From contig CAVVZZ010000011.1 of NCBI GenBank assembly GCA_963752915.1, forward strand, positions 42,708 to 106,707: a stretch of 64,000 nt of DNA, read 5' to 3'. Positions within the stretch are counted from its first letter, which is position 1. Each line of letters begins with the position of its first letter. Positions 1 through 64,000 of this stretch are shown here, piece after piece. The translations under genes and the position numbers were made by a program. Below the pieces are notes generated by a model. The model made no database searches. It worked only from the letters and a program-made list of their open reading frames with translations, and was not told where the DNA came from. The DNA is from Ignavibacteriota bacterium. Lineage in GTDB: Bacteria > Bacteroidota > Ignavibacteria > UBA10030 > UBA6906.

Positions 1-717
1 CTGCTGAGCGGCAAGAATCTTGTATACGTCATGGATGCGCTCTGGTCGACGGACTGGGAGCTTGACAATCCGGTGAAATGGCAGATGTCGCCCTTCAGTG
101 GCGACTACACGTCATCATTGTTTGTTTCACTGGATCCCCTTGCTATTGAATCAGTGGGGTACGACTTCTTGAGGTCTGAATTCACCGTTGCCCGAGGAGC
201 GGACCCTTCTGTGCAAATGTCCGGCGTTGACGACTATCTCCATCAAGCGGCCGACTCGGCAAACTGGCCCCGGGGCATCAGATTTGATCCCGACAACGAC
301 GGCGTGTGCTATGCAAGCCTGGGTGTCCATGAGCATTGGAACAATGTGATCGACAAGAAGTACTCACGGAACCTCGGAACGGGCAACGGCATTGAGTTGA
401 TCGATATTGAACAATCAACTCCCAGCCATGTCGTAGAGCGTGAAGGTGTTCCGGTGGTGTTCCAGCTGTCGCAAAATTACCCCAACCCCTTCAACCCTTC
501 GACAAAGATTCAATTCTCAATAGCCAATCGTAAACGGACAATTGTCAAAGTCTTTGACGTGTTGGGTCGAGCAGTGGCGACGCTGGTCGATGAAGTGAAG
601 GAGCCAGGAACGTACAGTGTGCACTTCGATGGAACGAATCTTGCGAGTGGGGTTTACATTTATCGATTACAGGCAGGAGACTTCGTAACGACAAAGCAGC
701 TCCTTCTGTTGAAATAG
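1..717 (+). CDS. 5'-partial secreted protein with T9SS (Por) C-terminal sorting domain
   Basis: Frame 1 is open from base 1 (the listed M at 31 is internal). The C-terminus 'FQLSQNYPNPFNPSTKIQFSI...VKVFDVLGRAVATLVDEVKEPGTYSVHFDGTNLASGVYIYRLQAGDFVTTKQLLLLK' matches the T9SS CTD consensus shared by six other proteins here. Confidence 0.75.
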   Translation: MLSGKNLVYVMDALWSTDWELDNPVKWQMSPFSGDYTSSLFVSLDPLAIESVGYDFLRSEFTVARGADPSVQMSGVDDYLHQAADSANWPRGIRFDPDNDGVCYASLGVHEHWNNVIDKKYSRNLGTGNGIELIDIEQSTPSHVVEREGVPVVFQLSQNYPNPFNPSTKIQFSIANRKRTIVKVFDVLGRAVATLVDEVKEPGTYSVHFDGTNLASGVYIYRLQAGDFVTTKQLLLLK

Positions 718-810
718 TAGGGTCAGGTGTCTGTATCCTTACCCGTACGCTTTGCCTGAGGTCGAAGAATCGGAGCCTGGCGAATGTCAAGCGCAGCAGG
801 GGGTGTCTCT

Positions 811-2220
811 CTATTCGCGGAAGGATGCCGGGTCGATAGAGTACTCCGCCATCTTGCGGTAGATCGTCTTGCGATCGAGGTCCATGAGCTTCGCGATCTG
901 GATAATATTCCCTTTGTGGACCCGCAGCATTCTGAGGAGATAGGTCTCCTCGGCATGGCGGGTAATTGTGGAGAGGTATTCTTTGAAAGGGACATTGTTA
1001 TCAAGGTTCCCATCTGCCGGTGGAGCGACCTGATGGGTCGCTTGGGCCATCGTGGGGAGTTCCAGCGACAGAATGGTGTCCCCCGTGGTCTTGATGATCG
1101 CACGTTTAATAAGGTTCTCCAGCTCTCGGACGTTGCCTTTCCACTGGTAGCTCATCAGCGACGGGTACATTGCAGGGGATATCTTTGTCACCCGGTCTTG
1201 CGAGAGTGCAGAGTGTTTTTTCACGAAATGCTCAACGAGGCCCGGCAGGTCGTCCAGTCGTTCCCTGAGCGGTGGCATCACGATGGGGAATACGTTGAGC
1301 CTGTAGTACAAGTCGTCTCGGAACTGACCGCCAGCCATCATGATTTCGAGGTTCCGGTTTGTCGCTGCAATGACCCTGATGTCGACCTTGATGGTCTCCC
1401 TGTCGCCGACGCGCTGGATCTCGTTCTCCTGAAGTACGCGAAGCAGTTTTGTCTGTACATTCAGCGGAACGTCTCCTATCTCATCCAGAAAGATGGTTCC
1501 TCCCTCTGCTGCCTCGAACTTGCCAATGTGCTGTTGGTTAGCGCCGGTGAATGACCCTTTCTCGTGACCAAAAAGTTCGCTTTCCAAGAGTGTCTCCGCC
1601 AGTGCCGAACAGTTGACCACGACGAAGGGCTTGTCCCGACGTGAACTATTGTAATGAATTGCTTTTGCCACCAGTTCCTTCCCAGTTCCTGTTTCGCCCA
1701 GGATGAGGGCCGCAACGTCAGTTCCAGCGACCTGTTGCACGAGCCGGAACACCTCCTTCATCCGGCTGTTCCGGCTGACGATATTGCTGAAGGTGTAGAT
1801 CTCATGCACTTCTTCCCGCAGATTCAACAACTCCCGCGTCTTGTCCTGCTCCTCCAGAGCTCGTCGGATCTTGATCAGGAGCTCGTCGTTGTCACTTGGC
1901 TTGGTAACATAATCGTATGCGCCGCGTCGCATCGCTTCCACGGCTGTGGGGACGGAGGCAAAGCCGGTCACCATGATAATGGGGAGGTCAGGCTGGCTCT
2001 TGCGGATATTCGAGAGGAGTTCAATGCCGTTGATCCCCGGCATGACCAGATCGGAGAGGACGAGATCGTACTTTGTTTCCGAAAGCACACGGAGTGCTTC
2101 TTCACCGCTCGCGGCGTTGCCCGCGGCATACCCATGATCCTCCAACATGGCTGTTGTCCCGACTTGGAATCCATGGTCGTCGTCGACAATCAGGATTTTC
2201 CTTTTGCGCTGCTGTGTCAT
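811..2220 (-). CDS. sigma-54-dependent response regulator (NtrC family: receiver + AAA+ + Fis-type HTH)
   Basis: Receiver 'ILIVDDD...DLVLSDLVMPGINGIELL'. AAA+ Walker A 'GETGTGKE'. Sigma54-contact motif 'GSFTGA'. 'DIRVIAATNRNL'. C-terminal HTH 'NIIQIAKLMDLDRKTIYRKM'. Overlaps the upstream kinase by 4 bp. Confidence 0.9.
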   Translation of the reverse strand: MTQQRKRKILIVDDDHGFQVGTTAMLEDHGYAAGNAASGEEALRVLSETKYDLVLSDLVMPGINGIELLSNIRKSQPDLPIIMVTGFASVPTAVEAMRRGAYDYVTKPSDNDELLIKIRRALEEQDKTRELLNLREEVHEIYTFSNIVSRNSRMKEVFRLVQQVAGTDVAALILGETGTGKELVAKAIHYNSSRRDKPFVVVNCSALAETLLESELFGHEKGSFTGANQQHIGKFEAAEGGTIFLDEIGDVPLNVQTKLLRVLQENEIQRVGDRETIKVDIRVIAATNRNLEIMMAGGQFRDDLYYRLNVFPIVMPPLRERLDDLPGLVEHFVKKHSALSQDRVTKISPAMYPSLMSYQWKGNVRELENLIKRAIIKTTGDTILSLELPTMAQATHQVAPPADGNLDNNVPFKEYLSTITRHAEETYLLRMLRVHKGNIIQIAKLMDLDRKTIYRKMAEYSIDPASFRE

Positions 2221-4058
2221 CCGGCGGCCTCATAGGGGAGAAGAACGGTGAATGTGGATCCCTTCCCGATGGTACTCTCGACCTCGATCGACCCCTGGTG
2301 CTGACTGATGATGCCATAGCTCACGGACAGACCGAGTCCCACGCCGCTCACTTTACCCTTCGTCGTGAAGAAGGCATCGAAAATGCGATTGATGTGCTCT
2401 TTTGGAATGCCGACTCCTGTGTCCTTGACCATGGTTCTGACTGTCCCGTCGTGGGCGGAGACAGCGATGACAAGGTCCCCGCCTTCGGGCATCGCGTCGC
2501 GGGCATTGGCGATCAGATTCAGAAAGACCTGTTTGAGTTTGTCTTTTGAACCACGGATCTTCGGGAGCCCCGCATCGATCTTCAGGATCGGCCGGATGTT
2601 GTTGCCCGCGAGTTCATTCAGGGTAACGGCAAGCACTTCGTCGAGGATGCTGTTCAAGTCCGTCAGTTTCATTTCTTCCTCGACGGGTGAACCCCTGTAC
2701 AGGTTGAGCATTTGCGAGGTGAGGCGCGACAGGCGCTCAACTTCGTCATAGGCAACGTCAATGAGATCGCGTCCTTTGATCTCTGCCGGCAACCTGCCGA
2801 GTGCTGTCTTCAGGCAGCTCTGAATATTGTGAATGGGGTTGTTGATTTCATGGGCGAGCTGCGCGGTCATTTTTCCTGTCGTCGCCAGACGTTCACTCCG
2901 GAGAAGGTTCTGCTGGGCTGTTTGGAGTTGACGTAGCGCTATATCGAGGGCCCTGTTTCGTTCCACCAGGTCCTCATTGAGCGTGCCGAGTTGCGATACC
3001 TTGTCTTTGAGTGACGCGCTCATCTCCATGAATCGCTGCGCAAGGACACTCATTTCATCCTTGCCTTTTACCTGGATAAGGTAATCGTAGTTCCCATTGC
3101 TGATCTCGGTCGTCCCCGTAACGAGTTGACGGATTGGACGTGTTATACTTCGGGAAATCACGAGACCGATGACCGTCGTAATGCCGAGGAACACGAGAGA
3201 GACGAGGCCGAATGTCCCCAATATCGACGCCATCGCTTTGCGCACTTCACGGCTCAGCGATTTGATCATCAAGTAGTATATATCTGTAGAATCGCCGGAC
3301 ACGGCCCTGTGCAGCAGGAACGCTGTCCCGAGGTATGTCTCATCCGCAGTGGCAAATTTGATCGCCGTCGCGACCGTGTCTCCCCCTGAGTCAAGGGTCC
3401 GCTGCTCGAGCGAGAGCATGGGGGGAAGAAGGGCTGCGGCCTCCGCCGAGTCCAGGGTTGAAAGGACGGCGGTCCGATTGCTGATCAGCAGCAGGTCACT
3501 ATTCGTCGCCTGTTTGATGGTGGCGATGTCATTGCGCGTGATTTCAAATCCGATGGTGAGAGTCCCGACGAGCTCCGTTTCGACCACGATCGGAGCTGAA
3601 ACGATCCTGTAGATGACTCCTCGAATCGGCCAAATATCCGTTGTGGCGACGAAGTGGCGTGCGTTCGTGATCGTCGCGGCTTTCGAAATGTCCCACTGCG
3701 CTCTGTCCCCACGGAGGAGTTGGACGAGGGGGCGGCCTTCGCGATCAGTCAGCACTAATAGTTGACTGAGGGTGGTCCGGTTGAGTTCCTGCAACAGCTC
3801 ATACGCGGTTTTCGCATCTCCGAGCTCTGCGACAGCACGGAGCCTGGGAGATTCCGCAATGACGAGGCAAGCGCGGATGAGTTGTTCGGATTGCAGCTTC
3901 TCATGCACGGAAACCGAGGAGAATCCCGTCCGCAGCTCGGCCGTGAACGACTCCTCCATCTTGCTGCGCGTCCAGTAGTTAATAACGAAAAAGGTGATGA
4001 CAAGGAGGCCGAGCACCACGCCCCAGATGGAGATGAGGATTTTCGTGCGCAATGTCAT
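2217..4058 (-). CDS. membrane sensor histidine kinase (two TM + HAMP-like + HisKA + HATPase_c)
   Basis: N-terminal TM 'ILISIWGVVLGLLVITFFVINYW' and a second TM before the linker. H-box 'AQLAHEINNPIHNIQ'. N-box 'LNLIANARDAM'. G-boxes 'VKDTGVGIP' and 'GVGLGLSVSYGII'. 4-bp overlap with the response regulator. Confidence 0.85.
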   Translation of the reverse strand: MTLRTKILISIWGVVLGLLVITFFVINYWTRSKMEESFTAELRTGFSSVSVHEKLQSEQLIRACLVIAESPRLRAVAELGDAKTAYELLQELNRTTLSQLLVLTDREGRPLVQLLRGDRAQWDISKAATITNARHFVATTDIWPIRGVIYRIVSAPIVVETELVGTLTIGFEITRNDIATIKQATNSDLLLISNRTAVLSTLDSAEAAALLPPMLSLEQRTLDSGGDTVATAIKFATADETYLGTAFLLHRAVSGDSTDIYYLMIKSLSREVRKAMASILGTFGLVSLVFLGITTVIGLVISRSITRPIRQLVTGTTEISNGNYDYLIQVKGKDEMSVLAQRFMEMSASLKDKVSQLGTLNEDLVERNRALDIALRQLQTAQQNLLRSERLATTGKMTAQLAHEINNPIHNIQSCLKTALGRLPAEIKGRDLIDVAYDEVERLSRLTSQMLNLYRGSPVEEEMKLTDLNSILDEVLAVTLNELAGNNIRPILKIDAGLPKIRGSKDKLKQVFLNLIANARDAMPEGGDLVIAVSAHDGTVRTMVKDTGVGIPKEHINRIFDAFFTTKGKVSGVGLGLSVSYGIISQHQGSIEVESTIGKGSTFTVLLPYEAAG

Positions 4059-4063
4059 CGGCG

Positions 4064-5176
4064 CTAGTATGCGACCACAAGTTGGAGCACGGTGAGATTG
4101 TCTTTCGGCATGGTGCCGCCATGGATCCTCGTCTCGCGACGGACAAGCTTGAGGAGGACGTCCTTATATAGGAAATATCCCAGGCCGCCTTCAAATTCCG
4201 TGACATCATAATCCCAGGGTTGCTCTGTCCCCCCAAGCAGAGCTTCGCCGAAATGCATCCCGCTGAGCCGGAGGGCCAGGTAGAGACGGGGCATGACGGT
4301 ATATTTCCCCTCTACTGAAAACCCCAGGGCTTTGAAATTCTCGTCGTTTGTCTCGAGAGGGACTTGATACGTGCTGTAGACTCCTTCGGCATTCAGCACT
4401 CCATGGCCTCGGCTGAACTCGATGTCGAGTTCCGCCGCCCGCTGGTTGTACGTGTTGACATCGATCGCACGGGGAAGCGGAGTCGACGTCTCTTCGATGT
4501 AGGGGCCCCAGGCGTAGGCACCACCCAGGGTCAGGCCGACAAAAGGGGTGATGGCGAGACGAATGAGCTTTCCGAAATCGCTGTTTGTATTTCCTCCGCC
4601 ATAGGACGTCTCGCTGATTGTCCCGCTTGTTACGGCAAGGGAGTAATCCACAATCCCGAACGAGCCGAAGACCATCACCCCGATGTCGTATATCCCTCCG
4701 TCCAGGAGATACATTCCGGACCCGCTGCCCTGTGCTGCAAGGATTTCCCGTTCGGTGGTCACCCTTGTCGGGAGAGCTGTTCGATAGTCATAGAGGACCG
4801 GGAGCCCGAACAGCGGGTTCTGCCGGGGAAAAATTCTGTCCTCAAGATTTCCAAACGGAAGATCGAATTTCCCTGCGAGGATGTTCAGGTTAAGAGGAGT
4901 AAGGTTTGCAAGCCGGATGGCAACGTAGTCGAAGTAGGCCGATCCATTGTCGAGGATTCTTGCATTCACTAGACCGGCGACGTTGTCATTCACATACCCG
5001 TCGAGAAAGAAATCGGACTCCAGCCCGAAAGACGGTCTTCCGCCGGTCATGGACCGTGGCGAGGCCGTCGCTGCGCTCTTGTAGAACTGTACGGCGGTCT
5101 GACCGCTCACGACGATCTGCGATACTGCAATGGCCGGAGCCAGCAGCAGGGTGGCGGCAAAGCAAGTTTTGTTCAT
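4064..5176 (-). CDS. putative outer-membrane beta-barrel / porin-like protein
   Basis: Signal peptide 'MNKTCFAATLLLAPAIAVSQ'. Alternating amphipathic strands rich in G/Y/T. C-terminal aromatic 'LVVAY'. Ends 6 bp upstream of the HK start, so same operon. Confidence 0.5.
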   Translation of the reverse strand: MNKTCFAATLLLAPAIAVSQIVVSGQTAVQFYKSAATASPRSMTGGRPSFGLESDFFLDGYVNDNVAGLVNARILDNGSAYFDYVAIRLANLTPLNLNILAGKFDLPFGNLEDRIFPRQNPLFGLPVLYDYRTALPTRVTTEREILAAQGSGSGMYLLDGGIYDIGVMVFGSFGIVDYSLAVTSGTISETSYGGGNTNSDFGKLIRLAITPFVGLTLGGAYAWGPYIEETSTPLPRAIDVNTYNQRAAELDIEFSRGHGVLNAEGVYSTYQVPLETNDENFKALGFSVEGKYTVMPRLYLALRLSGMHFGEALLGGTEQPWDYDVTEFEGGLGYFLYKDVLLKLVRRETRIHGGTMPKDNLTVLQLVVAY

Positions 5177-5345
5177 CCCGTCGACAAGTTTCTATCCAAC
5201 GATCATTTGACCGATCCCGACTCAAAAGAGCATACCTGGATCCCCGCCTGCCTCATTCAATATTCCGCGGCGGGCAGGTTCATTCCAAGGGTGAAATTAC
5301 CTTCATCCCGCTCTGCGGGGTTCAGTAAAACTCGTTGGAATGGGA

Positions 5346-6080
5346 TTAGTATGTGAAGTCGGCTTCAACCGTTGCCTTTTCCTGCACTTCGATGGTGCGA
5401 TGCTCCACCGCATCGCGATCGTACCAGAGAACGAGCTTGTACTTCCCCGGCGGGACGTTGCGGATGACGTAGTCGCCGCTGTCATCCGGGACCGCGAAAT
5501 AGGGGTGCCGCAACACAAGAATTGTCGCGTACATATTTGAATGAATGTCACAGTACACCCTTACAATCCCCGGCCTGTCGAAGGTGACTGACCGCGAATC
5601 ATTTTTGGGATATCGTCCGAGATCAAAATCCTTCGCTTCGGAATATGAGAACACGTTGTGAAAGAGGTTGTCGCGATTTGGAAAATCAACCGTCGTGCCG
5701 ACCAGGATCGGCAGTACCTGTGGATGGAACTGAAGGTTCTTCTGGTCGAGCATGGGGTTCTTGGTGGGGAGGGGATACCCCCGTCGGTCCAATTCGTCGC
5801 TCTCAAGGTACACCACGGCGCGCTCGGAAAGCCTGGACGTGCTCGCCGCGGGTGGAACCACAAGGAAGGCCGACTCATCACTCTCGTGACCGGCATAGCG
5901 TCCGAGAAGGTTGTCCCGTTTATGGCTCTGTATGGCCTCCCGTGCTGCAGAAATCGCAACCTTGCCGCGAATCTCCCCGGCTGTGGGATCCGTTTTCGCG
6001 CTCGACGGTTGGGCAACCTGGGCCTGACCACGCACTATTAATAGCAACAATACGGGTGCCAGACGGAGCAGTGGTATCAT
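5346..6080 (-). CDS. secreted cupredoxin-like (type-1 copper site) protein with C-terminal CarboxypepD_reg-like domain
   Basis: Start re-set to the internal Met that begins signal peptide 'MIPLLRLAPVLLLLIVRGQAQVAQ'. Candidate copper ligands 'FHNVFS' then 'VYCDIHSNMYATI' (C-x2-H-x2-M). C-terminus 'DYVIRNVPPGKYKLVLW' is typical of carboxypeptidase-regulatory-like folds. Confidence 0.55.
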   Translation of the reverse strand: MIPLLRLAPVLLLLIVRGQAQVAQPSSAKTDPTAGEIRGKVAISAAREAIQSHKRDNLLGRYAGHESDESAFLVVPPAASTSRLSERAVVYLESDELDRRGYPLPTKNPMLDQKNLQFHPQVLPILVGTTVDFPNRDNLFHNVFSYSEAKDFDLGRYPKNDSRSVTFDRPGIVRVYCDIHSNMYATILVLRHPYFAVPDDSGDYVIRNVPPGKYKLVLWYDRDAVEHRTIEVQEKATVEADFTY

Positions 6081-6239
6081 GGGGTTTGGGACAAACCTTG
6101 TTGGGTTCTGCCCCATGAAATAACAAAATTGCTGCTTACATACAATGCCATCCCGGCTACAAGTCGGGACTCCCCACCACGTGGCCACCGCCTGTCGTCT
6201 TAGGAACCGCCTGGACCTCCCCCGTGTTAGACTACCATC

Positions 6240-6291
6240 AATTGCTGACGAGCGAATAGGGGAGACCTGCCTGGAATCGAAACGTCAGCAA
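6240..6291. repeat. perfect 10-bp inverted repeat (ATTGCTGACG / CGTCAGCAAT) with 32-nt spacer in a divergent intergenic region
   Basis: Read directly: 6240-6249 'attgctgacg' and 6282-6291 'cgtcagcaat'. Lies between the divergently transcribed cupredoxin gene and the M64-like peptidase gene. Confidence 0.5.
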
Positions 6292-6428
6292 TCTGGCATT
6301 GCCGTTGCCCCAACGTACAATGACATCCCTTGTTCTCGTTCAGGCGCCAAGAACGGTGAAGGTTTCGATCCACTAGTTCAGCGACCACAGGGTTGCTGTC
6401 CTTGTTAGAAACATGAGGAGGTGCCGCC

Positions 6429-9281
6429 GTGAGAACCTTGATTCATCTTCTCCTGCCAGCCGTCCTAGTTGCTGGATTTCTCTCACCTCTCACCCTTCAG
6501 GCCCAATCCCCACCCGCGGACTTTCAATTCTCGGCGACCAGCGGAGGCATAGCGCCGTGGAGCGAGATGGTCAGAATCACGATCGATAGCGCCGGGAATG
6601 CGAACTATGTCCGTTCCAAGACCGGCGGCCCTCCGACGATCCTGGCCGAAGGCACCTTCACGATCGACGCACCCGGTTTGCAGCAACTCTGGTCCACCCT
6701 CCAGGGTAGCGGCTTCTTTTCCCTTGACCCCACGTACATCGACTCGACGGTGGGCGATGGCATGTTCGCGCGCATATCCGTTACTGCCAACGGGGCAACG
6801 AAACAGGTCAAGATAACAAACATCGCACAACCGGCGATCCAGGGGATACTGGATTCACTTAATTCGGTCGTGCCGGACAGTTTCCGAATCCCGTTCACTC
6901 CCCCCCACCAATTTGATTACACTCCGCAAGCTCCGTGCCTCAGCTTCCCGGGAGCCCTTGGCAATCCAAAGGTTGACGCCCGGATTCAAAACTCTCGCGA
7001 TCTCAAGATTCAGATGTTTCCCGGCCCATACCCACGCCGAATCAGCCGTGTCTCAGCGCTCGACGTGTCGCATCCCGGCACCGTGGTGGCATATAACATG
7101 ACCTTGCAGGACGCGATCGCGCTCGGGTGGGCGAATCTCACAAGCAAGGGAAACTATTTCGGGGACGCCGTATCGGTAACGGTGAACAACAAGAACCACC
7201 CGCCTCCTTCGAACACGGTATCCATCACGTTGTTCCTGGAGTTCTGGGGGCCACTTGCCACCCAGGCCAACATCGATGCGATTGAGAAGGACATAGCCGC
7301 AAAATGGGACGGGGTCACAAACAGCGCGGGTCAAAAGGTTCAGGTTGGATTCGTGGATCGCGCAAACACCTACGCCACATCGCCACCCAACACACCGGGC
7401 TTTAATGAAATTGATCTTGTTCCGCTCGATTCATATCGGAGCGATGCAATTGGCAAAGTGAACTCCGGAACGGGTTCGGGCACATGGGAGGTGGGGCTTC
7501 CCCCGGGGACCTACGGACATGAGGCGGGGCATCTGATGGGGCTCCCGGACCGTTACGATGACTATAATAAGCAGCCGGATGGTAGCTGGGCGAATTCCAG
7601 GACAGGGCAGTCGTACCCTGATGACGGTGCGTTTGCGAATTACCTGATCACCAAGGTTCCAGGGTATGACGTTAATGAGATGAAGGACTTTCTCAAAAAG
7701 ACAGACACGTATAGCGTTCCGAGAAATGGAAGCGAGAACGACCTGATGGCCGACCCCAGCAAAAAGCCGATACAGTCGGATATCGATCAAATCACTGCGC
7801 ATCCGGGTATGCTTGTTTCAATTCCTGCCGCTACCCCCCTTGTCAACAGGGCAAACGGAGAGCAGGACCTTGTTGTGACCCATAGCGATTATGTCTACGC
7901 GGGACCCGGGGAACAGCGGACATTGAACGGAGTGTATACTGCCTGCATCGATGAAGACCTCGAAATCCCCTCAACCGGAGGTGTGTTCGATGTTGCTCCT
8001 CCATTGAACCAGTGGACCGGCATCCGCGCCGCAGGATACATGGCAAACCTTCTCCATTACGTTGATAGTGCAGGACTGTTCTGCGATCTCGACTTAGTTA
8101 CGCAAGAGGCAATCTGGAGAATCAGCGACAACTTAATAATCTCCTTCAATTCCGAAGTGGATTCTCTTTTTTCCGCCGCAGGGGTGAACATTGGCTCGCA
8201 GATAATGGATTTCCCGCGCATGGACAGAAATGGCGCTACGGATACACTGTCGCACCCATATATCCCCGACCAGCTCTACGTGGCGGACATCGAGCCCCCC
8301 TTCTCCTCAGGTCAGGTCGGAAACGCGAGCACTCTCAGTGTGCAAATATCGCACCCGCCGGGATCGCCCGCACCAGTCGGTATTTCATGGAATGCAACCG
8401 GTCTCGATGGAGCCGGTGTGGCAATTACGGGAGCAGACTCTTCTGCTTCACTGACACCTGCGAAAAGCGGGATCTATCAGGTTGGCGTGAACGTCTCCTT
8501 CAACGATTCCCTGCACGGACAGAAGACCTTTTCCTCTGACCACAAAGCCTACATCATCGTCCCCGATAGCTATACAGAAACGTTCGAACACCCCGGTCTC
8601 ACGGATAAATATCCCTGGGGGAGTTATGGGAATGTGCCGTGGACGATAACGAGCAACTTCGCTGAGACCGGAACCTACTCTGCGCAATCCGGGCTCGTAG
8701 CGAACGGTCAATACTCAACCCTGGGCGTTGATGTTTCGCTGTCAAAGGATGATACCATTGCCTTCTCCCTTCGGGTCTTGACCCGCCTTTTGGTCGACCT
8801 GGTCGTTTTTTCTATCGATAGCTTGGAAGTAGATCAGTTCACCGGAATCAGTGACTGGACACCCTACACCGAGTCCGTGCCGGCGGGGAAGCATCGTCTT
8901 TCCTGGACCTATGAGAATAATTCCTCGACGGCTATGAACAACGCGTGGCTCGACAATATTTTCTTCCCCGGGAACGTGGTGGTGACTTCCTTGAACGAGG
9001 CTGTAACAAAGATACCGACAGTGTTTGCCTTGGAGCAGAACTACCCCAATCCCTTCAATCCGACAACAACGATAGGTTACGACTTGCCGAAAGCAACGCA
9101 CGTTTCGCTCACGGTCTTCAGCGCCCTGGGTCAGAAAGTGGCGACGCTTGTGGACACAGAACAACCTGCAGGCAGATATCGCGTACAATTCGACGGGAGG
9201 TCCTTGGCGAGCGGGGCATACTTCTGCCGGATGCAGGCTGGGACATTCGTCGACACCAAACAGATTTTGCTGATCAAATAG
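6429..9281 (+). CDS. secreted zinc metallopeptidase-like protein (HExxH, M64/IgA-peptidase-like motif) with T9SS C-terminal domain
   Basis: Signal peptide 'MRTLIHLLLPAVLVAGFLSPLTLQAQS'. 'YGHEAGHLMGLPDRYDD' resembles the M64 'HE.GH...GL.DEY' signature. T9SS CTD 'FALEQNYPNPFNPTTTIGYDLP...FCRMQAGTFVDTKQILLIK'. Confidence 0.7.
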   Translation: MRTLIHLLLPAVLVAGFLSPLTLQAQSPPADFQFSATSGGIAPWSEMVRITIDSAGNANYVRSKTGGPPTILAEGTFTIDAPGLQQLWSTLQGSGFFSLDPTYIDSTVGDGMFARISVTANGATKQVKITNIAQPAIQGILDSLNSVVPDSFRIPFTPPHQFDYTPQAPCLSFPGALGNPKVDARIQNSRDLKIQMFPGPYPRRISRVSALDVSHPGTVVAYNMTLQDAIALGWANLTSKGNYFGDAVSVTVNNKNHPPPSNTVSITLFLEFWGPLATQANIDAIEKDIAAKWDGVTNSAGQKVQVGFVDRANTYATSPPNTPGFNEIDLVPLDSYRSDAIGKVNSGTGSGTWEVGLPPGTYGHEAGHLMGLPDRYDDYNKQPDGSWANSRTGQSYPDDGAFANYLITKVPGYDVNEMKDFLKKTDTYSVPRNGSENDLMADPSKKPIQSDIDQITAHPGMLVSIPAATPLVNRANGEQDLVVTHSDYVYAGPGEQRTLNGVYTACIDEDLEIPSTGGVFDVAPPLNQWTGIRAAGYMANLLHYVDSAGLFCDLDLVTQEAIWRISDNLIISFNSEVDSLFSAAGVNIGSQIMDFPRMDRNGATDTLSHPYIPDQLYVADIEPPFSSGQVGNASTLSVQISHPPGSPAPVGISWNATGLDGAGVAITGADSSASLTPAKSGIYQVGVNVSFNDSLHGQKTFSSDHKAYIIVPDSYTETFEHPGLTDKYPWGSYGNVPWTITSNFAETGTYSAQSGLVANGQYSTLGVDVSLSKDDTIAFSLRVLTRLLVDLVVFSIDSLEVDQFTGISDWTPYTESVPAGKHRLSWTYENNSSTAMNNAWLDNIFFPGNVVVTSLNEAVTKIPTVFALEQNYPNPFNPTTTIGYDLPKATHVSLTVFSALGQKVATLVDTEQPAGRYRVQFDGRSLASGAYFCRMQAGTFVDTKQILLIK

Positions 9282-9754
9282 GGAGGCGATCCACATCACG
9301 CATCGCCAGCTGCCCGAGGTGCTCCTGTACTCGCCGCTATACTGCGATGGGCTTGCCTGACATTTCCCCGATCGTTCAGAGTTTCTTCGCAGGCTATTAG
9401 TGCTTTGAAGCCGGCATTGCGCTCAATTACGGGGTGAATGACCGTGTATTAACAGACTGTTAAGTCCTCCAATTATCCTTGCATTGGGCAGAAACTCGAC
9501 GTATATTTGCACAGCCTGTGTGTGAAGTTGGATTTCCCTCTACGGGAAGAGCGCCAGTCACAGGAAGATAATGGCGAAAACGGCGGTTTCGCACATACCC
9601 CGGTGCTCTTCGACACTCCTTCACGTTGCCAGTCAACCTCTCTCCACCTACGACGTTTTCACCTGGGGACTCTGTGCTGGTTGTTTTTGCCCCGTGGCAG
9701 GATGAGCATACGGCGCGATCCACCTATCAGTTACACACTTTTCCTGGAGGAAGC

Positions 9755-12700
9755 ATGAGGAGAATCACAACCATTCTGTTTACCGTTATTTTGACTGGGC
9801 TGCTGGCGACGCCGGCGATGGCTCAATTGTTCAAAGATGATTTTACCGGAGCGGCCGGCGACACCCTGAACGGCCACGGCTATTTCATCCAGGGGACGAC
9901 ATACACGAACCCGATTTCAGTCGTCACCCCCGGATTGATGTATGGCATATTCCCTGGATCGAATATCGGCAACGCCGCCGGACTGAAGAATTCCGGCCAG
10001 GATCTGTATGCCAAGTTTGTCACTGACAGCATTAAGACCGGTTCGTTGTACGCGTCATTTATGTTGAACCTTTCAGCTGTCCAAAACGGGGGAGACTATT
10101 TCTTCACCTTTTCCCCAGCCTCCGCCGCAACGAACTACACGTTGAGACTCTTTGCCAAGTCGGATACCGCTGGTGGGTACTATCTCGGATTGACGAAGAG
10201 CAACGAGACTCCCCAGGTGTATGGGGCAACGCACTTCAGCCTCAATACAACCTATCTCGTGGTGGTGAAATACACGTTCGTAGCAGGCGATTCCAACGAT
10301 GTGTCGACCGTCTACGCTTTCACGGATCCGAATCTGCCACAAACGGAACCTGGCACTGCGACAGTCGGACCGTACACCGGGTCGACGCGGTCAGATGTTC
10401 CGAGTCTTGCCCTCTATACGTTGCGGCAGGGAAGTTCCACAACTGCCCCGACGTTGAAGATCGACGGTATCAGGATTGATACCACGTGGACCGGCGCGCT
10501 CGGTATCGGGGCCACCGCGCTCATCACGCCGAAGACTCTTGATTTTGGAAAAATCAATCCGGGTACACAGAAACTCGATAGCGTTCTTGTCAAGAATGCC
10601 GGTACACTTTCCCTTATCGTCTCCGGCGTAACGGCCAGCGATACGACGTTCAAGGTGAGCCCGAAAACGGCCACCATCGCGGCCCAGGATAGTGCATGGT
10701 TCCATATCACGTTTGCCCCGACGGTCGCGGGGAAACATCCCGGGACGGTCACGTTCCATCATAACGGAGTCTTTGCTTCGGACTCTGTCGTAACGGTGTC
10801 CGGGGAAGGCTTCAAGGAAGGTTTCCTTGTCGAGCCGACGTCCCTGGCCTTCGGAAAAGTCTGGACCGACACTCCGGTGACGGACACCCTGACGGTCACC
10901 GACAACAGCGTAACGAATCCGCTCGTGATCGACTCGGTCACGTCGAGCAACGCAAACTTCTCTGTGACGCCCACAGATGCAACGATCGACACGATGCAGA
11001 GCCTGAAGTTTGCGGTGACGTATCATCCCACGACGGCAAGCGTCGATACCGGGCTTGTGATCTTCTACCACAACGCGGCCACGCACCAGGACACGGTTCG
11101 TGTAACGGGCAACGGCGGCGTCAAGAAGGCTACCCTGGTTCTCGGAAACCGTCTCAAAGCGTTCGGCCGTGTTTTGGTTAGTCAGTCAAAGGCCGACAGC
11201 GTCAAGATCAAGAATACGGGAGAGCTTGCGCTGACGATTAGCGGCGTCGCGAGCAAAGATACGTCGCTGTTCGGCGTCGTTCTCGACGCGAGCTCGGTCC
11301 CCTCGGGTGACAGCACATACGTCAAAGTCACGTTCCACCCGCAGACCGTCGGCCTGAAGGCCGATACGATCGTCTTTAGCAGCAACGCGCCGGAGGGAGT
11401 TGACACGCTCTTCGTGAGCGGTGTCAGTGACACTGCAGTGGCGATGTTCTCCGTGACGCCGAAGAGCTTTACGTTTGCCAATCTTCGCCTCGGGCAATCG
11501 CTGGCCGACACCCTGAAGATCAAAAACGCCGGTGAGCTGACCCTGAAGATCGCTCACTTTACGCAGAAGGACACCACGTTCCACATTTCTCTCGCGGCCG
11601 ACTCTGTGGCATCCGGCGACAGCACAAAGCTGTTCGTCCGGTTTGCTCCATTGACCTCCGGTTCGCATTCCGATACGGTGGTGTTTACCTGCAATAGCGC
11701 GGAGAAGACGGATACGCTCTTCCTCCATGCGACCGTCAACGATGTCATCACGATCGCCGCTGCGCGGGCGTTGCCGAACGGCACGGAAGTCATCGTGCGC
11801 GGTATCGTCACGAGGACACTCGGCTCGTACACCTTTATGCAGGATACGAGCGGCGGGATCATCATGTATTCGAACATTGTCGGGGCGCCCGCCCACGATT
11901 CCGTTGCGAGCGGATACATTAAGGAAGGCGATCTCCTGGAGGTTGACGGGAGAACGTCCGAGTTTAATGCGCTGAAAGAAATTGCGACCACCGACATCAT
12001 CAGCTTCCAGAGGATTTCGAGAGGGAATGCGATGCCCGCGGCGAAGCTCGTGACGCTCTTACAGATCAAGAACGGCGGCGAGCAATACGAGGCCGAGCTC
12101 ATTACGATTCACAAGATGAAATTCAAAGGTGCTGCGATCGGGACGTTCGTCAATGCCCACACCTACTCCATTGCGGATTCGTCGGATACAACTGGAGCGG
12201 TCTCGTTCCGCGTTCAGGGTGCGACCGATACGCAGCTTGGCGGGTTGAATGCTCCGGTCGGAACATTTACCTACACAGGTGTGGTTGGACAATTCTCGTC
12301 CAGCAGTCCGACCACCGGTTATCAACTTCTGCCTGTGGATTCGACGGATGTTGTGGCCGACATCGTCGAAGGGATCGCGTCGCTGCCGACCGGAGTTCCC
12401 TCGGCGTTTGCGCTGGCGCAGAACTTCCCGAACCCGTTCAATCCGACGACGACGATTCAGTATGCGCTGCCGGTGGAAAGCCGGGTCACCGTGAAGATCT
12501 ATTCGATCCTCGGTCAGCAAGTGCGGACGCTCGTGAGCGAGACGCAGAAGGCGAGCTACTACCGGGTTGTCTGGGATGGCCGCAATGCGTTCAATGCACC
12601 GCTTGCCAGCGGTCTCTACTTCTGCCGGATCACCGCGGAGCCCACAGGAACAGGCGCCGCATCGTTCGTGCAGGTCAAGAAGATGATGATGCTAAAATAA
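9755..12700 (+). CDS. large secreted T9SS cargo protein with four tandem ~100-aa Ig-like (ASH/choice-of-anchor-D-like) repeats
   Basis: Start re-set to the internal ATG at 9755 (RBS GGAGGA; signal peptide 'MRRITTILFTVILTGLLATPAMAQ'). Repeats of the pattern 'L.FGK.......D...(I/V)KN.G.L.L.I.GV...D..F.V.......A..DS....V.F.P...G...DT(V/I)VF..N' cover about 10530-11745. T9SS CTD 'FALAQNFPNPFNPTTTIQYALP...FCRITAEP'. Confidence 0.75.
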   Translation: MRRITTILFTVILTGLLATPAMAQLFKDDFTGAAGDTLNGHGYFIQGTTYTNPISVVTPGLMYGIFPGSNIGNAAGLKNSGQDLYAKFVTDSIKTGSLYASFMLNLSAVQNGGDYFFTFSPASAATNYTLRLFAKSDTAGGYYLGLTKSNETPQVYGATHFSLNTTYLVVVKYTFVAGDSNDVSTVYAFTDPNLPQTEPGTATVGPYTGSTRSDVPSLALYTLRQGSSTTAPTLKIDGIRIDTTWTGALGIGATALITPKTLDFGKINPGTQKLDSVLVKNAGTLSLIVSGVTASDTTFKVSPKTATIAAQDSAWFHITFAPTVAGKHPGTVTFHHNGVFASDSVVTVSGEGFKEGFLVEPTSLAFGKVWTDTPVTDTLTVTDNSVTNPLVIDSVTSSNANFSVTPTDATIDTMQSLKFAVTYHPTTASVDTGLVIFYHNAATHQDTVRVTGNGGVKKATLVLGNRLKAFGRVLVSQSKADSVKIKNTGELALTISGVASKDTSLFGVVLDASSVPSGDSTYVKVTFHPQTVGLKADTIVFSSNAPEGVDTLFVSGVSDTAVAMFSVTPKSFTFANLRLGQSLADTLKIKNAGELTLKIAHFTQKDTTFHISLAADSVASGDSTKLFVRFAPLTSGSHSDTVVFTCNSAEKTDTLFLHATVNDVITIAAARALPNGTEVIVRGIVTRTLGSYTFMQDTSGGIIMYSNIVGAPAHDSVASGYIKEGDLLEVDGRTSEFNALKEIATTDIISFQRISRGNAMPAAKLVTLLQIKNGGEQYEAELITIHKMKFKGAAIGTFVNAHTYSIADSSDTTGAVSFRVQGATDTQLGGLNAPVGTFTYTGVVGQFSSSSPTTGYQLLPVDSTDVVADIVEGIASLPTGVPSAFALAQNFPNPFNPTTTIQYALPVESRVTVKIYSILGQQVRTLVSETQKASYYRVVWDGRNAFNAPLASGLYFCRITAEPTGTGAASFVQVKKMMMLK

Positions 12701-12896
12701 GCGGACAGTGAACAGTGGACAGTGGACAGTGAATTGACATTTGTTAGATCACTGATCCAACGTTCTGTTTACTCCCGGTTGCGTACGGCTTTGCTCAGCG
12801 CCCCATCATCGAACCAGAGGTGGGGCGCTGTTTCTTTTTTGAGAACACGATTGACTCCGCCAATTCCAATCGTTACTTTTCGCCAGAGAGGATTCT

Positions 12897-13070
12897 ATGT
12901 CAATGTCCATGATTCTGACTCTTATCGGGAATATTCTGGCAATCGTCTTATTCTTGTATCTGCTGTTCGTTGTGGGGGGCATCTCGAACAATTCGAAAAA
13001 GATTCTCTTGAAACTTGAAGAACTTGAAAAGAAAATCGACTTGGCACATTCGGGCTTACCCAATGCGTAG
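12897..13070 (+). CDS. possible small membrane protein (57 aa), not in the ORF track
   Basis: Own translation: 'MSMSMILTLIGNILAIVLFLYLLFVVGGISNNSKKILLKLEELEKKIDLAHSGLPNA*', one TM helix plus an amphipathic K/E-rich tail. RBS-like 'agagagga' upstream. Region is locally AT-rich. Overlaps the next gene start by 8 bp. Confidence 0.25.
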   Translation: MSMSMILTLIGNILAIVLFLYLLFVVGGISNNSKKILLKLEELEKKIDLAHSGLPNA

Positions 13071-13620
13071 TGGATTAATGGTCCTCGCACTTATCGTCGT
13101 ACGGGTGCTTGAAGGCTGCACGACGGAATGCGTCGTCTCAGCCGACGCGACGGAGACGCCATACTGGCAGACACAGCATATCTCCTATGCGGATTTGGCG
13201 GCGAAAGGGGGAGGGGACGACGTCTCAATTGTCATGGACGACGGCAGCGTCAGAGAGGGTCGTCTTGAAGCAACATCGGCGGACAGCATCGTCTGGAAGG
13301 ATTCACAATCTCGTTTGCGTGTCGCTGCCGCCACAACCGGAGTCCGGAGTCTTGGCTTCTCCCACCATTATGCCCTCGAGGGAGCTCTTGCAGGTCTCTT
13401 GGTGGGGGTCGTGCCGCCGCTTCTGGCCGGATCCTGGGCGGTAACGTATGACGGAAACGAACATACACCGCAGTACATCGGTCGGGAATTTACCGGATAC
13501 CTCGGCGCGATGGGGATGCTCACAGGTCTAATCACCGGGGCATGCATTTCGCATACCTATGAGTGTACGTTTGAACGGTTGCCAGGAGGAAACGCAGTCC
13601 CCCAACGTTCGCCCGATTGA
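13063..13620 (+). CDS. hypothetical lipoprotein / small envelope protein
   Basis: Start re-set to 'MRSGLMVLALIVVRVLEGCTTEC' (lipobox-like 'LEGC'). C-terminal Gly-rich hydrophobic segment 'LAGLLVGVVPPLLAGSWAV...GAMGMLTGLITGA'. No recognisable catalytic motif. Confidence 0.4.
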   Translation: MRSGLMVLALIVVRVLEGCTTECVVSADATETPYWQTQHISYADLAAKGGGDDVSIVMDDGSVREGRLEATSADSIVWKDSQSRLRVAAATTGVRSLGFSHHYALEGALAGLLVGVVPPLLAGSWAVTYDGNEHTPQYIGREFTGYLGAMGMLTGLITGACISHTYECTFERLPGGNAVPQRSPD

Positions 13621-13634
13621 TCGATCCGCGCACG

Positions 13635-14912
13635 TCATTTTCCCCGTTCAAGATCGAGCACCTCGAGACCCGCCAGCAGCACTGCACCGATGCCATGAGG
13701 ATCGTTCAGCGGTGTGGGACGCTGGTAGTAGGATACAAGGTCGTCACTCACACCAGTGCCGGCGCACACGCCGACGATCTGACCGTCATCGCGGACCTTT
13801 GTAATCACCCCCTCCCATCCACGTAGTGCGATCGATGCATACCGCGGCTCAATATAACCCCTCCGAACAGCTCGCGCTATTGCGTACGTAAACATCGCAC
13901 TGCACGATGTCTCCTCAAACGAATCGGTCTTGTCGAGCAACTGATGCCATAGCCCGTTCGGTCCCTGGTAGTGCGCAATCCCGAGAATCTCTCTCCGAAG
14001 TAAAGCAAGGAGTACGCTCCGTTTCGGAAAGTCTGAAGGCAACCGGTCCAGGAGGTCGACCTGTGCCAGTAAAGCCCAACCGTTCGCCCGTCCCCAGAAT
14101 GCAACCCCGCGGCGATCGACATCGGAATACCAGCAGTGGCTCATCAATCCCTGTGCATCATCGAACAGGTACTTCTGAAAGTTGATGACCTGGCGTGCGG
14201 CCTCGTTGAAATATTTCGGTTCGGCTGTGAGCTCACCCATTCTGGAAAGGAAGGAAACGCTCATGTAGAGATCGTCGGCCCACAGAGTCCAGCGTTGGGG
14301 GAAGGCGCGGACGAACGTACTGTCATCAAGGCGATGCAATCGGGTCGAGATGAACTCCGCCGTCCGGTCGATATATGCCCGATAGCGATCCTGCCTGTTG
14401 TGCCGGTACACCTCAATGAGCGCCGCCCCCATTGATCCACAATCGTCCAACTCTTCCATCGTAAAGAGTTGACCGAAAGGATAATTCCATTTTTCTTCAT
14501 TGGTGTGGCGGTGCTCGAAATAAGGATACTTGTCGAAGCAAAAGGCGATGCTATTAACGACATACGCACGATATTCCGGCGTGGAAAGTGAGCCGCTTAA
14601 CCGGAGAAGTGCGACATCGATGACGCCGTTCCAGTATCGCCAATCCGAATACGGGCTCTCCAGCTGAAGGCGGGCATTGGCAGGTGCCTGGGCGGGCGAG
14701 CTGAAATGCGTGTTGGTGGCGGGGTCGACGAAGCCGAATGTCGCATGTGTGACCAGGGCATCGGCAATTCGATGAAGAGCCTGTCGTGTTCGCATGGTGT
14801 CCTGCGCGGCCACACGGATCGGGGAGAGACCCACTGTCAGAAGGCTCGATGCGCTGAGATAGGTAACGGCAAGAAATCGCCAGAATCGCGGACGGGGGGC
14901 AAGAATTGTCAT
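13635..14912 (-). CDS. glycoside hydrolase family 88/105-like (unsaturated glucuronyl / rhamnogalacturonyl hydrolase)
   Basis: Start re-set to the signal-peptide Met 'MTILAPRPRFWRFLAVTYLSASSLLTVGLSPIRVAAQ'. 'FWGRANGWALLA' and 'ETSCSAMFTYAIARAVRRGYI' recall the (alpha/alpha)6 GH88/GH105 fold. Confidence 0.6.
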   Translation of the reverse strand: MTILAPRPRFWRFLAVTYLSASSLLTVGLSPIRVAAQDTMRTRQALHRIADALVTHATFGFVDPATNTHFSSPAQAPANARLQLESPYSDWRYWNGVIDVALLRLSGSLSTPEYRAYVVNSIAFCFDKYPYFEHRHTNEEKWNYPFGQLFTMEELDDCGSMGAALIEVYRHNRQDRYRAYIDRTAEFISTRLHRLDDSTFVRAFPQRWTLWADDLYMSVSFLSRMGELTAEPKYFNEAARQVINFQKYLFDDAQGLMSHCWYSDVDRRGVAFWGRANGWALLAQVDLLDRLPSDFPKRSVLLALLRREILGIAHYQGPNGLWHQLLDKTDSFEETSCSAMFTYAIARAVRRGYIEPRYASIALRGWEGVITKVRDDGQIVGVCAGTGVSDDLVSYYQRPTPLNDPHGIGAVLLAGLEVLDLERGK

Positions 14913-15082
14913 GGCGGAACTTGGATGGTTGATCAACGGAGAGCACGCTTGGAATCTTACGGATGCGCTCCCAAGATCATCAATTTCGTCCATTGGTGCA
15001 ATGTCTCATGTCTCGCAGCTGATGACGTTCGAGAGGAGGATGGATTGCAATTGTTCGACTCGGGAACCATATTAAAGGTAGA

Positions 15083-15940
15083 ATGACTCCTACGCGATAC
15101 ATGACCAGATTGTTTTTCTTGCCTTTGGGCTTGTTGCTGCTCGCCCCCGTCAATAGATCCTTGTCGCAGGAAGAGAATGAAGGAGATGACGCAGAAGAGC
15201 CCTGGAACCTCTCGGCAAATGCGAGCTACCTAAGCCGCTACACGAGTTTTGGCGTCGATCTCAGCGAGGATGAGCCGGCGATTCTCCTGGAGGCAACGCT
15301 TGCGCACGCAAGCGGAGTGAATTGCGGTGTGGAAGCCCTTGGGCGAACGGGAGGGAATTCCGGCTACCAGCAGGCATCGCTCCATCTGGGATATGAGCGG
15401 GACCTCACGAAGGTGGTGAAACTCAGCGGGATCTACACTTACTACACCTATAGCAGCGACACGATCAGCGTCCTTGCGGGGATTTCTAACTCGCTTGCCT
15501 TCAACGGGACGCTGAATTTTGCCCCGGTAACCATCGCATTTGGCTACTCTCTATTCTTCGGCAACGCAAGCGCGAACTTCTTCTCAGGCTCGCTTTCGGC
15601 AGCCTGGCAAATCGGAAAGCTGAGTATCGCGCCGTCCGTCCAGGGTTGTGTGGCCTCACAGTCCGTGAATATCGCCCTCCTCCCGAAGAATCGCGGCAAG
15701 GGAATGGGGAATGGACAGGGGCAGGGAAAGAAGGCGGGAGGTGTCACCGACGCCGTGAGCACGTCGGAGTCGATCACCGGCCTCAGCAGCCTGAGCGTCG
15801 AGCTCGGATTGACATATCCCTTAGGAAAAGGTTTTAGTTGCTCTCTTACTCCGGCATATCAATACTCGCCGACTGACCTTGGCGCGCGATCATCACAGTT
15901 CATTGTCACTGCAGGGCTCGGATACTCTCTCGATTTCTAG
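15083..15940 (+). CDS. putative outer-membrane beta-barrel protein
   Basis: Signal peptide 'MTRLFFLPLGLLLLAPVNRSLSQ'. Alternating beta-strand pattern. C-terminal 'GLGYSLDF' with terminal Phe, typical of OM beta-barrels. Internal low-complexity 'GKGMGNGQGQGKKAGG'. Confidence 0.45.
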   Translation: MTPTRYMTRLFFLPLGLLLLAPVNRSLSQEENEGDDAEEPWNLSANASYLSRYTSFGVDLSEDEPAILLEATLAHASGVNCGVEALGRTGGNSGYQQASLHLGYERDLTKVVKLSGIYTYYTYSSDTISVLAGISNSLAFNGTLNFAPVTIAFGYSLFFGNASANFFSGSLSAAWQIGKLSIAPSVQGCVASQSVNIALLPKNRGKGMGNGQGQGKKAGGVTDAVSTSESITGLSSLSVELGLTYPLGKGFSCSLTPAYQYSPTDLGARSSQFIVTAGLGYSLDF

Positions 15941-16015
15941 CAACCGCCGGCTGAAGAACCCTGATCCGTTTTGCACTCGCAGCCGGCAACGATTTCGACA
16001 CAACATACAACAGCC

Positions 16016-17092
16016 ATGAGAACTCCCTCAATCTTACCCGTGCGCTTTGTTTTTCTTGCATTCCTGGTCCTGAGTTCATCTTCGACCTTAAGTCAGACCG
16101 CCCGCCCGGTGCGCGACAACGTTGGGTTCTGCTGGAAAGCCGCCGAAATGGACTCTCTGATGGCCTATCTCTCTCTGCACGCCGAGGCAATGCCCGTCGT
16201 AAGGGGCAACGTTATCGGCGGCATCTCACCGCACGATGACTATCTTTACGCCGCACGCGTCTACTACCCACTCTATACTATGGTGCAAGCTCCGACAGTC
16301 ATCATTATCGGCCTTACCCACGGGACCGTGCGAAAGGAGATCGGAGATCCCCGCGGAGTTCTCCTGTTTGATGACTACGATGAATGGGTGGGACCGTATG
16401 GACCGGTGAAGGTCTCGCCGTTGCGGTCCTACGTCACTGATCGGCTCGACACGGCAATGTGGCGCACAAACCGGAAAGCCCAGACCCTTGAACACTCCAT
16501 CGAAGCCCTCGTCCCGTTCCTCCAATACTACCGGCGGGACCTGACGATCCTCCCGATTATGGTGACAGCGATGCCTCTCGATCGGATGTCGACTATTGCC
16601 GGGGCTTTGGCGACAACGGTGGCGGGCTTTGCGAAGGAGCGGCACCTCGTGCTGGGGAAAGACCTCGCTGTTCTCATCTCAACAGACGCAGACCACTACG
16701 GGAGGGACTTTGACAACGTGCCGTTCGGAGAGGACGAAACCGCTCACAGCCAGGGGACGGGGCTGGACCGTGAGATCATTGCCAGCGCTTTGACCGGGAC
16801 TCTCGATGCGGCGCATGTCCAGAAGTTTGTCGGTTACACCTGGGGAACGACGTACACTGAACCAGGGAAGAGTCTTTGGTGCGGGAGGTTTTCTGTCCCA
16901 TTTGGTGCGCTCTTCGTTGAGAAGCTTGCGGCACTTCAGGGAAACGAGTCGGTCACTTCAACGCCGCTTCTCTACTCCGACACCTGGACCGAGAAAGTCC
17001 TCCCTCTCCGCCACACCTCAATGGGAACCACGGCACCATTTTCCTTGAAGCACTGGGTGGGATGGTGTTCCATCGCCTTCACCGCCCATTGA
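16016..17092 (+). CDS. secreted MEMO1-family (UPF0103, AmmeMemo-B-like) protein
   Basis: Start re-set to 'MRTPSILPVRFVFLAFLVLSSSSTLSQ'. 'GISPHDDYLYAARVY' and 'STDADHYGRDF' resemble the MEMO1 'PHAGY.YSG' and 'SSDF.HWG..F' motifs. Confidence 0.5.
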   Translation: MRTPSILPVRFVFLAFLVLSSSSTLSQTARPVRDNVGFCWKAAEMDSLMAYLSLHAEAMPVVRGNVIGGISPHDDYLYAARVYYPLYTMVQAPTVIIIGLTHGTVRKEIGDPRGVLLFDDYDEWVGPYGPVKVSPLRSYVTDRLDTAMWRTNRKAQTLEHSIEALVPFLQYYRRDLTILPIMVTAMPLDRMSTIAGALATTVAGFAKERHLVLGKDLAVLISTDADHYGRDFDNVPFGEDETAHSQGTGLDREIIASALTGTLDAAHVQKFVGYTWGTTYTEPGKSLWCGRFSVPFGALFVEKLAALQGNESVTSTPLLYSDTWTEKVLPLRHTSMGTTAPFSLKHWVGWCSIAFTAH

Positions 17093-17123
17093 AGGACATC
17101 ATGACTGCACCGCTGTTGCGCTG

Positions 17124-19748
17124 TTGGATGTCAAGGGGGTACTCATGAATTGCTCGCTGAAGATGTCCGGTCCCAGGAACACCATCGTCTTGCGCAGTGC
17201 AGTGTCTGCAGGATGTTGTCTGCTTTTCCCGGTTCTCGTCACATCGCAATCGCTTCTATGGCAATCGCGCGGCGTTGGCGGCGGCGGTTCGCTCTACTCG
17301 CCGAGCATCAACCCGGCGAACGAATCCGAATACTTTGTGGGATGCGACATGAGCGGGCTGTATCATTCGACAGATTTCGGCGATTCGTACACCGTAATGA
17401 ATTTCCTGGAAATTCAAGGTGGACACAACTCCAAAATACAGTTTACCAGCGATCCGAAGATTCTCTACTGTGTAAGCTATGCGAACGACCAGGCGGTACC
17501 GGTCAAGAGCACGGATGGTGGCGCCTCGTGGATGCCACTTCCCGGCAATCCGGATCAAAGTGAGGAAACGTATACGATTGCTGTCGATTACAACGTCCCT
17601 GATCGAGTGCTCATCGGGTACTACGGTTCAGTGTTTTTTTCGCCGGATGGGGGAACAAGTTTTCATCTCATCTATACGGCGAAGAATTCCGGCGCGGGCG
17701 TGACCATCGGCGGCGTATTCTTCGGGGGAAATGCTCTGTACCTCGGAACAAGTGAGGGACTCATCGTAAGCACCGATGGCGGGACCACGTTTGTTCCTCA
17801 AGCGGCGAACGGCCTCGGGCCAGGGGAGAGGATCTTTTCGTTTGCAGCGGCAAGACAAGGAGCCCGTCTGCGATTCTATTGTCTTACCGCCGACTCGAAC
17901 GACGTGTATGTAGGTGTGCCTGGAAGCGATTACTGGGGCTTTATGAAGGGGGTTTATTCCATGGACGACGGTTCCGGAACCTGGGTCCCCCGAATGAATG
18001 GCATCACAGCTGGGACGGATTTTCTCATGTTCGTTGCCGCTGCACAAACCGACACGGCAACCGTGTACCTCGGCGGTTCAAACAGCTCCGGGACCCCGAA
18101 CATCATGAGGAGTTCCGATGCGGGTGCCACGTGGAGTCATGTCTTTCTATCGACAGGGAATGCCAATATTAGCACAGGATGGAGCGGAGACGGGGGAGAC
18201 CGGGGTTGGGGGTATGGGGAATGTGTTTTCGGGTTGACCGTCGCCCCGACGAATTCGCAACGTGTCCTGTTCACGGATTTCGGGTTCGTCCACCGAACCA
18301 CCGACGGCGGGACAAGCTGGCGGCAGGCATATCTCTCCCCCGCTGACGCGAATCCCGCAGGGCAGGCAACGCCCGATGGGAAAAGCTATCACGGTGTCGG
18401 GCTGGAAGTAACAAGTTGCTGGCAAATCTTCTGGATCGATCGCGAGAATATGTTCGCAGGGTTTTCGGACATCAAGGGTGTCCGGAGCACTGATGCAGGG
18501 CATTCATGGTCCTTCAAGTATTCCGGACATGATGCCAACACGATGTATCGCATCGCACGTAATGAAGCCGATGGAACGCTCTACGGGGCAACGTCGAATA
18601 TCCACGATATGTACCAGAGCACGCGGTTGCAGGATGCACAACTGGACGCCGCCGATGCCGGAGGAAAAATCCTCTCGTCCACCGACAATGGCGTCCACTG
18701 GTCGACCGTCCATCTCTTCAACCATCCCGTGTTCTGGATAGCAATTGACCCCGGAAACCAGAAGCGAATGTATGCAAGCGTGGTTCACTCGACGCAAGGG
18801 GGAGTGTACGCAACCGACGATCTTGAGGATGGCGTATTGTCACAATGGACGAAGTTGTCCAACCCTCCACGGACCGAAGGTCATCCCGCGTCTCTCGTCG
18901 TTCTAAATGACGGCACCCTGGTTTGCACATATTCCGGCAGACGTACCTCAGCGGGATTTACGGCTAGCTCGGGTGTGTTTGTCTACAATCCCGTTCTGAA
19001 GACGTGGCGTAACGCGTCGGATCCGGGGATGCGGTATTGGACGAAAGACATTGTCATCGATCCGGGTGACACGACGGAAAACTCATGGTATGTAGGGGTC
19101 TTCAGCGGATGGGGAGGTCCTCCGAACGGGCTGGGCGGGCTCTATCGCACCAAAGACCGTGGTGCGACATGGAAACGCATCAGCGACCTCGATCGCGTGA
19201 CCTCATGCACCATCAACCCCGCGAACCCATCGGAAATGTATCTCACCACGGAGACGAACGGTCTCTGGCGTTCCACATCTCTCAGTGCGGTTTCACCATC
19301 ATTCAATCTTGTGACCAGTTTCCCGTTCCGGCAGCCCGAACGAGTGTTCTACAATCCGTTCGATCAGGGCGAACTGTGGATCTCGACGTTCGGCGCGGGG
19401 ATGATGATGTCCAGCATCACTGCCACCTCCGTAGCTGCAGGACCGAACCCTGTTGCGATTCCCGCCCAGGTGCGACTCCTCCCGAACTATCCGAATCCGT
19501 TCAATCCAAGCACGATCATACGATACACTATCGAAGGATCCAGGCTTCAGGTTTCGGGCGTCAGTAATGTAAGATTGGTGATTTATGATGTGCTGGGGAG
19601 GGAGGTGGCGACACTGGTGAATGAGAAGCAGTCTCCGGGACCGTATGAAGTCAAATTCGACGGCGGGAATCTTTCCAGCGGCGCATATTATTACCGTCTC
19701 ACCGCAGGGAATGTCACGGAAACACGGCCGATGATCCTGATGAAGTAA
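17124..19748 (+). CDS. BNR/Asp-box repeat beta-propeller protein (sortilin/Ycf48/GH74-like) with T9SS C-terminal domain
   Basis: Signal peptide 'VSAGCCLLFPVLVTSQS'; the real start may be the Met at 17145 or 17163. Repeated 'S.D.G.(T/S)(W/F)' motifs ('STDGGTTF', 'SSDAGATWSH', 'TTDGGTSWRQ', 'STDNGVHWST', 'TKDRGATWKR'). CTD 'RLLPNYPNPFNPSTIIRYTI...YYYRLTAGNVTETRPMILMK'. Confidence 0.75.
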   Translation: MDVKGVLMNCSLKMSGPRNTIVLRSAVSAGCCLLFPVLVTSQSLLWQSRGVGGGGSLYSPSINPANESEYFVGCDMSGLYHSTDFGDSYTVMNFLEIQGGHNSKIQFTSDPKILYCVSYANDQAVPVKSTDGGASWMPLPGNPDQSEETYTIAVDYNVPDRVLIGYYGSVFFSPDGGTSFHLIYTAKNSGAGVTIGGVFFGGNALYLGTSEGLIVSTDGGTTFVPQAANGLGPGERIFSFAAARQGARLRFYCLTADSNDVYVGVPGSDYWGFMKGVYSMDDGSGTWVPRMNGITAGTDFLMFVAAAQTDTATVYLGGSNSSGTPNIMRSSDAGATWSHVFLSTGNANISTGWSGDGGDRGWGYGECVFGLTVAPTNSQRVLFTDFGFVHRTTDGGTSWRQAYLSPADANPAGQATPDGKSYHGVGLEVTSCWQIFWIDRENMFAGFSDIKGVRSTDAGHSWSFKYSGHDANTMYRIARNEADGTLYGATSNIHDMYQSTRLQDAQLDAADAGGKILSSTDNGVHWSTVHLFNHPVFWIAIDPGNQKRMYASVVHSTQGGVYATDDLEDGVLSQWTKLSNPPRTEGHPASLVVLNDGTLVCTYSGRRTSAGFTASSGVFVYNPVLKTWRNASDPGMRYWTKDIVIDPGDTTENSWYVGVFSGWGGPPNGLGGLYRTKDRGATWKRISDLDRVTSCTINPANPSEMYLTTETNGLWRSTSLSAVSPSFNLVTSFPFRQPERVFYNPFDQGELWISTFGAGMMMSSITATSVAAGPNPVAIPAQVRLLPNYPNPFNPSTIIRYTIEGSRLQVSGVSNVRLVIYDVLGREVATLVNEKQSPGPYEVKFDGGNLSSGAYYYRLTAGNVTETRPMILMK

Positions 19749-19838
19749 GTGGTTCGGCATGTGCGTTGAATTTCGTCGCGCAAATCGGTACAATGGGTGT
19801 GCTCTTTGATCGACAGCGCTCGAGAGTTCTAGAGGGTA

Positions 19839-20915
19839 ATGAATCCCATGAAAAAAGAAGTCGCTACACTTCGCAGGGGGAAGAGCGGTACGCGGAAGAG
19901 GATTGTCGCCCTGCGAGGACGCCAGCCAGTTGCGATTCAACCAGCATTGGACCAAACCGTTTCCACGAACGTTCCCATCCCCTTTGACGCAGGTCTGATT
20001 CAGACCATTCGGGTCAATCGGAGCGCGGTTGAAGCCAGGGCGCTCGAGCTCGGGACGCGCCGATCGTTCAAGGTTGAAGCCCAGGTGGCCTCATATATTG
20101 CCGCGATTCGTTGCATGGATCTGACGACACTTGCCGGGGACGACACGGCTGGCAGGGTGGCGAGGCTTTGTGCGAAGGCGCTGTCTCCGTTGGAACCCGA
20201 GACACTTTCCGCGCTCGGCCTTGGAGCCGTTCATCCGACCGTGGGCGCAGTTTGCGTCTACCCGGCGCAAGTGAAGACCGCCGTCAGTTGTTTGAAGGGG
20301 CGTATTCCTGTCGCCTCTGTCGCGACTGGATTTCCCGCGGGCCAGACGTTTCTCGACGTCAAATTGAGAGAGATTGAACTGGCGATCAAAGCCGGAGCCG
20401 GGGAAATCGATGTGGTGATCAGTCGCGAGAAGGTCCTGACAGGGCAATGGAAGTCGTTGTATGATGAAATCGTGGCCTACCGTCAGGTGTGTGGGACGAG
20501 GGCAAGGATGAAGACTATTCTCGGCATCGGGAACCTTGAAACGCTTGCCAATATCGCGGCGGCATCGGCGGTGGCGATAGCGGCAGGTTCGGACATCATC
20601 AAGACTTCGACGGGCTTCGAGCCGACGAATGCCTCCCTCCCGGGCGGGCTCGTGATGGTCCGCCAGATCCGGAGATTTCTTGATTCTGGTGCCCTGGAGG
20701 GACGCCGGGTGGGATTCAAACCGGCGGGGGGGATCCGCACAGCAAAAGATGCCATGCTTTGGCTCATCCTCATGCTCGAGGAACTGGGAGAGGCATGGAC
20801 GAAACCGGACCTGTTCCGGATCGGCGCAAGCGGCTTGCTGACCGACATTGAACGTCAGCTCCGACACCTTGCATTCGGCAGGTACGCGAATGCGCAATAC
20901 CATCCGATGGCCTGA
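19839..20915 (+). CDS. deoC: deoxyribose-phosphate aldolase (long, eukaryote-like DERA form)
   Basis: 'IRCMDLTTLAGDDT' (N-terminal DERA motif). 'VCVYP' active-site region. Schiff-base lysine motif 'IKTSTGF'. TIM-barrel size about 320 aa plus an N-extension. Confidence 0.7.
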   Translation: MNPMKKEVATLRRGKSGTRKRIVALRGRQPVAIQPALDQTVSTNVPIPFDAGLIQTIRVNRSAVEARALELGTRRSFKVEAQVASYIAAIRCMDLTTLAGDDTAGRVARLCAKALSPLEPETLSALGLGAVHPTVGAVCVYPAQVKTAVSCLKGRIPVASVATGFPAGQTFLDVKLREIELAIKAGAGEIDVVISREKVLTGQWKSLYDEIVAYRQVCGTRARMKTILGIGNLETLANIAAASAVAIAAGSDIIKTSTGFEPTNASLPGGLVMVRQIRRFLDSGALEGRRVGFKPAGGIRTAKDAMLWLILMLEELGEAWTKPDLFRIGASGLLTDIERQLRHLAFGRYANAQYHPMA

Positions 20916-20925
20916 GAAGAAAAAT

Positions 20926-23358
20926 ATGGATAGCGACAAACTGACATCGCTGATCGAAACGTTGGACTACGGCCCGGCTCCCGAATCTGAATCGAAAGCC
21001 AGGGAGTGGCTCAAGGCGCATGAGGCGAAATTTTCACACTCCATCAACGGGAACTGGCAATTGCCTCGCCAGGGGAAGTATTTCGCAACGATCAATCCGT
21101 CGAGGAGCAGCGAAGTGCTCGCGGAGATTGCGCTCGGGACGAAAGAAGACGTCGACGCCGCGGTCGATGCTGCACGGGAGGCGTTCCCGAAGTGGAGCGC
21201 GCTGTCGGGCCATCACCGAGCCCGCTATCTCTATGCGATAGCCAGGGCAATCGCAAAACATGCTCGCGTGTTTGCCGTGCTTGAATCTCTCGACAATGGA
21301 AAGCCGATTCGTGAGACCCGGGACATCGACGTCCCGGTTGTGATCAGACATTTCTACTACCATGCAGGCTGGGCGCAGACGCTGGACGATGAGTTCCCGG
21401 GATATCGTCCGGGGGGTGTGATCGCGCAGATCGTCCCCTGGAATTTCCCGTTTCTGATGCTCGCATGGAAGATCGCGCCGGCGATTGCCGCCGGCAATAC
21501 CATCGTTATCAAGCCTTCGAAGTCCACGCCTCTGAGCGCATTGTTGCTTGCAGACATCTTGATGAATGAAGTCCGGCTGCCGGCCGGGGTCGTGAATGTC
21601 GTCACCGGCGATTCCAGAACGGGGACGATGCTCTACGAGCATCCAGTCCCGTGGAAGGTCACCTTCACAGGCTCGACGGAGGTGGGGCGCATTATCCGGG
21701 CCGGGACGGCCGGATCAGGAAAACACCTGACGATGGAGCTGGGAGGCAAATCGCCGTTCATCGTCTTCGAGAACGCTGACCTCGATAGTGCGATCGAAGG
21801 GGTCGTGAACGGGATCTGGTTCAATGAAGGACAGGTCTGTTGTGCAGGATCACGGCTCCTTGTTCAGGAGGGAATTCACGACGAGTTCATCAAGCGGTTA
21901 AAGCGCCGCATGAGCAAACTCCGTGTCGGCAACCCGCTCGACAAGGCCGTCGATATGGGAGCGATCAGCAATGCCGAACAACTGAAGAAGATCACTGAAC
22001 TTATGGAAGTGGGACAGGACGAGGGTGCGGTGATGTGGCAGCCCGGAAACGTCCACTGTCCGTCGGGCGGATACTTTCTGCCTCCAACGCTTTTCACCAA
22101 AGTTGAACCGTCGTATCGTATTGCGCAGGAAGAGATCTTCGGCCCGGTTCTCGTCACGCTGACATTCCGCACTCCTGCTGAGGCAGTCCAGATCGCCAAC
22201 AACACGCGATATGGACTCGCCGCGTCGATCTGGTCACAGGACATCGATACCGCAATGGACATTGCACGGAAAGTCAAGGCAGGAACCATCTGGATCAATT
22301 CAACCAATCTTTTTGACGCAGCGTCGGGCTTCGGTGGATACCGGGAGAGCGGCTATGGGAGGGAAGGGGGCCGCGAAGGAATGTACGATGTGTTGGTTGA
22401 GGAGGCCCATGCGAGGGTCGTTGCGGGCACAATCAGCAGTGTGACCGTTGAGGGAGCGACCGAATTCTCTGGTAGCGCACTTGAAGCGCGCGGTGGGCAC
22501 AACGGCAACGGCATAGCCGAAGTGGATCGGACCTTCCGTTTCCTGATCGGCGGGAAGCTGGTGCGTCCGGATCAAGCCGGCAGCTTCTCGATTACCTCTC
22601 CGACCGGGAAGTTGCTCGGCGTTGTCGGCGAAGCAAACAAGAAGGATGTGCGCAATGCCGTTGCTGCGGCACGATCGGCATTCCCTTCGTGGTTTGAGTC
22701 CGCGGCGCATCTCCGAGCGCAGATTCTCTACTTTCTCGCCGAGAACCTTGCTGTGGAAAAAGCACGGTTTGCTGAGGCGATCGTTGCCCAAACCGGTGTG
22801 AGTGCCGATGCCGGTCAGGCGGAAGTCGAGCGGGCGATCAGCAGGATTTTCGATTTCGCGGCATACGCAGACAAGTTCGGCGGGACCGTTCAGCCGGTTC
22901 TTGGACGAAGGATGGTCATCGCTGTGCGTGAACCCGTCGGCGTCATCGGCATTCGTGCGTCGGATGAATCGCCGCTGCTTGGCCTGGTCACGCTTATCGC
23001 TTCGGCTGTAGCAATGGCGAACACTGCCGTCGTCGTCGCCGGCAAACATGCGCTAAGCGCCATGGACCTGGTGCAAGTGATCCTCCACTCCGATGTCCCT
23101 CCAGGCGTTGTGAACATTCTGACGGCTCAAAACCCCGACGCTATTGCCAAAGTCCTCGCCGAGCATGAAGATGTCGATGCGATCTGGTATTTCGGCAATG
23201 GCGAAGGTTCTGCAGTCGTTGAGAAGGCATCGACGAGCAACATGAAGCAGACGTGGGTTTCGAACGGGAAGTCTGTGGACTGGGCTGGTCTGAAAAGCGA
23301 GAAGATCCTTCTAAAATCTACCCAGGTGAAGAATATCTGGGTGCCGTACGGGGTGTGA
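20926..23358 (+). CDS. two-domain aldehyde dehydrogenase (ALDH16-like: complete ALDH domain + C-terminal degenerate ALDH-like domain)
   Basis: Start set at 'MDSDKLTSL' (the 20848 start would overlap deoC by 68 bp). Domain 1: 'IVPWNFPFLMLAWKIAPAIAAGNTIVIKPS', 'ELGGKSP', catalytic 'NEGQVCCAGSRLLV'. Domain 2 (about aa 540-800) repeats the cofactor-binding half ('GVVGEANKKDVRNAVAAARSAF...VGVIGIRASDESPLL') but lacks the Cys/Glu catalytic motifs. Confidence 0.75.
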   Translation: MDSDKLTSLIETLDYGPAPESESKAREWLKAHEAKFSHSINGNWQLPRQGKYFATINPSRSSEVLAEIALGTKEDVDAAVDAAREAFPKWSALSGHHRARYLYAIARAIAKHARVFAVLESLDNGKPIRETRDIDVPVVIRHFYYHAGWAQTLDDEFPGYRPGGVIAQIVPWNFPFLMLAWKIAPAIAAGNTIVIKPSKSTPLSALLLADILMNEVRLPAGVVNVVTGDSRTGTMLYEHPVPWKVTFTGSTEVGRIIRAGTAGSGKHLTMELGGKSPFIVFENADLDSAIEGVVNGIWFNEGQVCCAGSRLLVQEGIHDEFIKRLKRRMSKLRVGNPLDKAVDMGAISNAEQLKKITELMEVGQDEGAVMWQPGNVHCPSGGYFLPPTLFTKVEPSYRIAQEEIFGPVLVTLTFRTPAEAVQIANNTRYGLAASIWSQDIDTAMDIARKVKAGTIWINSTNLFDAASGFGGYRESGYGREGGREGMYDVLVEEAHARVVAGTISSVTVEGATEFSGSALEARGGHNGNGIAEVDRTFRFLIGGKLVRPDQAGSFSITSPTGKLLGVVGEANKKDVRNAVAAARSAFPSWFESAAHLRAQILYFLAENLAVEKARFAEAIVAQTGVSADAGQAEVERAISRIFDFAAYADKFGGTVQPVLGRRMVIAVREPVGVIGIRASDESPLLGLVTLIASAVAMANTAVVVAGKHALSAMDLVQVILHSDVPPGVVNILTAQNPDAIAKVLAEHEDVDAIWYFGNGEGSAVVEKASTSNMKQTWVSNGKSVDWAGLKSEKILLKSTQVKNIWVPYGV

Positions 23359-23364
23359 ACTCAT

Positions 23365-23426
23365 CCCCCGTTCCCCCCTTCTCCCACTCTCCCCCTCGCG
23401 CGAAAGGGGGAAAGGGGGAACGGGAG
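23365..23426. terminator. GC-rich inverted repeat / putative transcription terminator structure after the ALDH gene
   Basis: 'cccccgttcccccctt' (23365-23380) pairs with 'aagggggaacggg' (23412-23424). Inner 'ccccc-tcgcgcgaaa-ggggg' hairpin. No clear U-tract, so it may be a rho-dependent or structural element. Confidence 0.35.
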
Positions 23427-23516
23427 AGTGTCGCGGCACTTTATCCACCCGACCTGTTGTTACTCCTGCATCGATCATTCTCTGAATTCCCCACCATTCC
23501 GTGCAGGAGGTTCTCC

Positions 23517-24119
23517 ATGGCGTTCATCGAAACCATCCCCGAAGAAGAGGCCACCGGCGACGTCCGGAAAATCTACGACGACGACCGGAAAGGGAAGAGC
23601 TACCTTCCAAACTACTCCAGAGTATTCTCGCTCCGGCCAACCGTAAAGGAGGCATGGAACGGTCTCTTGAAGAGCATCAAAAGCAACATGGACTCTCGCA
23701 GGTACGAGCTGGTTACGGTTGCTGCTGCGAAGGCGCTCAGGAGTTCCTATTGCATGCTCGCCCATGGATCGATCCTCCAGGAGAAGTATTACACCACTGT
23801 ACAGATTACTTCGATTGTGCAACAGCCTTCAGGGCCTCCCTTGAGCGAAGGCGAGGTCGCCATGATGAAATTTGCGGAACACGTGGTTCGTGATGCCACC
23901 TCGATCACCCGTGAAGAGATTGAGTCTCTGCGGAGACATGGCTTTACCGATCCGGAAATTTTCGACATCACCGTGACGGCCACGGCGCGCTGCTTCTTCA
24001 GCAAAACGCTTGATGCCCTTGGCGCGGAACCGGACATCGTGTATCTCTACCTCGATAAGGAGATGAGAGATGCGCTGACGGTCGGTCGGCCGATTTCTGA
24101 GTCAACATGTTCTGAGTAA
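23517..24119 (+). CDS. carboxymuconolactone decarboxylase-family (AhpD-like) peroxidase-related protein
   Basis: Start re-set to 'MAFIETIPEEE' (RBS AGGAGG at 23506-23511). CxxxH motif 'SSYCMLAHGS' typical of the AhpD/CMD fold. About 200 aa. Confidence 0.6.
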   Translation: MAFIETIPEEEATGDVRKIYDDDRKGKSYLPNYSRVFSLRPTVKEAWNGLLKSIKSNMDSRRYELVTVAAAKALRSSYCMLAHGSILQEKYYTTVQITSIVQQPSGPPLSEGEVAMMKFAEHVVRDATSITREEIESLRRHGFTDPEIFDITVTATARCFFSKTLDALGAEPDIVYLYLDKEMRDALTVGRPISESTCSE

Positions 24120-24303
24120 GGACGGGTCTTTCGCTCCCAACGTGAATTTCTGAGTTCTGAATTCCGAGTTCAGAATTCAGAATTCATCTGTCCTCCCCAT
24201 CTCCCCCTCTCCCCATCATTCTTTGCCCATTCTCTGACATTTCCGTGACATCTCCTTCTGGCTCTGCACGTATTTTGACGTGAGAAACAGAAGGAGTCTA
24301 GTC

Positions 24304-25263
24304 ATGAAAAACGAGGCGGTGCTGGTTCGGGCAATGTGGACCACAATGCGCCCCTATTTGCTTTTCGTCTCGGCAATTACCGGGGTTGCCGGCATGGCCG
24401 CGACGACAACGGTGTCTCTGGCGCCGCTGCTCACGACGTTCATCGCTGCCTTTTTCGCCTATGGGTTTGGACAAGCGCTTACAGATTGCTTTCAGACCGA
24501 CACGGACGCGATCTCCGCCCCGTACAGGCCTTTAACTACCGGACTCGTCTCCAGGAAATCGATTTTCCTGATGAGTCTGACGGGGCTGACGCTCTGCGCC
24601 GTCACATTCGCGGCACGCAACCCCTGGAATCTTGCGCTGGGAGCAGCGGCTGCCCTCGGCCTGGCAACCTACACACCCTTCAAGCGGAAATGGTGGGGAG
24701 GTCCATGGTACAATGGTTGGATCGTCGTCGTCCTTTGTGTGATGAGCTATCTTGCTACCCGCGATCGCGCCGAAATGTCGCTCCCCCCGTTTTTCTTGCC
24801 TTTGCTCGGGACCGTGTTTTTCGGCTACGCAAACTTCGTTCTTGCCGGATATTTCAAAGACATCGAAGCGGATTCGGCCACGGGATATAGCACTTTGCCG
24901 GTGGTGTTTGGACGAAGAGTTGCCGCCTATGCGAGCGACGGACTTGCCGTTGCCTTTTGTGCTGCGGCGGCATGGACTGCTGTTCAAGTGTTGGGAATCT
25001 ACCCTTCGCGCCCCGGGCACCTGCTGGCATTGCTCTTCTGCATTCCGGCTCTGTGCCACATCCTGGTAGGGCAAATCCAGTTGCACCGAAACAATCGTGA
25101 CTCCGATGCCTACCGGCCAATCATTCATGTAGTTCAATCGTACATCCTTCTGCTTTCAGCCGTTGCGACATTACTGCGGCCGGAATGGACCGCTCTTCTC
25201 GTGGTCCACTATGGGGCGTTTCTGCAGGTCCTCGAAAGGCGGCCGGAGGTCAGCCAGATATGA
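24304..25263 (+). CDS. UbiA-family polyprenyltransferase (second motif resembles the DGGGPS / chlorophyll-synthase branch)
   Basis: ATG at 24304 with RBS AAGGAG 8 bp upstream (the listed 24280 start is GTG). 8-9 predicted TM helices. Asp-rich motif 1 'ALTDCFQTDTDAIS'. Motif 2 'YFKDIEADSATGYSTLPVVFG'. Confidence 0.75.
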   Translation: MKNEAVLVRAMWTTMRPYLLFVSAITGVAGMAATTTVSLAPLLTTFIAAFFAYGFGQALTDCFQTDTDAISAPYRPLTTGLVSRKSIFLMSLTGLTLCAVTFAARNPWNLALGAAAALGLATYTPFKRKWWGGPWYNGWIVVVLCVMSYLATRDRAEMSLPPFFLPLLGTVFFGYANFVLAGYFKDIEADSATGYSTLPVVFGRRVAAYASDGLAVAFCAAAAWTAVQVLGIYPSRPGHLLALLFCIPALCHILVGQIQLHRNNRDSDAYRPIIHVVQSYILLLSAVATLLRPEWTALLVVHYGAFLQVLERRPEVSQI

Positions 25264-26186
25264 TGGTGATCCTGAATCCCAATGCAGGGGGAGGAACTGC
25301 GAGTGAGAAATGGGCGCGAATCAAGGATTCACTTCCATCCCCGGAGGAGAGGATCGTAACCCGAACGGTTGGAGACTGCTCGGCATTGCCTCAACTCATC
25401 GAGGGGGCCATCAACAATGGGGAGCCCCATATTGTTGCGGCGGGTGGCGACGGAACCGTCCACGAAGTTCTCAACGCACTCATGTCGCTGCCCGGGGAAC
25501 GACGGCGGAACATCATCCTTGGCGCAATCGGACTGGGCTCGAGCAATGATTTCCACAAACCCGTTTCCGATGGACATTCGCTTTGTGGCATTCCGCTGCG
25601 AATAGACTTTCGGAAAGCACAGAATCGGGACGTTGGCGTCGTGGAGGTCGAAACAGACTCTGGTGTCAACCGGCGCTGTTTTCTCATTAATGCCAGCATC
25701 GGTCTGACGGCTGAGGGGAACACTTTCTTCAACACCCCGGATTCTTTGCTTCATTGGTTGAAGAAACACTCCACGGGATTGGCAATTTTCTATGCTGCAG
25801 TTCGCTCAATCATGACCTACCAGAACGAACCGGTCAAGGCGACATTCGGAGGCCGGGATGCATTTCGACTCAATGTTACAAATCTGGGCATTGTGAAGAA
25901 CCCACACTTTTCCGGTAGTCTCCATTATGATCAGAAGCCTGATTACACCAATGGAATGCTGGGCATCTTCGCAGCAAATGATCTTGGTTTTTGGGGCCGT
26001 CTCAAGTTGCTGCGAAATCTCTCCCGTGGCAGGTTCTCCGGCCTTCGCAATACTTTTTCCCGATCAGAGGCGGAGTTGACGATTGAAACAGACCACAATG
26101 TAGCCATCGAGGTCGACGGCGAAATCATTGTCGGTCGGCGGGCGCATTTCTCTGTTCTCCAAAACAGCCTTATGGTGTGCACATGA
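25260..26186 (+). CDS. lipid kinase of the DAGK_cat / YegS / sphingosine-ceramide kinase family
   Basis: Start 'MMVILNPNAGGG' forms an ATGA overlap with the UbiA stop. Signature 'VAAGGDGTVHEVLNAL'. 'GAIGLGSSNDF'. Confidence 0.75.
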   Translation: MMVILNPNAGGGTASEKWARIKDSLPSPEERIVTRTVGDCSALPQLIEGAINNGEPHIVAAGGDGTVHEVLNALMSLPGERRRNIILGAIGLGSSNDFHKPVSDGHSLCGIPLRIDFRKAQNRDVGVVEVETDSGVNRRCFLINASIGLTAEGNTFFNTPDSLLHWLKKHSTGLAIFYAAVRSIMTYQNEPVKATFGGRDAFRLNVTNLGIVKNPHFSGSLHYDQKPDYTNGMLGIFAANDLGFWGRLKLLRNLSRGRFSGLRNTFSRSEAELTIETDHNVAIEVDGEIIVGRRAHFSVLQNSLMVCT

Positions 26187-27229
26187 TGGACGACATATTC
26201 GAAAACGCGATAGTCGCGAGCCTGGCGTCATCCCTTCCAAGGAATCCCGATCAGTTCAATGCGCTGCACGAAAGCGATTCGGAAATCATCCGGGTTGCGG
26301 GAGGACCGGGGAGATATCTTGCCGTAACGACCGATTCTATCGTAGAAGAGATCGAACAGCGCATCTACGTCGATCCGTATCAGATTGGATGGATGACCGT
26401 GATGGCCAACCTGAGTGATCTTGCGGCAGTCGGCGCAAGGCCACTTGGACTTCTCCTTTCGGAGACCATCCCGCATGATGCGACTACGGGGTATTTGATA
26501 AGCCTTCAGGAAGGAATACGGGACGCGTGCCGCATTGAAGAGACCGCAATCCTCGGCGGCGACACCAATCGCAGCGATAGACTCCATATGTCGGCAACAG
26601 CAATTGGCATGATCGAAGCGGACAGGCCGGTCACACGCATTGGCTGCGCCGCTGGCGACATTCTCTATTGTACTGGCACTCTCGGTTCAGGGAACGCATT
26701 CGCGGCGGATTGCCTCCTCGGACCAAAAACGAAGGGCACCTTTCTGCCCGCTGCAAAGGTCCGGGAAGGCATCGCCCTTGCTCCCCTGAGTTCGGCATGT
26801 ATGGACACAAGCGATGGCTTCTTTGCCACCCTCGATCAACTTGGCCGATTGAATAACGTTGGATTTCAATTGGACGACACCTGGGAAGAGCTTTTGGACA
26901 CCACTGCGGTATCGACAGCAGATGCAATGGGACTTCACCCGTGGATGCTCCTTGCCGGGCCGCACGGAGAATATCAACTGGTCGTTTCGGTAAGGCCGCA
27001 AGAGCAAGAGTCTGTAGAATCTCTTCGATTCGACGATGGAACAGGACTGGTCCGTGTTGGAACAATTGTAGAGACACCTGGAATAGCGCTGGGAAAGTGG
27101 TGGAGGCTCAACGAATGCGATTTGGCCAGGGTTCGCAATTACAATATCCCTGGCGCGGCAGGAGTTCGAGAGTATATCCGCTTCCTTTTCGACCTGGAAT
27201 CGGTGTGCAGGAATTCGACGCAAGCATGA
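26177..27229 (+). CDS. AIR synthase-related protein (PurM/ThiL/HypE superfamily)
   Basis: 'ESDSEIIRVAGGPGRYLAVTTDSIVEEIEQ' and 'IGWMTVMANLSDLAAVGARPLGLLLSETIP' match the PurM-like N-domain (cf. ThiL 'GDDAAVL...LVTTDTLVEGVHF'). 10-bp overlap with the kinase gene. Confidence 0.65.
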   Translation: MHMMDDIFENAIVASLASSLPRNPDQFNALHESDSEIIRVAGGPGRYLAVTTDSIVEEIEQRIYVDPYQIGWMTVMANLSDLAAVGARPLGLLLSETIPHDATTGYLISLQEGIRDACRIEETAILGGDTNRSDRLHMSATAIGMIEADRPVTRIGCAAGDILYCTGTLGSGNAFAADCLLGPKTKGTFLPAAKVREGIALAPLSSACMDTSDGFFATLDQLGRLNNVGFQLDDTWEELLDTTAVSTADAMGLHPWMLLAGPHGEYQLVVSVRPQEQESVESLRFDDGTGLVRVGTIVETPGIALGKWWRLNECDLARVRNYNIPGAAGVREYIRFLFDLESVCRNSTQA

Positions 27230-27294
27230 CATTCCTGTGACATCCCGGCCCACCGGGCGCCGTACATTTGTCATGAGAAACGAGGAGAACAGCC

Positions 27295-28612
27295 ATGACA
27301 ACCACGGGATCATACAACGGCGGGGAAAACTTCGATTTGCGCGACATCCTCTTACGGGGCAGGTCGATGAAAATGGCCGAACGATTAGGTTTCTTCCAGG
27401 AATTTCTCCGTTCGATTCAAAGTCGGGAGGAAAACTTCTGCATGCGCTGCATCAGCTCACCGGCCGATCGTGAAGTCATCGTTGTTGACCCTCTCTCGGG
27501 GGTGGAACGGGCAATGCTCATGTTTGGATCGAACAACTATCTCGGCCTCGCTACGCACCCCTACGTGCAGGCGCAAGCGGCGAAAGCATTGAAGCTCTTT
27601 GGGGCAGGTCTTGGCGGACCTCCGCTGCTGAATGGCTATACGACTCTTCACCGCACCCTCGAGGAACGCCTTGCCTCGTTGAAAGGAACAGACGATGCGA
27701 TGATCTTCTCCAGCGGGTACGGATCGAATGTGGGTTTGGTCTCCGGAATTGCCGGGAAATCCGATATGATCGTCTACGATGCATATAGTCATGCATCGTT
27801 TTGCTGACGGGATAAAGCTGTCAGGCGCGCAGTCTTGCATGTTTGCACACAACGATGTCTCGAATTTGAAGACGATTCTTGACCAGGCCTCCAGACGGGC
27901 GCACAACGATCTGTTCGTGGGCGTCGAAGGGGTCTACTCCATGGACGGAGACATTGCGCCGCTGGACCGAATCCTTTCACTCTGCCGCGCGTATGGAGCC
28001 CGCCTGATTGTCGATGACGCGCACGGAACCGGGGTCATGGGGCCCCACGGACGGGGCACGGCCGAAGAGTTCGGACTTGAAGGAGAGGTCGATATTACGA
28101 TGGGGACGTTCAGCAAAGCCTTTGCTGTTTCCGGCGGTTTTGTTGCCGCAGCCAAACCCATTATCGACTATCTTCGGTATTTCGCCCGATCGTACATGTT
28201 TTCGGCATCGCTCCCGCCTGTCGTCATTGCCACGGTGCTCGCCGGCCTGGACGTCATGGAACAGGAACCGGAACGATTGACGCAATTGCGTCAGAACATC
28301 GCCACTGCCACCGCAGCCCTGAGGCGCATAGGGTTTTCGTCCCCGTCGCAGTCTGCGATCATACCGTTGCGCGTCCCGGTCGAGATGGATATCCGGAGAG
28401 CGGCAAAGCTGTTCCATGAACGCGGCATCTTTTTGAATTCGATCGAATACCCCGCCGTTCCCGTTTCGCAGCAACGGTTCCGGATCAGCATCATGGCGAC
28501 CCACACAAACGAAGATATTGCACGTCTGGTTTCAGCGGTGGAAGAGGTCTGGGCGTTGTTCAAAGACGAAAGGGTAGACTATGAAAACGCAGAGCAGACA
28601 CATGCCGCGTGA
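27295..28612 (+). pseudogene. alpha-oxoamine synthase (SPT/BioF/Kbl family, SPT-like PLP-lysine motif) interrupted by a +1 frameshift near 27795-27808
   Basis: ORF 27295-27807 (frame 1) ends 'DMIVYDAYSHASFC*'. ORF from 27779 (frame 2) continues 'RFADGIKLSGAQSCMFAHNDVSNLKTIL...LIVDDAHGTGVMGPHGRG...GTFSKAFAVSGGF'. Together they are colinear with the AONS family (E. coli BioF 'DRLSHASLLEAASLS...FAHNDV...MVDDAHGTGVIG'). Deleting one T of the 'cgttttgct' run restores 'SHASFADGIKLSGA'. Confidence 0.6.
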
Positions 28613-30014
28613 CAAGAAAATTCTCGAGATCATCGTCCTCTTTCAGAACCTGGGAGATGATCACCCGTATTACGCCCAAAGTCCTGCACCTCCGCTTCCA
28701 GGGATCCTTCTGGCGGCGCTGACGCCCGACCTGGTGGACGTCCGGGTGCTTCACGAAATGGTCCGGCCGATCAACTACGACACGGATGCGGATTTCATCG
28801 CTCTGAGCTTCATGGACTATCTCGCACCGCATGCCTATGAGGTCTCCGCGCGATTCCGGGCGATGGGGAAGACGGTCGTCGGAGGAGGGAAATTCGCGTC
28901 GACGTTTCCTGATCAGGTGGAACCGCATTTTGACGCCATTCTCGTCGGTGAAGCACAGGGCGTCTGGCCGGAAATGGTGCGCGACATGGTCAAAGGAACC
29001 CTCAAGCGGCGTTATGAATCGCCCTCGGAAGGATCGCTGGACAATATTCCGCCGCCCAGATATGACCTCGTGGAATCCAGGTATGTCACGCCCATCGTCA
29101 CGGAGGCAACGCGCGGCTGCCCGCACTCCTGCACATACTGCCAGCTGAATATCAAACGGATGCCGTTCCGTACGCGCCCGATCGCCGATGTCATCCGGGA
29201 TCTTCGCGCTACGTCCGCACTTCCCTGGCACAAGCGAAAGATGGCCATGCTCCTTGACAACAACCTGGGGGGAGACCTCTCCTACGCGAAAGCCCTCCTC
29301 CGCGAAATCGCAAAGCTCAAGTTCTGGGGAATAGGTGCGCAATTCAGCATCGAATGCCTTCGCGACGACGAATTCATCGAGGCACTCGCGGATGCACACT
29401 GCAGAATGGCGTTCATCGGAATGGAATCATTGGAGCCGCAGAGTCTCGCATCGGTGCGGAAACCGCAGAACAGGGTCGAAGAGTACCGCGTGTTCTTTGA
29501 CAAGCTCCATCGCCGGGGGATCTTGACGTTCACCGGATTGATGTTTGCGCTCGAGGAGGACACCGTCGAATACTACCATCAGTTGCCGGAGATGCTCGAC
29601 GACGTTGGCACGAGTGTCATCCTCCCGTCGATTGCCATCCCGCTCTATGGGACGCCTTTGTACCATTCGGCCCTGATGGAAGGGCGGATTGTCGACGACG
29701 ATTTGTCACACTACGAAGGCGACCATATTGTCTTCAGGCACAAGAAGCTTTCGGACAATGCGATTATCTCCGCCTATGCAAGCGTTACGCTTGGCTTCTA
29801 CTCATGGAGGAACATCGTGAAGCGTCTGGCGAAGATCCTCTTGAAGCAGGAACGAATGGAGCCGTGGAAGGAGTATCTCTTGAGACTGGGGATTGTAACC
29901 TTTGTGTATTTCAAGCTCTCCATATTTCAGAGACATCACGCACGGGTAAAGATCCGTCAGATCGCGGGACAGGACGCGAAAGGTTGCCGGAACGCGGTCT
30001 CGAAGGCCGCCTGA
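28581..30014 (+). CDS. B12-binding domain radical SAM enzyme (class B rSAM, probable C-methyltransferase or lipid-modifying enzyme)
   Basis: N-terminal Rossmann-like cobalamin-binding region ('KKILEIIVLFQNLGDD...DFIALSFMDY'). Radical SAM cluster motif 'ATRGCPHSCTYCQL'. Overlaps the preceding gene end (alternative start 28602 gives an 11-bp overlap). Confidence 0.75.
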   Translation: MKTQSRHMPRDKKILEIIVLFQNLGDDHPYYAQSPAPPLPGILLAALTPDLVDVRVLHEMVRPINYDTDADFIALSFMDYLAPHAYEVSARFRAMGKTVVGGGKFASTFPDQVEPHFDAILVGEAQGVWPEMVRDMVKGTLKRRYESPSEGSLDNIPPPRYDLVESRYVTPIVTEATRGCPHSCTYCQLNIKRMPFRTRPIADVIRDLRATSALPWHKRKMAMLLDNNLGGDLSYAKALLREIAKLKFWGIGAQFSIECLRDDEFIEALADAHCRMAFIGMESLEPQSLASVRKPQNRVEEYRVFFDKLHRRGILTFTGLMFALEEDTVEYYHQLPEMLDDVGTSVILPSIAIPLYGTPLYHSALMEGRIVDDDLSHYEGDHIVFRHKKLSDNAIISAYASVTLGFYSWRNIVKRLAKILLKQERMEPWKEYLLRLGIVTFVYFKLSIFQRHHARVKIRQIAGQDAKGCRNAVSKAA

Positions 30015-30018
30015 CCGT

Positions 30019-30702
30019 CTACGAACGAATGAATTTATAGCCGGCCGTATGCACGGTCAGGATGTGTTGCGGGCTTGAAGGATCGGATTCGAGCTTCTTC
30101 CTCAATGAGAGAACATAGTTGTCGACGGTTCTGGTGGTAGGGAAGGTTTCGTAACCCCACACCTTATTGAGCAGCATCTCGCGCGTAACAACTTCGCCCT
30201 CATGCTGAACAAGGAATCGGAGGACGGCATATTCGCGCACCGTCAGCTTCACCGTTTTCCCTTTGCGTTTGGCCTCCTGACGGATGAAGTCGACGTTCAC
30301 CCCTCCAAAGGCAACATCCTCCACCTCCTGACGCAGTGCACCCTTTCGGCGCAGCAGCGCGCGTATGCGTGCGAGCAGCTCCCTGATGCCAAAGGGCTTC
30401 GTTACATAGTCGTCCGCGCCGATCTCGAGGCCGAGGACCTTGTCCATTTCCTGTCCTTTGCTGGTGAGCATCAGGATCGGAACAGTGAGTCCCGCAGAGC
30501 GCAATTGCTTGCAGACTTCTTCTCCATTCATATCGGGAAGACCAAGGTCCAGGATGATCAGGTCGACGCTTTCGTGGCTTGCGAACGCCATGCCCCGCTC
30601 GCCTGTCCCCGCGGCCAGAACGTGAAAGTGTTCGCGTTCCAGCATGTCCTGGAGTCCTTTGCGGATCGCCGCATCGTCTTCGATAATAAGGATCGTCTTC
30701 AT
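30019..30702 (-). CDS. OmpR-family response regulator (receiver + winged-helix)
   Basis: 'ILIIEDDAAIRKGL...DLIILDLGLPDMNGEEV...LMLTSKGQEMDKVLGLEIGADDYVTKPF' and C-terminal 'VKLTVREYAVLRFLVQHEGEVVTREMLLNKVWG'. Confidence 0.85.
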   Translation of the reverse strand: MKTILIIEDDAAIRKGLQDMLEREHFHVLAAGTGERGMAFASHESVDLIILDLGLPDMNGEEVCKQLRSAGLTVPILMLTSKGQEMDKVLGLEIGADDYVTKPFGIRELLARIRALLRRKGALRQEVEDVAFGGVNVDFIRQEAKRKGKTVKLTVREYAVLRFLVQHEGEVVTREMLLNKVWGYETFPTTRTVDNYVLSLRKKLESDPSSPQHILTVHTAGYKFIRS

Positions 30703-33324
30703 GGTTGTTTCGCTTGGCGGGCAGTGTGAGTGTTCTTGACCACGGGTTTGTTTGTGAGCTTGCCGCTGTGCATTTCGAAGGCGGGGGCGGGATGCACAGG
30801 AAACACGAGGGTGAAGGTGCTCCCGGAGTCCGGTGTGCTCTTCACTTCGATGGACCCGTTATGCTCGTCCATGATGTGCTTTACCACGGAAAGTCCGATG
30901 CCCACCCCCTGAACCCGCCTCGGTAATCCAGGATCGCGGTAAAATTTCTGAAACAGATGATCCATCGCTTCGCGTGAGATGCCTCGACCGTGATCTTCCA
31001 CGCTGCACCGAATTGTCCCATCTTTGATGCTCAACGCAATTCGGATTCGTTTGTCTCCGAGGGAATACTTCATCGCGTTGGAGAGCAGGTTCAGCAGTGC
31101 TTCCCGGACGGCGTCGGGATCGGCCGAGATGGTAAACCGGGAGCCGGAGATCGTTCGGCGCCCATTCCGGCGCCCTCCTTCCACCGGTGACCTTGAAATG
31201 CTCCTTCGAAAGCTGGTAGCGCAGAGTTGTGAGAACAGTTCGAATGAGTGTGTCCAGGCGAACGGGCTTGCGCAGGTAGTGCACTTCACCTCTGTCAATC
31301 CGCGCAGAGTCCAGGATCGTGTTGACCATCCGCTGAAGCCTGTCTGTTTCCCCCTCGATAATCTGCAAATACTCCCGCGAGTCCTTTTCCTGACGGGGGA
31401 TGCGTTGCTGCAGCATCTCGGCGAACATCTTGATGGACGTCAGGGGCGTTCGCAACTCATGGGAAACGTAGGAAACGAAGTCGGATTTCATCGCATTAAG
31501 ACGTTCCATCCGAACGGCCTGCTCGGCTTTCTCCATCACCTCCTTCTTCAAAAGATGCCGTTCGATTTCTAGTCCGACCTGTTGTAGGAGGCTGGAAAGG
31601 AGATCGATGTCTTCGCTGCTGAATCTGCTCCCGGAGCGTTTCCTGCCGAGAAGCAACAGCCCGAGAACCCGTCCGTCGGAAGAGCGTGAGACATGCGCAA
31701 GGGCCACCCCGGCTGCGTCGCATTCCGGATGCACAAGAGGAGCGAACGGAACCCCCGGCTCCACACAGTCTGCAATCGCGAAAGGGAGGAGTGCCGATTT
31801 CTCGGCATCCGCCCCCAGCAGGCGGCAAATGGCATCGACCGGAGTATCAAAGCCCATGCCCTCGGAAATATGCGGATCGCCGTCTTGCGGATGGAGGACG
31901 TACAGGATCTTCTCCGGAGAGATGATCGTCGAGGTCCGATCGACAAGGAGGCGGATCACATCTTCAGCATACACGCAGGCTGCCACATCTTCCTGGAATT
32001 TCCGTTCCGCTTTTCGATAGTCGTACCGAATCCGGAAGAATCGCCGGTCCACTTCCTGCTGGACGAGTCTTCGCGCCGGCTCGAACAGGAGCGCGACGAT
32101 GATGGCGGCTCCTGCGGAGACGCTGACGGATTCCTCGTAGGTCAGCGACGAGACAAGGCCTGCAGCGCCCCCTACGATCGCAATGTAGACTACTGCCACC
32201 ATGCCCATGACCGTGCCATACACAACGCTTCTGTTCAGGATGAGGTCGATGTCCATGATGTGGTATCGCACGATCGAAGCCCCGAACGCCAGCGGGATGA
32301 AGCCCGAGGAGAGGAGCATCACACTCTCAGGGACGAGTCCGTAGGAAAGGACCATGTGCGGGATTACCCACAGGACGACAAACGGGACAAAGCCGATAAA
32401 GAGTCCCCAAACCACCCATCGGATCTTCCTTCGTTCTCCTTCGTCGCCTGCTTCACGGTACGACTGTCGAATCGTCCAGAGACCATTGAAAACCAACGCT
32501 ATCATGAACCACCGGGTCGCGGCAAACCATGTCAGGTGGGAATGGAAAATGGCGAGGGACCCTGATTGCCAGGCCATGATGAACGAAGCGCCGCTCCCGA
32601 TCGCGAGAACGGCGGCAATGCTGTAGAGCGCCGGCAGGAACAGTCCCCAGCGGATCGGTCGAGACCGGGGAAAGAGCCGCATGAAGTGGAAGAACAAAAG
32701 GGGAACAAAAGCGTACATCCCCGAGAAGACAGCACGCAGCAACGGTCCGAGAATCGGCGGGATGCTGACAACCGATCCCCACGTCGTTGAGAGCATCACT
32801 GCCGTGCCGAGGGAGCCGAAGTGATAGACCCTGGCGGCGGGGTCGTTCGATTTTCGCCAGAAGACGATGAGACCGACGACAAAGAAAAGCGAGCTAACGA
32901 AGATAACGGACGCCAGGTAGAATTTGCTGTAGAAGTGCATCAGGAAGATCTCTTCGCTTCGTTCCCCCTTGCTTCCATTGAGCGTAAGGAGAACTTTCTG
33001 GCCGATCCGAAGGCCGTCGAAGACAAACTCCACATCTTCGACTGTTGATATGGATTGACCGTTGATACTCAGGAGAGCGTCGTGCTCATGTATTTGGCGC
33101 GACAAGGGTTCGTCAACCCGGTCGACGTAGACAATGCCGTCGCGACTTTCGAGTTCAACGGGGATTCCGGGTTTCGAGGCAATGTGGACAATCCCGACGC
33201 AACAGGCGACAAGTGCAACAATATCAAGCAGATAGACGAGCGGGCGAAGAGGGGCTCGGTGGGTCATCAGCGGACTCCACGCTGGGAGAGGGGGAGGACT
33301 ACGGGGAGAATATACAGAATTCAT
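30699..33324 (-). pseudogene. multi-TM sensor histidine kinase with N-terminal PDZ-like domain, split by a frameshift between HisKA and HATPase_c (about 31150-31300)
   Basis: The 821-aa frame carries PDZ-like 'DGIVYVDRVDEPLSRQIHEHDALLSINGQSISTVEDV', then 6 or more TM helices, then H-box 'HELRTPLTSIKMFAEMLQQ', and then degenerates ('..RSRRRPGSTAEP..'). The 199-aa frame carries the ATPase: 'ISADPDAVREALLNLLSNAMKYS', 'DHGRGIS', 'GVGIGLSVVKHIMDEHNGSIEV'. Its stop overlaps the OmpR regulator start by 4 bp. Confidence 0.6.
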
Positions 33325-33413
33325 ATTTGGTGTTCCACTTTCCGCAACTTTTCAAAGGGGTGACAAGTCTAAGAAGTATCTGCGCAGCGCAAACCATCAA
33401 CCCGCAGGGTGCA

Positions 33414-33977
33414 ATGGACGACAACGACCTTATTCGCAAGGCCCAGGACGGTGACACCAATGCCTTCGAGGAACTGGTGTACCGTCACGACAGGAGCGTC
33501 CTCTCCATTGCTTCGCGGTATGTTCTCAGTGCAGATGAGGCGAAGGACATCTATCAGGAGGTGTTCCTCCGTGTCTATAGAGGGTTAAAAGATTTCCGGT
33601 TTCGCAGCGAATTCTCGACCTGGCTTCATCGTATAACGGTCAATGTCTGTCTATCGCACAAAGCGAGTAGCCGGTCCTACTCCCGGCCGAGGAAACATGA
33701 AGACGCTTCGGATGACGATCAGCAATCGGACGGGGATATCGCAGATCCTGCTGACGGTCCGGATGTGAGCGCTGTTCGCTCTGAAATCTCGCGGCGCGTT
33801 GACGAAGCAATGCTGACGCTGGCACCCAAACACCGCATGGTATTTTCATTAAGACATCTCGAAGGATATTCCCTTAAGGAAATCGCCGGCATGATGGACT
33901 GCGCGGAGGGGACCGTGAAACGATATTTGTTTGATGCAACGCGAAAAATGAGGGTGCATCTCAAGGATCTGGTATGA
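33414..33977 (+). CDS. ECF (group IV) RNA polymerase sigma factor
   Basis: Start re-set to 'MDDNDLIRKAQDGD'. Region 2 'YQEVFLRVYRGLKDFRFRSEFSTWLHRITVN'. Region 4 HTH 'LEGYSLKEIAGMMDCAEGTVKRYLFDATRKMRV'. Confidence 0.8.
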   Translation: MDDNDLIRKAQDGDTNAFEELVYRHDRSVLSIASRYVLSADEAKDIYQEVFLRVYRGLKDFRFRSEFSTWLHRITVNVCLSHKASSRSYSRPRKHEDASDDDQQSDGDIADPADGPDVSAVRSEISRRVDEAMLTLAPKHRMVFSLRHLEGYSLKEIAGMMDCAEGTVKRYLFDATRKMRVHLKDLV

Positions 33978-34936
33978 GACATAAACACTACGAACAACTT
34001 CTCGTTCTTTCGGTGAACGGGGCCCTTGACAAAGTCGAAGAAGAGGAGCTTGTACGGCACGTGGAAGGGTGTGCCCGCTGCCAGCGAGAGCAGGCTGCTC
34101 TGCAAAAGCTCGGTACGTTTTCGGGTTTTCTCAAAGAAGACATCCCATTTGACGATGCCTTGCTGACGGAGGCGCGGAGAGATCTGCATTTCTGGTTGCA
34201 GCAAGAGGCCCGCCGGGAGCAGTCGGGGCGGAGAATGGTTTCCGCAATCAGGCTCCGTCCTGCAATCGCGTACGGCCTTGGTTTTGCTCTGACTTTTGCC
34301 GTCGGAGTGGGAATCGGTCTGACGCGTTCACTGTGGCATGGTGATCAGGAAATGCCGGGACCTGCTCTGCAGGTGACGACGGCGAATGTGACAGCTCCGA
34401 TGGCGGGGCGGACACGCATCACGAACGTCCAATTTCTCGACCGCGGTGGAAACTCCGGAATTGTGGAGTTCACGTTCGACGCGGTCACACCGGTTCATAT
34501 GCGCGGTACAATTGACGATCCCGCCGTGCAAAAAGTCCTCGTCAGCGCAGTGCTGAACGACGACAACCCGGGTGTCCGCCTCAGCGCAGTGAATGCCTTC
34601 ACTGCAGGCCCGCCGCTGAAAGCGGACAGCGCCGTCAAGGCTGTCATGATCAGGGCGTTGGAATCGGATCCCAATATCGGCGTTCGGAAGCAGGCGCTGG
34701 TGGCGTTGAAGTCTATGCCTCTGGATGGAGATATCAAACAGGCCTTCCTTGGTACGTTACGGTCGGATTCGAATCCCGGGCTGAGAGTTGCCGCGATCAA
34801 CGCGCTTGATCCGGTTCTGAGTCAACCGGGAGCAATGGATCAGAGCGTCCGGGAGGTGTTACAACAACGTGCCCTGACCGATCGGAACGATTATATCCGC
34901 CTGAAGGCGAAGGCGGTTCTTCTGGAGAAACAATGA
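33974..34936 (+). CDS. zinc-finger (ZAS-type) anti-sigma factor with one TM helix and C-terminal HEAT/PBS-lyase-like repeats
   Basis: ATGA overlap with the sigma gene. 'HVEGCARCQ' (HxxxCxxC). TM 'AIAYGLGFALTFAVGVGIGL'. Repeated 'NPGVRLSAVNAF', 'NIGVRKQALVAL', 'NPGLRVAAINAL'. Confidence 0.65.
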   Translation: MRHKHYEQLLVLSVNGALDKVEEEELVRHVEGCARCQREQAALQKLGTFSGFLKEDIPFDDALLTEARRDLHFWLQQEARREQSGRRMVSAIRLRPAIAYGLGFALTFAVGVGIGLTRSLWHGDQEMPGPALQVTTANVTAPMAGRTRITNVQFLDRGGNSGIVEFTFDAVTPVHMRGTIDDPAVQKVLVSAVLNDDNPGVRLSAVNAFTAGPPLKADSAVKAVMIRALESDPNIGVRKQALVALKSMPLDGDIKQAFLGTLRSDSNPGLRVAAINALDPVLSQPGAMDQSVREVLQQRALTDRNDYIRLKAKAVLLEKQ

Positions 34937-36063
34937 AATCAATAACCATGTGTGGAATGCCCAGGTCGATTACTACCCTCGCGTGCCTTGTGACGCTGAT
35001 CGGAGCCGGAGGCAGTGCACAGCAGATCACTTCCAGGACTTTTAATGCGGAGGAAGGCGGGACTGTCAGGATCATTCTCGGAGCAGGGAATATCCAGATT
35101 TCGCCGTGGGATAAAAGCGCCGTGCAGGTGAACGCGGCCAGCGATGACGAAGATGTTTCGATATCACAGAACGGCAACACCGTAACGGTGCGCTCGTCGT
35201 CCGATGTTGATGTCCAGGTGTCGGTACCCATGCACATCAACCTGGATCTTCAGTGCGGAAGCGGAGATATCCGGATTGACGGCACGATGAACGGATCGCT
35301 GAGAGGGAGAACGAGCGGCGGCGAGATTGCCATCCGTGGTTTCGGCGGCAACGTCTCCATCAGTACCGGCGGCGGGGGGATCACCTGCGGCGATATCAAA
35401 GGCAAAATTACCGCGGAATCGGCCGGGGGCGACCTGCAACTCGGAGATATCAGCGGCGACGCGGACCTGGAAACCGACGGGGGGGACGTGGATGTGAAAG
35501 ACGTCGAGAAGTCGATCATCGCGCGAACGTCGGGGGGAAACGTCTCGATCGGCCGAGTCGGCGGTGGAGCACGGTTGTCGACGTCGGGCGGCGACGTTGA
35601 GGTCGGCCCCGTCTCCGGCGAATCCACACTTGAAAGCTCCGGCGGGAACATTCGCATGCACGGGAGCGGTGGGAGAGTTTCCGCCTCGACATCGGGGGGA
35701 GATCTGACGCTCGAGCATGTGGAAGGCCCGTTTTCTGGATCGACGTCCGCGGGGAACGTTACCGCGGCCGTCATCGCGAAAGGGAGCCGATGTGACGGCA
35801 GGCTCAGCAGCGGCGGGGGGAACATCCTCCTTGAGATTTCGCCTAGCGCGAATGCCACCATCGTCGCAACGATCCACAATTCGGACCGATGGTTTGACGA
35901 CAACGAACAACCCAGCATAACTTCCGATTTTCCTTCAGCATCGTATCACAAAAACGATCGCACAGGGGATATCGTCGCGACGTACCGTTTGAACGACGGG
36001 TCCGGCACCATTACTCTCGATGCATCGATGGGGTGCATCACTATCCGCAAAGGAACCCACTAG
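34933..36063 (+). CDS. DUF4097-type putative adhesin / beta-helix repeat protein (YvlB/LiaG-like)
   Basis: ATGA overlap with the anti-sigma gene. Signal peptide. About 10 tandem 'G(D/N)(I/V)....(S/T)(S/T)GG(D/N)(V/I)' repeats ('TSGGEIAIRG', 'TGGGGITCGD', 'SAGGDLQLGD', 'TDGGDVDVKD', 'TSGGNVSIGR', ...). Confidence 0.6.
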   Translation: MKSITMCGMPRSITTLACLVTLIGAGGSAQQITSRTFNAEEGGTVRIILGAGNIQISPWDKSAVQVNAASDDEDVSISQNGNTVTVRSSSDVDVQVSVPMHINLDLQCGSGDIRIDGTMNGSLRGRTSGGEIAIRGFGGNVSISTGGGGITCGDIKGKITAESAGGDLQLGDISGDADLETDGGDVDVKDVEKSIIARTSGGNVSIGRVGGGARLSTSGGDVEVGPVSGESTLESSGGNIRMHGSGGRVSASTSGGDLTLEHVEGPFSGSTSAGNVTAAVIAKGSRCDGRLSSGGGNILLEISPSANATIVATIHNSDRWFDDNEQPSITSDFPSASYHKNDRTGDIVATYRLNDGSGTITLDASMGCITIRKGTH

Positions 36064-36064
36064 C

Positions 36065-38686
36065 ATGCTTGCCGCAGCAATTCTGATGTGCGCACTTGCC
36101 GGTGACTCGGCGACCCAGGCCGCTCCTCGTATCGAGGCCGCCCGGCTTACCGAACCCATTGTGATCGATGGGGCGCTGAACGACCCCGCCTGGGCGTCGG
36201 TCCCCGTATTCTCCGGATTCATCCAACGAGACCCTATCGAGAATGCCGCGACGTCGATGAGAACGGAGGTGCGCATCGCCTTCGACGACGGCGCAATCTA
36301 TGTCGCGGCGCGTATGTTCGATACGTCTCCGGATTCCATGACGGTGCGCCTGGGCAGGAGGGACGTCCAGCAAAACGCGGACCTCTTTCAAATCTACTTT
36401 GATACGTACCACGACAAACGATCGGGGTATTATTTCGGCGTGGATGCCGCGGGAACGATGTATGATGGGATTCTGTATAACGATGACTGGAGCGACGATT
36501 CCTGGGACGGTGTCTGGGAGGCAAAAGTCCGACGGGATTCCCGGGGGTGGAGTGCCGAAATGCGGATCCCGTTTTCTCAGCTTCGATTTCAGGACCAGGA
36601 CGTCTATCTCTGGGGCATCGACCTGCGGCGCGATATCGCCCGGCGAAACGAGACGGATTGGGCGGTCTTCACTCCGAAGAATGGCAGCGGGTTCGTTTCA
36701 CGATTCATCAATCTCACGGGGATCCAGGATATCAGTTCGCCTCAGCGCATCGAGGTCCTCCCCTATGTCACAACCCGCGCCGAATATCTTCAACATCCTT
36801 CGGGTGATCCTTTCAACACCGGTTCGCGCTATACCCCGCATCTTGGTGCCGACCTTAAAGTCGGGATCGGCTCGAACATGACGCTCGACGGCACCGTCTA
36901 CCCCGACTTCGGACAGGTGGAAGTCGATCCTGCTGTCGTCAACCTGAGCGATGTGGAGACCTATTTCAATGAGAAGCGGCCGTTCTTCATTGAAGGGTCC
37001 TCGATTTTTAACTTCGGCCGGGGTGGCGCAGTGAATTATTGGGGCTTCAACTGGTCTGATCCCCAGATCTTCTACAGCCGGCGCATCGGGCGCGCCCCGC
37101 AAGGTTCGCTCCCGAGCGCAGACTTTGTCGATGAGCCATCCGGGACAACGATCCTGGGTGCCGCCAAGTTCACCGGGAAGCCGGGTGAGGGATGGAACAT
37201 CGGAGCGATAGAGGCGGTAACCAGGAGAGAGCATGCCGATCTCCAAATGTCCGGCGTTCGCTCCAGCGCCGAAGTCGAGCCGCTGACGTCGTATACGATT
37301 GGTAGGGCGCAGAAGGAGTTTGATGGAGGGCGCGAAGGCCTTGGCGTGATGGGGACGATGACGTCACGGTACTTCGATGACGCGAGTCTTCCACAGCAGC
37401 TGAACTCCAGCTCCGACATCCTCGGGGTTGATGGATGGTCGTTTCTTGATAGCAGCAGGACCTGGGTACTGACAGGGTGGGGTGCCGGCTCCCTCGCACG
37501 GGGGACGCCGGAGAGGATGATCGCGCTTCAGACCAGTTCGCAACATTACCGTCAGCGCCCGGATGCGACGATCGACCGCATCGACAGCAACGCAACGTCG
37601 CTTGCAGGTTATGCCGGGAGGCTGATGCTGGTAAAACAAAAGGGGGACTTCTTCCTCAATTCGGCGTTCGGGATCATTAACCCACGGTTCGACAATAGCG
37701 ATCTGGGATTCCTGTGGCGTGCCGACGTGATCAACACGCATTTCGGGGCAGGGTATCAGTGGACGAATCCGACGGATTGGTATCGCAGCATGTCAACGAT
37801 GGGAGCGATCTTCCGGTCGTTCAATTTTGACGGAGTCACCACGTGGGAGGGAGTCTATGCCAGCCTGAACTATCAGTTGCTCAATTATTACACGTTGTAT
37901 GTCGACTGGGCCTACAACCCGTGGACCACGAATGACCGCAGAACGCGCGGCGGGCCTCTTACGCTGAACCCCAAAGGTTATCAAATCGACTTCCAGGCGC
38001 AATCGGACGGGAGAAAAGACGTCGTCGGGAACATCTCACTCTTCTACTACCGTGACAGGGAGGCAAGCTGGTCCCTGGTCGCCTCGCTGGATATGCACCC
38101 GCTGCCGAATCTGGAAATCAGCATCGGCCCGGAAATGGACAAGAATAGTGACTATGCACAGTGGGTAGGCGCATTTGCCGACCCATCGGCAGGCCCGACG
38201 TTTGGGAACCGGTATATTTTCGCCCTTCTTGATCAGACGACGCTTTCTGCAAACATCAGAGTGAATTGGACTTTTACCCCACAACTAAGTTTCCAGCTGT
38301 ATCTTCAACCCCTGGTCTCCTCCGCCTCGTACAGGGATTTCCGTTCCCTCAATCGTCCAGGATCGTATGACTTCCTGACCTACGGGACAAATGGATCAAC
38401 GATCGCCAACAACAACGGAGAGATCACTGTGGACCAAGATGGGAATGGGCCATCGGCTCCCATCGGGTTTTCCGATCCCAGTTTCACATTCTGGTCTCTT
38501 CGGGGAAATGCCGTGTTGCGATGGGAATACACTCCCGGTTCAACTCTGTATTTTGTGTGGACACAGACTCGCTCGGAGTCTGATCAGTGGGAGAATACCC
38601 CGTTTCGCACTTCCTTTCAAAGACTAGTGAGCATTCAACCTGACAACATTTTTATGATCAAAATGACATACTGGTGGAACAAGTGA
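36065..38686 (+). CDS. large envelope protein with CBM9-like N-domain and DUF5916-like beta-rich body
   Basis: Start re-set to 'MLAAAILMCALAGDSATQAAP' (stop-start 'TAGCATG' junction with upstream gene). 'EVRIAFDDGAIYVAARMFD...DLFQIYFDTYHDKRSGYYFGV' resembles the CBM9/DOMON-like module that precedes DUF5916. Confidence 0.5.
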   Translation: MLAAAILMCALAGDSATQAAPRIEAARLTEPIVIDGALNDPAWASVPVFSGFIQRDPIENAATSMRTEVRIAFDDGAIYVAARMFDTSPDSMTVRLGRRDVQQNADLFQIYFDTYHDKRSGYYFGVDAAGTMYDGILYNDDWSDDSWDGVWEAKVRRDSRGWSAEMRIPFSQLRFQDQDVYLWGIDLRRDIARRNETDWAVFTPKNGSGFVSRFINLTGIQDISSPQRIEVLPYVTTRAEYLQHPSGDPFNTGSRYTPHLGADLKVGIGSNMTLDGTVYPDFGQVEVDPAVVNLSDVETYFNEKRPFFIEGSSIFNFGRGGAVNYWGFNWSDPQIFYSRRIGRAPQGSLPSADFVDEPSGTTILGAAKFTGKPGEGWNIGAIEAVTRREHADLQMSGVRSSAEVEPLTSYTIGRAQKEFDGGREGLGVMGTMTSRYFDDASLPQQLNSSSDILGVDGWSFLDSSRTWVLTGWGAGSLARGTPERMIALQTSSQHYRQRPDATIDRIDSNATSLAGYAGRLMLVKQKGDFFLNSAFGIINPRFDNSDLGFLWRADVINTHFGAGYQWTNPTDWYRSMSTMGAIFRSFNFDGVTTWEGVYASLNYQLLNYYTLYVDWAYNPWTTNDRRTRGGPLTLNPKGYQIDFQAQSDGRKDVVGNISLFYYRDREASWSLVASLDMHPLPNLEISIGPEMDKNSDYAQWVGAFADPSAGPTFGNRYIFALLDQTTLSANIRVNWTFTPQLSFQLYLQPLVSSASYRDFRSLNRPGSYDFLTYGTNGSTIANNNGEITVDQDGNGPSAPIGFSDPSFTFWSLRGNAVLRWEYTPGSTLYFVWTQTRSESDQWENTPFRTSFQRLVSIQPDNIFMIKMTYWWNK

Positions 38687-39029
38687 GTCACTTCACATCG
38701 CATAGTTTTTGCGGATTCGTGGTATAATGGGAACTCGTTAAAAAGCTCCCGCGTTGAGGAGATGGAGGCTTCATAGGACTATTGTCCTCCGTCGGTTCCT
38801 GATCCCCGTTTTTCCCCTCCCGGCTTGCTGGCGGCTGATAAAGAGGAGCCTGTCCGTGAGAAATCCGGGGGATTGTAATGAGCGTCTTGCTCCGTTCTGA
38901 ATCCACGCCGTTCGGTTTATCGCTCTCCCCGACTACTCCCGCCCCACTTCCCGTCTTAAGATCGTCTCGATCCATAGTTGTCTTCAGTTCTGCGGTGGCG
39001 TTCATCAAAATATTCATGGGGGAGGAACA

Positions 39030-41051
39030 ATGATGCGATTACGTTGGTATGGTATTCCCGTCCTGCTCTTATGTTTGGCGGGGACGTTCTCAAATGCGCA
39101 GACGTTGCCGGCACCTTCCGGCTTGAGCGGATCCGTGCAATTCCACGACGGGGGGAGCCCCAGTGTCGTTTTGACCTGGCACGCGATGTCAATGAGTGGA
39201 GACCCCGTCTTTGAGGTGTTTCGGTCGGAGGACGACACGAATCACTTCATGCTACAGGCGCAGGAAAACGGAACCTTCTACGCAGACCGCGATGTCAGCC
39301 TGGGTCACGTCTATTTCTATTTCGTGGATGAAAGGACATCACATAATGGAGTGGACGCTTCCAGCGGTCCGAGCAATGTCGTAAGTGTTTCCGTCGCCGG
39401 TGATGGGATGACCACGCCGCACGGTTTCATCAGTGGAACAGTGACGGACAGTGTGACCGGGAATCCTCTGGCCGGGATTCACCTTGCTTTCTTCCGCGCT
39501 TCCTCGGATGAGGACTGGGGTAGTCAATCGTGGACGGATAGCGCCGGTCATTTCCGGGTCGTTCTCGACACCGGCTCGTACGTGATTCACGCGGAACAAT
39601 TTCATATGGAGGAATCCGACCACTGGCCAATGATGGGAGCAAGGTATGCCCCCGAGTGGTTCGACGACTCTCCGGATGCCGAACACGCAGCGAGAGTGAG
39701 CGTGGCGGACAGTTCCGAGTTCACAGCAGATTTTGATCTTAAGCCCCTCGTCCTGCCGACGCTTGCTTCCGTCAGCGGCATCGTGACCGATACGTCGGGT
39801 GCGGTATTGGAAGGCGCGACGGTGGTCTTCACGCGTTCAATCGGGGAAATGGAAGTCATCGGCGCCGCCGGCGGAGACAGCACGATGCTGCATGGTGAGG
39901 ACGCCGACATCGACGGATTCGGTCGCTGGCACGGCGCGATGTGGAAAGGGACAACTGATTCGCTCGGTCACTATACCGCACATGTCGCTGCGGGGAGAAC
40001 CTACACTGCCTTCGCTTTCAAGGAGGGGTATCTCCCGCAATTCTCCAGGGATGAAACCGACCCGCGAAAGGCTGACCCGATTGTCGTCTCCGGCGATACA
40101 TCCGGCGTAGACTTTTCTCTCACGCCGAAAACGGTGTTTCAAAACAGCATCACAGGGATGGTCCACGACTCTTCGGGAGCGGGAGTGGCCTCGCGCGTCC
40201 TTCTCGTGACGGCCAATCATGGATCGTCGAAGCACGCAGCAAGGTTTGTCTCAACGGATTCGGCAGGGGCGTTCAGTTTCACCAACATCGTCCCCGGAAC
40301 CTACTTTGTGATGGTCATACCCTTCGATCACTTCGCCCCGGCGTTCTACAAGGCAAACGAATGCGGGATCATGCGGTGGCAGGATGCAGATTCTCTCGTT
40401 GTGTCCGGGAGCAGCAACATGACGGGGATTGATGTGTGCGTCGACGTGTTCGCCGGCGCCGGCATGGCGAGCGTTTCTGGAAAAGTCCTATCGTCGGGGA
40501 GCGCGCTCCCGGGTGCAAATGTATTTGCTCTCAACGCATCCGGTGCCGCAGTGGGATACGCGGTCTCGGACGCACAGGGGGCATATACCATCGCTGCAGT
40601 TCCTCCGGGACAACTGTCGATTCTTGCTGATCAGCCGGGGTATCAGGATTCTCGTTCGGGGGTTCTCGTTGCTGCTGGTCAGTCGAGCGTCGGCGGGATG
40701 AACCTTTCCCTCGCGTCGATTACGACAACAGTGGATCCCACCCCGGCAGTGCCGACTGTGTTCTCGCTCGGTCAGAATTACCCGAATCCGTTCAACCCGA
40801 GCACGCAAATACAATATGCGCTGCCAGATCCGAGCAATGTCCAGCTCATCGTCTACAATCTCCTCGGGCAGGAGATCAGACTTCTGTCCAGCGGATTCCA
40901 GGCCTCCGGTGGTCATACTGTCACCTGGGACGGAAAGGACAAAATTGGCCGTTCGGTGTCGAGCGGAATTTACCTCTACCGCCTGCACGCCGTAAGCATC
41001 GACGGTGCAAATACCTTCACGATGGTCCGGAAAATGGTCGTCATCAGATAG
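39030..41051 (+). CDS. secreted T9SS cargo protein with four CarboxypepD_reg-like (Cna-B-type) domains
   Basis: Signal peptide 'MMRLRWYGIPVLLLCLAGTFSNAQ'. 'ISGTVTDSVTGNPLAGIHLAFF', 'VSGIVTDTSGAVLEGATVVF', 'ITGMVHDSSGAGVASRVLLV', 'VSGKVLSSGSALPGANVFAL'. CTD 'FSLGQNYPNPFNPSTQIQYALP...YLYRLHAVSIDGANTFTMVRKMVVIR'. Confidence 0.75.
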   Translation: MMRLRWYGIPVLLLCLAGTFSNAQTLPAPSGLSGSVQFHDGGSPSVVLTWHAMSMSGDPVFEVFRSEDDTNHFMLQAQENGTFYADRDVSLGHVYFYFVDERTSHNGVDASSGPSNVVSVSVAGDGMTTPHGFISGTVTDSVTGNPLAGIHLAFFRASSDEDWGSQSWTDSAGHFRVVLDTGSYVIHAEQFHMEESDHWPMMGARYAPEWFDDSPDAEHAARVSVADSSEFTADFDLKPLVLPTLASVSGIVTDTSGAVLEGATVVFTRSIGEMEVIGAAGGDSTMLHGEDADIDGFGRWHGAMWKGTTDSLGHYTAHVAAGRTYTAFAFKEGYLPQFSRDETDPRKADPIVVSGDTSGVDFSLTPKTVFQNSITGMVHDSSGAGVASRVLLVTANHGSSKHAARFVSTDSAGAFSFTNIVPGTYFVMVIPFDHFAPAFYKANECGIMRWQDADSLVVSGSSNMTGIDVCVDVFAGAGMASVSGKVLSSGSALPGANVFALNASGAAVGYAVSDAQGAYTIAAVPPGQLSILADQPGYQDSRSGVLVAAGQSSVGGMNLSLASITTTVDPTPAVPTVFSLGQNYPNPFNPSTQIQYALPDPSNVQLIVYNLLGQEIRLLSSGFQASGGHTVTWDGKDKIGRSVSSGIYLYRLHAVSIDGANTFTMVRKMVVIR

Positions 41052-41087
41052 TTTGATCTGCCGGGTTTCCCGAGCGCCGCCTGCTCG

Positions 41088-41130
41088 CGAAAAGGGGAGA
41101 GGAACCTTCGGGATGCTCTTCCCTTTTTCT
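41088..41130 (+). terminator. rho-independent terminator-like hairpin + T-tract downstream of the 39030-41051 gene
   Basis: 'gaaaaggggagagg-aaccttcgggatg-ctcttccctttttctt': imperfect 11-12-bp stem followed by TTTTTCTT. Confidence 0.5.
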
Positions 41131-41358
41131 TGTCTCCCTGTATTGACTCCGACCGTCCCCCAGCCGATCGCGACCTTCGAAACTTGGGAAAAGAAGGGCT
41201 GGCTCATCACTTTTGTACTTGATACTCATCGTTTGGTTTAGTAATTTAGGCAAATGTCGCAGTTGTCCCTCACATTCCGTTGACCGGTTTCCTCACTTCA
41301 CCGGCGAATCGCCCAGGAAGGCGCGCATTAACCCTCTCGCACACTTGAAGGCCGCCCC

Positions 41359-42657
41359 ATGAATCGAGCCCTGTCTGTTGGTTGTTTGCTGATTGGACTA
41401 GCCGGCACCGCTGTGGCGCAATCCGGAGCTTCGCGGATTGACACGGGCGATACGACCTGGATGCTCGTCGCCACCGCCTTCGTCATGCTGATGACTCCCG
41501 GCCTTGCACTCTTCTACGCCGGCATGGTGCGGAAGAAGAACGTCCTCGGCACCTTCATGCAGAGTTTCATCGCACTCGGTGTGATCACACTCCTTTGGGT
41601 GCTCTACGGTTACAGCCTGGCGTTCGGCCCGTCCACGGGAGGATTCATCGGCAATTTCGATTGGATCGGGCTGCGCAATGTCGGGCTCGACCCGAATCCT
41701 GCCTACGCGCCGACGATTCCGCATCAGCTCTTCATGCTGTTTCAGATGATGTTCGCGGTCATCACCCCTGCGCTCATCACCGGCGCAATGGCAGAACGAA
41801 TGAAATTCAGCGCGTATCTCCTGTTTCTCATCCTCTGGTCGACCTTCGTCTACATTCCTCTCGCACATTGGGTCTGGGGGGTGGGCGGATGGATTCGCAA
41901 TCTCGGAGCGCTCGATTTTGCCGGCGGACTCGTCGTTCATATCTCATCAGGAGTCGCTGCACTCGCGGCGGCGTTGGTTCTCGGGACAAGGAAAGGGTAC
42001 CTGCGAGAATTGACTCCTCCCCACAATATGACAATGACGGTCCTGGGTGCCGCTCTTCTCTGGTTCGGGTGGTTTGGATTCAATGCCGGCAGTGCGGTTG
42101 CCTCAGGTGCGCTTGCGGTCTCGGCATTTGCCGCAACACATATTTCCTCTGCCGCGGCAACGGTTTCCTGGACACTGGTCGAATGGTGGCATAGGGGGAA
42201 ACCGACAGTGCTCGGGGCGGTTTCGGGATCTGTTGCCGGACTTGTGGCAATAACGCCCGCCTGCGGGTTCGTCGGACCAATGCCGGCGCTGATCATCGGA
42301 CTGTTCGCCGGCGTGGTGTGCTACTTCGGGATCAGTCTGAAGGGGAAGTTCGGTTACGATGATTCACTCGATGCCGTGGGAGTCCATGGTGTCGGCGGCA
42401 CGTTCGGAGCGCTTGCGACCGGGCTCTTTGCATCGAAAGCGATCAATGCCGCCGGCGCGGATGGTCTGTTCTTTGGGAATCCATCGCTCCTCCTCATCCA
42501 GGCGGGAAGTGTGGCTGCTGCGATCGTCTATTCGTTTGTCGTGAGCTGGCTTCTTCTCAAGGTAACGGACAAGGTTATCGGTCTCCGGGTTGATATCCAG
42601 CATGAAGTCGAAGGTCTCGACCTCAGTCAACATGGAGAAACCGGGTATACGATGTAA
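41359..42657 (+). CDS. amt: ammonium transporter (Amt/MEP/Rh family)
   Basis: Signal-like N-terminus, 11 TM helices. 'DTGDTTWMLVATAFVMLMTPGLALFYAGMVRKKNVL', 'DFAGGLVVHISSG', 'GVHGVGGTFGALATGLFA' are classic AmtB signatures. Confidence 0.9.
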   Translation: MNRALSVGCLLIGLAGTAVAQSGASRIDTGDTTWMLVATAFVMLMTPGLALFYAGMVRKKNVLGTFMQSFIALGVITLLWVLYGYSLAFGPSTGGFIGNFDWIGLRNVGLDPNPAYAPTIPHQLFMLFQMMFAVITPALITGAMAERMKFSAYLLFLILWSTFVYIPLAHWVWGVGGWIRNLGALDFAGGLVVHISSGVAALAAALVLGTRKGYLRELTPPHNMTMTVLGAALLWFGWFGFNAGSAVASGALAVSAFAATHISSAAATVSWTLVEWWHRGKPTVLGAVSGSVAGLVAITPACGFVGPMPALIIGLFAGVVCYFGISLKGKFGYDDSLDAVGVHGVGGTFGALATGLFASKAINAAGADGLFFGNPSLLLIQAGSVAAAIVYSFVVSWLLLKVTDKVIGLRVDIQHEVEGLDLSQHGETGYTM

Positions 42658-42790
42658 GAAGCAATCACGTGATGCCGGGCATCTGGACGGGCCAGGGACT
42701 CAGTGGAGGGACATGCGTGGCGATCACGATGACTGAGACGAGCCCGGTTCCTGGGAACATCGAGGCCGATCGCGTTGTCCGGTACTTGCC

Positions 42791-45700
42791 TCAGGAGATG
42801 ACTGCGGGGAAGACGACCGTGAATTTTGTCCCTACGGTTGTTTCGATCCCGAGCGAACCGGAAATCTGTTCAACAAGATCAGAGACAAGTGCCATCCCCA
42901 GCGTCCCGGTCTTCTTGAGATCGACAGTTTTCGGGAATCCGATACCGTTATCTTGCACGATCAACTCCGCCGATTTGCGGTCGCGTCGGCGAAGAATCAC
43001 TGAGACTTCACCGTGACGATTGTCAGGGAACCCATGCTTGAAGGCATTGGAAACGAGCTCATTGACGATGAGGCCGCAAGGAATGGCTGCGTCCACGCTC
43101 AAGACGAGCCTTTCGGCATTCACGGTGCAGTTGACTTCTCTTCGACCGTACGAGTGTTGAAGTTCCGTCGTGACAGCCGACAGGTACTCGCCGAAGTCAA
43201 TTGCTGCCATGTTCTGGGACCGATACAATTTGTCATGGACGAGGGCCATCGAACGAATCCTGTTCATGCTCGCCTTGAACATCTCTTTTGTTCGCGGGTC
43301 TTCAACATGTTCTGACTCGAGGCTCAGGAGGCTGGAGATCACCTGCATATTGTTCTTCACGCGGTGGTGGATTTCCTTCAGAAGAAGTTCTTTCTCCGCA
43401 AGGGACTGGCGGATTTGCTCAGCGCGGGCTTTCCTGCCAGTGATATCCTCCTTTACTGCCACGAAGTGTGAGATTACCCCGAGAGCGTCCCGGATGGGGG
43501 AGATCGATGCCGCTTCCCAGAACAATTCCCCGTTCTTGCGACGATTGTGAAATTCGCCATGCCATTCCTGCCCCGCATTCAGCGCCTTCCACATCAAGCG
43601 ATAGCCTTCGGCGGGCGTTTCGCCTGATTTGAGAATGCGCGGATTGTGGCCGATCACCTCCGAGGAGGAATAGCCGGTGACTTCGGAAAATTTCGGGTTG
43701 ACATAGACGATTGATCCCTTGGTATCGGTGACGATCACCGATACCGGACTCTGCTCGACGACGTGCGAGAGCCGCAGCAGATCATTGAGTGCCCGAATGC
43801 GGTCGGTAATATCCCGCGTCACAATTACTGCCTCTTTTGCTGTCCCGTCGGAAGCATGAATGAGCGCCGCATGGACTTCCGCCTGAAAATGATTTCCCCC
43901 CGTCCTTCGCAATGTGTACTCTTCCTCCAGGAGCGTTCCCCGGGTCAGGATGGACTGAATATTCGTCACCGCCCGTTGCCGATCGGTTTCTGCAACCCAC
44001 TCGAAGACGCTTCGCCCGATCACGTTCGTCCCTGCCGGGACATTGAACAATTCGAGCGTCTTCGGAGAAATGAACGTGATATTCCCAGCGAGATCAGTGA
44101 CGGTAACGGCGTCCGGCGATGCGTAAATCAGCGTTCGGTAGCGTTCTTCGCTGTCGCGCAAGGCGGCTTCCGCCTGTTCACGCTCGAGCTGCGAGTGAAT
44201 GCGATCCAGAGAGACCGCCATGTGACTCGCCATGGAGGCCAGGAATTCCTTTTCCGTCTCCGATGGTACGCGGACGCCTTCGTCGCCGAACGTCCCGGTC
44301 CCGACGTGTCCGATGTGTCTGTCGAAGATCATGATCGGGACATGGACGATAGTATGCAGTGCATGGCGGCTTGTGATGTCCTGGTTCGATCGATTGTCCA
44401 AAGCTGCTTCGGGAATCACCAGCACGTCTTTCGTGGCAATCGTCGCTTCAAGGACCTTGTCGCCCTTGATCTTCAGTTTCCGAACATCCGGCGCGAAAGC
44501 TCTTCCGCTGGAAACAAGGGCCTCCGCATACTCCATGTCTCGTGTGTACAGATAGACCCAGAGTAACTGATATCCCGTAATCGCCTTCAGTTCAACAAGC
44601 GCTGCATCCAGGATTTCGGTGTAGGTCGACGCGCGTTCAAGATTCTTTGAGAGCCGGAGCAAAGCCTGCGATATGCGATCACGTTCCTTGAGGGCCTCTT
44701 CTGCGCGGGCACGATCGGTTTCGTCGCTTGAGGCGACCAGAATTCCCTGGCCGCCGTCGGGGAGAGGGACAACCTTCTCCCTGAGAAGCATCTGCCGGGG
44801 AGTCCCATCGCGCGCCAGATTGATGACCTGATGTACAAGGACTTTTGCCGAAAGGACCTCCTCAATGTTTCGGTCAACACTGTCAAGCTGCGCGCGCGGA
44901 ACCAGGATCCGAACATTTTTACCGATCAATTCTTCGCGCGTATACTGGAAAATACGACAGAGTGCGTCGTTCACCTCCAGAATGGTCCCCGAGAGATCCT
45001 GAAGGAGAATTGCCGAGGGCGAAAGCTCGAATAGTGTCTGGTACCGTCGTTCGCGTTCGGCGAGCGCATCCTGAACTTTTCTCGTTTCCGCCGCGACGTC
45101 GTCGCGTCCCCTCAACGTCCGCCGGGCAACTATTCCTGTGGCGAGATCCAGGGCCAATTGCTCAAGGAGGTGCATTTCCTCGGGCTCGAACGCGGTCTCG
45201 TCGGTGCAGGAAATATTCAGGATCCCCAGGACGTTCGTGGAATGGAGAAGCGGAAGACTGATGATATGGGAGGGTTGCTCCTTCCCCATCTTTGCGGGAT
45301 CGGAAAACATGGCTGTGTCCGGGCCGTACCGGGCCACGGGTAGTACCGCGTCGTTCTGCCCACTGTCAATGAGTCCAACCCAGGCCGACTGGTAACCTCC
45401 GCTTTCCACGATCACCCTGCAGACATCCGAGAGCATCTCGGATTCGCGATTCGACTCAAGAATCAGATGGCCCGAGTTGGCGAGGGTGTGAAGCGCCCTA
45501 TTGACCTTTCGCAATTCTTCCTGCGCCTTTCTCCGGTCGGAAGCGTCGTCGGATGAAAAGAGAACGTATTTCACGTCACCCGCCGCATCACTGATCGGGT
45601 GGAGCGTCCAGTCCCAATAGGTGGTTCCACGTTCGGGCTGAGCCGGGAAGGTGACTGACCGTGCTTCGAGTTGAACCGGTTCCTTTGTCCGCACAACTTC

Positions 45701-46387
45701 GTCCAGGATTCTCAGCAGATTCTTGAAGGAGTGGGTGTCGCGTGAAAGAACATCGGCAAGGAGGCGGCCTCGTGGTTCCGTACCCTTCGTCCCGAAATTT
45801 CTCGTCCAGGCTGGATTCGCGTGAACGATCCGATACTCGCGATCCAGAATGACGACGCTGCTATTGGATTGAGCATAGATCGTGCCGAAAGCGACGGAGA
45901 GGTCGAGAGTGGAAGTGTTCTGCTGAGGAGAAATGTCGCCCGAAGAGGTCACTGTCGCCGCCACGAGGAGCCGTCGGTTTTCAGATGGGCGACCGATTAA
46001 CGAGACGTTCACACGATCCGAGTCTTTTGTTATCAGTGTGCAAAAGGTTTCGCTTTCTTTCGCGCGTCGGAGTCGCGTGAGGAGTTGTTGCGCCGCTCTT
46101 GACGTTTGCGCTTCGATGAACTCCTGGAACTTGTGCCCGAGGGTTTCCCGCCGGGAGCGTCGGAGGATCGCGCAAGCAATAGCATTGATATCAACGACTT
46201 TGCCCGCGCCGTCCAAAAGGAATAGCCCGTCTTTTGACGACCGGGACAACGTTCGGCGGGTGTGAGCCTTCGGTGGGTTTTGTCTGGCTCGTGCTTTCCG
46301 GATGGATCTGGATGGCGTCATAGGAATGGCGTTCTGGGACCGCCCTAGGGACAGACTCAAGATATGCCTTCCTTCAGACTGAATCAA
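42791..46387 (-). CDS. multi-PAS/GAF sensor histidine kinase, HisKA_2 (HWE-like) type, no receiver
   Basis: C-terminus 'EKELLLKEIHHRVKNNMQVISSLLSL...AIPCGLIVNELVSNAFKHGFP...QDNGIGFP...GTLGMALVSDLVEQI'. Upstream there are several PAS-like blocks and at least one GAF-like block. 1198 aa; the real start may be internal. Confidence 0.8.
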   Translation of the reverse strand: MIQSEGRHILSLSLGRSQNAIPMTPSRSIRKARARQNPPKAHTRRTLSRSSKDGLFLLDGAGKVVDINAIACAILRRSRRETLGHKFQEFIEAQTSRAAQQLLTRLRRAKESETFCTLITKDSDRVNVSLIGRPSENRRLLVAATVTSSGDISPQQNTSTLDLSVAFGTIYAQSNSSVVILDREYRIVHANPAWTRNFGTKGTEPRGRLLADVLSRDTHSFKNLLRILDEVVRTKEPVQLEARSVTFPAQPERGTTYWDWTLHPISDAAGDVKYVLFSSDDASDRRKAQEELRKVNRALHTLANSGHLILESNRESEMLSDVCRVIVESGGYQSAWVGLIDSGQNDAVLPVARYGPDTAMFSDPAKMGKEQPSHIISLPLLHSTNVLGILNISCTDETAFEPEEMHLLEQLALDLATGIVARRTLRGRDDVAAETRKVQDALAERERRYQTLFELSPSAILLQDLSGTILEVNDALCRIFQYTREELIGKNVRILVPRAQLDSVDRNIEEVLSAKVLVHQVINLARDGTPRQMLLREKVVPLPDGGQGILVASSDETDRARAEEALKERDRISQALLRLSKNLERASTYTEILDAALVELKAITGYQLLWVYLYTRDMEYAEALVSSGRAFAPDVRKLKIKGDKVLEATIATKDVLVIPEAALDNRSNQDITSRHALHTIVHVPIMIFDRHIGHVGTGTFGDEGVRVPSETEKEFLASMASHMAVSLDRIHSQLEREQAEAALRDSEERYRTLIYASPDAVTVTDLAGNITFISPKTLELFNVPAGTNVIGRSVFEWVAETDRQRAVTNIQSILTRGTLLEEEYTLRRTGGNHFQAEVHAALIHASDGTAKEAVIVTRDITDRIRALNDLLRLSHVVEQSPVSVIVTDTKGSIVYVNPKFSEVTGYSSSEVIGHNPRILKSGETPAEGYRLMWKALNAGQEWHGEFHNRRKNGELFWEAASISPIRDALGVISHFVAVKEDITGRKARAEQIRQSLAEKELLLKEIHHRVKNNMQVISSLLSLESEHVEDPRTKEMFKASMNRIRSMALVHDKLYRSQNMAAIDFGEYLSAVTTELQHSYGRREVNCTVNAERLVLSVDAAIPCGLIVNELVSNAFKHGFPDNRHGEVSVILRRRDRKSAELIVQDNGIGFPKTVDLKKTGTLGMALVSDLVEQISGSLGIETTVGTKFTVVFPAVIS

Positions 46388-46540
46388 TCTGTCCCGTTCA
46401 GGCGATTATGTGGATTCTCTGAGGATTTCTTCGATATCGCGTCCATATATTATTCTGGAGGGGTGTTGCTTGGGAATTGTTTTTTTCCTTCTCTTCAGAG
46501 CATCGAAACCACTCATCGTCCCATTTCTGAATGCCCCCCG

Positions 46541-47056
46541 ATGCCTGGAAGGTTTCGATCATTTGCAATTTCGGTCCTGCTGCTGACCATTTTCGGATGC
46601 AACCAGGAACTGGGTCCTCTGCACGAACCGTCCGGCTTCAGTGGCGTGATACGATTCCGCCACTGGCCTCCGGCCGACAGTATTCGTGAGATGCGCCTTG
46701 TTGCATTTACGGAGCTTCCGACAGACAGCGCCGGCGTCATCCCATCGCTCATCGCGGGGAAGGCTGCCGTCTATCCGCCGGTAACGCAGGACTATATTCC
46801 TGCATTGGTCGATAGTTTCCCCTTCGAATTCACGACCGAATCCGGTACGAACCTCCAGGTCGCCGAATATCCGTACGTCGCGGTGATGTATCAATACGGT
46901 CCGAATATTCTTTCAGACTGGCGGCCGGCCGGGGTGTATGCCGCCGGGACTGGTTCCGTTGATCCCACGCCCGTTCGCGTGCTCCTGCATCGCATCGCTC
47001 CCGGCATCGACATCGACGTGGACTTTAGCCATCTTCCTCCGATCCCATGGCGATGA
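46541..47056 (+). CDS. hypothetical lipoprotein upstream of a TonB-dependent receptor
   Basis: Start re-set to 'MPGRFRSFAISVLLLTIFGCNQE' (lipobox 'IFGC'). Overlaps the receptor start by 10 bp. Confidence 0.4.
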   Translation: MPGRFRSFAISVLLLTIFGCNQELGPLHEPSGFSGVIRFRHWPPADSIREMRLVAFTELPTDSAGVIPSLIAGKAAVYPPVTQDYIPALVDSFPFEFTTESGTNLQVAEYPYVAVMYQYGPNILSDWRPAGVYAAGTGSVDPTPVRVLLHRIAPGIDIDVDFSHLPPIPWR

Positions 47057-49245
47057 ACGCGAGTCGGCTCTTTCCCTTAACGCTTCTTTTGATGTGGCTA
47101 TCGGCGACCGCGCACCCCGGTTCGATAGGAGGGCGGGTCAGGTCGGATGTCGACCATCAGGCCATCGCCGGCGTTCGCATTCTCTTGCAGGGCACCGTGC
47201 GGGGCGCGACCTCGGATGCACAGGGCGGGTTCCGCATTCCTGACGTCTCAGCCGGGATCTACACCGTCACGTTCTCGATGGTCGGCTACCAGCGAAGAGT
47301 CGTTTCCGGCGTCGTCGTCCGCGACACAGGGGAGGTCAACCTGGACGTAAGCATGACGGAGGCGCCGATCCAAACGGATCAGATCGTCGTCACGGCAAAC
47401 AAAAGGGAGCAGTCACTGGATGAAGTGCCCGCCAGCATCTCTGTCGTCGATGCGGTTGCTATTGCGCGACGCAATGCCCAGTCCATCGATCAGGCACTGC
47501 GCTATGTTCCAGGAGTAAACATCACCGGCACCCAGGTGAATATCCGCGGGTTCAGCGGTTACAGTCTCGGCGCCGGAAGTCGTGTTCTGATGCTCCTGGA
47601 TGGGATTCCGTTTATCGCCGGCGATACCGGCGAATTGAATTTTGAATCGATCCCGATGGAAGAGGTGGAGCGCATCGAAGTGGTGAAAGGAGCAAGCTCT
47701 GCGTTGTACGGGTCCAATGCGCTCGGGGGAGTGATCAATCTCATCACCAAGCCGATCCCCGAGGGTGAAGCGACGACGGTCCGGATGTACGGAGGCCTCT
47801 ACAGCAATTTTCCCGACCAGTCGTGGCAATGGTCCGCTCGTAACCGGTTTCTCTCCGGGGAGTCGATCACCCATACCCATCGCGAGGGGAACATCGGATT
47901 ATCGCTCTATTTGTCTCATCAATCCGACGACGGGTACAGGCAGAACGATTATCACCAGCGCTTCAGCATTCTTGTGCGCACGAAAGAGTATTTTGCGTCA
48001 TCGACCTCCCTCGCGCTCAACTTCGGTCTGGTTCATCAGAATGCCGGTCAGTTCCTCTACTGGCGGAACATCGATTCAGCCCTGATCCCACCGCGGGGAC
48101 ATGGAGCAGACAACGAGACCTCCACGCGATATTTCCTCAGCGGACTTTCAAGTATTGCGATCTCGGACCATCTGCTCCTTACCACGAAGGTCCTCTGGTA
48201 CCATAATGAGTGGGGAGTGGAACAGACCGGGCAGGATTCCCGCACCGGCTCGCTTGCCGATGATCTTCGACTCGAAGTCCTTTCGACCATTCTACCGTCG
48301 GACCTGCATACCGTTACGGTTGGTGTGACGGGGAGCCTTGATCTCATCGGAGGGGACATCTTCGCCCAACAGACCCTTGGCGGGTTTGCCGTGTACGGGC
48401 AGGACGAGGTGAAAGTATCGGAAAAGGTGACGGTGACGGCCGGGATGCGTTTTGACTTTCAAACGGTGGGGCTTACCAGTGACGGGGGACAGCTCAATCC
48501 GAAGATCGGAATGACGTATCGCCCCTCGGAAGGGACGTCACTCCGCGCGTCGTTCAGTCAGGGATTCAGAGTCCCCTCCCTTCCGGAGGCATTTGTGGCG
48601 GCAGGGAGTTCGGGCGTGATCGCTGTTCCGAACCCCGACCTCCGGCCGGAGAAAAGCACATCATATGAGCTCGGAATGTCGCAAACGGTCGGCGAGACCG
48701 GCATCCTCGATCTCGCAGCATTCAGATCAGACATCAACAATTTGATTGAGCCGGGGCTTATTGTCTCCGGTTCGGATCTCGAGGTCCAGTGGAGGAACGT
48801 TACCCGTGCGAGGATCCAGGGAGTGGAGACCTCATTCAAGCTGGGACTGCTTGGCAAGTTGATCACGACAGAAGTCGGCTACACGTATTCGTACCCCCAG
48901 GACCTTACCTTGCATCAGATCCTCAAATATCGACCCCGACATGTTCTCTACTGGAACGGACGGACACAGATCGGTTGGTTCTCCGCTGATATCGACTTCC
49001 GGTTCATCAGCAGGGTAGATCAGATCGATGACGAATTGATTCTCACCGGGATCATCCCGGACGGAGATCAACGCGTCCCAATCTATGTTACGGACGCGCG
49101 GCTCGGGGCCGACGTGACGGTCGCGGGAATTCCGCTCAGCCTGACGTTCAGCATCAACAACTTGTTTCAGCACCGCTATGTCGAGCTTATCGGGAACGTC
49201 ATGCCCCCGAGGAATTACGTTCTGGTTCTTCAGACTCGCCTTTAG
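47047..49245 (+). CDS. TonB-dependent outer-membrane receptor with N-terminal CarboxypepD_reg-like domain
   Basis: Signal peptide. 'IGGRVRSDVDHQAIAGVRILLQGTVRGATSDAQGGFRIPDVSAGIYTVTFSMVGY' (CarbopepD_reg). Plug-domain 'DQIVVTANKREQSLDEVPASISVV...LRYVPGVNI...IRGF'. 'IEVVKGASSALYGSNALGGVINLITK'. Confidence 0.75.
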   Translation: MAMNASRLFPLTLLLMWLSATAHPGSIGGRVRSDVDHQAIAGVRILLQGTVRGATSDAQGGFRIPDVSAGIYTVTFSMVGYQRRVVSGVVVRDTGEVNLDVSMTEAPIQTDQIVVTANKREQSLDEVPASISVVDAVAIARRNAQSIDQALRYVPGVNITGTQVNIRGFSGYSLGAGSRVLMLLDGIPFIAGDTGELNFESIPMEEVERIEVVKGASSALYGSNALGGVINLITKPIPEGEATTVRMYGGLYSNFPDQSWQWSARNRFLSGESITHTHREGNIGLSLYLSHQSDDGYRQNDYHQRFSILVRTKEYFASSTSLALNFGLVHQNAGQFLYWRNIDSALIPPRGHGADNETSTRYFLSGLSSIAISDHLLLTTKVLWYHNEWGVEQTGQDSRTGSLADDLRLEVLSTILPSDLHTVTVGVTGSLDLIGGDIFAQQTLGGFAVYGQDEVKVSEKVTVTAGMRFDFQTVGLTSDGGQLNPKIGMTYRPSEGTSLRASFSQGFRVPSLPEAFVAAGSSGVIAVPNPDLRPEKSTSYELGMSQTVGETGILDLAAFRSDINNLIEPGLIVSGSDLEVQWRNVTRARIQGVETSFKLGLLGKLITTEVGYTYSYPQDLTLHQILKYRPRHVLYWNGRTQIGWFSADIDFRFISRVDQIDDELILTGIIPDGDQRVPIYVTDARLGADVTVAGIPLSLTFSINNLFQHRYVELIGNVMPPRNYVLVLQTRL

Positions 49246-49338
49246 GTCCGGGGTCGTTCCTGGTGGGAATCATGTCGGGGCCCGTTAAACGCAGGAGCGG
49301 TTTGATTGGTCACAAGAGAAAAGGGCCACCCGCTCCCG

Positions 49339-52164
49339 ATGATACGATTTCCGCTCCTCTTTCTGCTTGCCCTGTTCTTCTGGTCGCCTGCCGCAGCCCA
49401 ATCCAACTCCATTCGAGGTCGAATCGTCGACAATAGCAGGAAAAGCCTGACGGGTGTCCATGTTCGTTTGGTCTCTCTCAACGACACTTCTGCAGCGACC
49501 ACCGTCCCCACCGGACCGGACGGCGTATTCTCGTTTTCGGATATCGCCCCGGGGGAATACCGTCTTGATGTTACTGCCATCGGCCGCAAATCGATCTCGA
49601 GGAAAATCAGTCTCCGACAATCGCCCGTCGATCTGGGCGACCTCATTCTTGGGGAAATTCCGATTGCGCTCGGCGAAGTCCTCATCCAACGGTCGGCTCC
49701 AGCGGCCGTTTTGTCAGGAGACACGACGGAATACCTTGGGTCTTCGATCAAGGTAAACCGCGATGCAACGACCGAAGACATGTTGACCAAGATGCCCGGC
49801 GTCACCGTGTCGAACGGACAGGTCAGTTCCGGTGGCGAAACGATCCAGAGAGTGCTCGTTGACGGAAAGCCGTTCTTTGGAGACGATCCGACCCTTGCCA
49901 TCCGGAACTTGCCGGCGGAAGTGGTCGACAAGATCCAGGTCTTCGACCAGATGAGCGATCAGGCGCAATTCACGGGATTCGATGATGGACAGTCCGTGAA
50001 GGCGATGAACATCATTACACGACGGCGCGGCAGGAACCTGGATTTTGGGAAATTGGCATCAGGCTTTGGAGAGAATGAGCGGTACGAAGCGGGTGGGAAC
50101 GTCCACCTGTTCGATGGAGACAGGCGAATCTCCATCCTCGGGCTCTCGAATAATGTCAACGATCAAAACTTCTCGATGCAGGATATTCTGGGCGTGATTT
50201 CCCGGAACAACCAGGTCCGGGCGCCAGGCATGGGTCAACGACGGGGTGGCTCGGGCGGCGGGCCGGGTGGCGGCGGGTTCGGATCCAATCAATCGAGTCC
50301 GTTCGTGCGGGCTGGCAATTCGTATGGCTTGGCAAACCTGGTCGGACAGCAGCAGGGGATCAACACAACCCACATGATCGGCGCAAACTACTCGGACACG
50401 GTAACGTCGGGAGTATTTACACAGCTCAGCTATTTCTTCAATCGGGTGGACAACGCCAATCTGCAGTCGGACAATCGGCAGTACCTCCTCGGTGGAGACT
50501 CCACAAGTCTCTATGATCAGAATTCCAATGTCCAAGGAAAAAACTTCAACAACAGGTTTACGGGGCGTGTCGACTATACCATCGACCCTTCCGATATCGT
50601 CACCTTTCTGCCCCAGTTCTATTTCCAGAACAACCGGACGCTCAACGACCTTGCGGCGGTAACGACACTCAACACCGCGATGACGGAATCTCAGACGAAC
50701 ACGGATGCTTCCAACAACGGATACAATCTTTCCGGACATCTTGTCTACAGGCATCGCTTCGATCTTCCCGGCCGGACGATGTCGCTCGACGTCGGGGCGA
50801 GCGGGAATCGCAAACAGACGACCACGTTGCTGGCGGCTTCGGACGTGTACCAGCTTGCCGCTTCGGCGAATGACAGCCTTGCCCAACACGCCGGAATCGT
50901 CTCGCAATCGAACACCATCAGTGCGAACCTGGCATACACCGAGCCGGTGAGTGTGGACGGACTCGTCGAGGTGAACTATTCGCCGTCACTGACGCACAGC
51001 ACATCGAACAAAGACACGTATGATCTCGATCGCATCGCCATGCTGTACTCGATTCCCAACCTCGCATTGTCGAATGCGTACGCAAACGACTATCTCACCC
51101 AGAGTGCCGGCGTGGGGTACCGATGGCGTGGCTCATCGATCAATCTGATGACAAATCTCGCATACCAGGTGGCCGAACTCCGGAGTGAAAACTCTGTCGC
51201 CGGTGCCGACCTTTCGAAGCGATTTGCCACGTTTCTCCCGAGCGCCTTGCTGATGTACACCCTTCCGGACCACCGCACGCTGCGTGTCTTCTTCCGGACG
51301 TTCACCAGTGCCCCGACAGTAACGCAACTTCAACGGGTCGTCGACAACTCGAACCCGCTGCTTGTCAGCACCGGGAATCCCGATCTTCTGCAAACGACCT
51401 CCCATTCGTTGCTCGCCCGGTATGCGCTGACCACTCCTGACCGCGTACACAGCATGTTTCTCCTTCTCGCGGGGACGCAGACGAGCAACTATATCGCGAA
51501 CGCGACGATTATTCCTCAGAAGGATACGATACTTTCCGACGGCACGAAGGTGGCGCGAGGAACGCAACTGGCATATCCGGTGAATCTCAACGGGTACTGG
51601 AATGCCCGTTCGTTCTTCACCTACGGATTTCCATTTCAGCTCCTCGGCAGCACGCTCAACCTGAATTCCGGCGTCTCATTCACGAGAACGCCTGCGATGG
51701 TGAACAGCGTCCGCAGTATCGGAAACGCTGTCGGTCTGAGCGGCGGATTCGTTCTGGGGAGCAACGTCAGTGAGGATTTCGACTTCACGATATCGTATTC
51801 CGGGAGCTACACAATCTCGTCCAACACACAGCAGACCGACGCCAACAGTAACTACTATTCTCACACGGCGTCACTCCGCTGGGTATGGTATTTCTTGGGC
51901 GGTTTCGTTTTGAGGAACGATGTGACCAGCGCTTACACTGGCGGACTCTCTCAAGGATTCAATCAAAACTCGGTCCTCTGGGATGTGAGCATGGCCAGGA
52001 AGTTCTTCGCGGAAGACCGCGGTGAACTGAAGGTCGGTGTAACTGATGTCCTCGGGCAGAACAAAAGCGTCAACCGCTCCATCAGTGGCACCTACATCGA
52101 CGATACGCAAAATGAAGTGCTGACCAGGTATTTCATGATGACGTTCACGTATACGATCAGGTAG
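49339..52164 (+). CDS. outer-membrane beta-barrel protein (TonB-dependent-receptor-like, OMP_b-brl_3 type) with CarboxypepD_reg N-domain
   Basis: Start re-set to 'MIRFPLLFLLALFFWSPAAAQ'. 'IRGRIVDNSRKSLTGVHVRLVSLND...DGVFSFSDIAPGEYRLDVTAIGR'. Plug-like 'DMLTKMPGVTVSNGQ...IQRVLVDGKPFFGDD'. Gly-rich linker 'RRGGSGGGPGGGGFG'. Long beta-rich body. Confidence 0.6.
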   Translation: MIRFPLLFLLALFFWSPAAAQSNSIRGRIVDNSRKSLTGVHVRLVSLNDTSAATTVPTGPDGVFSFSDIAPGEYRLDVTAIGRKSISRKISLRQSPVDLGDLILGEIPIALGEVLIQRSAPAAVLSGDTTEYLGSSIKVNRDATTEDMLTKMPGVTVSNGQVSSGGETIQRVLVDGKPFFGDDPTLAIRNLPAEVVDKIQVFDQMSDQAQFTGFDDGQSVKAMNIITRRRGRNLDFGKLASGFGENERYEAGGNVHLFDGDRRISILGLSNNVNDQNFSMQDILGVISRNNQVRAPGMGQRRGGSGGGPGGGGFGSNQSSPFVRAGNSYGLANLVGQQQGINTTHMIGANYSDTVTSGVFTQLSYFFNRVDNANLQSDNRQYLLGGDSTSLYDQNSNVQGKNFNNRFTGRVDYTIDPSDIVTFLPQFYFQNNRTLNDLAAVTTLNTAMTESQTNTDASNNGYNLSGHLVYRHRFDLPGRTMSLDVGASGNRKQTTTLLAASDVYQLAASANDSLAQHAGIVSQSNTISANLAYTEPVSVDGLVEVNYSPSLTHSTSNKDTYDLDRIAMLYSIPNLALSNAYANDYLTQSAGVGYRWRGSSINLMTNLAYQVAELRSENSVAGADLSKRFATFLPSALLMYTLPDHRTLRVFFRTFTSAPTVTQLQRVVDNSNPLLVSTGNPDLLQTTSHSLLARYALTTPDRVHSMFLLLAGTQTSNYIANATIIPQKDTILSDGTKVARGTQLAYPVNLNGYWNARSFFTYGFPFQLLGSTLNLNSGVSFTRTPAMVNSVRSIGNAVGLSGGFVLGSNVSEDFDFTISYSGSYTISSNTQQTDANSNYYSHTASLRWVWYFLGGFVLRNDVTSAYTGGLSQGFNQNSVLWDVSMARKFFAEDRGELKVGVTDVLGQNKSVNRSISGTYIDDTQNEVLTRYFMMTFTYTIR

Positions 52165-52176
52165 CGGCGGTGCTCC

Positions 52177-55100
52177 TCACAGCCTGATCTTCACAAACAC
52201 TACCTCGTAGGGCCTCACTTCCGCGGTGTATCCGAGAGACCGGATATTTTCTCCAAGCGCATTGACCAGCGTTACCGAGCTCGCTTTGCCCCCTGTGGCG
52301 AATTCGGCGAGGTGGATCGATGTCGGTCGACCGTCCGTTTCCCGCAATTGAAGGACGATCCCCTGACCATCCTGAGATGGGATGGCACTGATCAAGAGAA
52401 TGTTCTTGGGGAGTGACTCAAGAAATGATCGCGATGTGCGTGTTCCTGTACCTGCGAGGGCAGGAAGGACTCGTGCAACGAGCGGCACCCGCGAGCCCCA
52501 CCCGAATTGTGTGGCAAAGCTGTTTGATGTATCGGCCGAGGAGGTGAGGTAGTACCCCCAGTGGAGCTCGCCGTCTTCCTCAGCGACGAAATTTGTCGTC
52601 CAATAATTATTCATCGGCCAGGAGAACATATAGGGGTGGTCGACTCGTGCCACTCTTTGGAATTTTCCGGTGTTGATGTCGCCGAATTGGAACAGCGGAC
52701 ATTCGTCGCTTCCGATGACGATCTGGCCAGTATTCCCGCGAACAGCGGCAAAATTCTGGACGGTCTGCCAGTCAGAGGAAGATCCCGGAATTTGTGTTAC
52801 GCCCGGAATCACAACGCCGCCCTGGGCATCGTAGCGGATGGTCCCGCCAGGAGACCTGAATGGAAATGCGACGTAGAGCGCTTCAGGATCCGTGATCGGG
52901 CGTTTCATCGCGGTGAAAAGGACCTCGATGCGCTTCTGTGTATTGAACAATCGGACTTCGCATGTCACTCCCTCGGGACCATAGCATGCGTCCGTGTGAC
53001 CTGCGAATACGATACTCCTCCAAATGCTTCCGTTCGTCTTTGATTTGAAATGCACGTCCGAGAGGGTGGTCCGATTGTATCCCACCAACTTGAACTGCGC
53101 CATCTGATCTCTGTCCGTCAGCGTCTCCCGGATGAATTCTCCGGCTCCCCATGTCGATGTCGCGTCAATCAATTCGGTCTTTTGCTCCTTGTCGTAGATG
53201 CTCCGTATCGAACCCTTCTGGAGGTCAAGGATGATGCGATAATAGCGGTTGTCGAGAACCGTTGACGAATCTTGATTGGTGGGGAGTGGTCCTGCCTGTT
53301 CAGCAGTTGTATCAATGCGAAATGTGGTAAAGCCGAGGGGAGGGACATGTGGGGCCCAAAGTGCCCAGTACGTTCCATCGGCTCTGCGTGCCAGGCGTTG
53401 GACAGGCACGGTGTTCCCGCGATCATCAACAATGCGGAATTCATGATCCGGTTGAATAATCTGATTATCGATATACGCGGTGACCAAACCGGATCGTTGC
53501 CAGCACAGGGTGTTGAAGACAGACAGCGATGGGGTAGTGAGGGATGGCAAATGTCCCTGGAGCATGCCAAGGCCGCATTCCCGCAGGATGGCCGCGCTTT
53601 TGACGGCTTCCCACACATAGGCACGCTTCTCTGACCACTGGACCTCGGAGTTCTCCACGAGAGGGTCGGTAATACTTTCAGCCGCTCCAAATGTATGTTC
53701 GTCATAAAACAGGAGTTTCTCATTGATCGCATCCACGTCGCCGAGGACTTTCGGCGGGATAGAATTCCCCGCAAGTCTGGCCATCGCCAGCAGGCCCTCG
53801 TCGGCGATCATCCCCGCCTGCGCGCGACGTGCCGCGGCGGTTTCTCTGGGAGCGGATGCCGTCCCGTCAGTCCACCAGTCAGGCCACGCAGCGCGAATGT
53901 GGGCGATCGTTTGAGACTGTTCCTTTTCAACATATTGGGGAAATTCTCCGTCCGTAGCGTTCCGCAGGTGAGGCCAGAGGTATTTTTTGTTCCACGCCTC
54001 GATAACGCGACATCCGGCTGTCGACGGCGGAGAGTTGTCTGTGTAATATCCTGAATACTGCACTGCGACACGGTCGAAGGGGTAGTCCTGCGTTTCGAGT
54101 CCATGAAGATATTGGAACATCGCGGGTTCCACGATATCGAGCTGGCCCCGTTCGATCCCCATGAAGTTCCCCGTCATGTAGTGGTCTGCGCGAAAGACCA
54201 GCAGTTTGTTTCCCGAAGGGGATTCCCACCAGAACGAAGTCGGAATATTGAATGGCCGCAGCGCGCGATCCGGGTTTTCTCCCATGGTCAGATACCGGAT
54301 GCCGAGACCGTGGAAATAGTCGACCAGGCACCACGCAGCACCGTTGACGTCGTCCTGCATTGCGGTCTTCACGGGGATGCCCATCTGGCGAAGCTGGAGG
54401 ATCGGTTTGAGGAACGAGACATACGAGTTCTCGTCCGGGAGCTCGGACATGTTGAACATCATCGCTGTAACCTCGATCCGTCCCTCTCTGATGCGCCGGA
54501 GGAGTCGTTCCACCTGTTGATGCGGCCGGCATTGCACATACTGGCTTACGGGCCACGACGCCTCGCACGTCCAACGGAACTTCGCATCGTCCGGCAAGCT
54601 GTCCGTTTGATCGCAGTAATCCAGCGCGTAATCAATGAACCGAAGATGTTCTGGGAGAATCTCCGTCTGTGGCCGCGTATAGCCAATATCGGTGTGGGCA
54701 TGCTCGACCATATAGACCGTCCATTTCCGGACCGGCCTCTGCACAAAGGGGAGAAGAGGAAGTGTAACGCCATCGAGAACGACCTTCAGGCTTTGCATCT
54801 GTTCCCTGGCTGAACCTGGAACCTTCACAATGATGCGATTAAAACCAAATCGCAGACCGGAATGAACTTCCGTTCCAGTCATGGGACGAATCGAGACGTT
54901 CCCTGACTCGTGAAGCCGAGTGATGTCGACATAGACCGGCTGCAAACCAGCACCACTGTCGCGAAGCAATGCGTCTTGGGGGTTGACAATTATTGTATCG
55001 TGAAGAGTGTGCTGGAATGTCATGTACCACGTTCTGGATCCTGCAGATTCTCCCTGAACCCGGATTTGGAGCGGCTTCCCTGGTGTCAGCAACACTTTCG

Positions 55101-55557
55101 GGACGGTGAGGAACGCATACCCGAACAGATCGTTGTTTTTGTCGACGAGCGTTCTCGAAAATCGCATGACTGATCCGTTCCCTGCCCGTACGCTCCAAGT
55201 CGTCCTGGATAAATCCTCCGGCCGTTCGAACGTCAACCAGTAGGTTCCTTCCACATAGAGATGAAACGGTCGGACTTCGAGGTTTCCGTTGAGTCCGAAA
55301 ACCCAGACGAAGGTGGCCGAGTCCCTTGAAAAGGCTGCTGGCACGGGCGCTGTTTCCCATTCAATCGCGTTCGCGGAATCGAGGGATCGCACAAGCAGCG
55401 CTGAGTTCGCGTCCGGCTGACAGGAGGGGTATTCGAGAACGGGACCTTTCAGCGTCCCGGCATAGCCGCTGAGCAACACCTCATTATTTCCCTCCGCAAA
55501 GGCCAGGCTTGCACTCAGGCACATCACGGTCAAGAGAATGGCGCTCGATCGAAGCAT
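52177..55557 (-). CDS. secreted glycoside hydrolase family 38-like alpha-mannosidase
   Basis: Start re-set to the signal-peptide Met ('MLRSSAILLTVMCLSASLAFAEG', ATG at 55557). GH38 N-terminal metal-binding motif 'VYMVEHAHTDIGYT' (cf. 'HSHNDPGW'). About 1100 aa. No T9SS CTD. Confidence 0.65.
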   Translation of the reverse strand: MLRSSAILLTVMCLSASLAFAEGNNEVLLSGYAGTLKGPVLEYPSCQPDANSALLVRSLDSANAIEWETAPVPAAFSRDSATFVWVFGLNGNLEVRPFHLYVEGTYWLTFERPEDLSRTTWSVRAGNGSVMRFSRTLVDKNNDLFGYAFLTVPKVLLTPGKPLQIRVQGESAGSRTWYMTFQHTLHDTIIVNPQDALLRDSGAGLQPVYVDITRLHESGNVSIRPMTGTEVHSGLRFGFNRIIVKVPGSAREQMQSLKVVLDGVTLPLLPFVQRPVRKWTVYMVEHAHTDIGYTRPQTEILPEHLRFIDYALDYCDQTDSLPDDAKFRWTCEASWPVSQYVQCRPHQQVERLLRRIREGRIEVTAMMFNMSELPDENSYVSFLKPILQLRQMGIPVKTAMQDDVNGAAWCLVDYFHGLGIRYLTMGENPDRALRPFNIPTSFWWESPSGNKLLVFRADHYMTGNFMGIERGQLDIVEPAMFQYLHGLETQDYPFDRVAVQYSGYYTDNSPPSTAGCRVIEAWNKKYLWPHLRNATDGEFPQYVEKEQSQTIAHIRAAWPDWWTDGTASAPRETAAARRAQAGMIADEGLLAMARLAGNSIPPKVLGDVDAINEKLLFYDEHTFGAAESITDPLVENSEVQWSEKRAYVWEAVKSAAILRECGLGMLQGHLPSLTTPSLSVFNTLCWQRSGLVTAYIDNQIIQPDHEFRIVDDRGNTVPVQRLARRADGTYWALWAPHVPPLGFTTFRIDTTAEQAGPLPTNQDSSTVLDNRYYRIILDLQKGSIRSIYDKEQKTELIDATSTWGAGEFIRETLTDRDQMAQFKLVGYNRTTLSDVHFKSKTNGSIWRSIVFAGHTDACYGPEGVTCEVRLFNTQKRIEVLFTAMKRPITDPEALYVAFPFRSPGGTIRYDAQGGVVIPGVTQIPGSSSDWQTVQNFAAVRGNTGQIVIGSDECPLFQFGDINTGKFQRVARVDHPYMFSWPMNNYWTTNFVAEEDGELHWGYYLTSSADTSNSFATQFGWGSRVPLVARVLPALAGTGTRTSRSFLESLPKNILLISAIPSQDGQGIVLQLRETDGRPTSIHLAEFATGGKASSVTLVNALGENIRSLGYTAEVRPYEVVFVKIRL

Positions 55558-55733
55558 GAGAATCTCAAATGAAGTGAGAGATAAGGGGGTCCGGTGAATA
55601 TTCGATACGGCAAGTAACATACTTCTGAGGATCGCGAAAGTCAATCGTTTCCCCGGCGCTGTGTCCGGATGGTTGAATGTTACACTATTTGTTGCAACAT
55701 TCGAAGAACCCCTCACCTCCCACTGACTTTCCA

Positions 55734-57851
55734 ATGATCTCTCTCAATCGGCTTCAAGCCGTCGGTTTCTCTCTCCTCCTTGTCGTTTCAAGCGTTAAGG
55801 GCCAATGGGTTCCCCTCGGCCCCCCGGGACTCGTAACGTCGTTGACCAAAGGGGCCGACGGACTCATCGCCGGATCGAACGGCAGCGGAGTCTTTATCCT
55901 CCCGGGGTCCTCCGGAGAATGGCAATCACGTGCAACCGCGCTCACCAGTCTCAATGTCACCTCTCTCGCCGCTGTCGGGTCAGCAATCCTCGCAGCGACA
56001 AGCGATTCCGGTGTATTCAAGAGCACCGATAATGGTTTGACCTGGGCATCGAGCAACTTTGGGATGATCGCCCTCAATATTAACGTTCTGTCCACGATTG
56101 GCACAACCGTTTTCGCCGGACCGACGAATTATGGCGCTTTCATGTCGACCAATGAAGGAGATACCTGGGTCCCAGCGGGCAAAGGCTTTGGCTCGGGGAC
56201 GGCGACGGCATTCATCGGACTGGGAGGGTTGATCTTCGGGGGATCGGCATCCGCGGGGGTCTATCTCTCGAGCGACGGAGGAAAGAATTGGTCTCAGTCG
56301 AATGCAGGGATCCCTACGCTATTTATCTCCTCACTTGCGACGGACGGCACGAATCTCTATGCAGGGACGGCGTCCAAGGGAATGTGTGTCTCAACCGACA
56401 GAGGCACTTCCTGGAATACCAACGCCCTTACAAACGTTGTGACCATTTCCGTGGTATCACTTACCAACGGTGGAGCAAGCGTCCTTGCTGTCGGCACGTT
56501 GGACAGAGGGGTCCTTTTCTCTACCGACGGCGGGGGATCCTGGACCCCCAAAAGTCCTGAACTCGTCGACAGCACCGTCGGTTGTCTTTTCGCAGACGGT
56601 GCAACGCTCTATGCCGGATTTGGTGATGGAATTATGGAGTCTACAGACGCAGGAGCACACTGGACGAACATCAGCGCGGGTTTGTCAAATTCCGATGTGA
56701 CATCCACGGCTTACAGCGATAACCGGTTGTGGGCGGGGTTGAGGAATGGAGGAGTCGTAGTATCGCAGAACAGCGGGAGCGCATGGGTCACCGCGAACAA
56801 CGGGTTGACGGATCGCGAGATCGTCGCATTGACGAACATCGGAACAACAACATTTGTGGGTACGAAGGTTGGCGGGGTCTTCGCCATCCGGGATGGCGAT
56901 ACGGTGTGGACAGGCAGGTCCAACTCACTTCCGGTCCTGGCCATCTCTTCACTTCAAGGAGTTGGCACGAGCCTGTTCGCAGGCCCGGGAGGTACAGGGA
57001 TCTATTATTCATCGGACGAAGGAATGTCGTGGAAACCCGGAATAGGTTCAAACCCGGGTGCCCGGGCGGGGACAATCGTTCGGTGCTTCACATTTGGGGC
57101 GTCGACTGTGCTTGCGGGCACGGAAGGATGGGGAATCCTGATGTCTCCGGACAAGGGAAACGGGTGGCTGCTCTCGGATTCAGGGCTCACACAAAAGGAT
57201 GTGTACGCGTTGGTTGGATCGCCGACGCGGGTGATCGCTGGGACCGGTGCCGGCCCGTTCATCAGCGCGGACGATGGTGAGTCGTGGTCCCCGAGAAACA
57301 ACGGGTTTGGCTCTTCTTCTGTTCTTTCTCTTCTGGACGCAGGGAATTTGCTGGTCGCCGGCACAAATGGTCAGGGCGTCTTCGTTTCCACGGACGATGG
57401 TGCCAATTGGAGGAGTGCGAACGGGGGTATCAGTGTCGGAACAATCCAGTCTCTCGCTGCGGATCCAACGTATATCTACGCCGGCACAAAATGGGGAGGC
57501 GTTGTGCGTAGAAGAATTGATGAACTCGGCGGAACGATGAGTGTAGACCCGGTCAATTCTGTGCCGCTCGGCTTTCGACTTGAGCAGAACTATCCGAATC
57601 CGTTCAATCCGAGCACGACCATTCGATATACGATTGCAGGGAACAGGGGACAGGGGACAGGGAACAGCTATGTGCGGTTGGAGGTCTACGATGTTCTGGG
57701 GCGAAGAGTCGCAGTGCTGGTCGACGAAAAGCAATCGCCGGGGATTCATCAGGTCAAATTCGATGGTGAAATACTGTCGAGCGGGTTATATTTTTACCGT
57801 GTGACGGTCGGTAATTTTACGGCGACCAAAGCGATGATGCTGGTACGATAG
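55734..57851 (+). CDS. BNR/Asp-box beta-propeller protein with T9SS C-terminal domain
   Basis: Start re-set to 'MISLNRLQAVGFSLLLVVSSVKGQW'. At least 12 'S.D.G.(T/S)W' repeats ('STDNGLTWAS', 'STNEGDTWVP', 'SSDGGKNWSQ', 'STDRGTSWNT', 'STDGGGSWTP', 'STDAGAHWTN', 'SSDEGMSWKP', 'SADDGESWSP', 'STDDGANWRS'). CTD 'FRLEQNYPNPFNPSTTIRYTI...YFYRVTVGNFTATKAMMLVR'. Confidence 0.75.
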   Translation: MISLNRLQAVGFSLLLVVSSVKGQWVPLGPPGLVTSLTKGADGLIAGSNGSGVFILPGSSGEWQSRATALTSLNVTSLAAVGSAILAATSDSGVFKSTDNGLTWASSNFGMIALNINVLSTIGTTVFAGPTNYGAFMSTNEGDTWVPAGKGFGSGTATAFIGLGGLIFGGSASAGVYLSSDGGKNWSQSNAGIPTLFISSLATDGTNLYAGTASKGMCVSTDRGTSWNTNALTNVVTISVVSLTNGGASVLAVGTLDRGVLFSTDGGGSWTPKSPELVDSTVGCLFADGATLYAGFGDGIMESTDAGAHWTNISAGLSNSDVTSTAYSDNRLWAGLRNGGVVVSQNSGSAWVTANNGLTDREIVALTNIGTTTFVGTKVGGVFAIRDGDTVWTGRSNSLPVLAISSLQGVGTSLFAGPGGTGIYYSSDEGMSWKPGIGSNPGARAGTIVRCFTFGASTVLAGTEGWGILMSPDKGNGWLLSDSGLTQKDVYALVGSPTRVIAGTGAGPFISADDGESWSPRNNGFGSSSVLSLLDAGNLLVAGTNGQGVFVSTDDGANWRSANGGISVGTIQSLAADPTYIYAGTKWGGVVRRRIDELGGTMSVDPVNSVPLGFRLEQNYPNPFNPSTTIRYTIAGNRGQGTGNSYVRLEVYDVLGRRVAVLVDEKQSPGIHQVKFDGEILSSGLYFYRVTVGNFTATKAMMLVR

Positions 57852-57885
57852 GTTGACAGTCAACTGTGGGGAACACGGGGACCAG

Positions 57886-60123
57886 TCACTTCATCAGGAT
57901 CATCGACTTTGTTGCGGTGAAGTTGGCTGCCGTAAGTCGATAGAAATATACTCCGCTCGCAAGCCCAGTTCCATCAAAAGGAAACGAGTACGTGCCTGCA
58001 GGGAATCGGCCATCCGCAAGCGTCGCCACCTTCCTGCCCAGAATGTCGTACACGATAAGCTTAACCCAACTGTCTACTGTCAACTGCCCGTCTCGAACTG
58101 GGTTCGAGACGAGGTCTCGTCCCGTCATAAGCGGGACGGATCCGCTGATAGGTGTTGTGGGCCCCTCGGCTCCGCTGCGAAACGCTCCGCTCGGGGCGAC
58201 GACTCCTCCCACGAGGAACTGAATAGTCGTCGTCGGATTGAACGGGTTAGGGAAATTCTGCAGCAATTCGGCTTTGAACGGAAGCGGATCCGCGCCGGGT
58301 ACAGTGAGTACCGTCGAAAGCAGATCTGCAACGGAACACCGACTCAGTCCTCCCAGCGCCCCTGCGGCATAGAGATCCTGTCCATCGGTAAAGAGCAGGT
58401 GAGTCGTCGCGGGTGCGCGTCCCAGGCCGGTCGCATGCCATCGCAGACCTTGATCGGTTGACACGAGGATTCCTCCGCCTTGTGTTCCGGCAATCGCCAC
58501 GTTGCCGACGGCCGCGAGGCAGGAGACCGAAAGCGAGCCGAGCCCCGCGTTTGCCGTAACCCAGCTTCCTCCCGCGTCTCGCGAGACAGAAATTCCTGTG
58601 GCGGTTGCGGCAACGAAGAAGGAATCTGCGGCGGATACCGCGGAAACTGAGGAGTTTTGCAGTCCTGAATTTGATTGCACCCAGTTCTTTCCGTTGTCTG
58701 TGGACCGCAAGACGCCGAATCCGATCGACCCGGCAATCGTTATGCCCTTCGCGAACGCGAAGGAGCTCACTTGTGTCCCGTTGATGCCCGGTGCAGAGCC
58801 AAGCCCGATGTTCCAGTTCAGGCCGTTATCGAGAGTGAAGTAGACTCCCCGTTTCCCGGAGGCAGCAAGCACGGCCGATCCAGCAATCCCAATCGCATTT
58901 ATACCGAATCCATTGAGTTCGCCCCCGCCGATTGTCCAGACACTATCCGCCAGATTCCGATGAAAGAACTCTCCTCCGGTGGTCCCAACAAAGATGGTGG
59001 TTCCTTGCGCCGCCATCGCGGTGACTTCATTGTTTGAGAGGTCCTGATTTACCCTCGACCATGTGGATCCTCTGTCCGAAGAGGCGAAAACCCCGCTGTG
59101 GCTAATGCCGGCGAATAAGATTCCCCCGGCAATGGCAAGGCCGGAGACCCGACTATTCGGCAGTCCCGCCCCGTGCATACTCCAATTGACCCCGCCGTCG
59201 TTCGATACACGCAGACCTTCGCCCATGGCGGCGTATGTCGTGGTGTCGACTGCAACGAGAGCACCGACGATGTTGCTCGATTGTGCCGATGTTGCGGAGA
59301 TCCAGGAAGCGCCGGTGTCAGGCGAGAAGAATATTCCTCCGGACGCGGTTCCGACGATGATGTTGGTACGCGTTCGTTGGCGTGTGGAAACGGTTGTCAA
59401 GCAGGATGCATTCAAATCGGCAAGGCCATTGCTGGACGATGCCCAGGTATCTCCTCCATCCTTCGAGATGTATACGCCGCTCCCGGGGATCGCTGCAAAC
59501 AGGTTCCCACCGACGGAGCAGAACGCCTGCACGCTCCCACCTCCAGGGAGCCCGGAGCTTGACGCGGTCCAGTTCTTTCCTCCGTCGCTCGTACGGTATG
59601 CTCCGGTAGTAGTTCCCGCGAACAGAGATGTCTGAACCTGGAAAAATGTGTTGATCGTCTGCAGACCCAGACCCTTCCCCGAGGGATGCCAGGTCTGGCC
59701 ACCATCGGTAGAGAAAAAAGCCCCGAAATTGACAGGGCCGGCAAAAAGGGTATCACCGATCGCAGTGATGCTTTCAATACTATTGCTGATAAGAAGCGTA
59801 TTCGCCGCGCTCCATGAGACCCCATTGTCTGACGAGACAAAAATCCCCGCATCGGCGGTTGAAGCGTAGACACCCGCTGGGGATGCTGTCAGAGAGGTCA
59901 CCTCGAGACTACCGAGTCCGTTCCTCGATTCAGAAAAGGAGGCTCCCTGGTCCGTGGACCTGAAGACTCCGCCTCCACGCATACCGACAAACAGTGTTCC
60001 GGAGGATTGAACAATTGAGGAGAAGAGAGACGGGGGATTCATCAAGGTCCATTGACAGCGCGCAGCGAGCGCAGAGCAAAGAAGAAGGGTGGAAATGGTG
60101 GCAAGCCGGGAGATGGGATTCAT
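57886..60123 (-). CDS. BNR/Asp-box beta-propeller protein with T9SS C-terminal domain (paralogue of 55734-57851, convergent)
   Basis: Start re-set to 'MNPISRLATISTLLLCSALAARCQW'. Repeats 'STDQGASFSE', 'SSDNGVSWSA', 'STDGGQTWHP', 'TSDGGKNWTA', 'SKDGGDTWAS', 'SPDTGASWIS', 'SNDGGVNWSM', 'SSDRGSTWSR', 'STDNGKNWVQ', 'SRDAGGSWVT', 'STDQGLRWHA'. CTD 'ELLQNFPNPFNPTTTIQFLV...YFYRLTAANFTATKSMILMK'. Confidence 0.75.
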   Translation of the reverse strand: MNPISRLATISTLLLCSALAARCQWTLMNPPSLFSSIVQSSGTLFVGMRGGGVFRSTDQGASFSESRNGLGSLEVTSLTASPAGVYASTADAGIFVSSDNGVSWSAANTLLISNSIESITAIGDTLFAGPVNFGAFFSTDGGQTWHPSGKGLGLQTINTFFQVQTSLFAGTTTGAYRTSDGGKNWTASSSGLPGGGSVQAFCSVGGNLFAAIPGSGVYISKDGGDTWASSSNGLADLNASCLTTVSTRQRTRTNIIVGTASGGIFFSPDTGASWISATSAQSSNIVGALVAVDTTTYAAMGEGLRVSNDGGVNWSMHGAGLPNSRVSGLAIAGGILFAGISHSGVFASSDRGSTWSRVNQDLSNNEVTAMAAQGTTIFVGTTGGEFFHRNLADSVWTIGGGELNGFGINAIGIAGSAVLAASGKRGVYFTLDNGLNWNIGLGSAPGINGTQVSSFAFAKGITIAGSIGFGVLRSTDNGKNWVQSNSGLQNSSVSAVSAADSFFVAATATGISVSRDAGGSWVTANAGLGSLSVSCLAAVGNVAIAGTQGGGILVSTDQGLRWHATGLGRAPATTHLLFTDGQDLYAAGALGGLSRCSVADLLSTVLTVPGADPLPFKAELLQNFPNPFNPTTTIQFLVGGVVAPSGAFRSGAEGPTTPISGSVPLMTGRDLVSNPVRDGQLTVDSWVKLIVYDILGRKVATLADGRFPAGTYSFPFDGTGLASGVYFYRLTAANFTATKSMILMK

Positions 60124-60145
60124 ATGCCAGCAGGCATGTGGATTG

Positions 60146-61072
60146 TCAATGCCGGATGGGGTATGTCGCAGTCGTAGTGACACTGTTTCCAAAAACCCCC
60201 AGGCCATTCGGGACGTTTGTATAATCCGGTTGATCGAGCCGAATGCTGGATTTGTCCACTGGCCCATTGTAAACATAATAGTAATTGAACAATGCATCGT
60301 CAACCTGGATGATCTCGAATACGGCTTGCAGCCAGATCACCGGAGCGACCGGATATTTTGCACTGACCTCGTTCCGTATCAGCCCGTATTGACCGATGTC
60401 GAACTTCATTTGCATCGTCTTTTGTGAAACGGTAAAGGACTTCACAAGCGCGAGCGAGGGAAAAACCCGAATGAGTGATCCGTTGTTGTCAACGTAGGAA
60501 GATAGCGGTACCTCTGCCCGGTGCAGCTCCCATCCACCGTCGACATATGCGTAGTAGTCGACGAAGAAGTGCAAAACTGCGGCTCCGCTGAAACTTCTGA
60601 ACAACACGTTCAGTGTGGGGGGAGTGCCGGTCGTGCTATCAAGAGTCCGGGGATTGACCATGGACATCGTTGGAGGAATCAAGGTGGTCGTCTGAGCCGT
60701 TGCGGTCAGACCTTCAGGAGTCGTGACCTGAAGGGTATACGTCGTCCCCGGAAACACCTGAAGCTGCGGGGCGATATAGAGATTCATTGGTGCCGCGAGG
60801 CCGGAGGGGTCCAGCGTATAGATCGTGGTATCCCTGAAGACGATCGTCCCCCCGGAATAGCGGAGAACAACTGACGCGTTGCGAATGACCGGGCCGGGGG
60901 GATTCTGATACGTCGTTCCCACACGGATATATTGTGTAACACTCGACACATTCAGGATGCTGTAGACGACCAGCTTATTGCTTACGGGCCCGTCGGGTTC
61001 AAACGGCTGATTGCATGAGCCGACTGCGAGCGCGCATACTGCGGTCAAGAGTATGAGGGAGGTTCTCTGCAT
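60146..61072 (-). CDS. lipoprotein of the type that follows TonB-dependent receptors (DUF4249-like)
   Basis: Signal + lipobox 'MQRTSLILLTAVCALAVGSCNQP'. Lies 3 bp downstream of a TonB-dependent receptor gene on the same strand. Beta-rich, no catalytic motif. Confidence 0.45.
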   Translation of the reverse strand: MQRTSLILLTAVCALAVGSCNQPFEPDGPVSNKLVVYSILNVSSVTQYIRVGTTYQNPPGPVIRNASVVLRYSGGTIVFRDTTIYTLDPSGLAAPMNLYIAPQLQVFPGTTYTLQVTTPEGLTATAQTTTLIPPTMSMVNPRTLDSTTGTPPTLNVLFRSFSGAAVLHFFVDYYAYVDGGWELHRAEVPLSSYVDNNGSLIRVFPSLALVKSFTVSQKTMQMKFDIGQYGLIRNEVSAKYPVAPVIWLQAVFEIIQVDDALFNYYYVYNGPVDKSSIRLDQPDYTNVPNGLGVFGNSVTTTATYPIRH

Positions 61073-61075
61073 CGG

Positions 61076-63331
61076 TTAGAACTCTATCGTAAGGGAAGCA
61101 GTTGGGAAGAAGGGGATCATATAATCCGTCTTCCCCGTCATTCGATCGTAGTAGAGGATGTTCTTCTGATCGTACAGGTTGATAATGCTCAGCCCTGCCG
61201 TGCCGCGGAACATGCCGATCGATGTCGAATACATCAGGCTCGCATCCAACCGATGATACGCGGGGAGGCGCGCTGCGTTCTTCGCTCCGAGGGTTCTTGA
61301 AGGTGTCCCCGGTCCATCGGGAAACGGATCATCGCCGATGCCGGAAAGGGAGAGCCGATCATAGGATCCTGCATTCTGTGTAAACGGATAGCCGCTTCCG
61401 TAATCCCATCGCAGCGAAAAATCAAGACCCCGAATCAGATGAAACGTTGTCACCGCCTTGACAGTGTGCCTGCGATCGTAGCGTGGGGCGTACGTCATGT
61501 CGTTCGCACTGACTGTCACATACGAAAGCGTGTAGCTGGCATAAATGTCGACCACTGGAGAAGCAAACCGGGTCAGAAATTCCGTCCCATAGGCCCGCCC
61601 TGTCCCGTTGATATAATCAGGATCTCCCGGATAGACTTTCGTAGCATTGTACAGTGTCAGGGAGCGATATGATTTCGAGTATCCCTGGAGGCTCAGTGCG
61701 AGCGAAGGGAAGAGGTTGCCCTCGACTCCGAAGACGTAATGATGGGCCTCTTCAGGCCGAAGTTCGCGCGGAAGAATGATCCAGGCATCAAAGAGCGAGA
61801 TCAAGTCGTCTTCATTGCTTACGGTAATCAGGTTCTGTGTGAACACACCGTACGACGCCTTGGCGATCCAGTTGCCCCCAAGCCCGTAGGAAAGGGTGAT
61901 CCTCGGCTGGAGTCCTTGACGAACCGGGCCGCCGTCGAGGAGCAGGAGAAGATCGGAATGAATCCCAGCGTCGATTCCGATCGGTCCCCAGGATCCCAGA
62001 TAACGCAACCACGCGAACCATTCGACTTCACTGTCTTTGATCTGATTCGGGAAGATGCCGTTGGTATAGAGAGAGTCATCCACCGACGGGAAATTGACTT
62101 CGAAGCCCTCAAAGAACTTGTTTTGATTATCGAGAAACGAGGTCAATTCAACCTTCAGACCAAGCTCATCGAGCATCGACGAGGCGGGAGTCACCGATGA
62201 TGTCTGCTTGGGCGTGCGGGTGATTTTCGAGTACGAGTAGGAGAGAGAGGCGTCGAAGTAGGTCCGGTCATCCGCGAGGCCGGAGAGGACCGCCGACATC
62301 GCAGCATTGCGCCAGGTGTGATCGGGTTGGACCGGGTCCGAAGGGGTAACGTCGTCACCACTGACATACGCCCGAACCCCGATTCTTCCCGTCGGCGTTC
62401 CGACGGTTCCCTTCGCGAACAGGTCGTAAAAGGTTGTCGGAGCGGGATTGGGGATCAATTTGTTGATGCTGTTACTGAAGAGGGAGGAACGCCCGCTCAC
62501 AAGCCAGCTGTTGTCGTCGGAAAACGGACCGTCGAGCTCAAGCTTGCCTGACAGGAAATTGATGCTCGCATTCCCCGAAACCCGTGAGAGATTCCCTTCC
62601 TTCGTGGTGACGTTCACAACGGACGAGAGCCGATCGCCATAGCCGGCGGGGAAAGCCCCCGTGTAGATTTCGGCCGCTTTGACAATGTCGGGGTCAAGAA
62701 TGCTGAACAGTCCGAATGCATGAAACGGGTTGTAGATTTTCATCCCATCGAGGAGGATCAGGTTCTGGTCTCCCGCTCCGCCACGGACGAAGAATTTCGC
62801 GCTGACATCCGAAGTCGACGTGATTCCCGGCAGCATCTGGATCGATCGCAATAAATCGTTCTGCGCAACTGCGGGGATCGTTTGCAGTTCTTGGGGACGC
62901 ATGACATGGACGCTCGCACTCTTTTCTGCCAGGCTGGAAATGCCTTCGGACTGTACGACGACTTCGCCGGTCTGAATCAACCGCACGGCGAGTTTGACAT
63001 TTAGCGTTAACGGCTCTCCCCCGCGAACCTGGACACGAAGAATTTTCCGTTCGTATCCCACGGCGCTGACGATCACGTCGTAGTCGCCGGGCGAAACGCT
63101 TGTAATGATGTAGAATCCAATGTCATTCGTCGTCGCCCCTTTTGTCGTCCCTCTGAGCTGCAGGTGGACGCCAGGCATCCTGTCGCCGTTCGCGCTATCT
63201 GACACGACGCCACGTATGTCGGCAGAGGTCGGACGCTGCTCCGCAGGGACGGTCGGAGATTGAGCCCGAACGTGCGGGTTCAGAGACACGAATACAACAG
63301 CGAGGAGCAAAGTAACGTGAGAAAACTTCAC
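61076..63331 (-). CDS. TonB-dependent outer-membrane receptor with N-terminal CarboxypepD_reg-like domain
   Basis: Signal peptide 'MKFSHVTLLLAVVFVSLNPHVRAQS'. 'IRGVVSDSANGDRMPGVHLQLRGTTKGATTNDIGFYIITSVSPGDYDVIVSAVGY'. Plug 'VHVMRPQELQTIPAVAQNDLLRSIQMLPGITS...FFVRGG'. C-terminal 'ASLTIEF' with terminal Phe. Confidence 0.75.
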   Translation of the reverse strand: MKFSHVTLLLAVVFVSLNPHVRAQSPTVPAEQRPTSADIRGVVSDSANGDRMPGVHLQLRGTTKGATTNDIGFYIITSVSPGDYDVIVSAVGYERKILRVQVRGGEPLTLNVKLAVRLIQTGEVVVQSEGISSLAEKSASVHVMRPQELQTIPAVAQNDLLRSIQMLPGITSTSDVSAKFFVRGGAGDQNLILLDGMKIYNPFHAFGLFSILDPDIVKAAEIYTGAFPAGYGDRLSSVVNVTTKEGNLSRVSGNASINFLSGKLELDGPFSDDNSWLVSGRSSLFSNSINKLIPNPAPTTFYDLFAKGTVGTPTGRIGVRAYVSGDDVTPSDPVQPDHTWRNAAMSAVLSGLADDRTYFDASLSYSYSKITRTPKQTSSVTPASSMLDELGLKVELTSFLDNQNKFFEGFEVNFPSVDDSLYTNGIFPNQIKDSEVEWFAWLRYLGSWGPIGIDAGIHSDLLLLLDGGPVRQGLQPRITLSYGLGGNWIAKASYGVFTQNLITVSNEDDLISLFDAWIILPRELRPEEAHHYVFGVEGNLFPSLALSLQGYSKSYRSLTLYNATKVYPGDPDYINGTGRAYGTEFLTRFASPVVDIYASYTLSYVTVSANDMTYAPRYDRRHTVKAVTTFHLIRGLDFSLRWDYGSGYPFTQNAGSYDRLSLSGIGDDPFPDGPGTPSRTLGAKNAARLPAYHRLDASLMYSTSIGMFRGTAGLSIINLYDQKNILYYDRMTGKTDYMIPFFPTASLTIEF

Positions 63332-63731
63332 GGGGTTGGATGCTGAAGGAGTCGGGAATGACGGGGTACAATTCCGTCGTGTATGAGAAAGAAGTACAAA
63401 ATTACAGCGAAATGCAAGGCGGGCACATTGTCAGATTCTATTGGAACTTATGCAATTGGAACTTGAGCAAGCATGACCATGTTGAGAAACACGAGAATGA
63501 ACAACAGCCCTGGTCGAAATCTCACCAGCGCACGAGGCCAACGACGGAAATGGCAGAAAGATCTCAGTTCGTGCATGATGTACCATAATGACACTTGCCA
63601 CGATCCTCGATGCGCATCTATCATAGTCTTTGCCTGTTGATGAGGCGACGCGCGGTCGATTAAACCTCCAGCGTCTATCCCGCATCGAACACAAAATGCG
63701 AAATGTTGTCCCCGACGATGAAGGATTCCGG

Positions 63732-64000
63732 ATGCTTAAGACACTTCTCTCTCATTCCTGCCTTTTTTGCTTCGCAGTCGCCACCGGGGTTCTTACCGGA
63801 TGCTCATCAACCAAGGAGATGTCGAGCGATGCGGTGTCACCGAACCTGCAAATTGACGGGAATGCAAATGATTGGGAGGGAAAGCTCTACATCTTCAAAG
63901 ACAAGGGCCTCCTTGTCGGAGTGCAGGACGACAGTGCTGACGTCTACGTCTGTCTCGAGGGGCTTGATCCCGCAACATCCCGCGGGATGATGCGTGGAGG
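63732..64000 (+). CDS. 3'-partial hypothetical lipoprotein (frame 3, not in ORF track)
   Basis: Own translation from ATG 63732: 'MLKTLLSHSCLFCFAVATGVLTGCSSTKEMSSDAVSPNLQIDGNANDWEGKLYIFKDKGLLVGVQDDSADVYVCLEG..', a clean signal peptide + lipobox 'LTGC'. Open to the window end. Preferred over the listed 63703-63990 frame, which is Arg/Cys-rich and not protein-like. Confidence 0.4.
   Translation, partial: MLKTLLSHSCLFCFAVATGVLTGCSSTKEMSSDAVSPNLQIDGNANDWEGKLYIFKDKGLLVGVQDDSADVYVCLEGLDPATSRGMMRG

What the first reader, a model, noticed from the sequence alone, without database searches (positions are those of the whole stretch)
24304..30014. Tightly coupled five-gene cluster: UbiA prenyltransferase / DAGK-type lipid kinase / PurM-like / SPT-like oxoamine synthase / B12-radical SAM. 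Candidate pathway for an undescribed membrane lipid
Seen in sequence: five same-strand genes with overlapping or abutting junctions (ATGA at 25260-25263; 10-bp overlap at 26177-26186; 28581 or 28602 overlapping the 28612 stop). Together they form a translationally coupled operon: UbiA (24304-25263), lipid kinase (25260-26186), PurM-like (26177-27229), oxoamine synthase (27295-28612), rSAM (28581-30014). Motifs: UbiA Asp-rich boxes 'ALTDCFQTDTDAI' and 'YFKDIEADSATGYSTLPV'; kinase 'GGDGTV'; PurM-like 'LAVTTDSIVEE...MANLSDLAAVGA'; oxoamine synthase 'LIVDDAHGTGVMG' and PLP-Lys 'GTFSKAF'; rSAM 'CPHSCTYCQ' behind a B12-binding N-domain. Established knowledge: the UbiA second box 'FKDIE(G/A)D...G..TLP' is characteristic of the DGGGPS / chlorophyll-synthase branch rather than the quinone MenA/UbiA branch. 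The 'FSK' Lys motif and overall layout are closest to serine palmitoyltransferase among oxoamine synthases; SPT makes sphingoid or other amino-lipid backbones. DAGK_cat kinases phosphorylate ceramide, sphingosine or DAG. B12-binding rSAM enzymes methylate or cross-link unactivated lipid carbons (hopanoid HpnP/HpnR, archaeal GDGT enzymes). PurM-superfamily enzymes do ATP-dependent carbonyl/amide activation. Inference: this combination is not a described pathway. It looks like a route to a prenylated and/or C-methylated phospho-aminolipid (sphingolipid-like) or an ether-type lipid, of the kind proposed for FCB-group bacteria. The flanking AhpD-like gene and the OmpR two-component system may be regulatory neighbours.
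Basis: partly seen in the sequence, partly recalled or inferred. Interest (0 to 1): 0.78.

Follow-up and report, generated by a model that had tools for sequence, protein, structure and literature searches.

The report
Conserved, regulated operon for unknown lipid
This is a real gene cluster, conserved in many uncultured Ignavibacteriota, Bacteroidota and Gemmatimonadota, that most likely makes an undescribed membrane lipid and is switched on together with secreted phosphate-scavenging enzymes; in this particular genome one of its five genes carries a frameshift.

Summary
The five genes and all quoted motifs are present. Two corrections apply. The oxoamine synthase is split by a 1-nt insertion at about 27805. 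The cluster is also two transcription units, UbiA-kinase-kinase and oxoamine synthase-rSAM, each preceded 54 nt upstream by the same TGACA-N6-TGACA box.

The "PurM-like" protein is specifically a ThiL (thiamine-phosphate kinase) paralogue. The UbiA is nearest to archaeal DGGGP synthase and chlorophyll synthase. The rSAM is nearest to AprD4, HpnJ and class-B enzymes. No protein reaches any curated family cut-off.

A scan of species genomes found 186 with a ThiL-like relative. UbiA, YegS-type kinase and ThiL-like kinase form an invariant trio (44 of 45 well-flanked loci). The rSAM is near-constant. The oxoamine synthase occurs only in Ignavibacteriota/Bacteroidota-labelled and a few other non-Gemmatimonadota loci. 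In some loci a BtaA-like enzyme plus a GNAT replaces the rSAM.

The box is 55-fold enriched. It tracks the adjacent OmpR/PhoB-family two-component system. In relatives it also precedes secreted 5'-nucleotidase genes, which suggests a phosphate-scarcity regulon.

Best reading (inferred): lipid alcohol to phosphate to diphosphate, then DGGGPS-like transfer, giving a new, possibly phosphorus-free, amino/ether lipid. The product is unknown, and I found no published description.

The parts
24235..24276 (+). P1 operator/promoter. Direct-repeat box TGACATTTCCGTGACA (24235-24250), a 20-nt spacer, then a -10-like TATTTT (24271-24276). A weak third repeat lies at 24224. The box ends 54 nt before the UbiA ATG. 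RBS AAGGAG is at 24291-24296.
   Evidence: Only two matches with 1 mismatch or fewer occur in the 64-kb window. The TGAC..TGACA columns are conserved in an alignment of 9 upstream regions whose mean identity is 37%. The box is found upstream of the first cluster gene in relatives.
24304..25263 (+). UbiA-superfamily membrane transferase of 319 aa, DGGGPS/ChlG-like. The first Asp-rich box is atypical: T-D-C-F-Q-T-D-T-D.
   Evidence: PF01040 scores 99.5 bits. The best PDB hits are MjDGGGPS and ChlG. The AF2 model has pLDDT 90.4 and its top Foldseek hit is 6m31. The motif is invariant in 70 orthologues.
25260..26186 (+). YegS/BmrU-type (DAGK_cat) lipid kinase of 308 aa, with the GGDGT motif.
   Evidence: PF00781 scores 63.9 bits. 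TIGR00147 scores 67 bits, below the 118 cut-off. The best PDB hits are YegS, BmrU and DgkB.
26183..27229 (+). ThiL-like (PurM-superfamily) kinase of 348 aa. An alternative GTG start lies at 26177.
   Evidence: The thiL model TIGR01379 scores 148.2 bits, below the 184 cut-off; purM scores 30.9. The best PDB hit is A. baumannii ThiL at 94 bits, and four Asp-containing motifs (D53, D81, D129, D210/D213) align with ThiL. The family is large: 996 representatives at E<=1e-30, a count that may include bona fide ThiL.
27227..27268 (+). P2 operator/promoter. Box TGACATTCCTGTGACA (27227-27242, overlapping the ThiL-like stop codon), a 20-nt spacer, then TACATT (27263-27268). The box ends 54 nt before the oxoamine synthase ATG. 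The architecture matches P1, including GAGAAAC..GGAG.
   Evidence: A box lies upstream of the oxoamine synthase gene in most Ignavibacteriota/Bacteroidota loci.
27295..28612 (+). alpha-Oxoamine synthase (AONS family), interrupted by a 1-nt insertion at about 27805. The N-terminal part is 27295-27807; the C-terminal part is read in frame 2 from 27800. The repaired protein is 438 aa.
   Evidence: PF00155 scores 137 bits. The repaired protein scores bioF 372.6, SPT-CFB 356.7 and Kbl 331, all below cut-off. The best PDB hit is S. multivorum SPT at 263 bits.
28581..30014 (+). Radical SAM enzyme with an N-terminal Rossmann (B12-binding-like) domain, CPHSCTYC cluster motif and a long C-terminal helix. 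The deposited annotation starts at 28602.
   Evidence: PF04055 scores 47.7 bits and PF02310 scores 23.8, below cut-off. HpnJ is the best NCBIfam hit at 61 bits, far below its 578 cut-off. The AF2 model has pLDDT 80.6. Foldseek ranks AprD4 first, followed by TsrM, MgmA, TokK, CysS and OxsB.
30019..30702 (-). OmpR/PhoB-family response regulator, convergent with the cluster. It is the likely binder of the P1/P2 boxes.
   Evidence: Pfam finds Response_reg and Trans_reg_C. The best NCBIfam hits are MtrA 206, YycF 203 and PhoB 202, all below cut-off. It is adjacent in 23 of 31 well-flanked Ignavibacteriota/Bacteroidota-labelled loci and 0 of 9 Gemmatimonadota loci. Box presence tracks its presence.
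30699..33324 (-). Sensor histidine kinase, whose stop overlaps the regulator's start. In this window it is frameshifted between about 31186 and 31229.
   Evidence: tblastn with the intact L004 and L005 kinases gives two segments in different frames. Relatives carry (PDZ)-GAF-HisKA-HATPase domains. The catalytic core is nearest PnpS/PhoR, below cut-off.

Best explanation
**What it is.** The window carries one copy of a locus that is widespread in FCB-group bacteria and makes an as yet undescribed lipid.

**Shown.**
- The invariant core is a DGGGPS/ChlG-like UbiA membrane transferase, a YegS-type lipid kinase and a ThiL-type kinase, with overlapping stop and start codons.
- A second unit encodes an alpha-oxoamine synthase and an AprD4/HpnJ/class-B-like radical SAM enzyme.
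- Each unit is preceded by the same TGACA-N6-TGACA direct-repeat box.
- In relatives that box also precedes secreted 5'-nucleotidase genes, and it occurs in the lineages that keep the adjacent OmpR/PhoB-family two-component system.

**Inferred.**
1. The response regulator activates both units as part of a nutrient response, probably to phosphate scarcity.
2. The YegS-type kinase phosphorylates a lipid alcohol.
3. The ThiL-type kinase converts that monophosphate into a diphosphate. This is the only chemistry known for ThiL within the PurM superfamily.
4. The UbiA enzyme uses the diphosphate as leaving group to join the lipid to an acceptor through an ether (or ester or N-alkyl) bond. Pyrophosphate is released, so the product itself need not contain phosphorus.
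5. Where it is present, the oxoamine synthase condenses an amino acid with an acyl thioester to give a long-chain amino-ketone backbone.
6. The radical SAM enzyme tailors the chain or head group, together with an SDR partner in other lineages.

The identities of the alcohol, the acceptor and the product are not known.
For: **Domains and nearest relatives:**

**ThiL specificity.** The thiL model scores 148 bits, against 42 for selD, 38 for hypE and 31 for purM. The Asp-containing motifs D53, D81, D129 and D210/D213 align with ThiL.

**Synteny.**
- 186 species genomes carry a ThiL-like relative.
- Among 45 loci with at least 4.5 kb on both sides: UbiA 44, kinase 44, rSAM 39, oxoamine synthase 33.
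- Two different oxoamine synthase subfamilies have been recruited to the trio: 438 aa here, and 395 aa in L078, L080 and L082.

**Lipid-type accessory genes in variant loci**:
- a FadD-like ligase;
- a GNAT;
- a DUF3419/BtaA-like betaine-lipid synthase domain (PMC10685587);
- a MacB-type ABC exporter;
- SDRs.

**Regulation.**
- P1 and P2 have identical architecture.
- There are 55 exact boxes in 1.22 Mb of loci against 1.0 expected. They sit before UbiA or its upstream SDR, before the oxoamine synthase, and before divergent neighbouring genes.
- 7 of 8 flanking T9SS 5'-nucleotidase genes carry the box, and L085 does too.
- The box co-occurs with the regulator: 26 of 36 loci with a box against 8 of 45 without, p = 1e-6.
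- The regulator and kinase are nearest PhoB/MtrA/YycF and PnpS/PhoR.
- In Flavobacterium the Pho regulon includes T9SS proteins, phosphatases and lipid-remodelling genes beside phoBR (PMC8115612).
Against: - No enzyme was assayed, and no product is known.
- Canonical UbiA chemistry needs an allylic or anomeric diphosphate, so a fatty or sphingoid diphosphate would be unprecedented as donor.
- The family lacks two canonical residues of the first Asp-rich box (N to T, middle D to Q). Donor binding may therefore differ.
- The order could be reversed, with the kinases acting on the acceptor or on the product. That would give a phosphorylated lipid.
- The regulator and kinase do not reach the PhoB/PhoR cut-offs.
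- The link to phosphate rests on 5'-nucleotidase neighbours in relatives, not in this window. No pst or phoU genes were seen.
- Gemmatimonadota versions lack the box, the two-component system and the oxoamine synthase.
- The box/regulator correlation is not corrected for phylogeny.
- In this genome the oxoamine synthase and the sensor kinase are frameshifted, so the locus may be inactive here.
Confidence: 0.42

Rival explanations
1. A sphingolipid-like phospho-aminolipid is made as follows:
1. The oxoamine synthase acts as serine palmitoyltransferase.
2. The DAGK-type kinase phosphorylates the long-chain base or ceramide.
3. The DGGGPS-like UbiA adds a prenyl chain from an ordinary prenyl diphosphate to this phosphorylated single-chain acceptor, as DGGGPS does with GGGP.
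4. The rSAM methylates the product.
5. The ThiL-like enzyme then modifies the phosphate head or activates a carbonyl.
For: - The best PDB hit of the oxoamine synthase is S. multivorum SPT.
- The 395-aa variant scores best with the SPT-CFB model, at 445 bits.
- SDR, GNAT and FadD-like genes in relatives parallel the reductase, ceramide synthase and acyl-activation steps of bacterial ceramide synthesis (the pathway itself is from established knowledge).
- DGGGPS, the nearest UbiA relative, takes a phosphorylated acceptor.
Against: - All SPT models are far below cut-off, and bioF scores higher for the window's protein.
- The oxoamine synthase is missing from all 9 well-flanked Gemmatimonadota loci, whereas the trio is constant.
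- A ThiL paralogue has no role in known sphingolipid pathways.
- A phosphorus-rich end product fits poorly with co-regulation with phosphate-scavenging enzymes.
- rSAM methylase activity is unproven.
Confidence: 0.2
2. Prenol salvage. The two kinases re-activate free isoprenoid alcohols (geranylgeraniol, phytol or a modified prenol) to diphosphates. They would be non-homologous analogues of plant VTE5/VTE6. The UbiA enzyme then builds isoprenoid ether or ester lipids. The oxoamine synthase and rSAM would be lineage-specific decorations.
For: - The kinase-kinase-UbiA trio is invariant, whereas the other genes vary.
- The UbiA is nearest to DGGGPS and ChlG, which use C20 diphosphates.
- The host genomes come from soil, peat, fen and sediment MAGs, where phytol should be abundant (inference).
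Against: - The oxoamine synthase and rSAM share the same operator as the trio, so they are functionally linked where present.
- No isoprenoid genes lie in the window.
- DAGK_cat and ThiL families have no known prenol or prenyl-phosphate kinases.
- No GGGPS partner is present.
Confidence: 0.12
3. The product is not a bulk membrane lipid. It would be a lipid-anchored polyol or aminosugar-type molecule or a carrier, analogous to the ebo cluster, HpnJ cyclitol ethers or decaprenyl-phosphoribose. The kinases would make a sugar or cyclitol diphosphate, and the rSAM with its SDR would perform AprD4/AprD3-like deoxygenation or ring chemistry.
For: - The rSAM's nearest sequence and structure neighbours act on aminosugar-type substrates: AprD4 and HpnJ.
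- An SDR overlaps the rSAM gene in Gemmatimonadota, L060 and L080, like the AprD4/AprD3 pair (the AprD3 partnership is from established knowledge).
- One UbiA family member uses a sugar diphosphate. DPPR synthase 8j8j is a weaker structural hit.
Against: - The kinase is nearest to lipid kinases.
- The UbiA is closer to DGGGPS than to DPPR synthase (E 7.5e-9 against 3e-4).
- Accessory genes in variant loci are fatty-acyl and lipid-type: FadD, GNAT, BtaA-like and MacB.
- The rSAM similarities are weak.
Confidence: 0.1
4. In this particular genome the locus is decaying. The frameshifts in the oxoamine synthase and in the sensor kinase are real mutations, so the pathway is at least partly non-functional here.
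For: - Two of about 14 genes in the 21 kb that is syntenic with L004 and L005 are frameshifted, and both belong to this system.
- The insertion is not in a homopolymer.
- The deposited record calls the 170-aa fragment as a gene.
Against: - All other cluster genes are intact and highly similar to relatives, at 70-86% identity.
- No other stop codons occur in either gene.
- Relatives come from assemblies with contig_N names that may be long-read assemblies (my assumption). Isolated indels are common in such assemblies.
- The intact sequence could not be found, and it could not be excluded either.
Confidence: 0.3

Closest known systems
Archaeal DGGGP synthase (UbiA family), and the GGGPS/DGGGPS pair of Ca. 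Cloacimonetes and other FCB bacteria (PMC7852524)
   Same: It is the nearest solved relative by sequence and by fold. The second box KD-x-x-x-D...G..TLP and the P-Y-R-P-L segment are shared. The host group is also FCB.
   Different: Only about 18% identical, scoring 48 bits against a cut-off of 296. The first box reads T-D-C-F-Q-x-D-T-D instead of N-D-x-x-D-x-x-x-D. There is no GGGPS partner. It is always paired with two kinases.
Plant phytol salvage: VTE5 (phytol kinase) and VTE6 (phytyl-phosphate kinase) feeding UbiA-type chlorophyll synthase and homogentisate phytyltransferase (established knowledge)
   Same: The logic is the same: alcohol to monophosphate to diphosphate, followed by UbiA-family transfer.
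   Different: The kinases are unrelated in family (DAGK_cat and ThiL/PurM-type here). The substrate is unknown. This is an analogy only and was not tested.
ThiL, thiamine-phosphate kinase
   Same: It is the best family and PDB match, and the Asp-containing motifs are conserved.
   Different: It falls below the equivalog cut-off (148 against 184 bits). The N-terminal motif is ESD-x-E, whereas ThiL has an I-G-D-x-D loop (PMC6416309). It is embedded in a lipid-type operon. The window has no TPP riboswitch and no thiamine genes.
Bacterial sphingolipid and sulfonolipid synthesis (Spt or Cfat, reductase, GNAT-type ceramide synthase, DAGK-type ceramide kinase)
   Same: An AONS-family enzyme and a DAGK_cat kinase are present here. 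SDR, GNAT and acyl-ligase genes occur in relatives.
   Different: No SPT, BioF or Kbl cut-off is reached. UbiA, the ThiL-like kinase and the rSAM have no counterpart in those pathways. The AONS is dispensable in Gemmatimonadota.
AprD4/AprD3 (rSAM diol dehydratase plus SDR), HpnJ, and class-B cobalamin rSAM methylases
   Same: The overall two-domain architecture is the same. AprD4 is the top PDB hit by sequence and by fold, and HpnJ is the top NCBIfam hit. The gene is paired with an SDR in some lineages.
   Different: Identity is 14-18%, and scores are far below cut-offs. The window's own locus has no SDR. Cobalamin binding and the reaction type are unknown.
PhoBR-controlled lipid remodelling (BtaAB betaine lipids, PlcP/glycosyltransferase, ornithine lipids; the Flavobacterium Pho regulon, PMC8115612)
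   Same: - An adjacent OmpR/PhoB-family two-component system.
- An 11-bp-periodic direct-repeat operator at the -35 position.
- Co-regulation with secreted phosphoesterases.
- A BtaA-like module in variant loci.
   Different: The regulator and kinase are not PhoB/PhoR equivalogs. The sensor has PDZ/GAF domains and many predicted membrane segments. The phosphate response was not measured. The biosynthetic enzymes are entirely different.

Membership tests
UbiA prenyltransferase superfamily | PF01040 above the gathering score, with a multi-helix membrane fold | tested here: met
   Scores 99.5 bits against 34.2. The AF2 model is all-helical with pLDDT 90.4.
DGGGP synthase / chlorophyll synthase | Equivalog score reached, and canonical N-D-x-x-D-x-x-x-D first box | tested here: not met
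   PRK12882 scores 48 against 296, and ChlG 41 against 313. The box is T-D-C-F-Q-T-D-T-D in 70 of 70 orthologues. These are still the nearest relatives.
MenA / UbiA quinone prenyltransferases | Equivalog score | tested here: not met
   Scores of 16-21 bits against cut-offs of 275-392.
YegS/BmrU/DgkB lipid kinases (DAGK_cat) | PF00781 domain with GGDGT; subfamily or equivalog score | tested here: inconclusive
   The domain is met (63.9 against 23.6). TIGR00147 scores 67 against 118.65 and YegS 48 against 387, so neither is met. The substrate was not testable.
ThiL (thiamine-phosphate kinase) | Equivalog score TIGR01379 | tested here: not met
   Scores 148.2 against 184.15.
ThiL (thiamine-phosphate kinase) | Conserved Asp-containing motifs of the ThiL/PurM fold (assumed metal/ATP ligands) | tested here: met
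   D53, D81, D129 and D210/D213 align with A. baumannii ThiL and are invariant in 15 family members.
ThiL (thiamine-phosphate kinase) | Thiamine context (TPP riboswitch, thi genes) | tested here: not met
   Rfam finds no hits in the window. The neighbours are lipid-type or unrelated genes.
PurM / PurL / SelD / HypE | Equivalog score | tested here: not met
   purM scores 30.9 against 236, selD 41.9 against 125 and hypE 37.8 against 252.
alpha-Oxoamine synthase family | PF00155 and PLP-binding residues (His stack, D-x-x-H, T-x-S-K) | tested here: met
   Scores 137 bits. SHAS, VDDAHG and TFSKAF are present and correspond to His138, Asp210/His213 and Thr241/Ser243/Lys244 of S. multivorum SPT (PMC10196870). 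The reading frame is broken in this window.
Serine palmitoyltransferase | Equivalog score (NF047600, NF047599, NF047603) | tested here: not met
   Scores 356.7 against 640, 326 against 500 and 269 against 670.
BioF / Kbl | Equivalog score | tested here: not met
   bioF scores 372.6 against 426.45 and Kbl 331 against 460.
Radical SAM superfamily | PF04055 and CX3CX2C | tested here: met
   Scores 47.7 against 29.5. The motif is C180-P-H-S-C184-T-Y-C187.
Cobalamin-dependent (class B) rSAM methylases | B12-binding domain above cut-off; cobalamin binding | tested here: inconclusive
   PF02310 scores 23.8 against 32.1. The fold matches both cobalamin enzymes and AprD4, which I recall to be cobalamin-free. 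Cofactor binding is not testable here.
HpnJ | Equivalog score TIGR03471 | tested here: not met
   Scores 61.3 against 577.6.
PhoBR phosphate regulon | PhoB / PhoR equivalog scores | tested here: not met
   PhoB scores 202 against 296, Bacteroidota PhoB 168 against 270 and PhoR 183 against 334.
PhoBR phosphate regulon | Shared direct-repeat operator in front of phosphate-scavenging genes | tested here: inconclusive
   The box precedes 7 of 8 flanking secreted 5'-nucleotidase genes in relatives, and also the one in L085. No such gene lies in this window. pst and pho genes could not be scanned genome-wide.

The most novel reading that the evidence does not exclude
A ThiL-derived lipid-phosphate kinase and a YegS-type kinase together make a non-canonical lipid diphosphate. 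A DGGGPS-like UbiA enzyme with a re-modelled Asp box uses it to build a phosphorus-free, ether-linked amino-lipid. That lipid replaces phospholipids when Ignavibacteriota, Bacteroidota and (with different regulation) Gemmatimonadota run short of phosphate. This would be a new, archaeal-style route to bacterial ether lipids, and a first lipid role for the PurM superfamily.
Probability: 0.22. Interest if true: 0.9.

Novelty: new variant of a known kind. Interest (0 to 1): 0.78.

Why it matters
Ignavibacteriota and Gemmatimonadota are abundant in soils, peat and sediments, and almost nothing is known about their membrane lipids. Organic geochemists still lack source organisms and genes for many environmental ether lipids and amino-lipids.

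This locus gives a concrete, testable gene set:
- three invariant enzymes plus exchangeable tailoring modules;
- a defined operator;
- a candidate inducing condition.

If the kinase-kinase-UbiA logic holds, it would be a new way of activating lipids for ether-bond formation in bacteria. It would also be a new function for a ThiL paralogue that genome pipelines now annotate as thiamine-phosphate kinase. That label would wrongly credit these genomes with a thiamine step.

Tried and rejected
- **Literature.** Ten full-text searches combined UbiA, lipid kinase, ThiL, rSAM, SPT, Ignavibacteria, Gemmatimonadetes and phosphate limitation. None found a description of the cluster.
- **Gene fusions.** I looked for fusions among the ThiL-like, UbiA and rSAM families. 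There are none. The one AIRS+aminotransferase protein (P0425) joins two truncated domains and looks like an assembly artefact.
- **AhpD-like gene (23514-24119).** It is conserved only in L004 and L005 and has no box of its own, so it is not part of the system.
- **Oxoamine synthase substrate.** S. multivorum SPT recognises serine mainly through water and the PLP phosphate (PMC10196870). There is therefore no diagnostic side chain, and I abandoned the attempt.
- **Frameshift.** My first repair (HASFADG) was wrong and was replaced by HASFCDG.
- **Other checks.** The window has no Rfam family, no convincing terminators or sigma-70 excess in the cluster and no isoprenoid or glycerol-lipid genes. 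Box matches with 2 mismatches are at chance level.

Full report

The + strand between 24304 and 30014 holds the reported genes.

The junctions are as follows:
- The UbiA stop and the kinase start share ATGA at 25260-25263.
- The kinase stop (26184-26186) overlaps the next gene. The deposited protein P0001 (348 aa) starts at ATG 26183, which gives a second ATGA overlap. GTG 26177 is the alternative start.
- The rSAM start, at 28581 or at 28602 (the latter used in the deposited 470-aa protein P0123), overlaps the oxoamine synthase stop at 28610-28612.

Two points differ from the finding.

First, 27295-28612 is 1318 nt and is not an ORF. It falls into 27295-27807 and 27779-28612 in different frames. 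The closest relatives read ...YDAYSHASFCDGIKLSG... through TTTTG(T/C)GACGG. The window has TTTTGC-T-GACGGG, a single extra base at about 27805 that creates TGA.

The sensor kinase downstream is also frameshifted, near 31186-31229. No other gene in the 21 kb that is syntenic with L004 and L005 is affected.

Second, a 65-nt gap separates the third and fourth genes, and it carries its own promoter-like region (section 4).

**2. What the proteins are**

Pfam confirms UbiA, DAGK_cat (plus a weak YegS_C match), AIRS, Aminotran_1_2 and Radical_SAM. The B12-binding domain is sub-threshold. Against NCBIfam no protein reaches any curated cut-off.

*UbiA.*
- It scores best with archaeal prenyltransferase and DGGGPS models and with ChlG. 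It scores only 16-21 bits with the MenA/UbiA quinone enzymes.
- Its only PDB relatives by sequence are M. jannaschii DGGGPS and chlorophyll synthase.
- A confident model (pLDDT 90.4) finds DGGGPS first by Foldseek (E 7.5e-9). The sugar-diphosphate-using DPPR synthase is far weaker.
- The profile alignment shows the shared ...PYRPL... segment and the second box KDIEAD..G..TLPV.
- The canonical first box N-D-x-x-D-x-x-x-D reads T-D-C-F-Q-x-D-T-D. This holds in 70 of 70 orthologues from all lineages.

*The 'PurM-like' protein.* It is specifically ThiL-like. The thiL model scores 148 bits (cut-off 184), against 31 for purM. The best PDB hit is A. baumannii ThiL, and four Asp-containing motifs align with it.

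*The kinase.* It is nearest to YegS, BmrU and DgkB.

*The repaired oxoamine synthase.*
- It scores bioF 372.6, SPT-CFB 356.7 and Kbl 331, all below cut-off.
- In the PDB, S. multivorum SPT leads at 263 bits, narrowly ahead of a BioF/Kbl enzyme at 251 bits.
- It is therefore an unassigned AONS subfamily, not a demonstrable SPT.

*The rSAM.*
- Its best NCBIfam hit is HpnJ at 61 bits, against a cut-off of 578.
- Its best PDB hit by both sequence and fold is AprD4, a radical SAM 1,2-diol dehydratase. TsrM, MgmA, TokK, CysS and OxsB follow.
- The two-domain class-B-type architecture is supported. Cobalamin use and methylation are not.

**3. Conservation**

The ThiL-like protein has many relatives at 40-72% identity, all from uncultured bacteria. 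Where pipelines have named them, the name is 'thiamine-phosphate kinase'.

A scan of one genome per species found 186 genomes with a relative. The best 80 loci come from these MAGs:
- Ignavibacteriota
- Bacteroidota-labelled
- Gemmatimonadota
- Zixibacteria
- Saprospiraceae
- Desulfobacterales

A tblastn comparison of the five window proteins against these loci gave the following for the 45 loci with at least 4.5 kb on both sides:

| Gene | Loci with it (of 45) | Note |
|---|---|---|
| UbiA | 44 | |
| YegS-type kinase | 44 | |
| rSAM | 39 | divergent in Gemmatimonadota |
| Oxoamine synthase | 33 | 30 of 31 Ignavibacteriota/Bacteroidota-labelled loci; 0 of 9 Gemmatimonadota |
| OmpR-type regulator | 25 | 23 of 31 Ignavibacteriota/Bacteroidota-labelled loci; 0 of 9 Gemmatimonadota |

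The accessory genes vary:
- One type of SDR sits directly upstream of UbiA in many loci.
- A second type of SDR overlaps the rSAM gene in Gemmatimonadota, L060 and L080.
- In L014, L029, L058, L073, L079 and L083 the rSAM is replaced by a DUF3419 protein. This is the betaine-lipid synthase BtaA/BTA1 domain (PMC10685587). A GNAT acyltransferase accompanies it in L014, L029 and L073, and a MacB-type ABC exporter in L014.
- L080 adds a FadD-like acyl ligase.
- L078, L080 and L082 use a different, 395-aa oxoamine synthase placed in front of UbiA.

The invariant unit is therefore UbiA plus the two kinases. Everything around it is lipid-type tailoring.

**4. Regulation (new)**

I aligned the regions upstream of UbiA from nine related loci. 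The flanks are otherwise diverged (mean identity 37%). One element is conserved: TGAC(A/G)-N2-T-N3-TGACA, followed by TA..TT and a GGAG ribosome-binding site.

In the window this box occurs exactly at 24235-24250. A second copy with one mismatch lies at 27227-27242. These are the only two matches in 64 kb at 1 mismatch or fewer.

Each box ends 54 nt before its start codon (UbiA and oxoamine synthase respectively). Both are followed by a 20-nt spacer, then TATTTT or TACATT, then GAGAAAC..GGAG.

Across 1.22 Mb of non-redundant loci there are 55 exact boxes, against 1.0 expected. The 55 boxes divide as follows:
- 11 precede UbiA.
- 9 precede the SDR upstream of UbiA.
- 13 precede the oxoamine synthase.
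- 12 precede other genes.
- 10 have no assigned downstream ORF.

Most of the 'other' targets are T9SS-secreted proteins. These include metallophosphoesterase/5'-nucleotidase genes: 7 of the 8 such genes in the loci carry the box on the correct strand, and so does the one in L085.

No Gemmatimonadota locus has the box. Those loci also lack the adjacent two-component system. Box and regulator co-occur: 26 of 36 loci with a box have the regulator, against 8 of 45 without. This is not corrected for phylogeny.

Direct repeats with 11-bp spacing that overlap the -35 position are the usual site type for OmpR/PhoB-family regulators (established knowledge). The regulator scores about equally with MtrA, YycF and PhoB, and the kinase core with PnpS and PhoR. 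All are below cut-off.

In Flavobacterium johnsoniae the Pho regulon comprises T9SS proteins, phosphatases, nucleases and lipid-remodelling genes next to phoBR (PMC8115612). I therefore infer that the locus belongs to a nutrient-scavenging regulon, probably responding to phosphate. This is an inference from neighbours in relatives. It is not shown for this genome.

**5. How it most likely works**

*Shown:* the enzyme families, their invariant association, and their co-regulation.

*Inferred:*
- Within the PurM superfamily, ThiL is the member that phosphorylates a phosphate monoester to a diphosphate.
- UbiA enzymes are the only cluster members that need a diphosphate substrate.
- YegS-type kinases make lipid monophosphates.
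- The simplest connection is alcohol to phosphate to diphosphate to UbiA-catalysed transfer with release of pyrophosphate. This is the same logic as plant VTE5/VTE6 feeding UbiA-type enzymes.
- The altered first Asp box may reflect an unusual donor.

The oxoamine synthase has been recruited twice independently, and once together with an acyl ligase. It probably supplies a long-chain amino-ketone backbone. Whether that backbone is the donor alcohol or the acceptor is open.

The rSAM's role is also open. It could methylate, or with an SDR it could perform AprD4-like dehydration and reduction. Its replacement by a BtaA-like enzyme plus a GNAT in other loci suggests head-group chemistry rather than core chemistry.

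The opposite order remains possible. In it, the kinase makes a phosphorylated acceptor as in DGGGPS chemistry, and the ThiL-like enzyme acts last.

**6. Comparison and novelty**

The locus works in part like four known systems:
- archaeal ether-lipid synthesis;
- phytol salvage;
- sphingolipid synthesis;
- Pho-controlled lipid remodelling.

It is a member of none of them. Every equivalog test failed (see the membership table).

Ten literature searches found no description of it. Related reports show only two things. FCB bacteria can carry GGGPS/DGGGPS pairs (PMC7852524). Anaerobes also make novel phosphorus-free lipids of unknown genetics under phosphate stress (PMC11181052).

I rate the locus a new variant of a known kind, namely a regulated lipid-biosynthesis operon. 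It has an unprecedented enzyme combination.

**7. Caveats**
- All relatives are MAGs.
- No product or activity is known.
- The phosphate link is indirect.
- The window's own copy has two frameshifts.
- Some statements rest on my own knowledge rather than on a tool result. These are the roles of the canonical UbiA box residues, the AprD4/AprD3 partnership, VTE5/VTE6, the geometry of the Pho box and bacterial ceramide synthesis.

Noticed in passing
window 30699-33324 (-): The sensor histidine kinase next to the cluster is frameshifted between about 31186 and 31229, compared with the intact 882-aa and 833-aa orthologues in L004 and L005. With the oxoamine synthase, that makes two frameshifts in 21 kb, both in this system.
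   Followed up: partly
window 6272-6298 (-): Two overlapping weak (2-mismatch) copies of the TGACA box lie 11 nt apart, about 84 nt upstream of ORF 5346-6188 (-), a 280-aa protein with no Pfam hit. This may be another regulon member. At this mismatch level hits are at chance frequency.
   Followed up: no
window 19839-23358 (+): A DeoC-family aldolase gene overlaps an 836-aa protein with two Pfam Aldedh matches. This pair and the neighbouring Memo-like and BNR/T9SS genes are syntenic with L004 and L005, so these MAGs are close relatives of the source genome.
   Followed up: partly
window 23514-24119 (+): An AhpD/CMD-family 'peroxidase-related' gene lies directly upstream of the cluster. It is conserved only in L004 and L005 and lies upstream of the P1 box, so it is probably unrelated to the pathway.
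   Followed up: yes
L014, L029, L058, L073, L079, L083: These are variant clusters in which a DUF3419 (BtaA/BTA1-like) protein takes the place of the rSAM. A GNAT accompanies it in L014, L029 and L073, and a MacB-type ABC exporter in L014. In L029 the box also precedes a secreted 5'-nucleotidase gene.
   Followed up: partly
L002 5674-6507 (-) and the genes downstream of it: In this Bacteroidota MAG a box on the minus strand (6700-6715) precedes a divergent run of genes: DUF3108, PAP2 phosphatase, two NAD-dependent epimerase/3beta-HSD-like genes, a CPBP protease and a third epimerase-like gene. The regulon may therefore contain further lipid-modifying enzymes.
   Followed up: no
whole window: Many T9SS cargo genes (Por_Secre_tail) are present, along with TonB-dependent receptors and glycoside hydrolases (GH88, GH38). 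Rfam finds no family in 64 kb. This is typical of a polymer-degrading FCB-group genome.
   Followed up: partly
UbiA orthologues in all loci: The first Asp-rich box is T-D-C-[FY]-Q-x-D-T-D in 70 of 70 orthologues. The canonical Asn and the middle Asp are replaced by invariant Thr and Gln. The consequence for metal or diphosphate binding is unexplained.
   Followed up: partly
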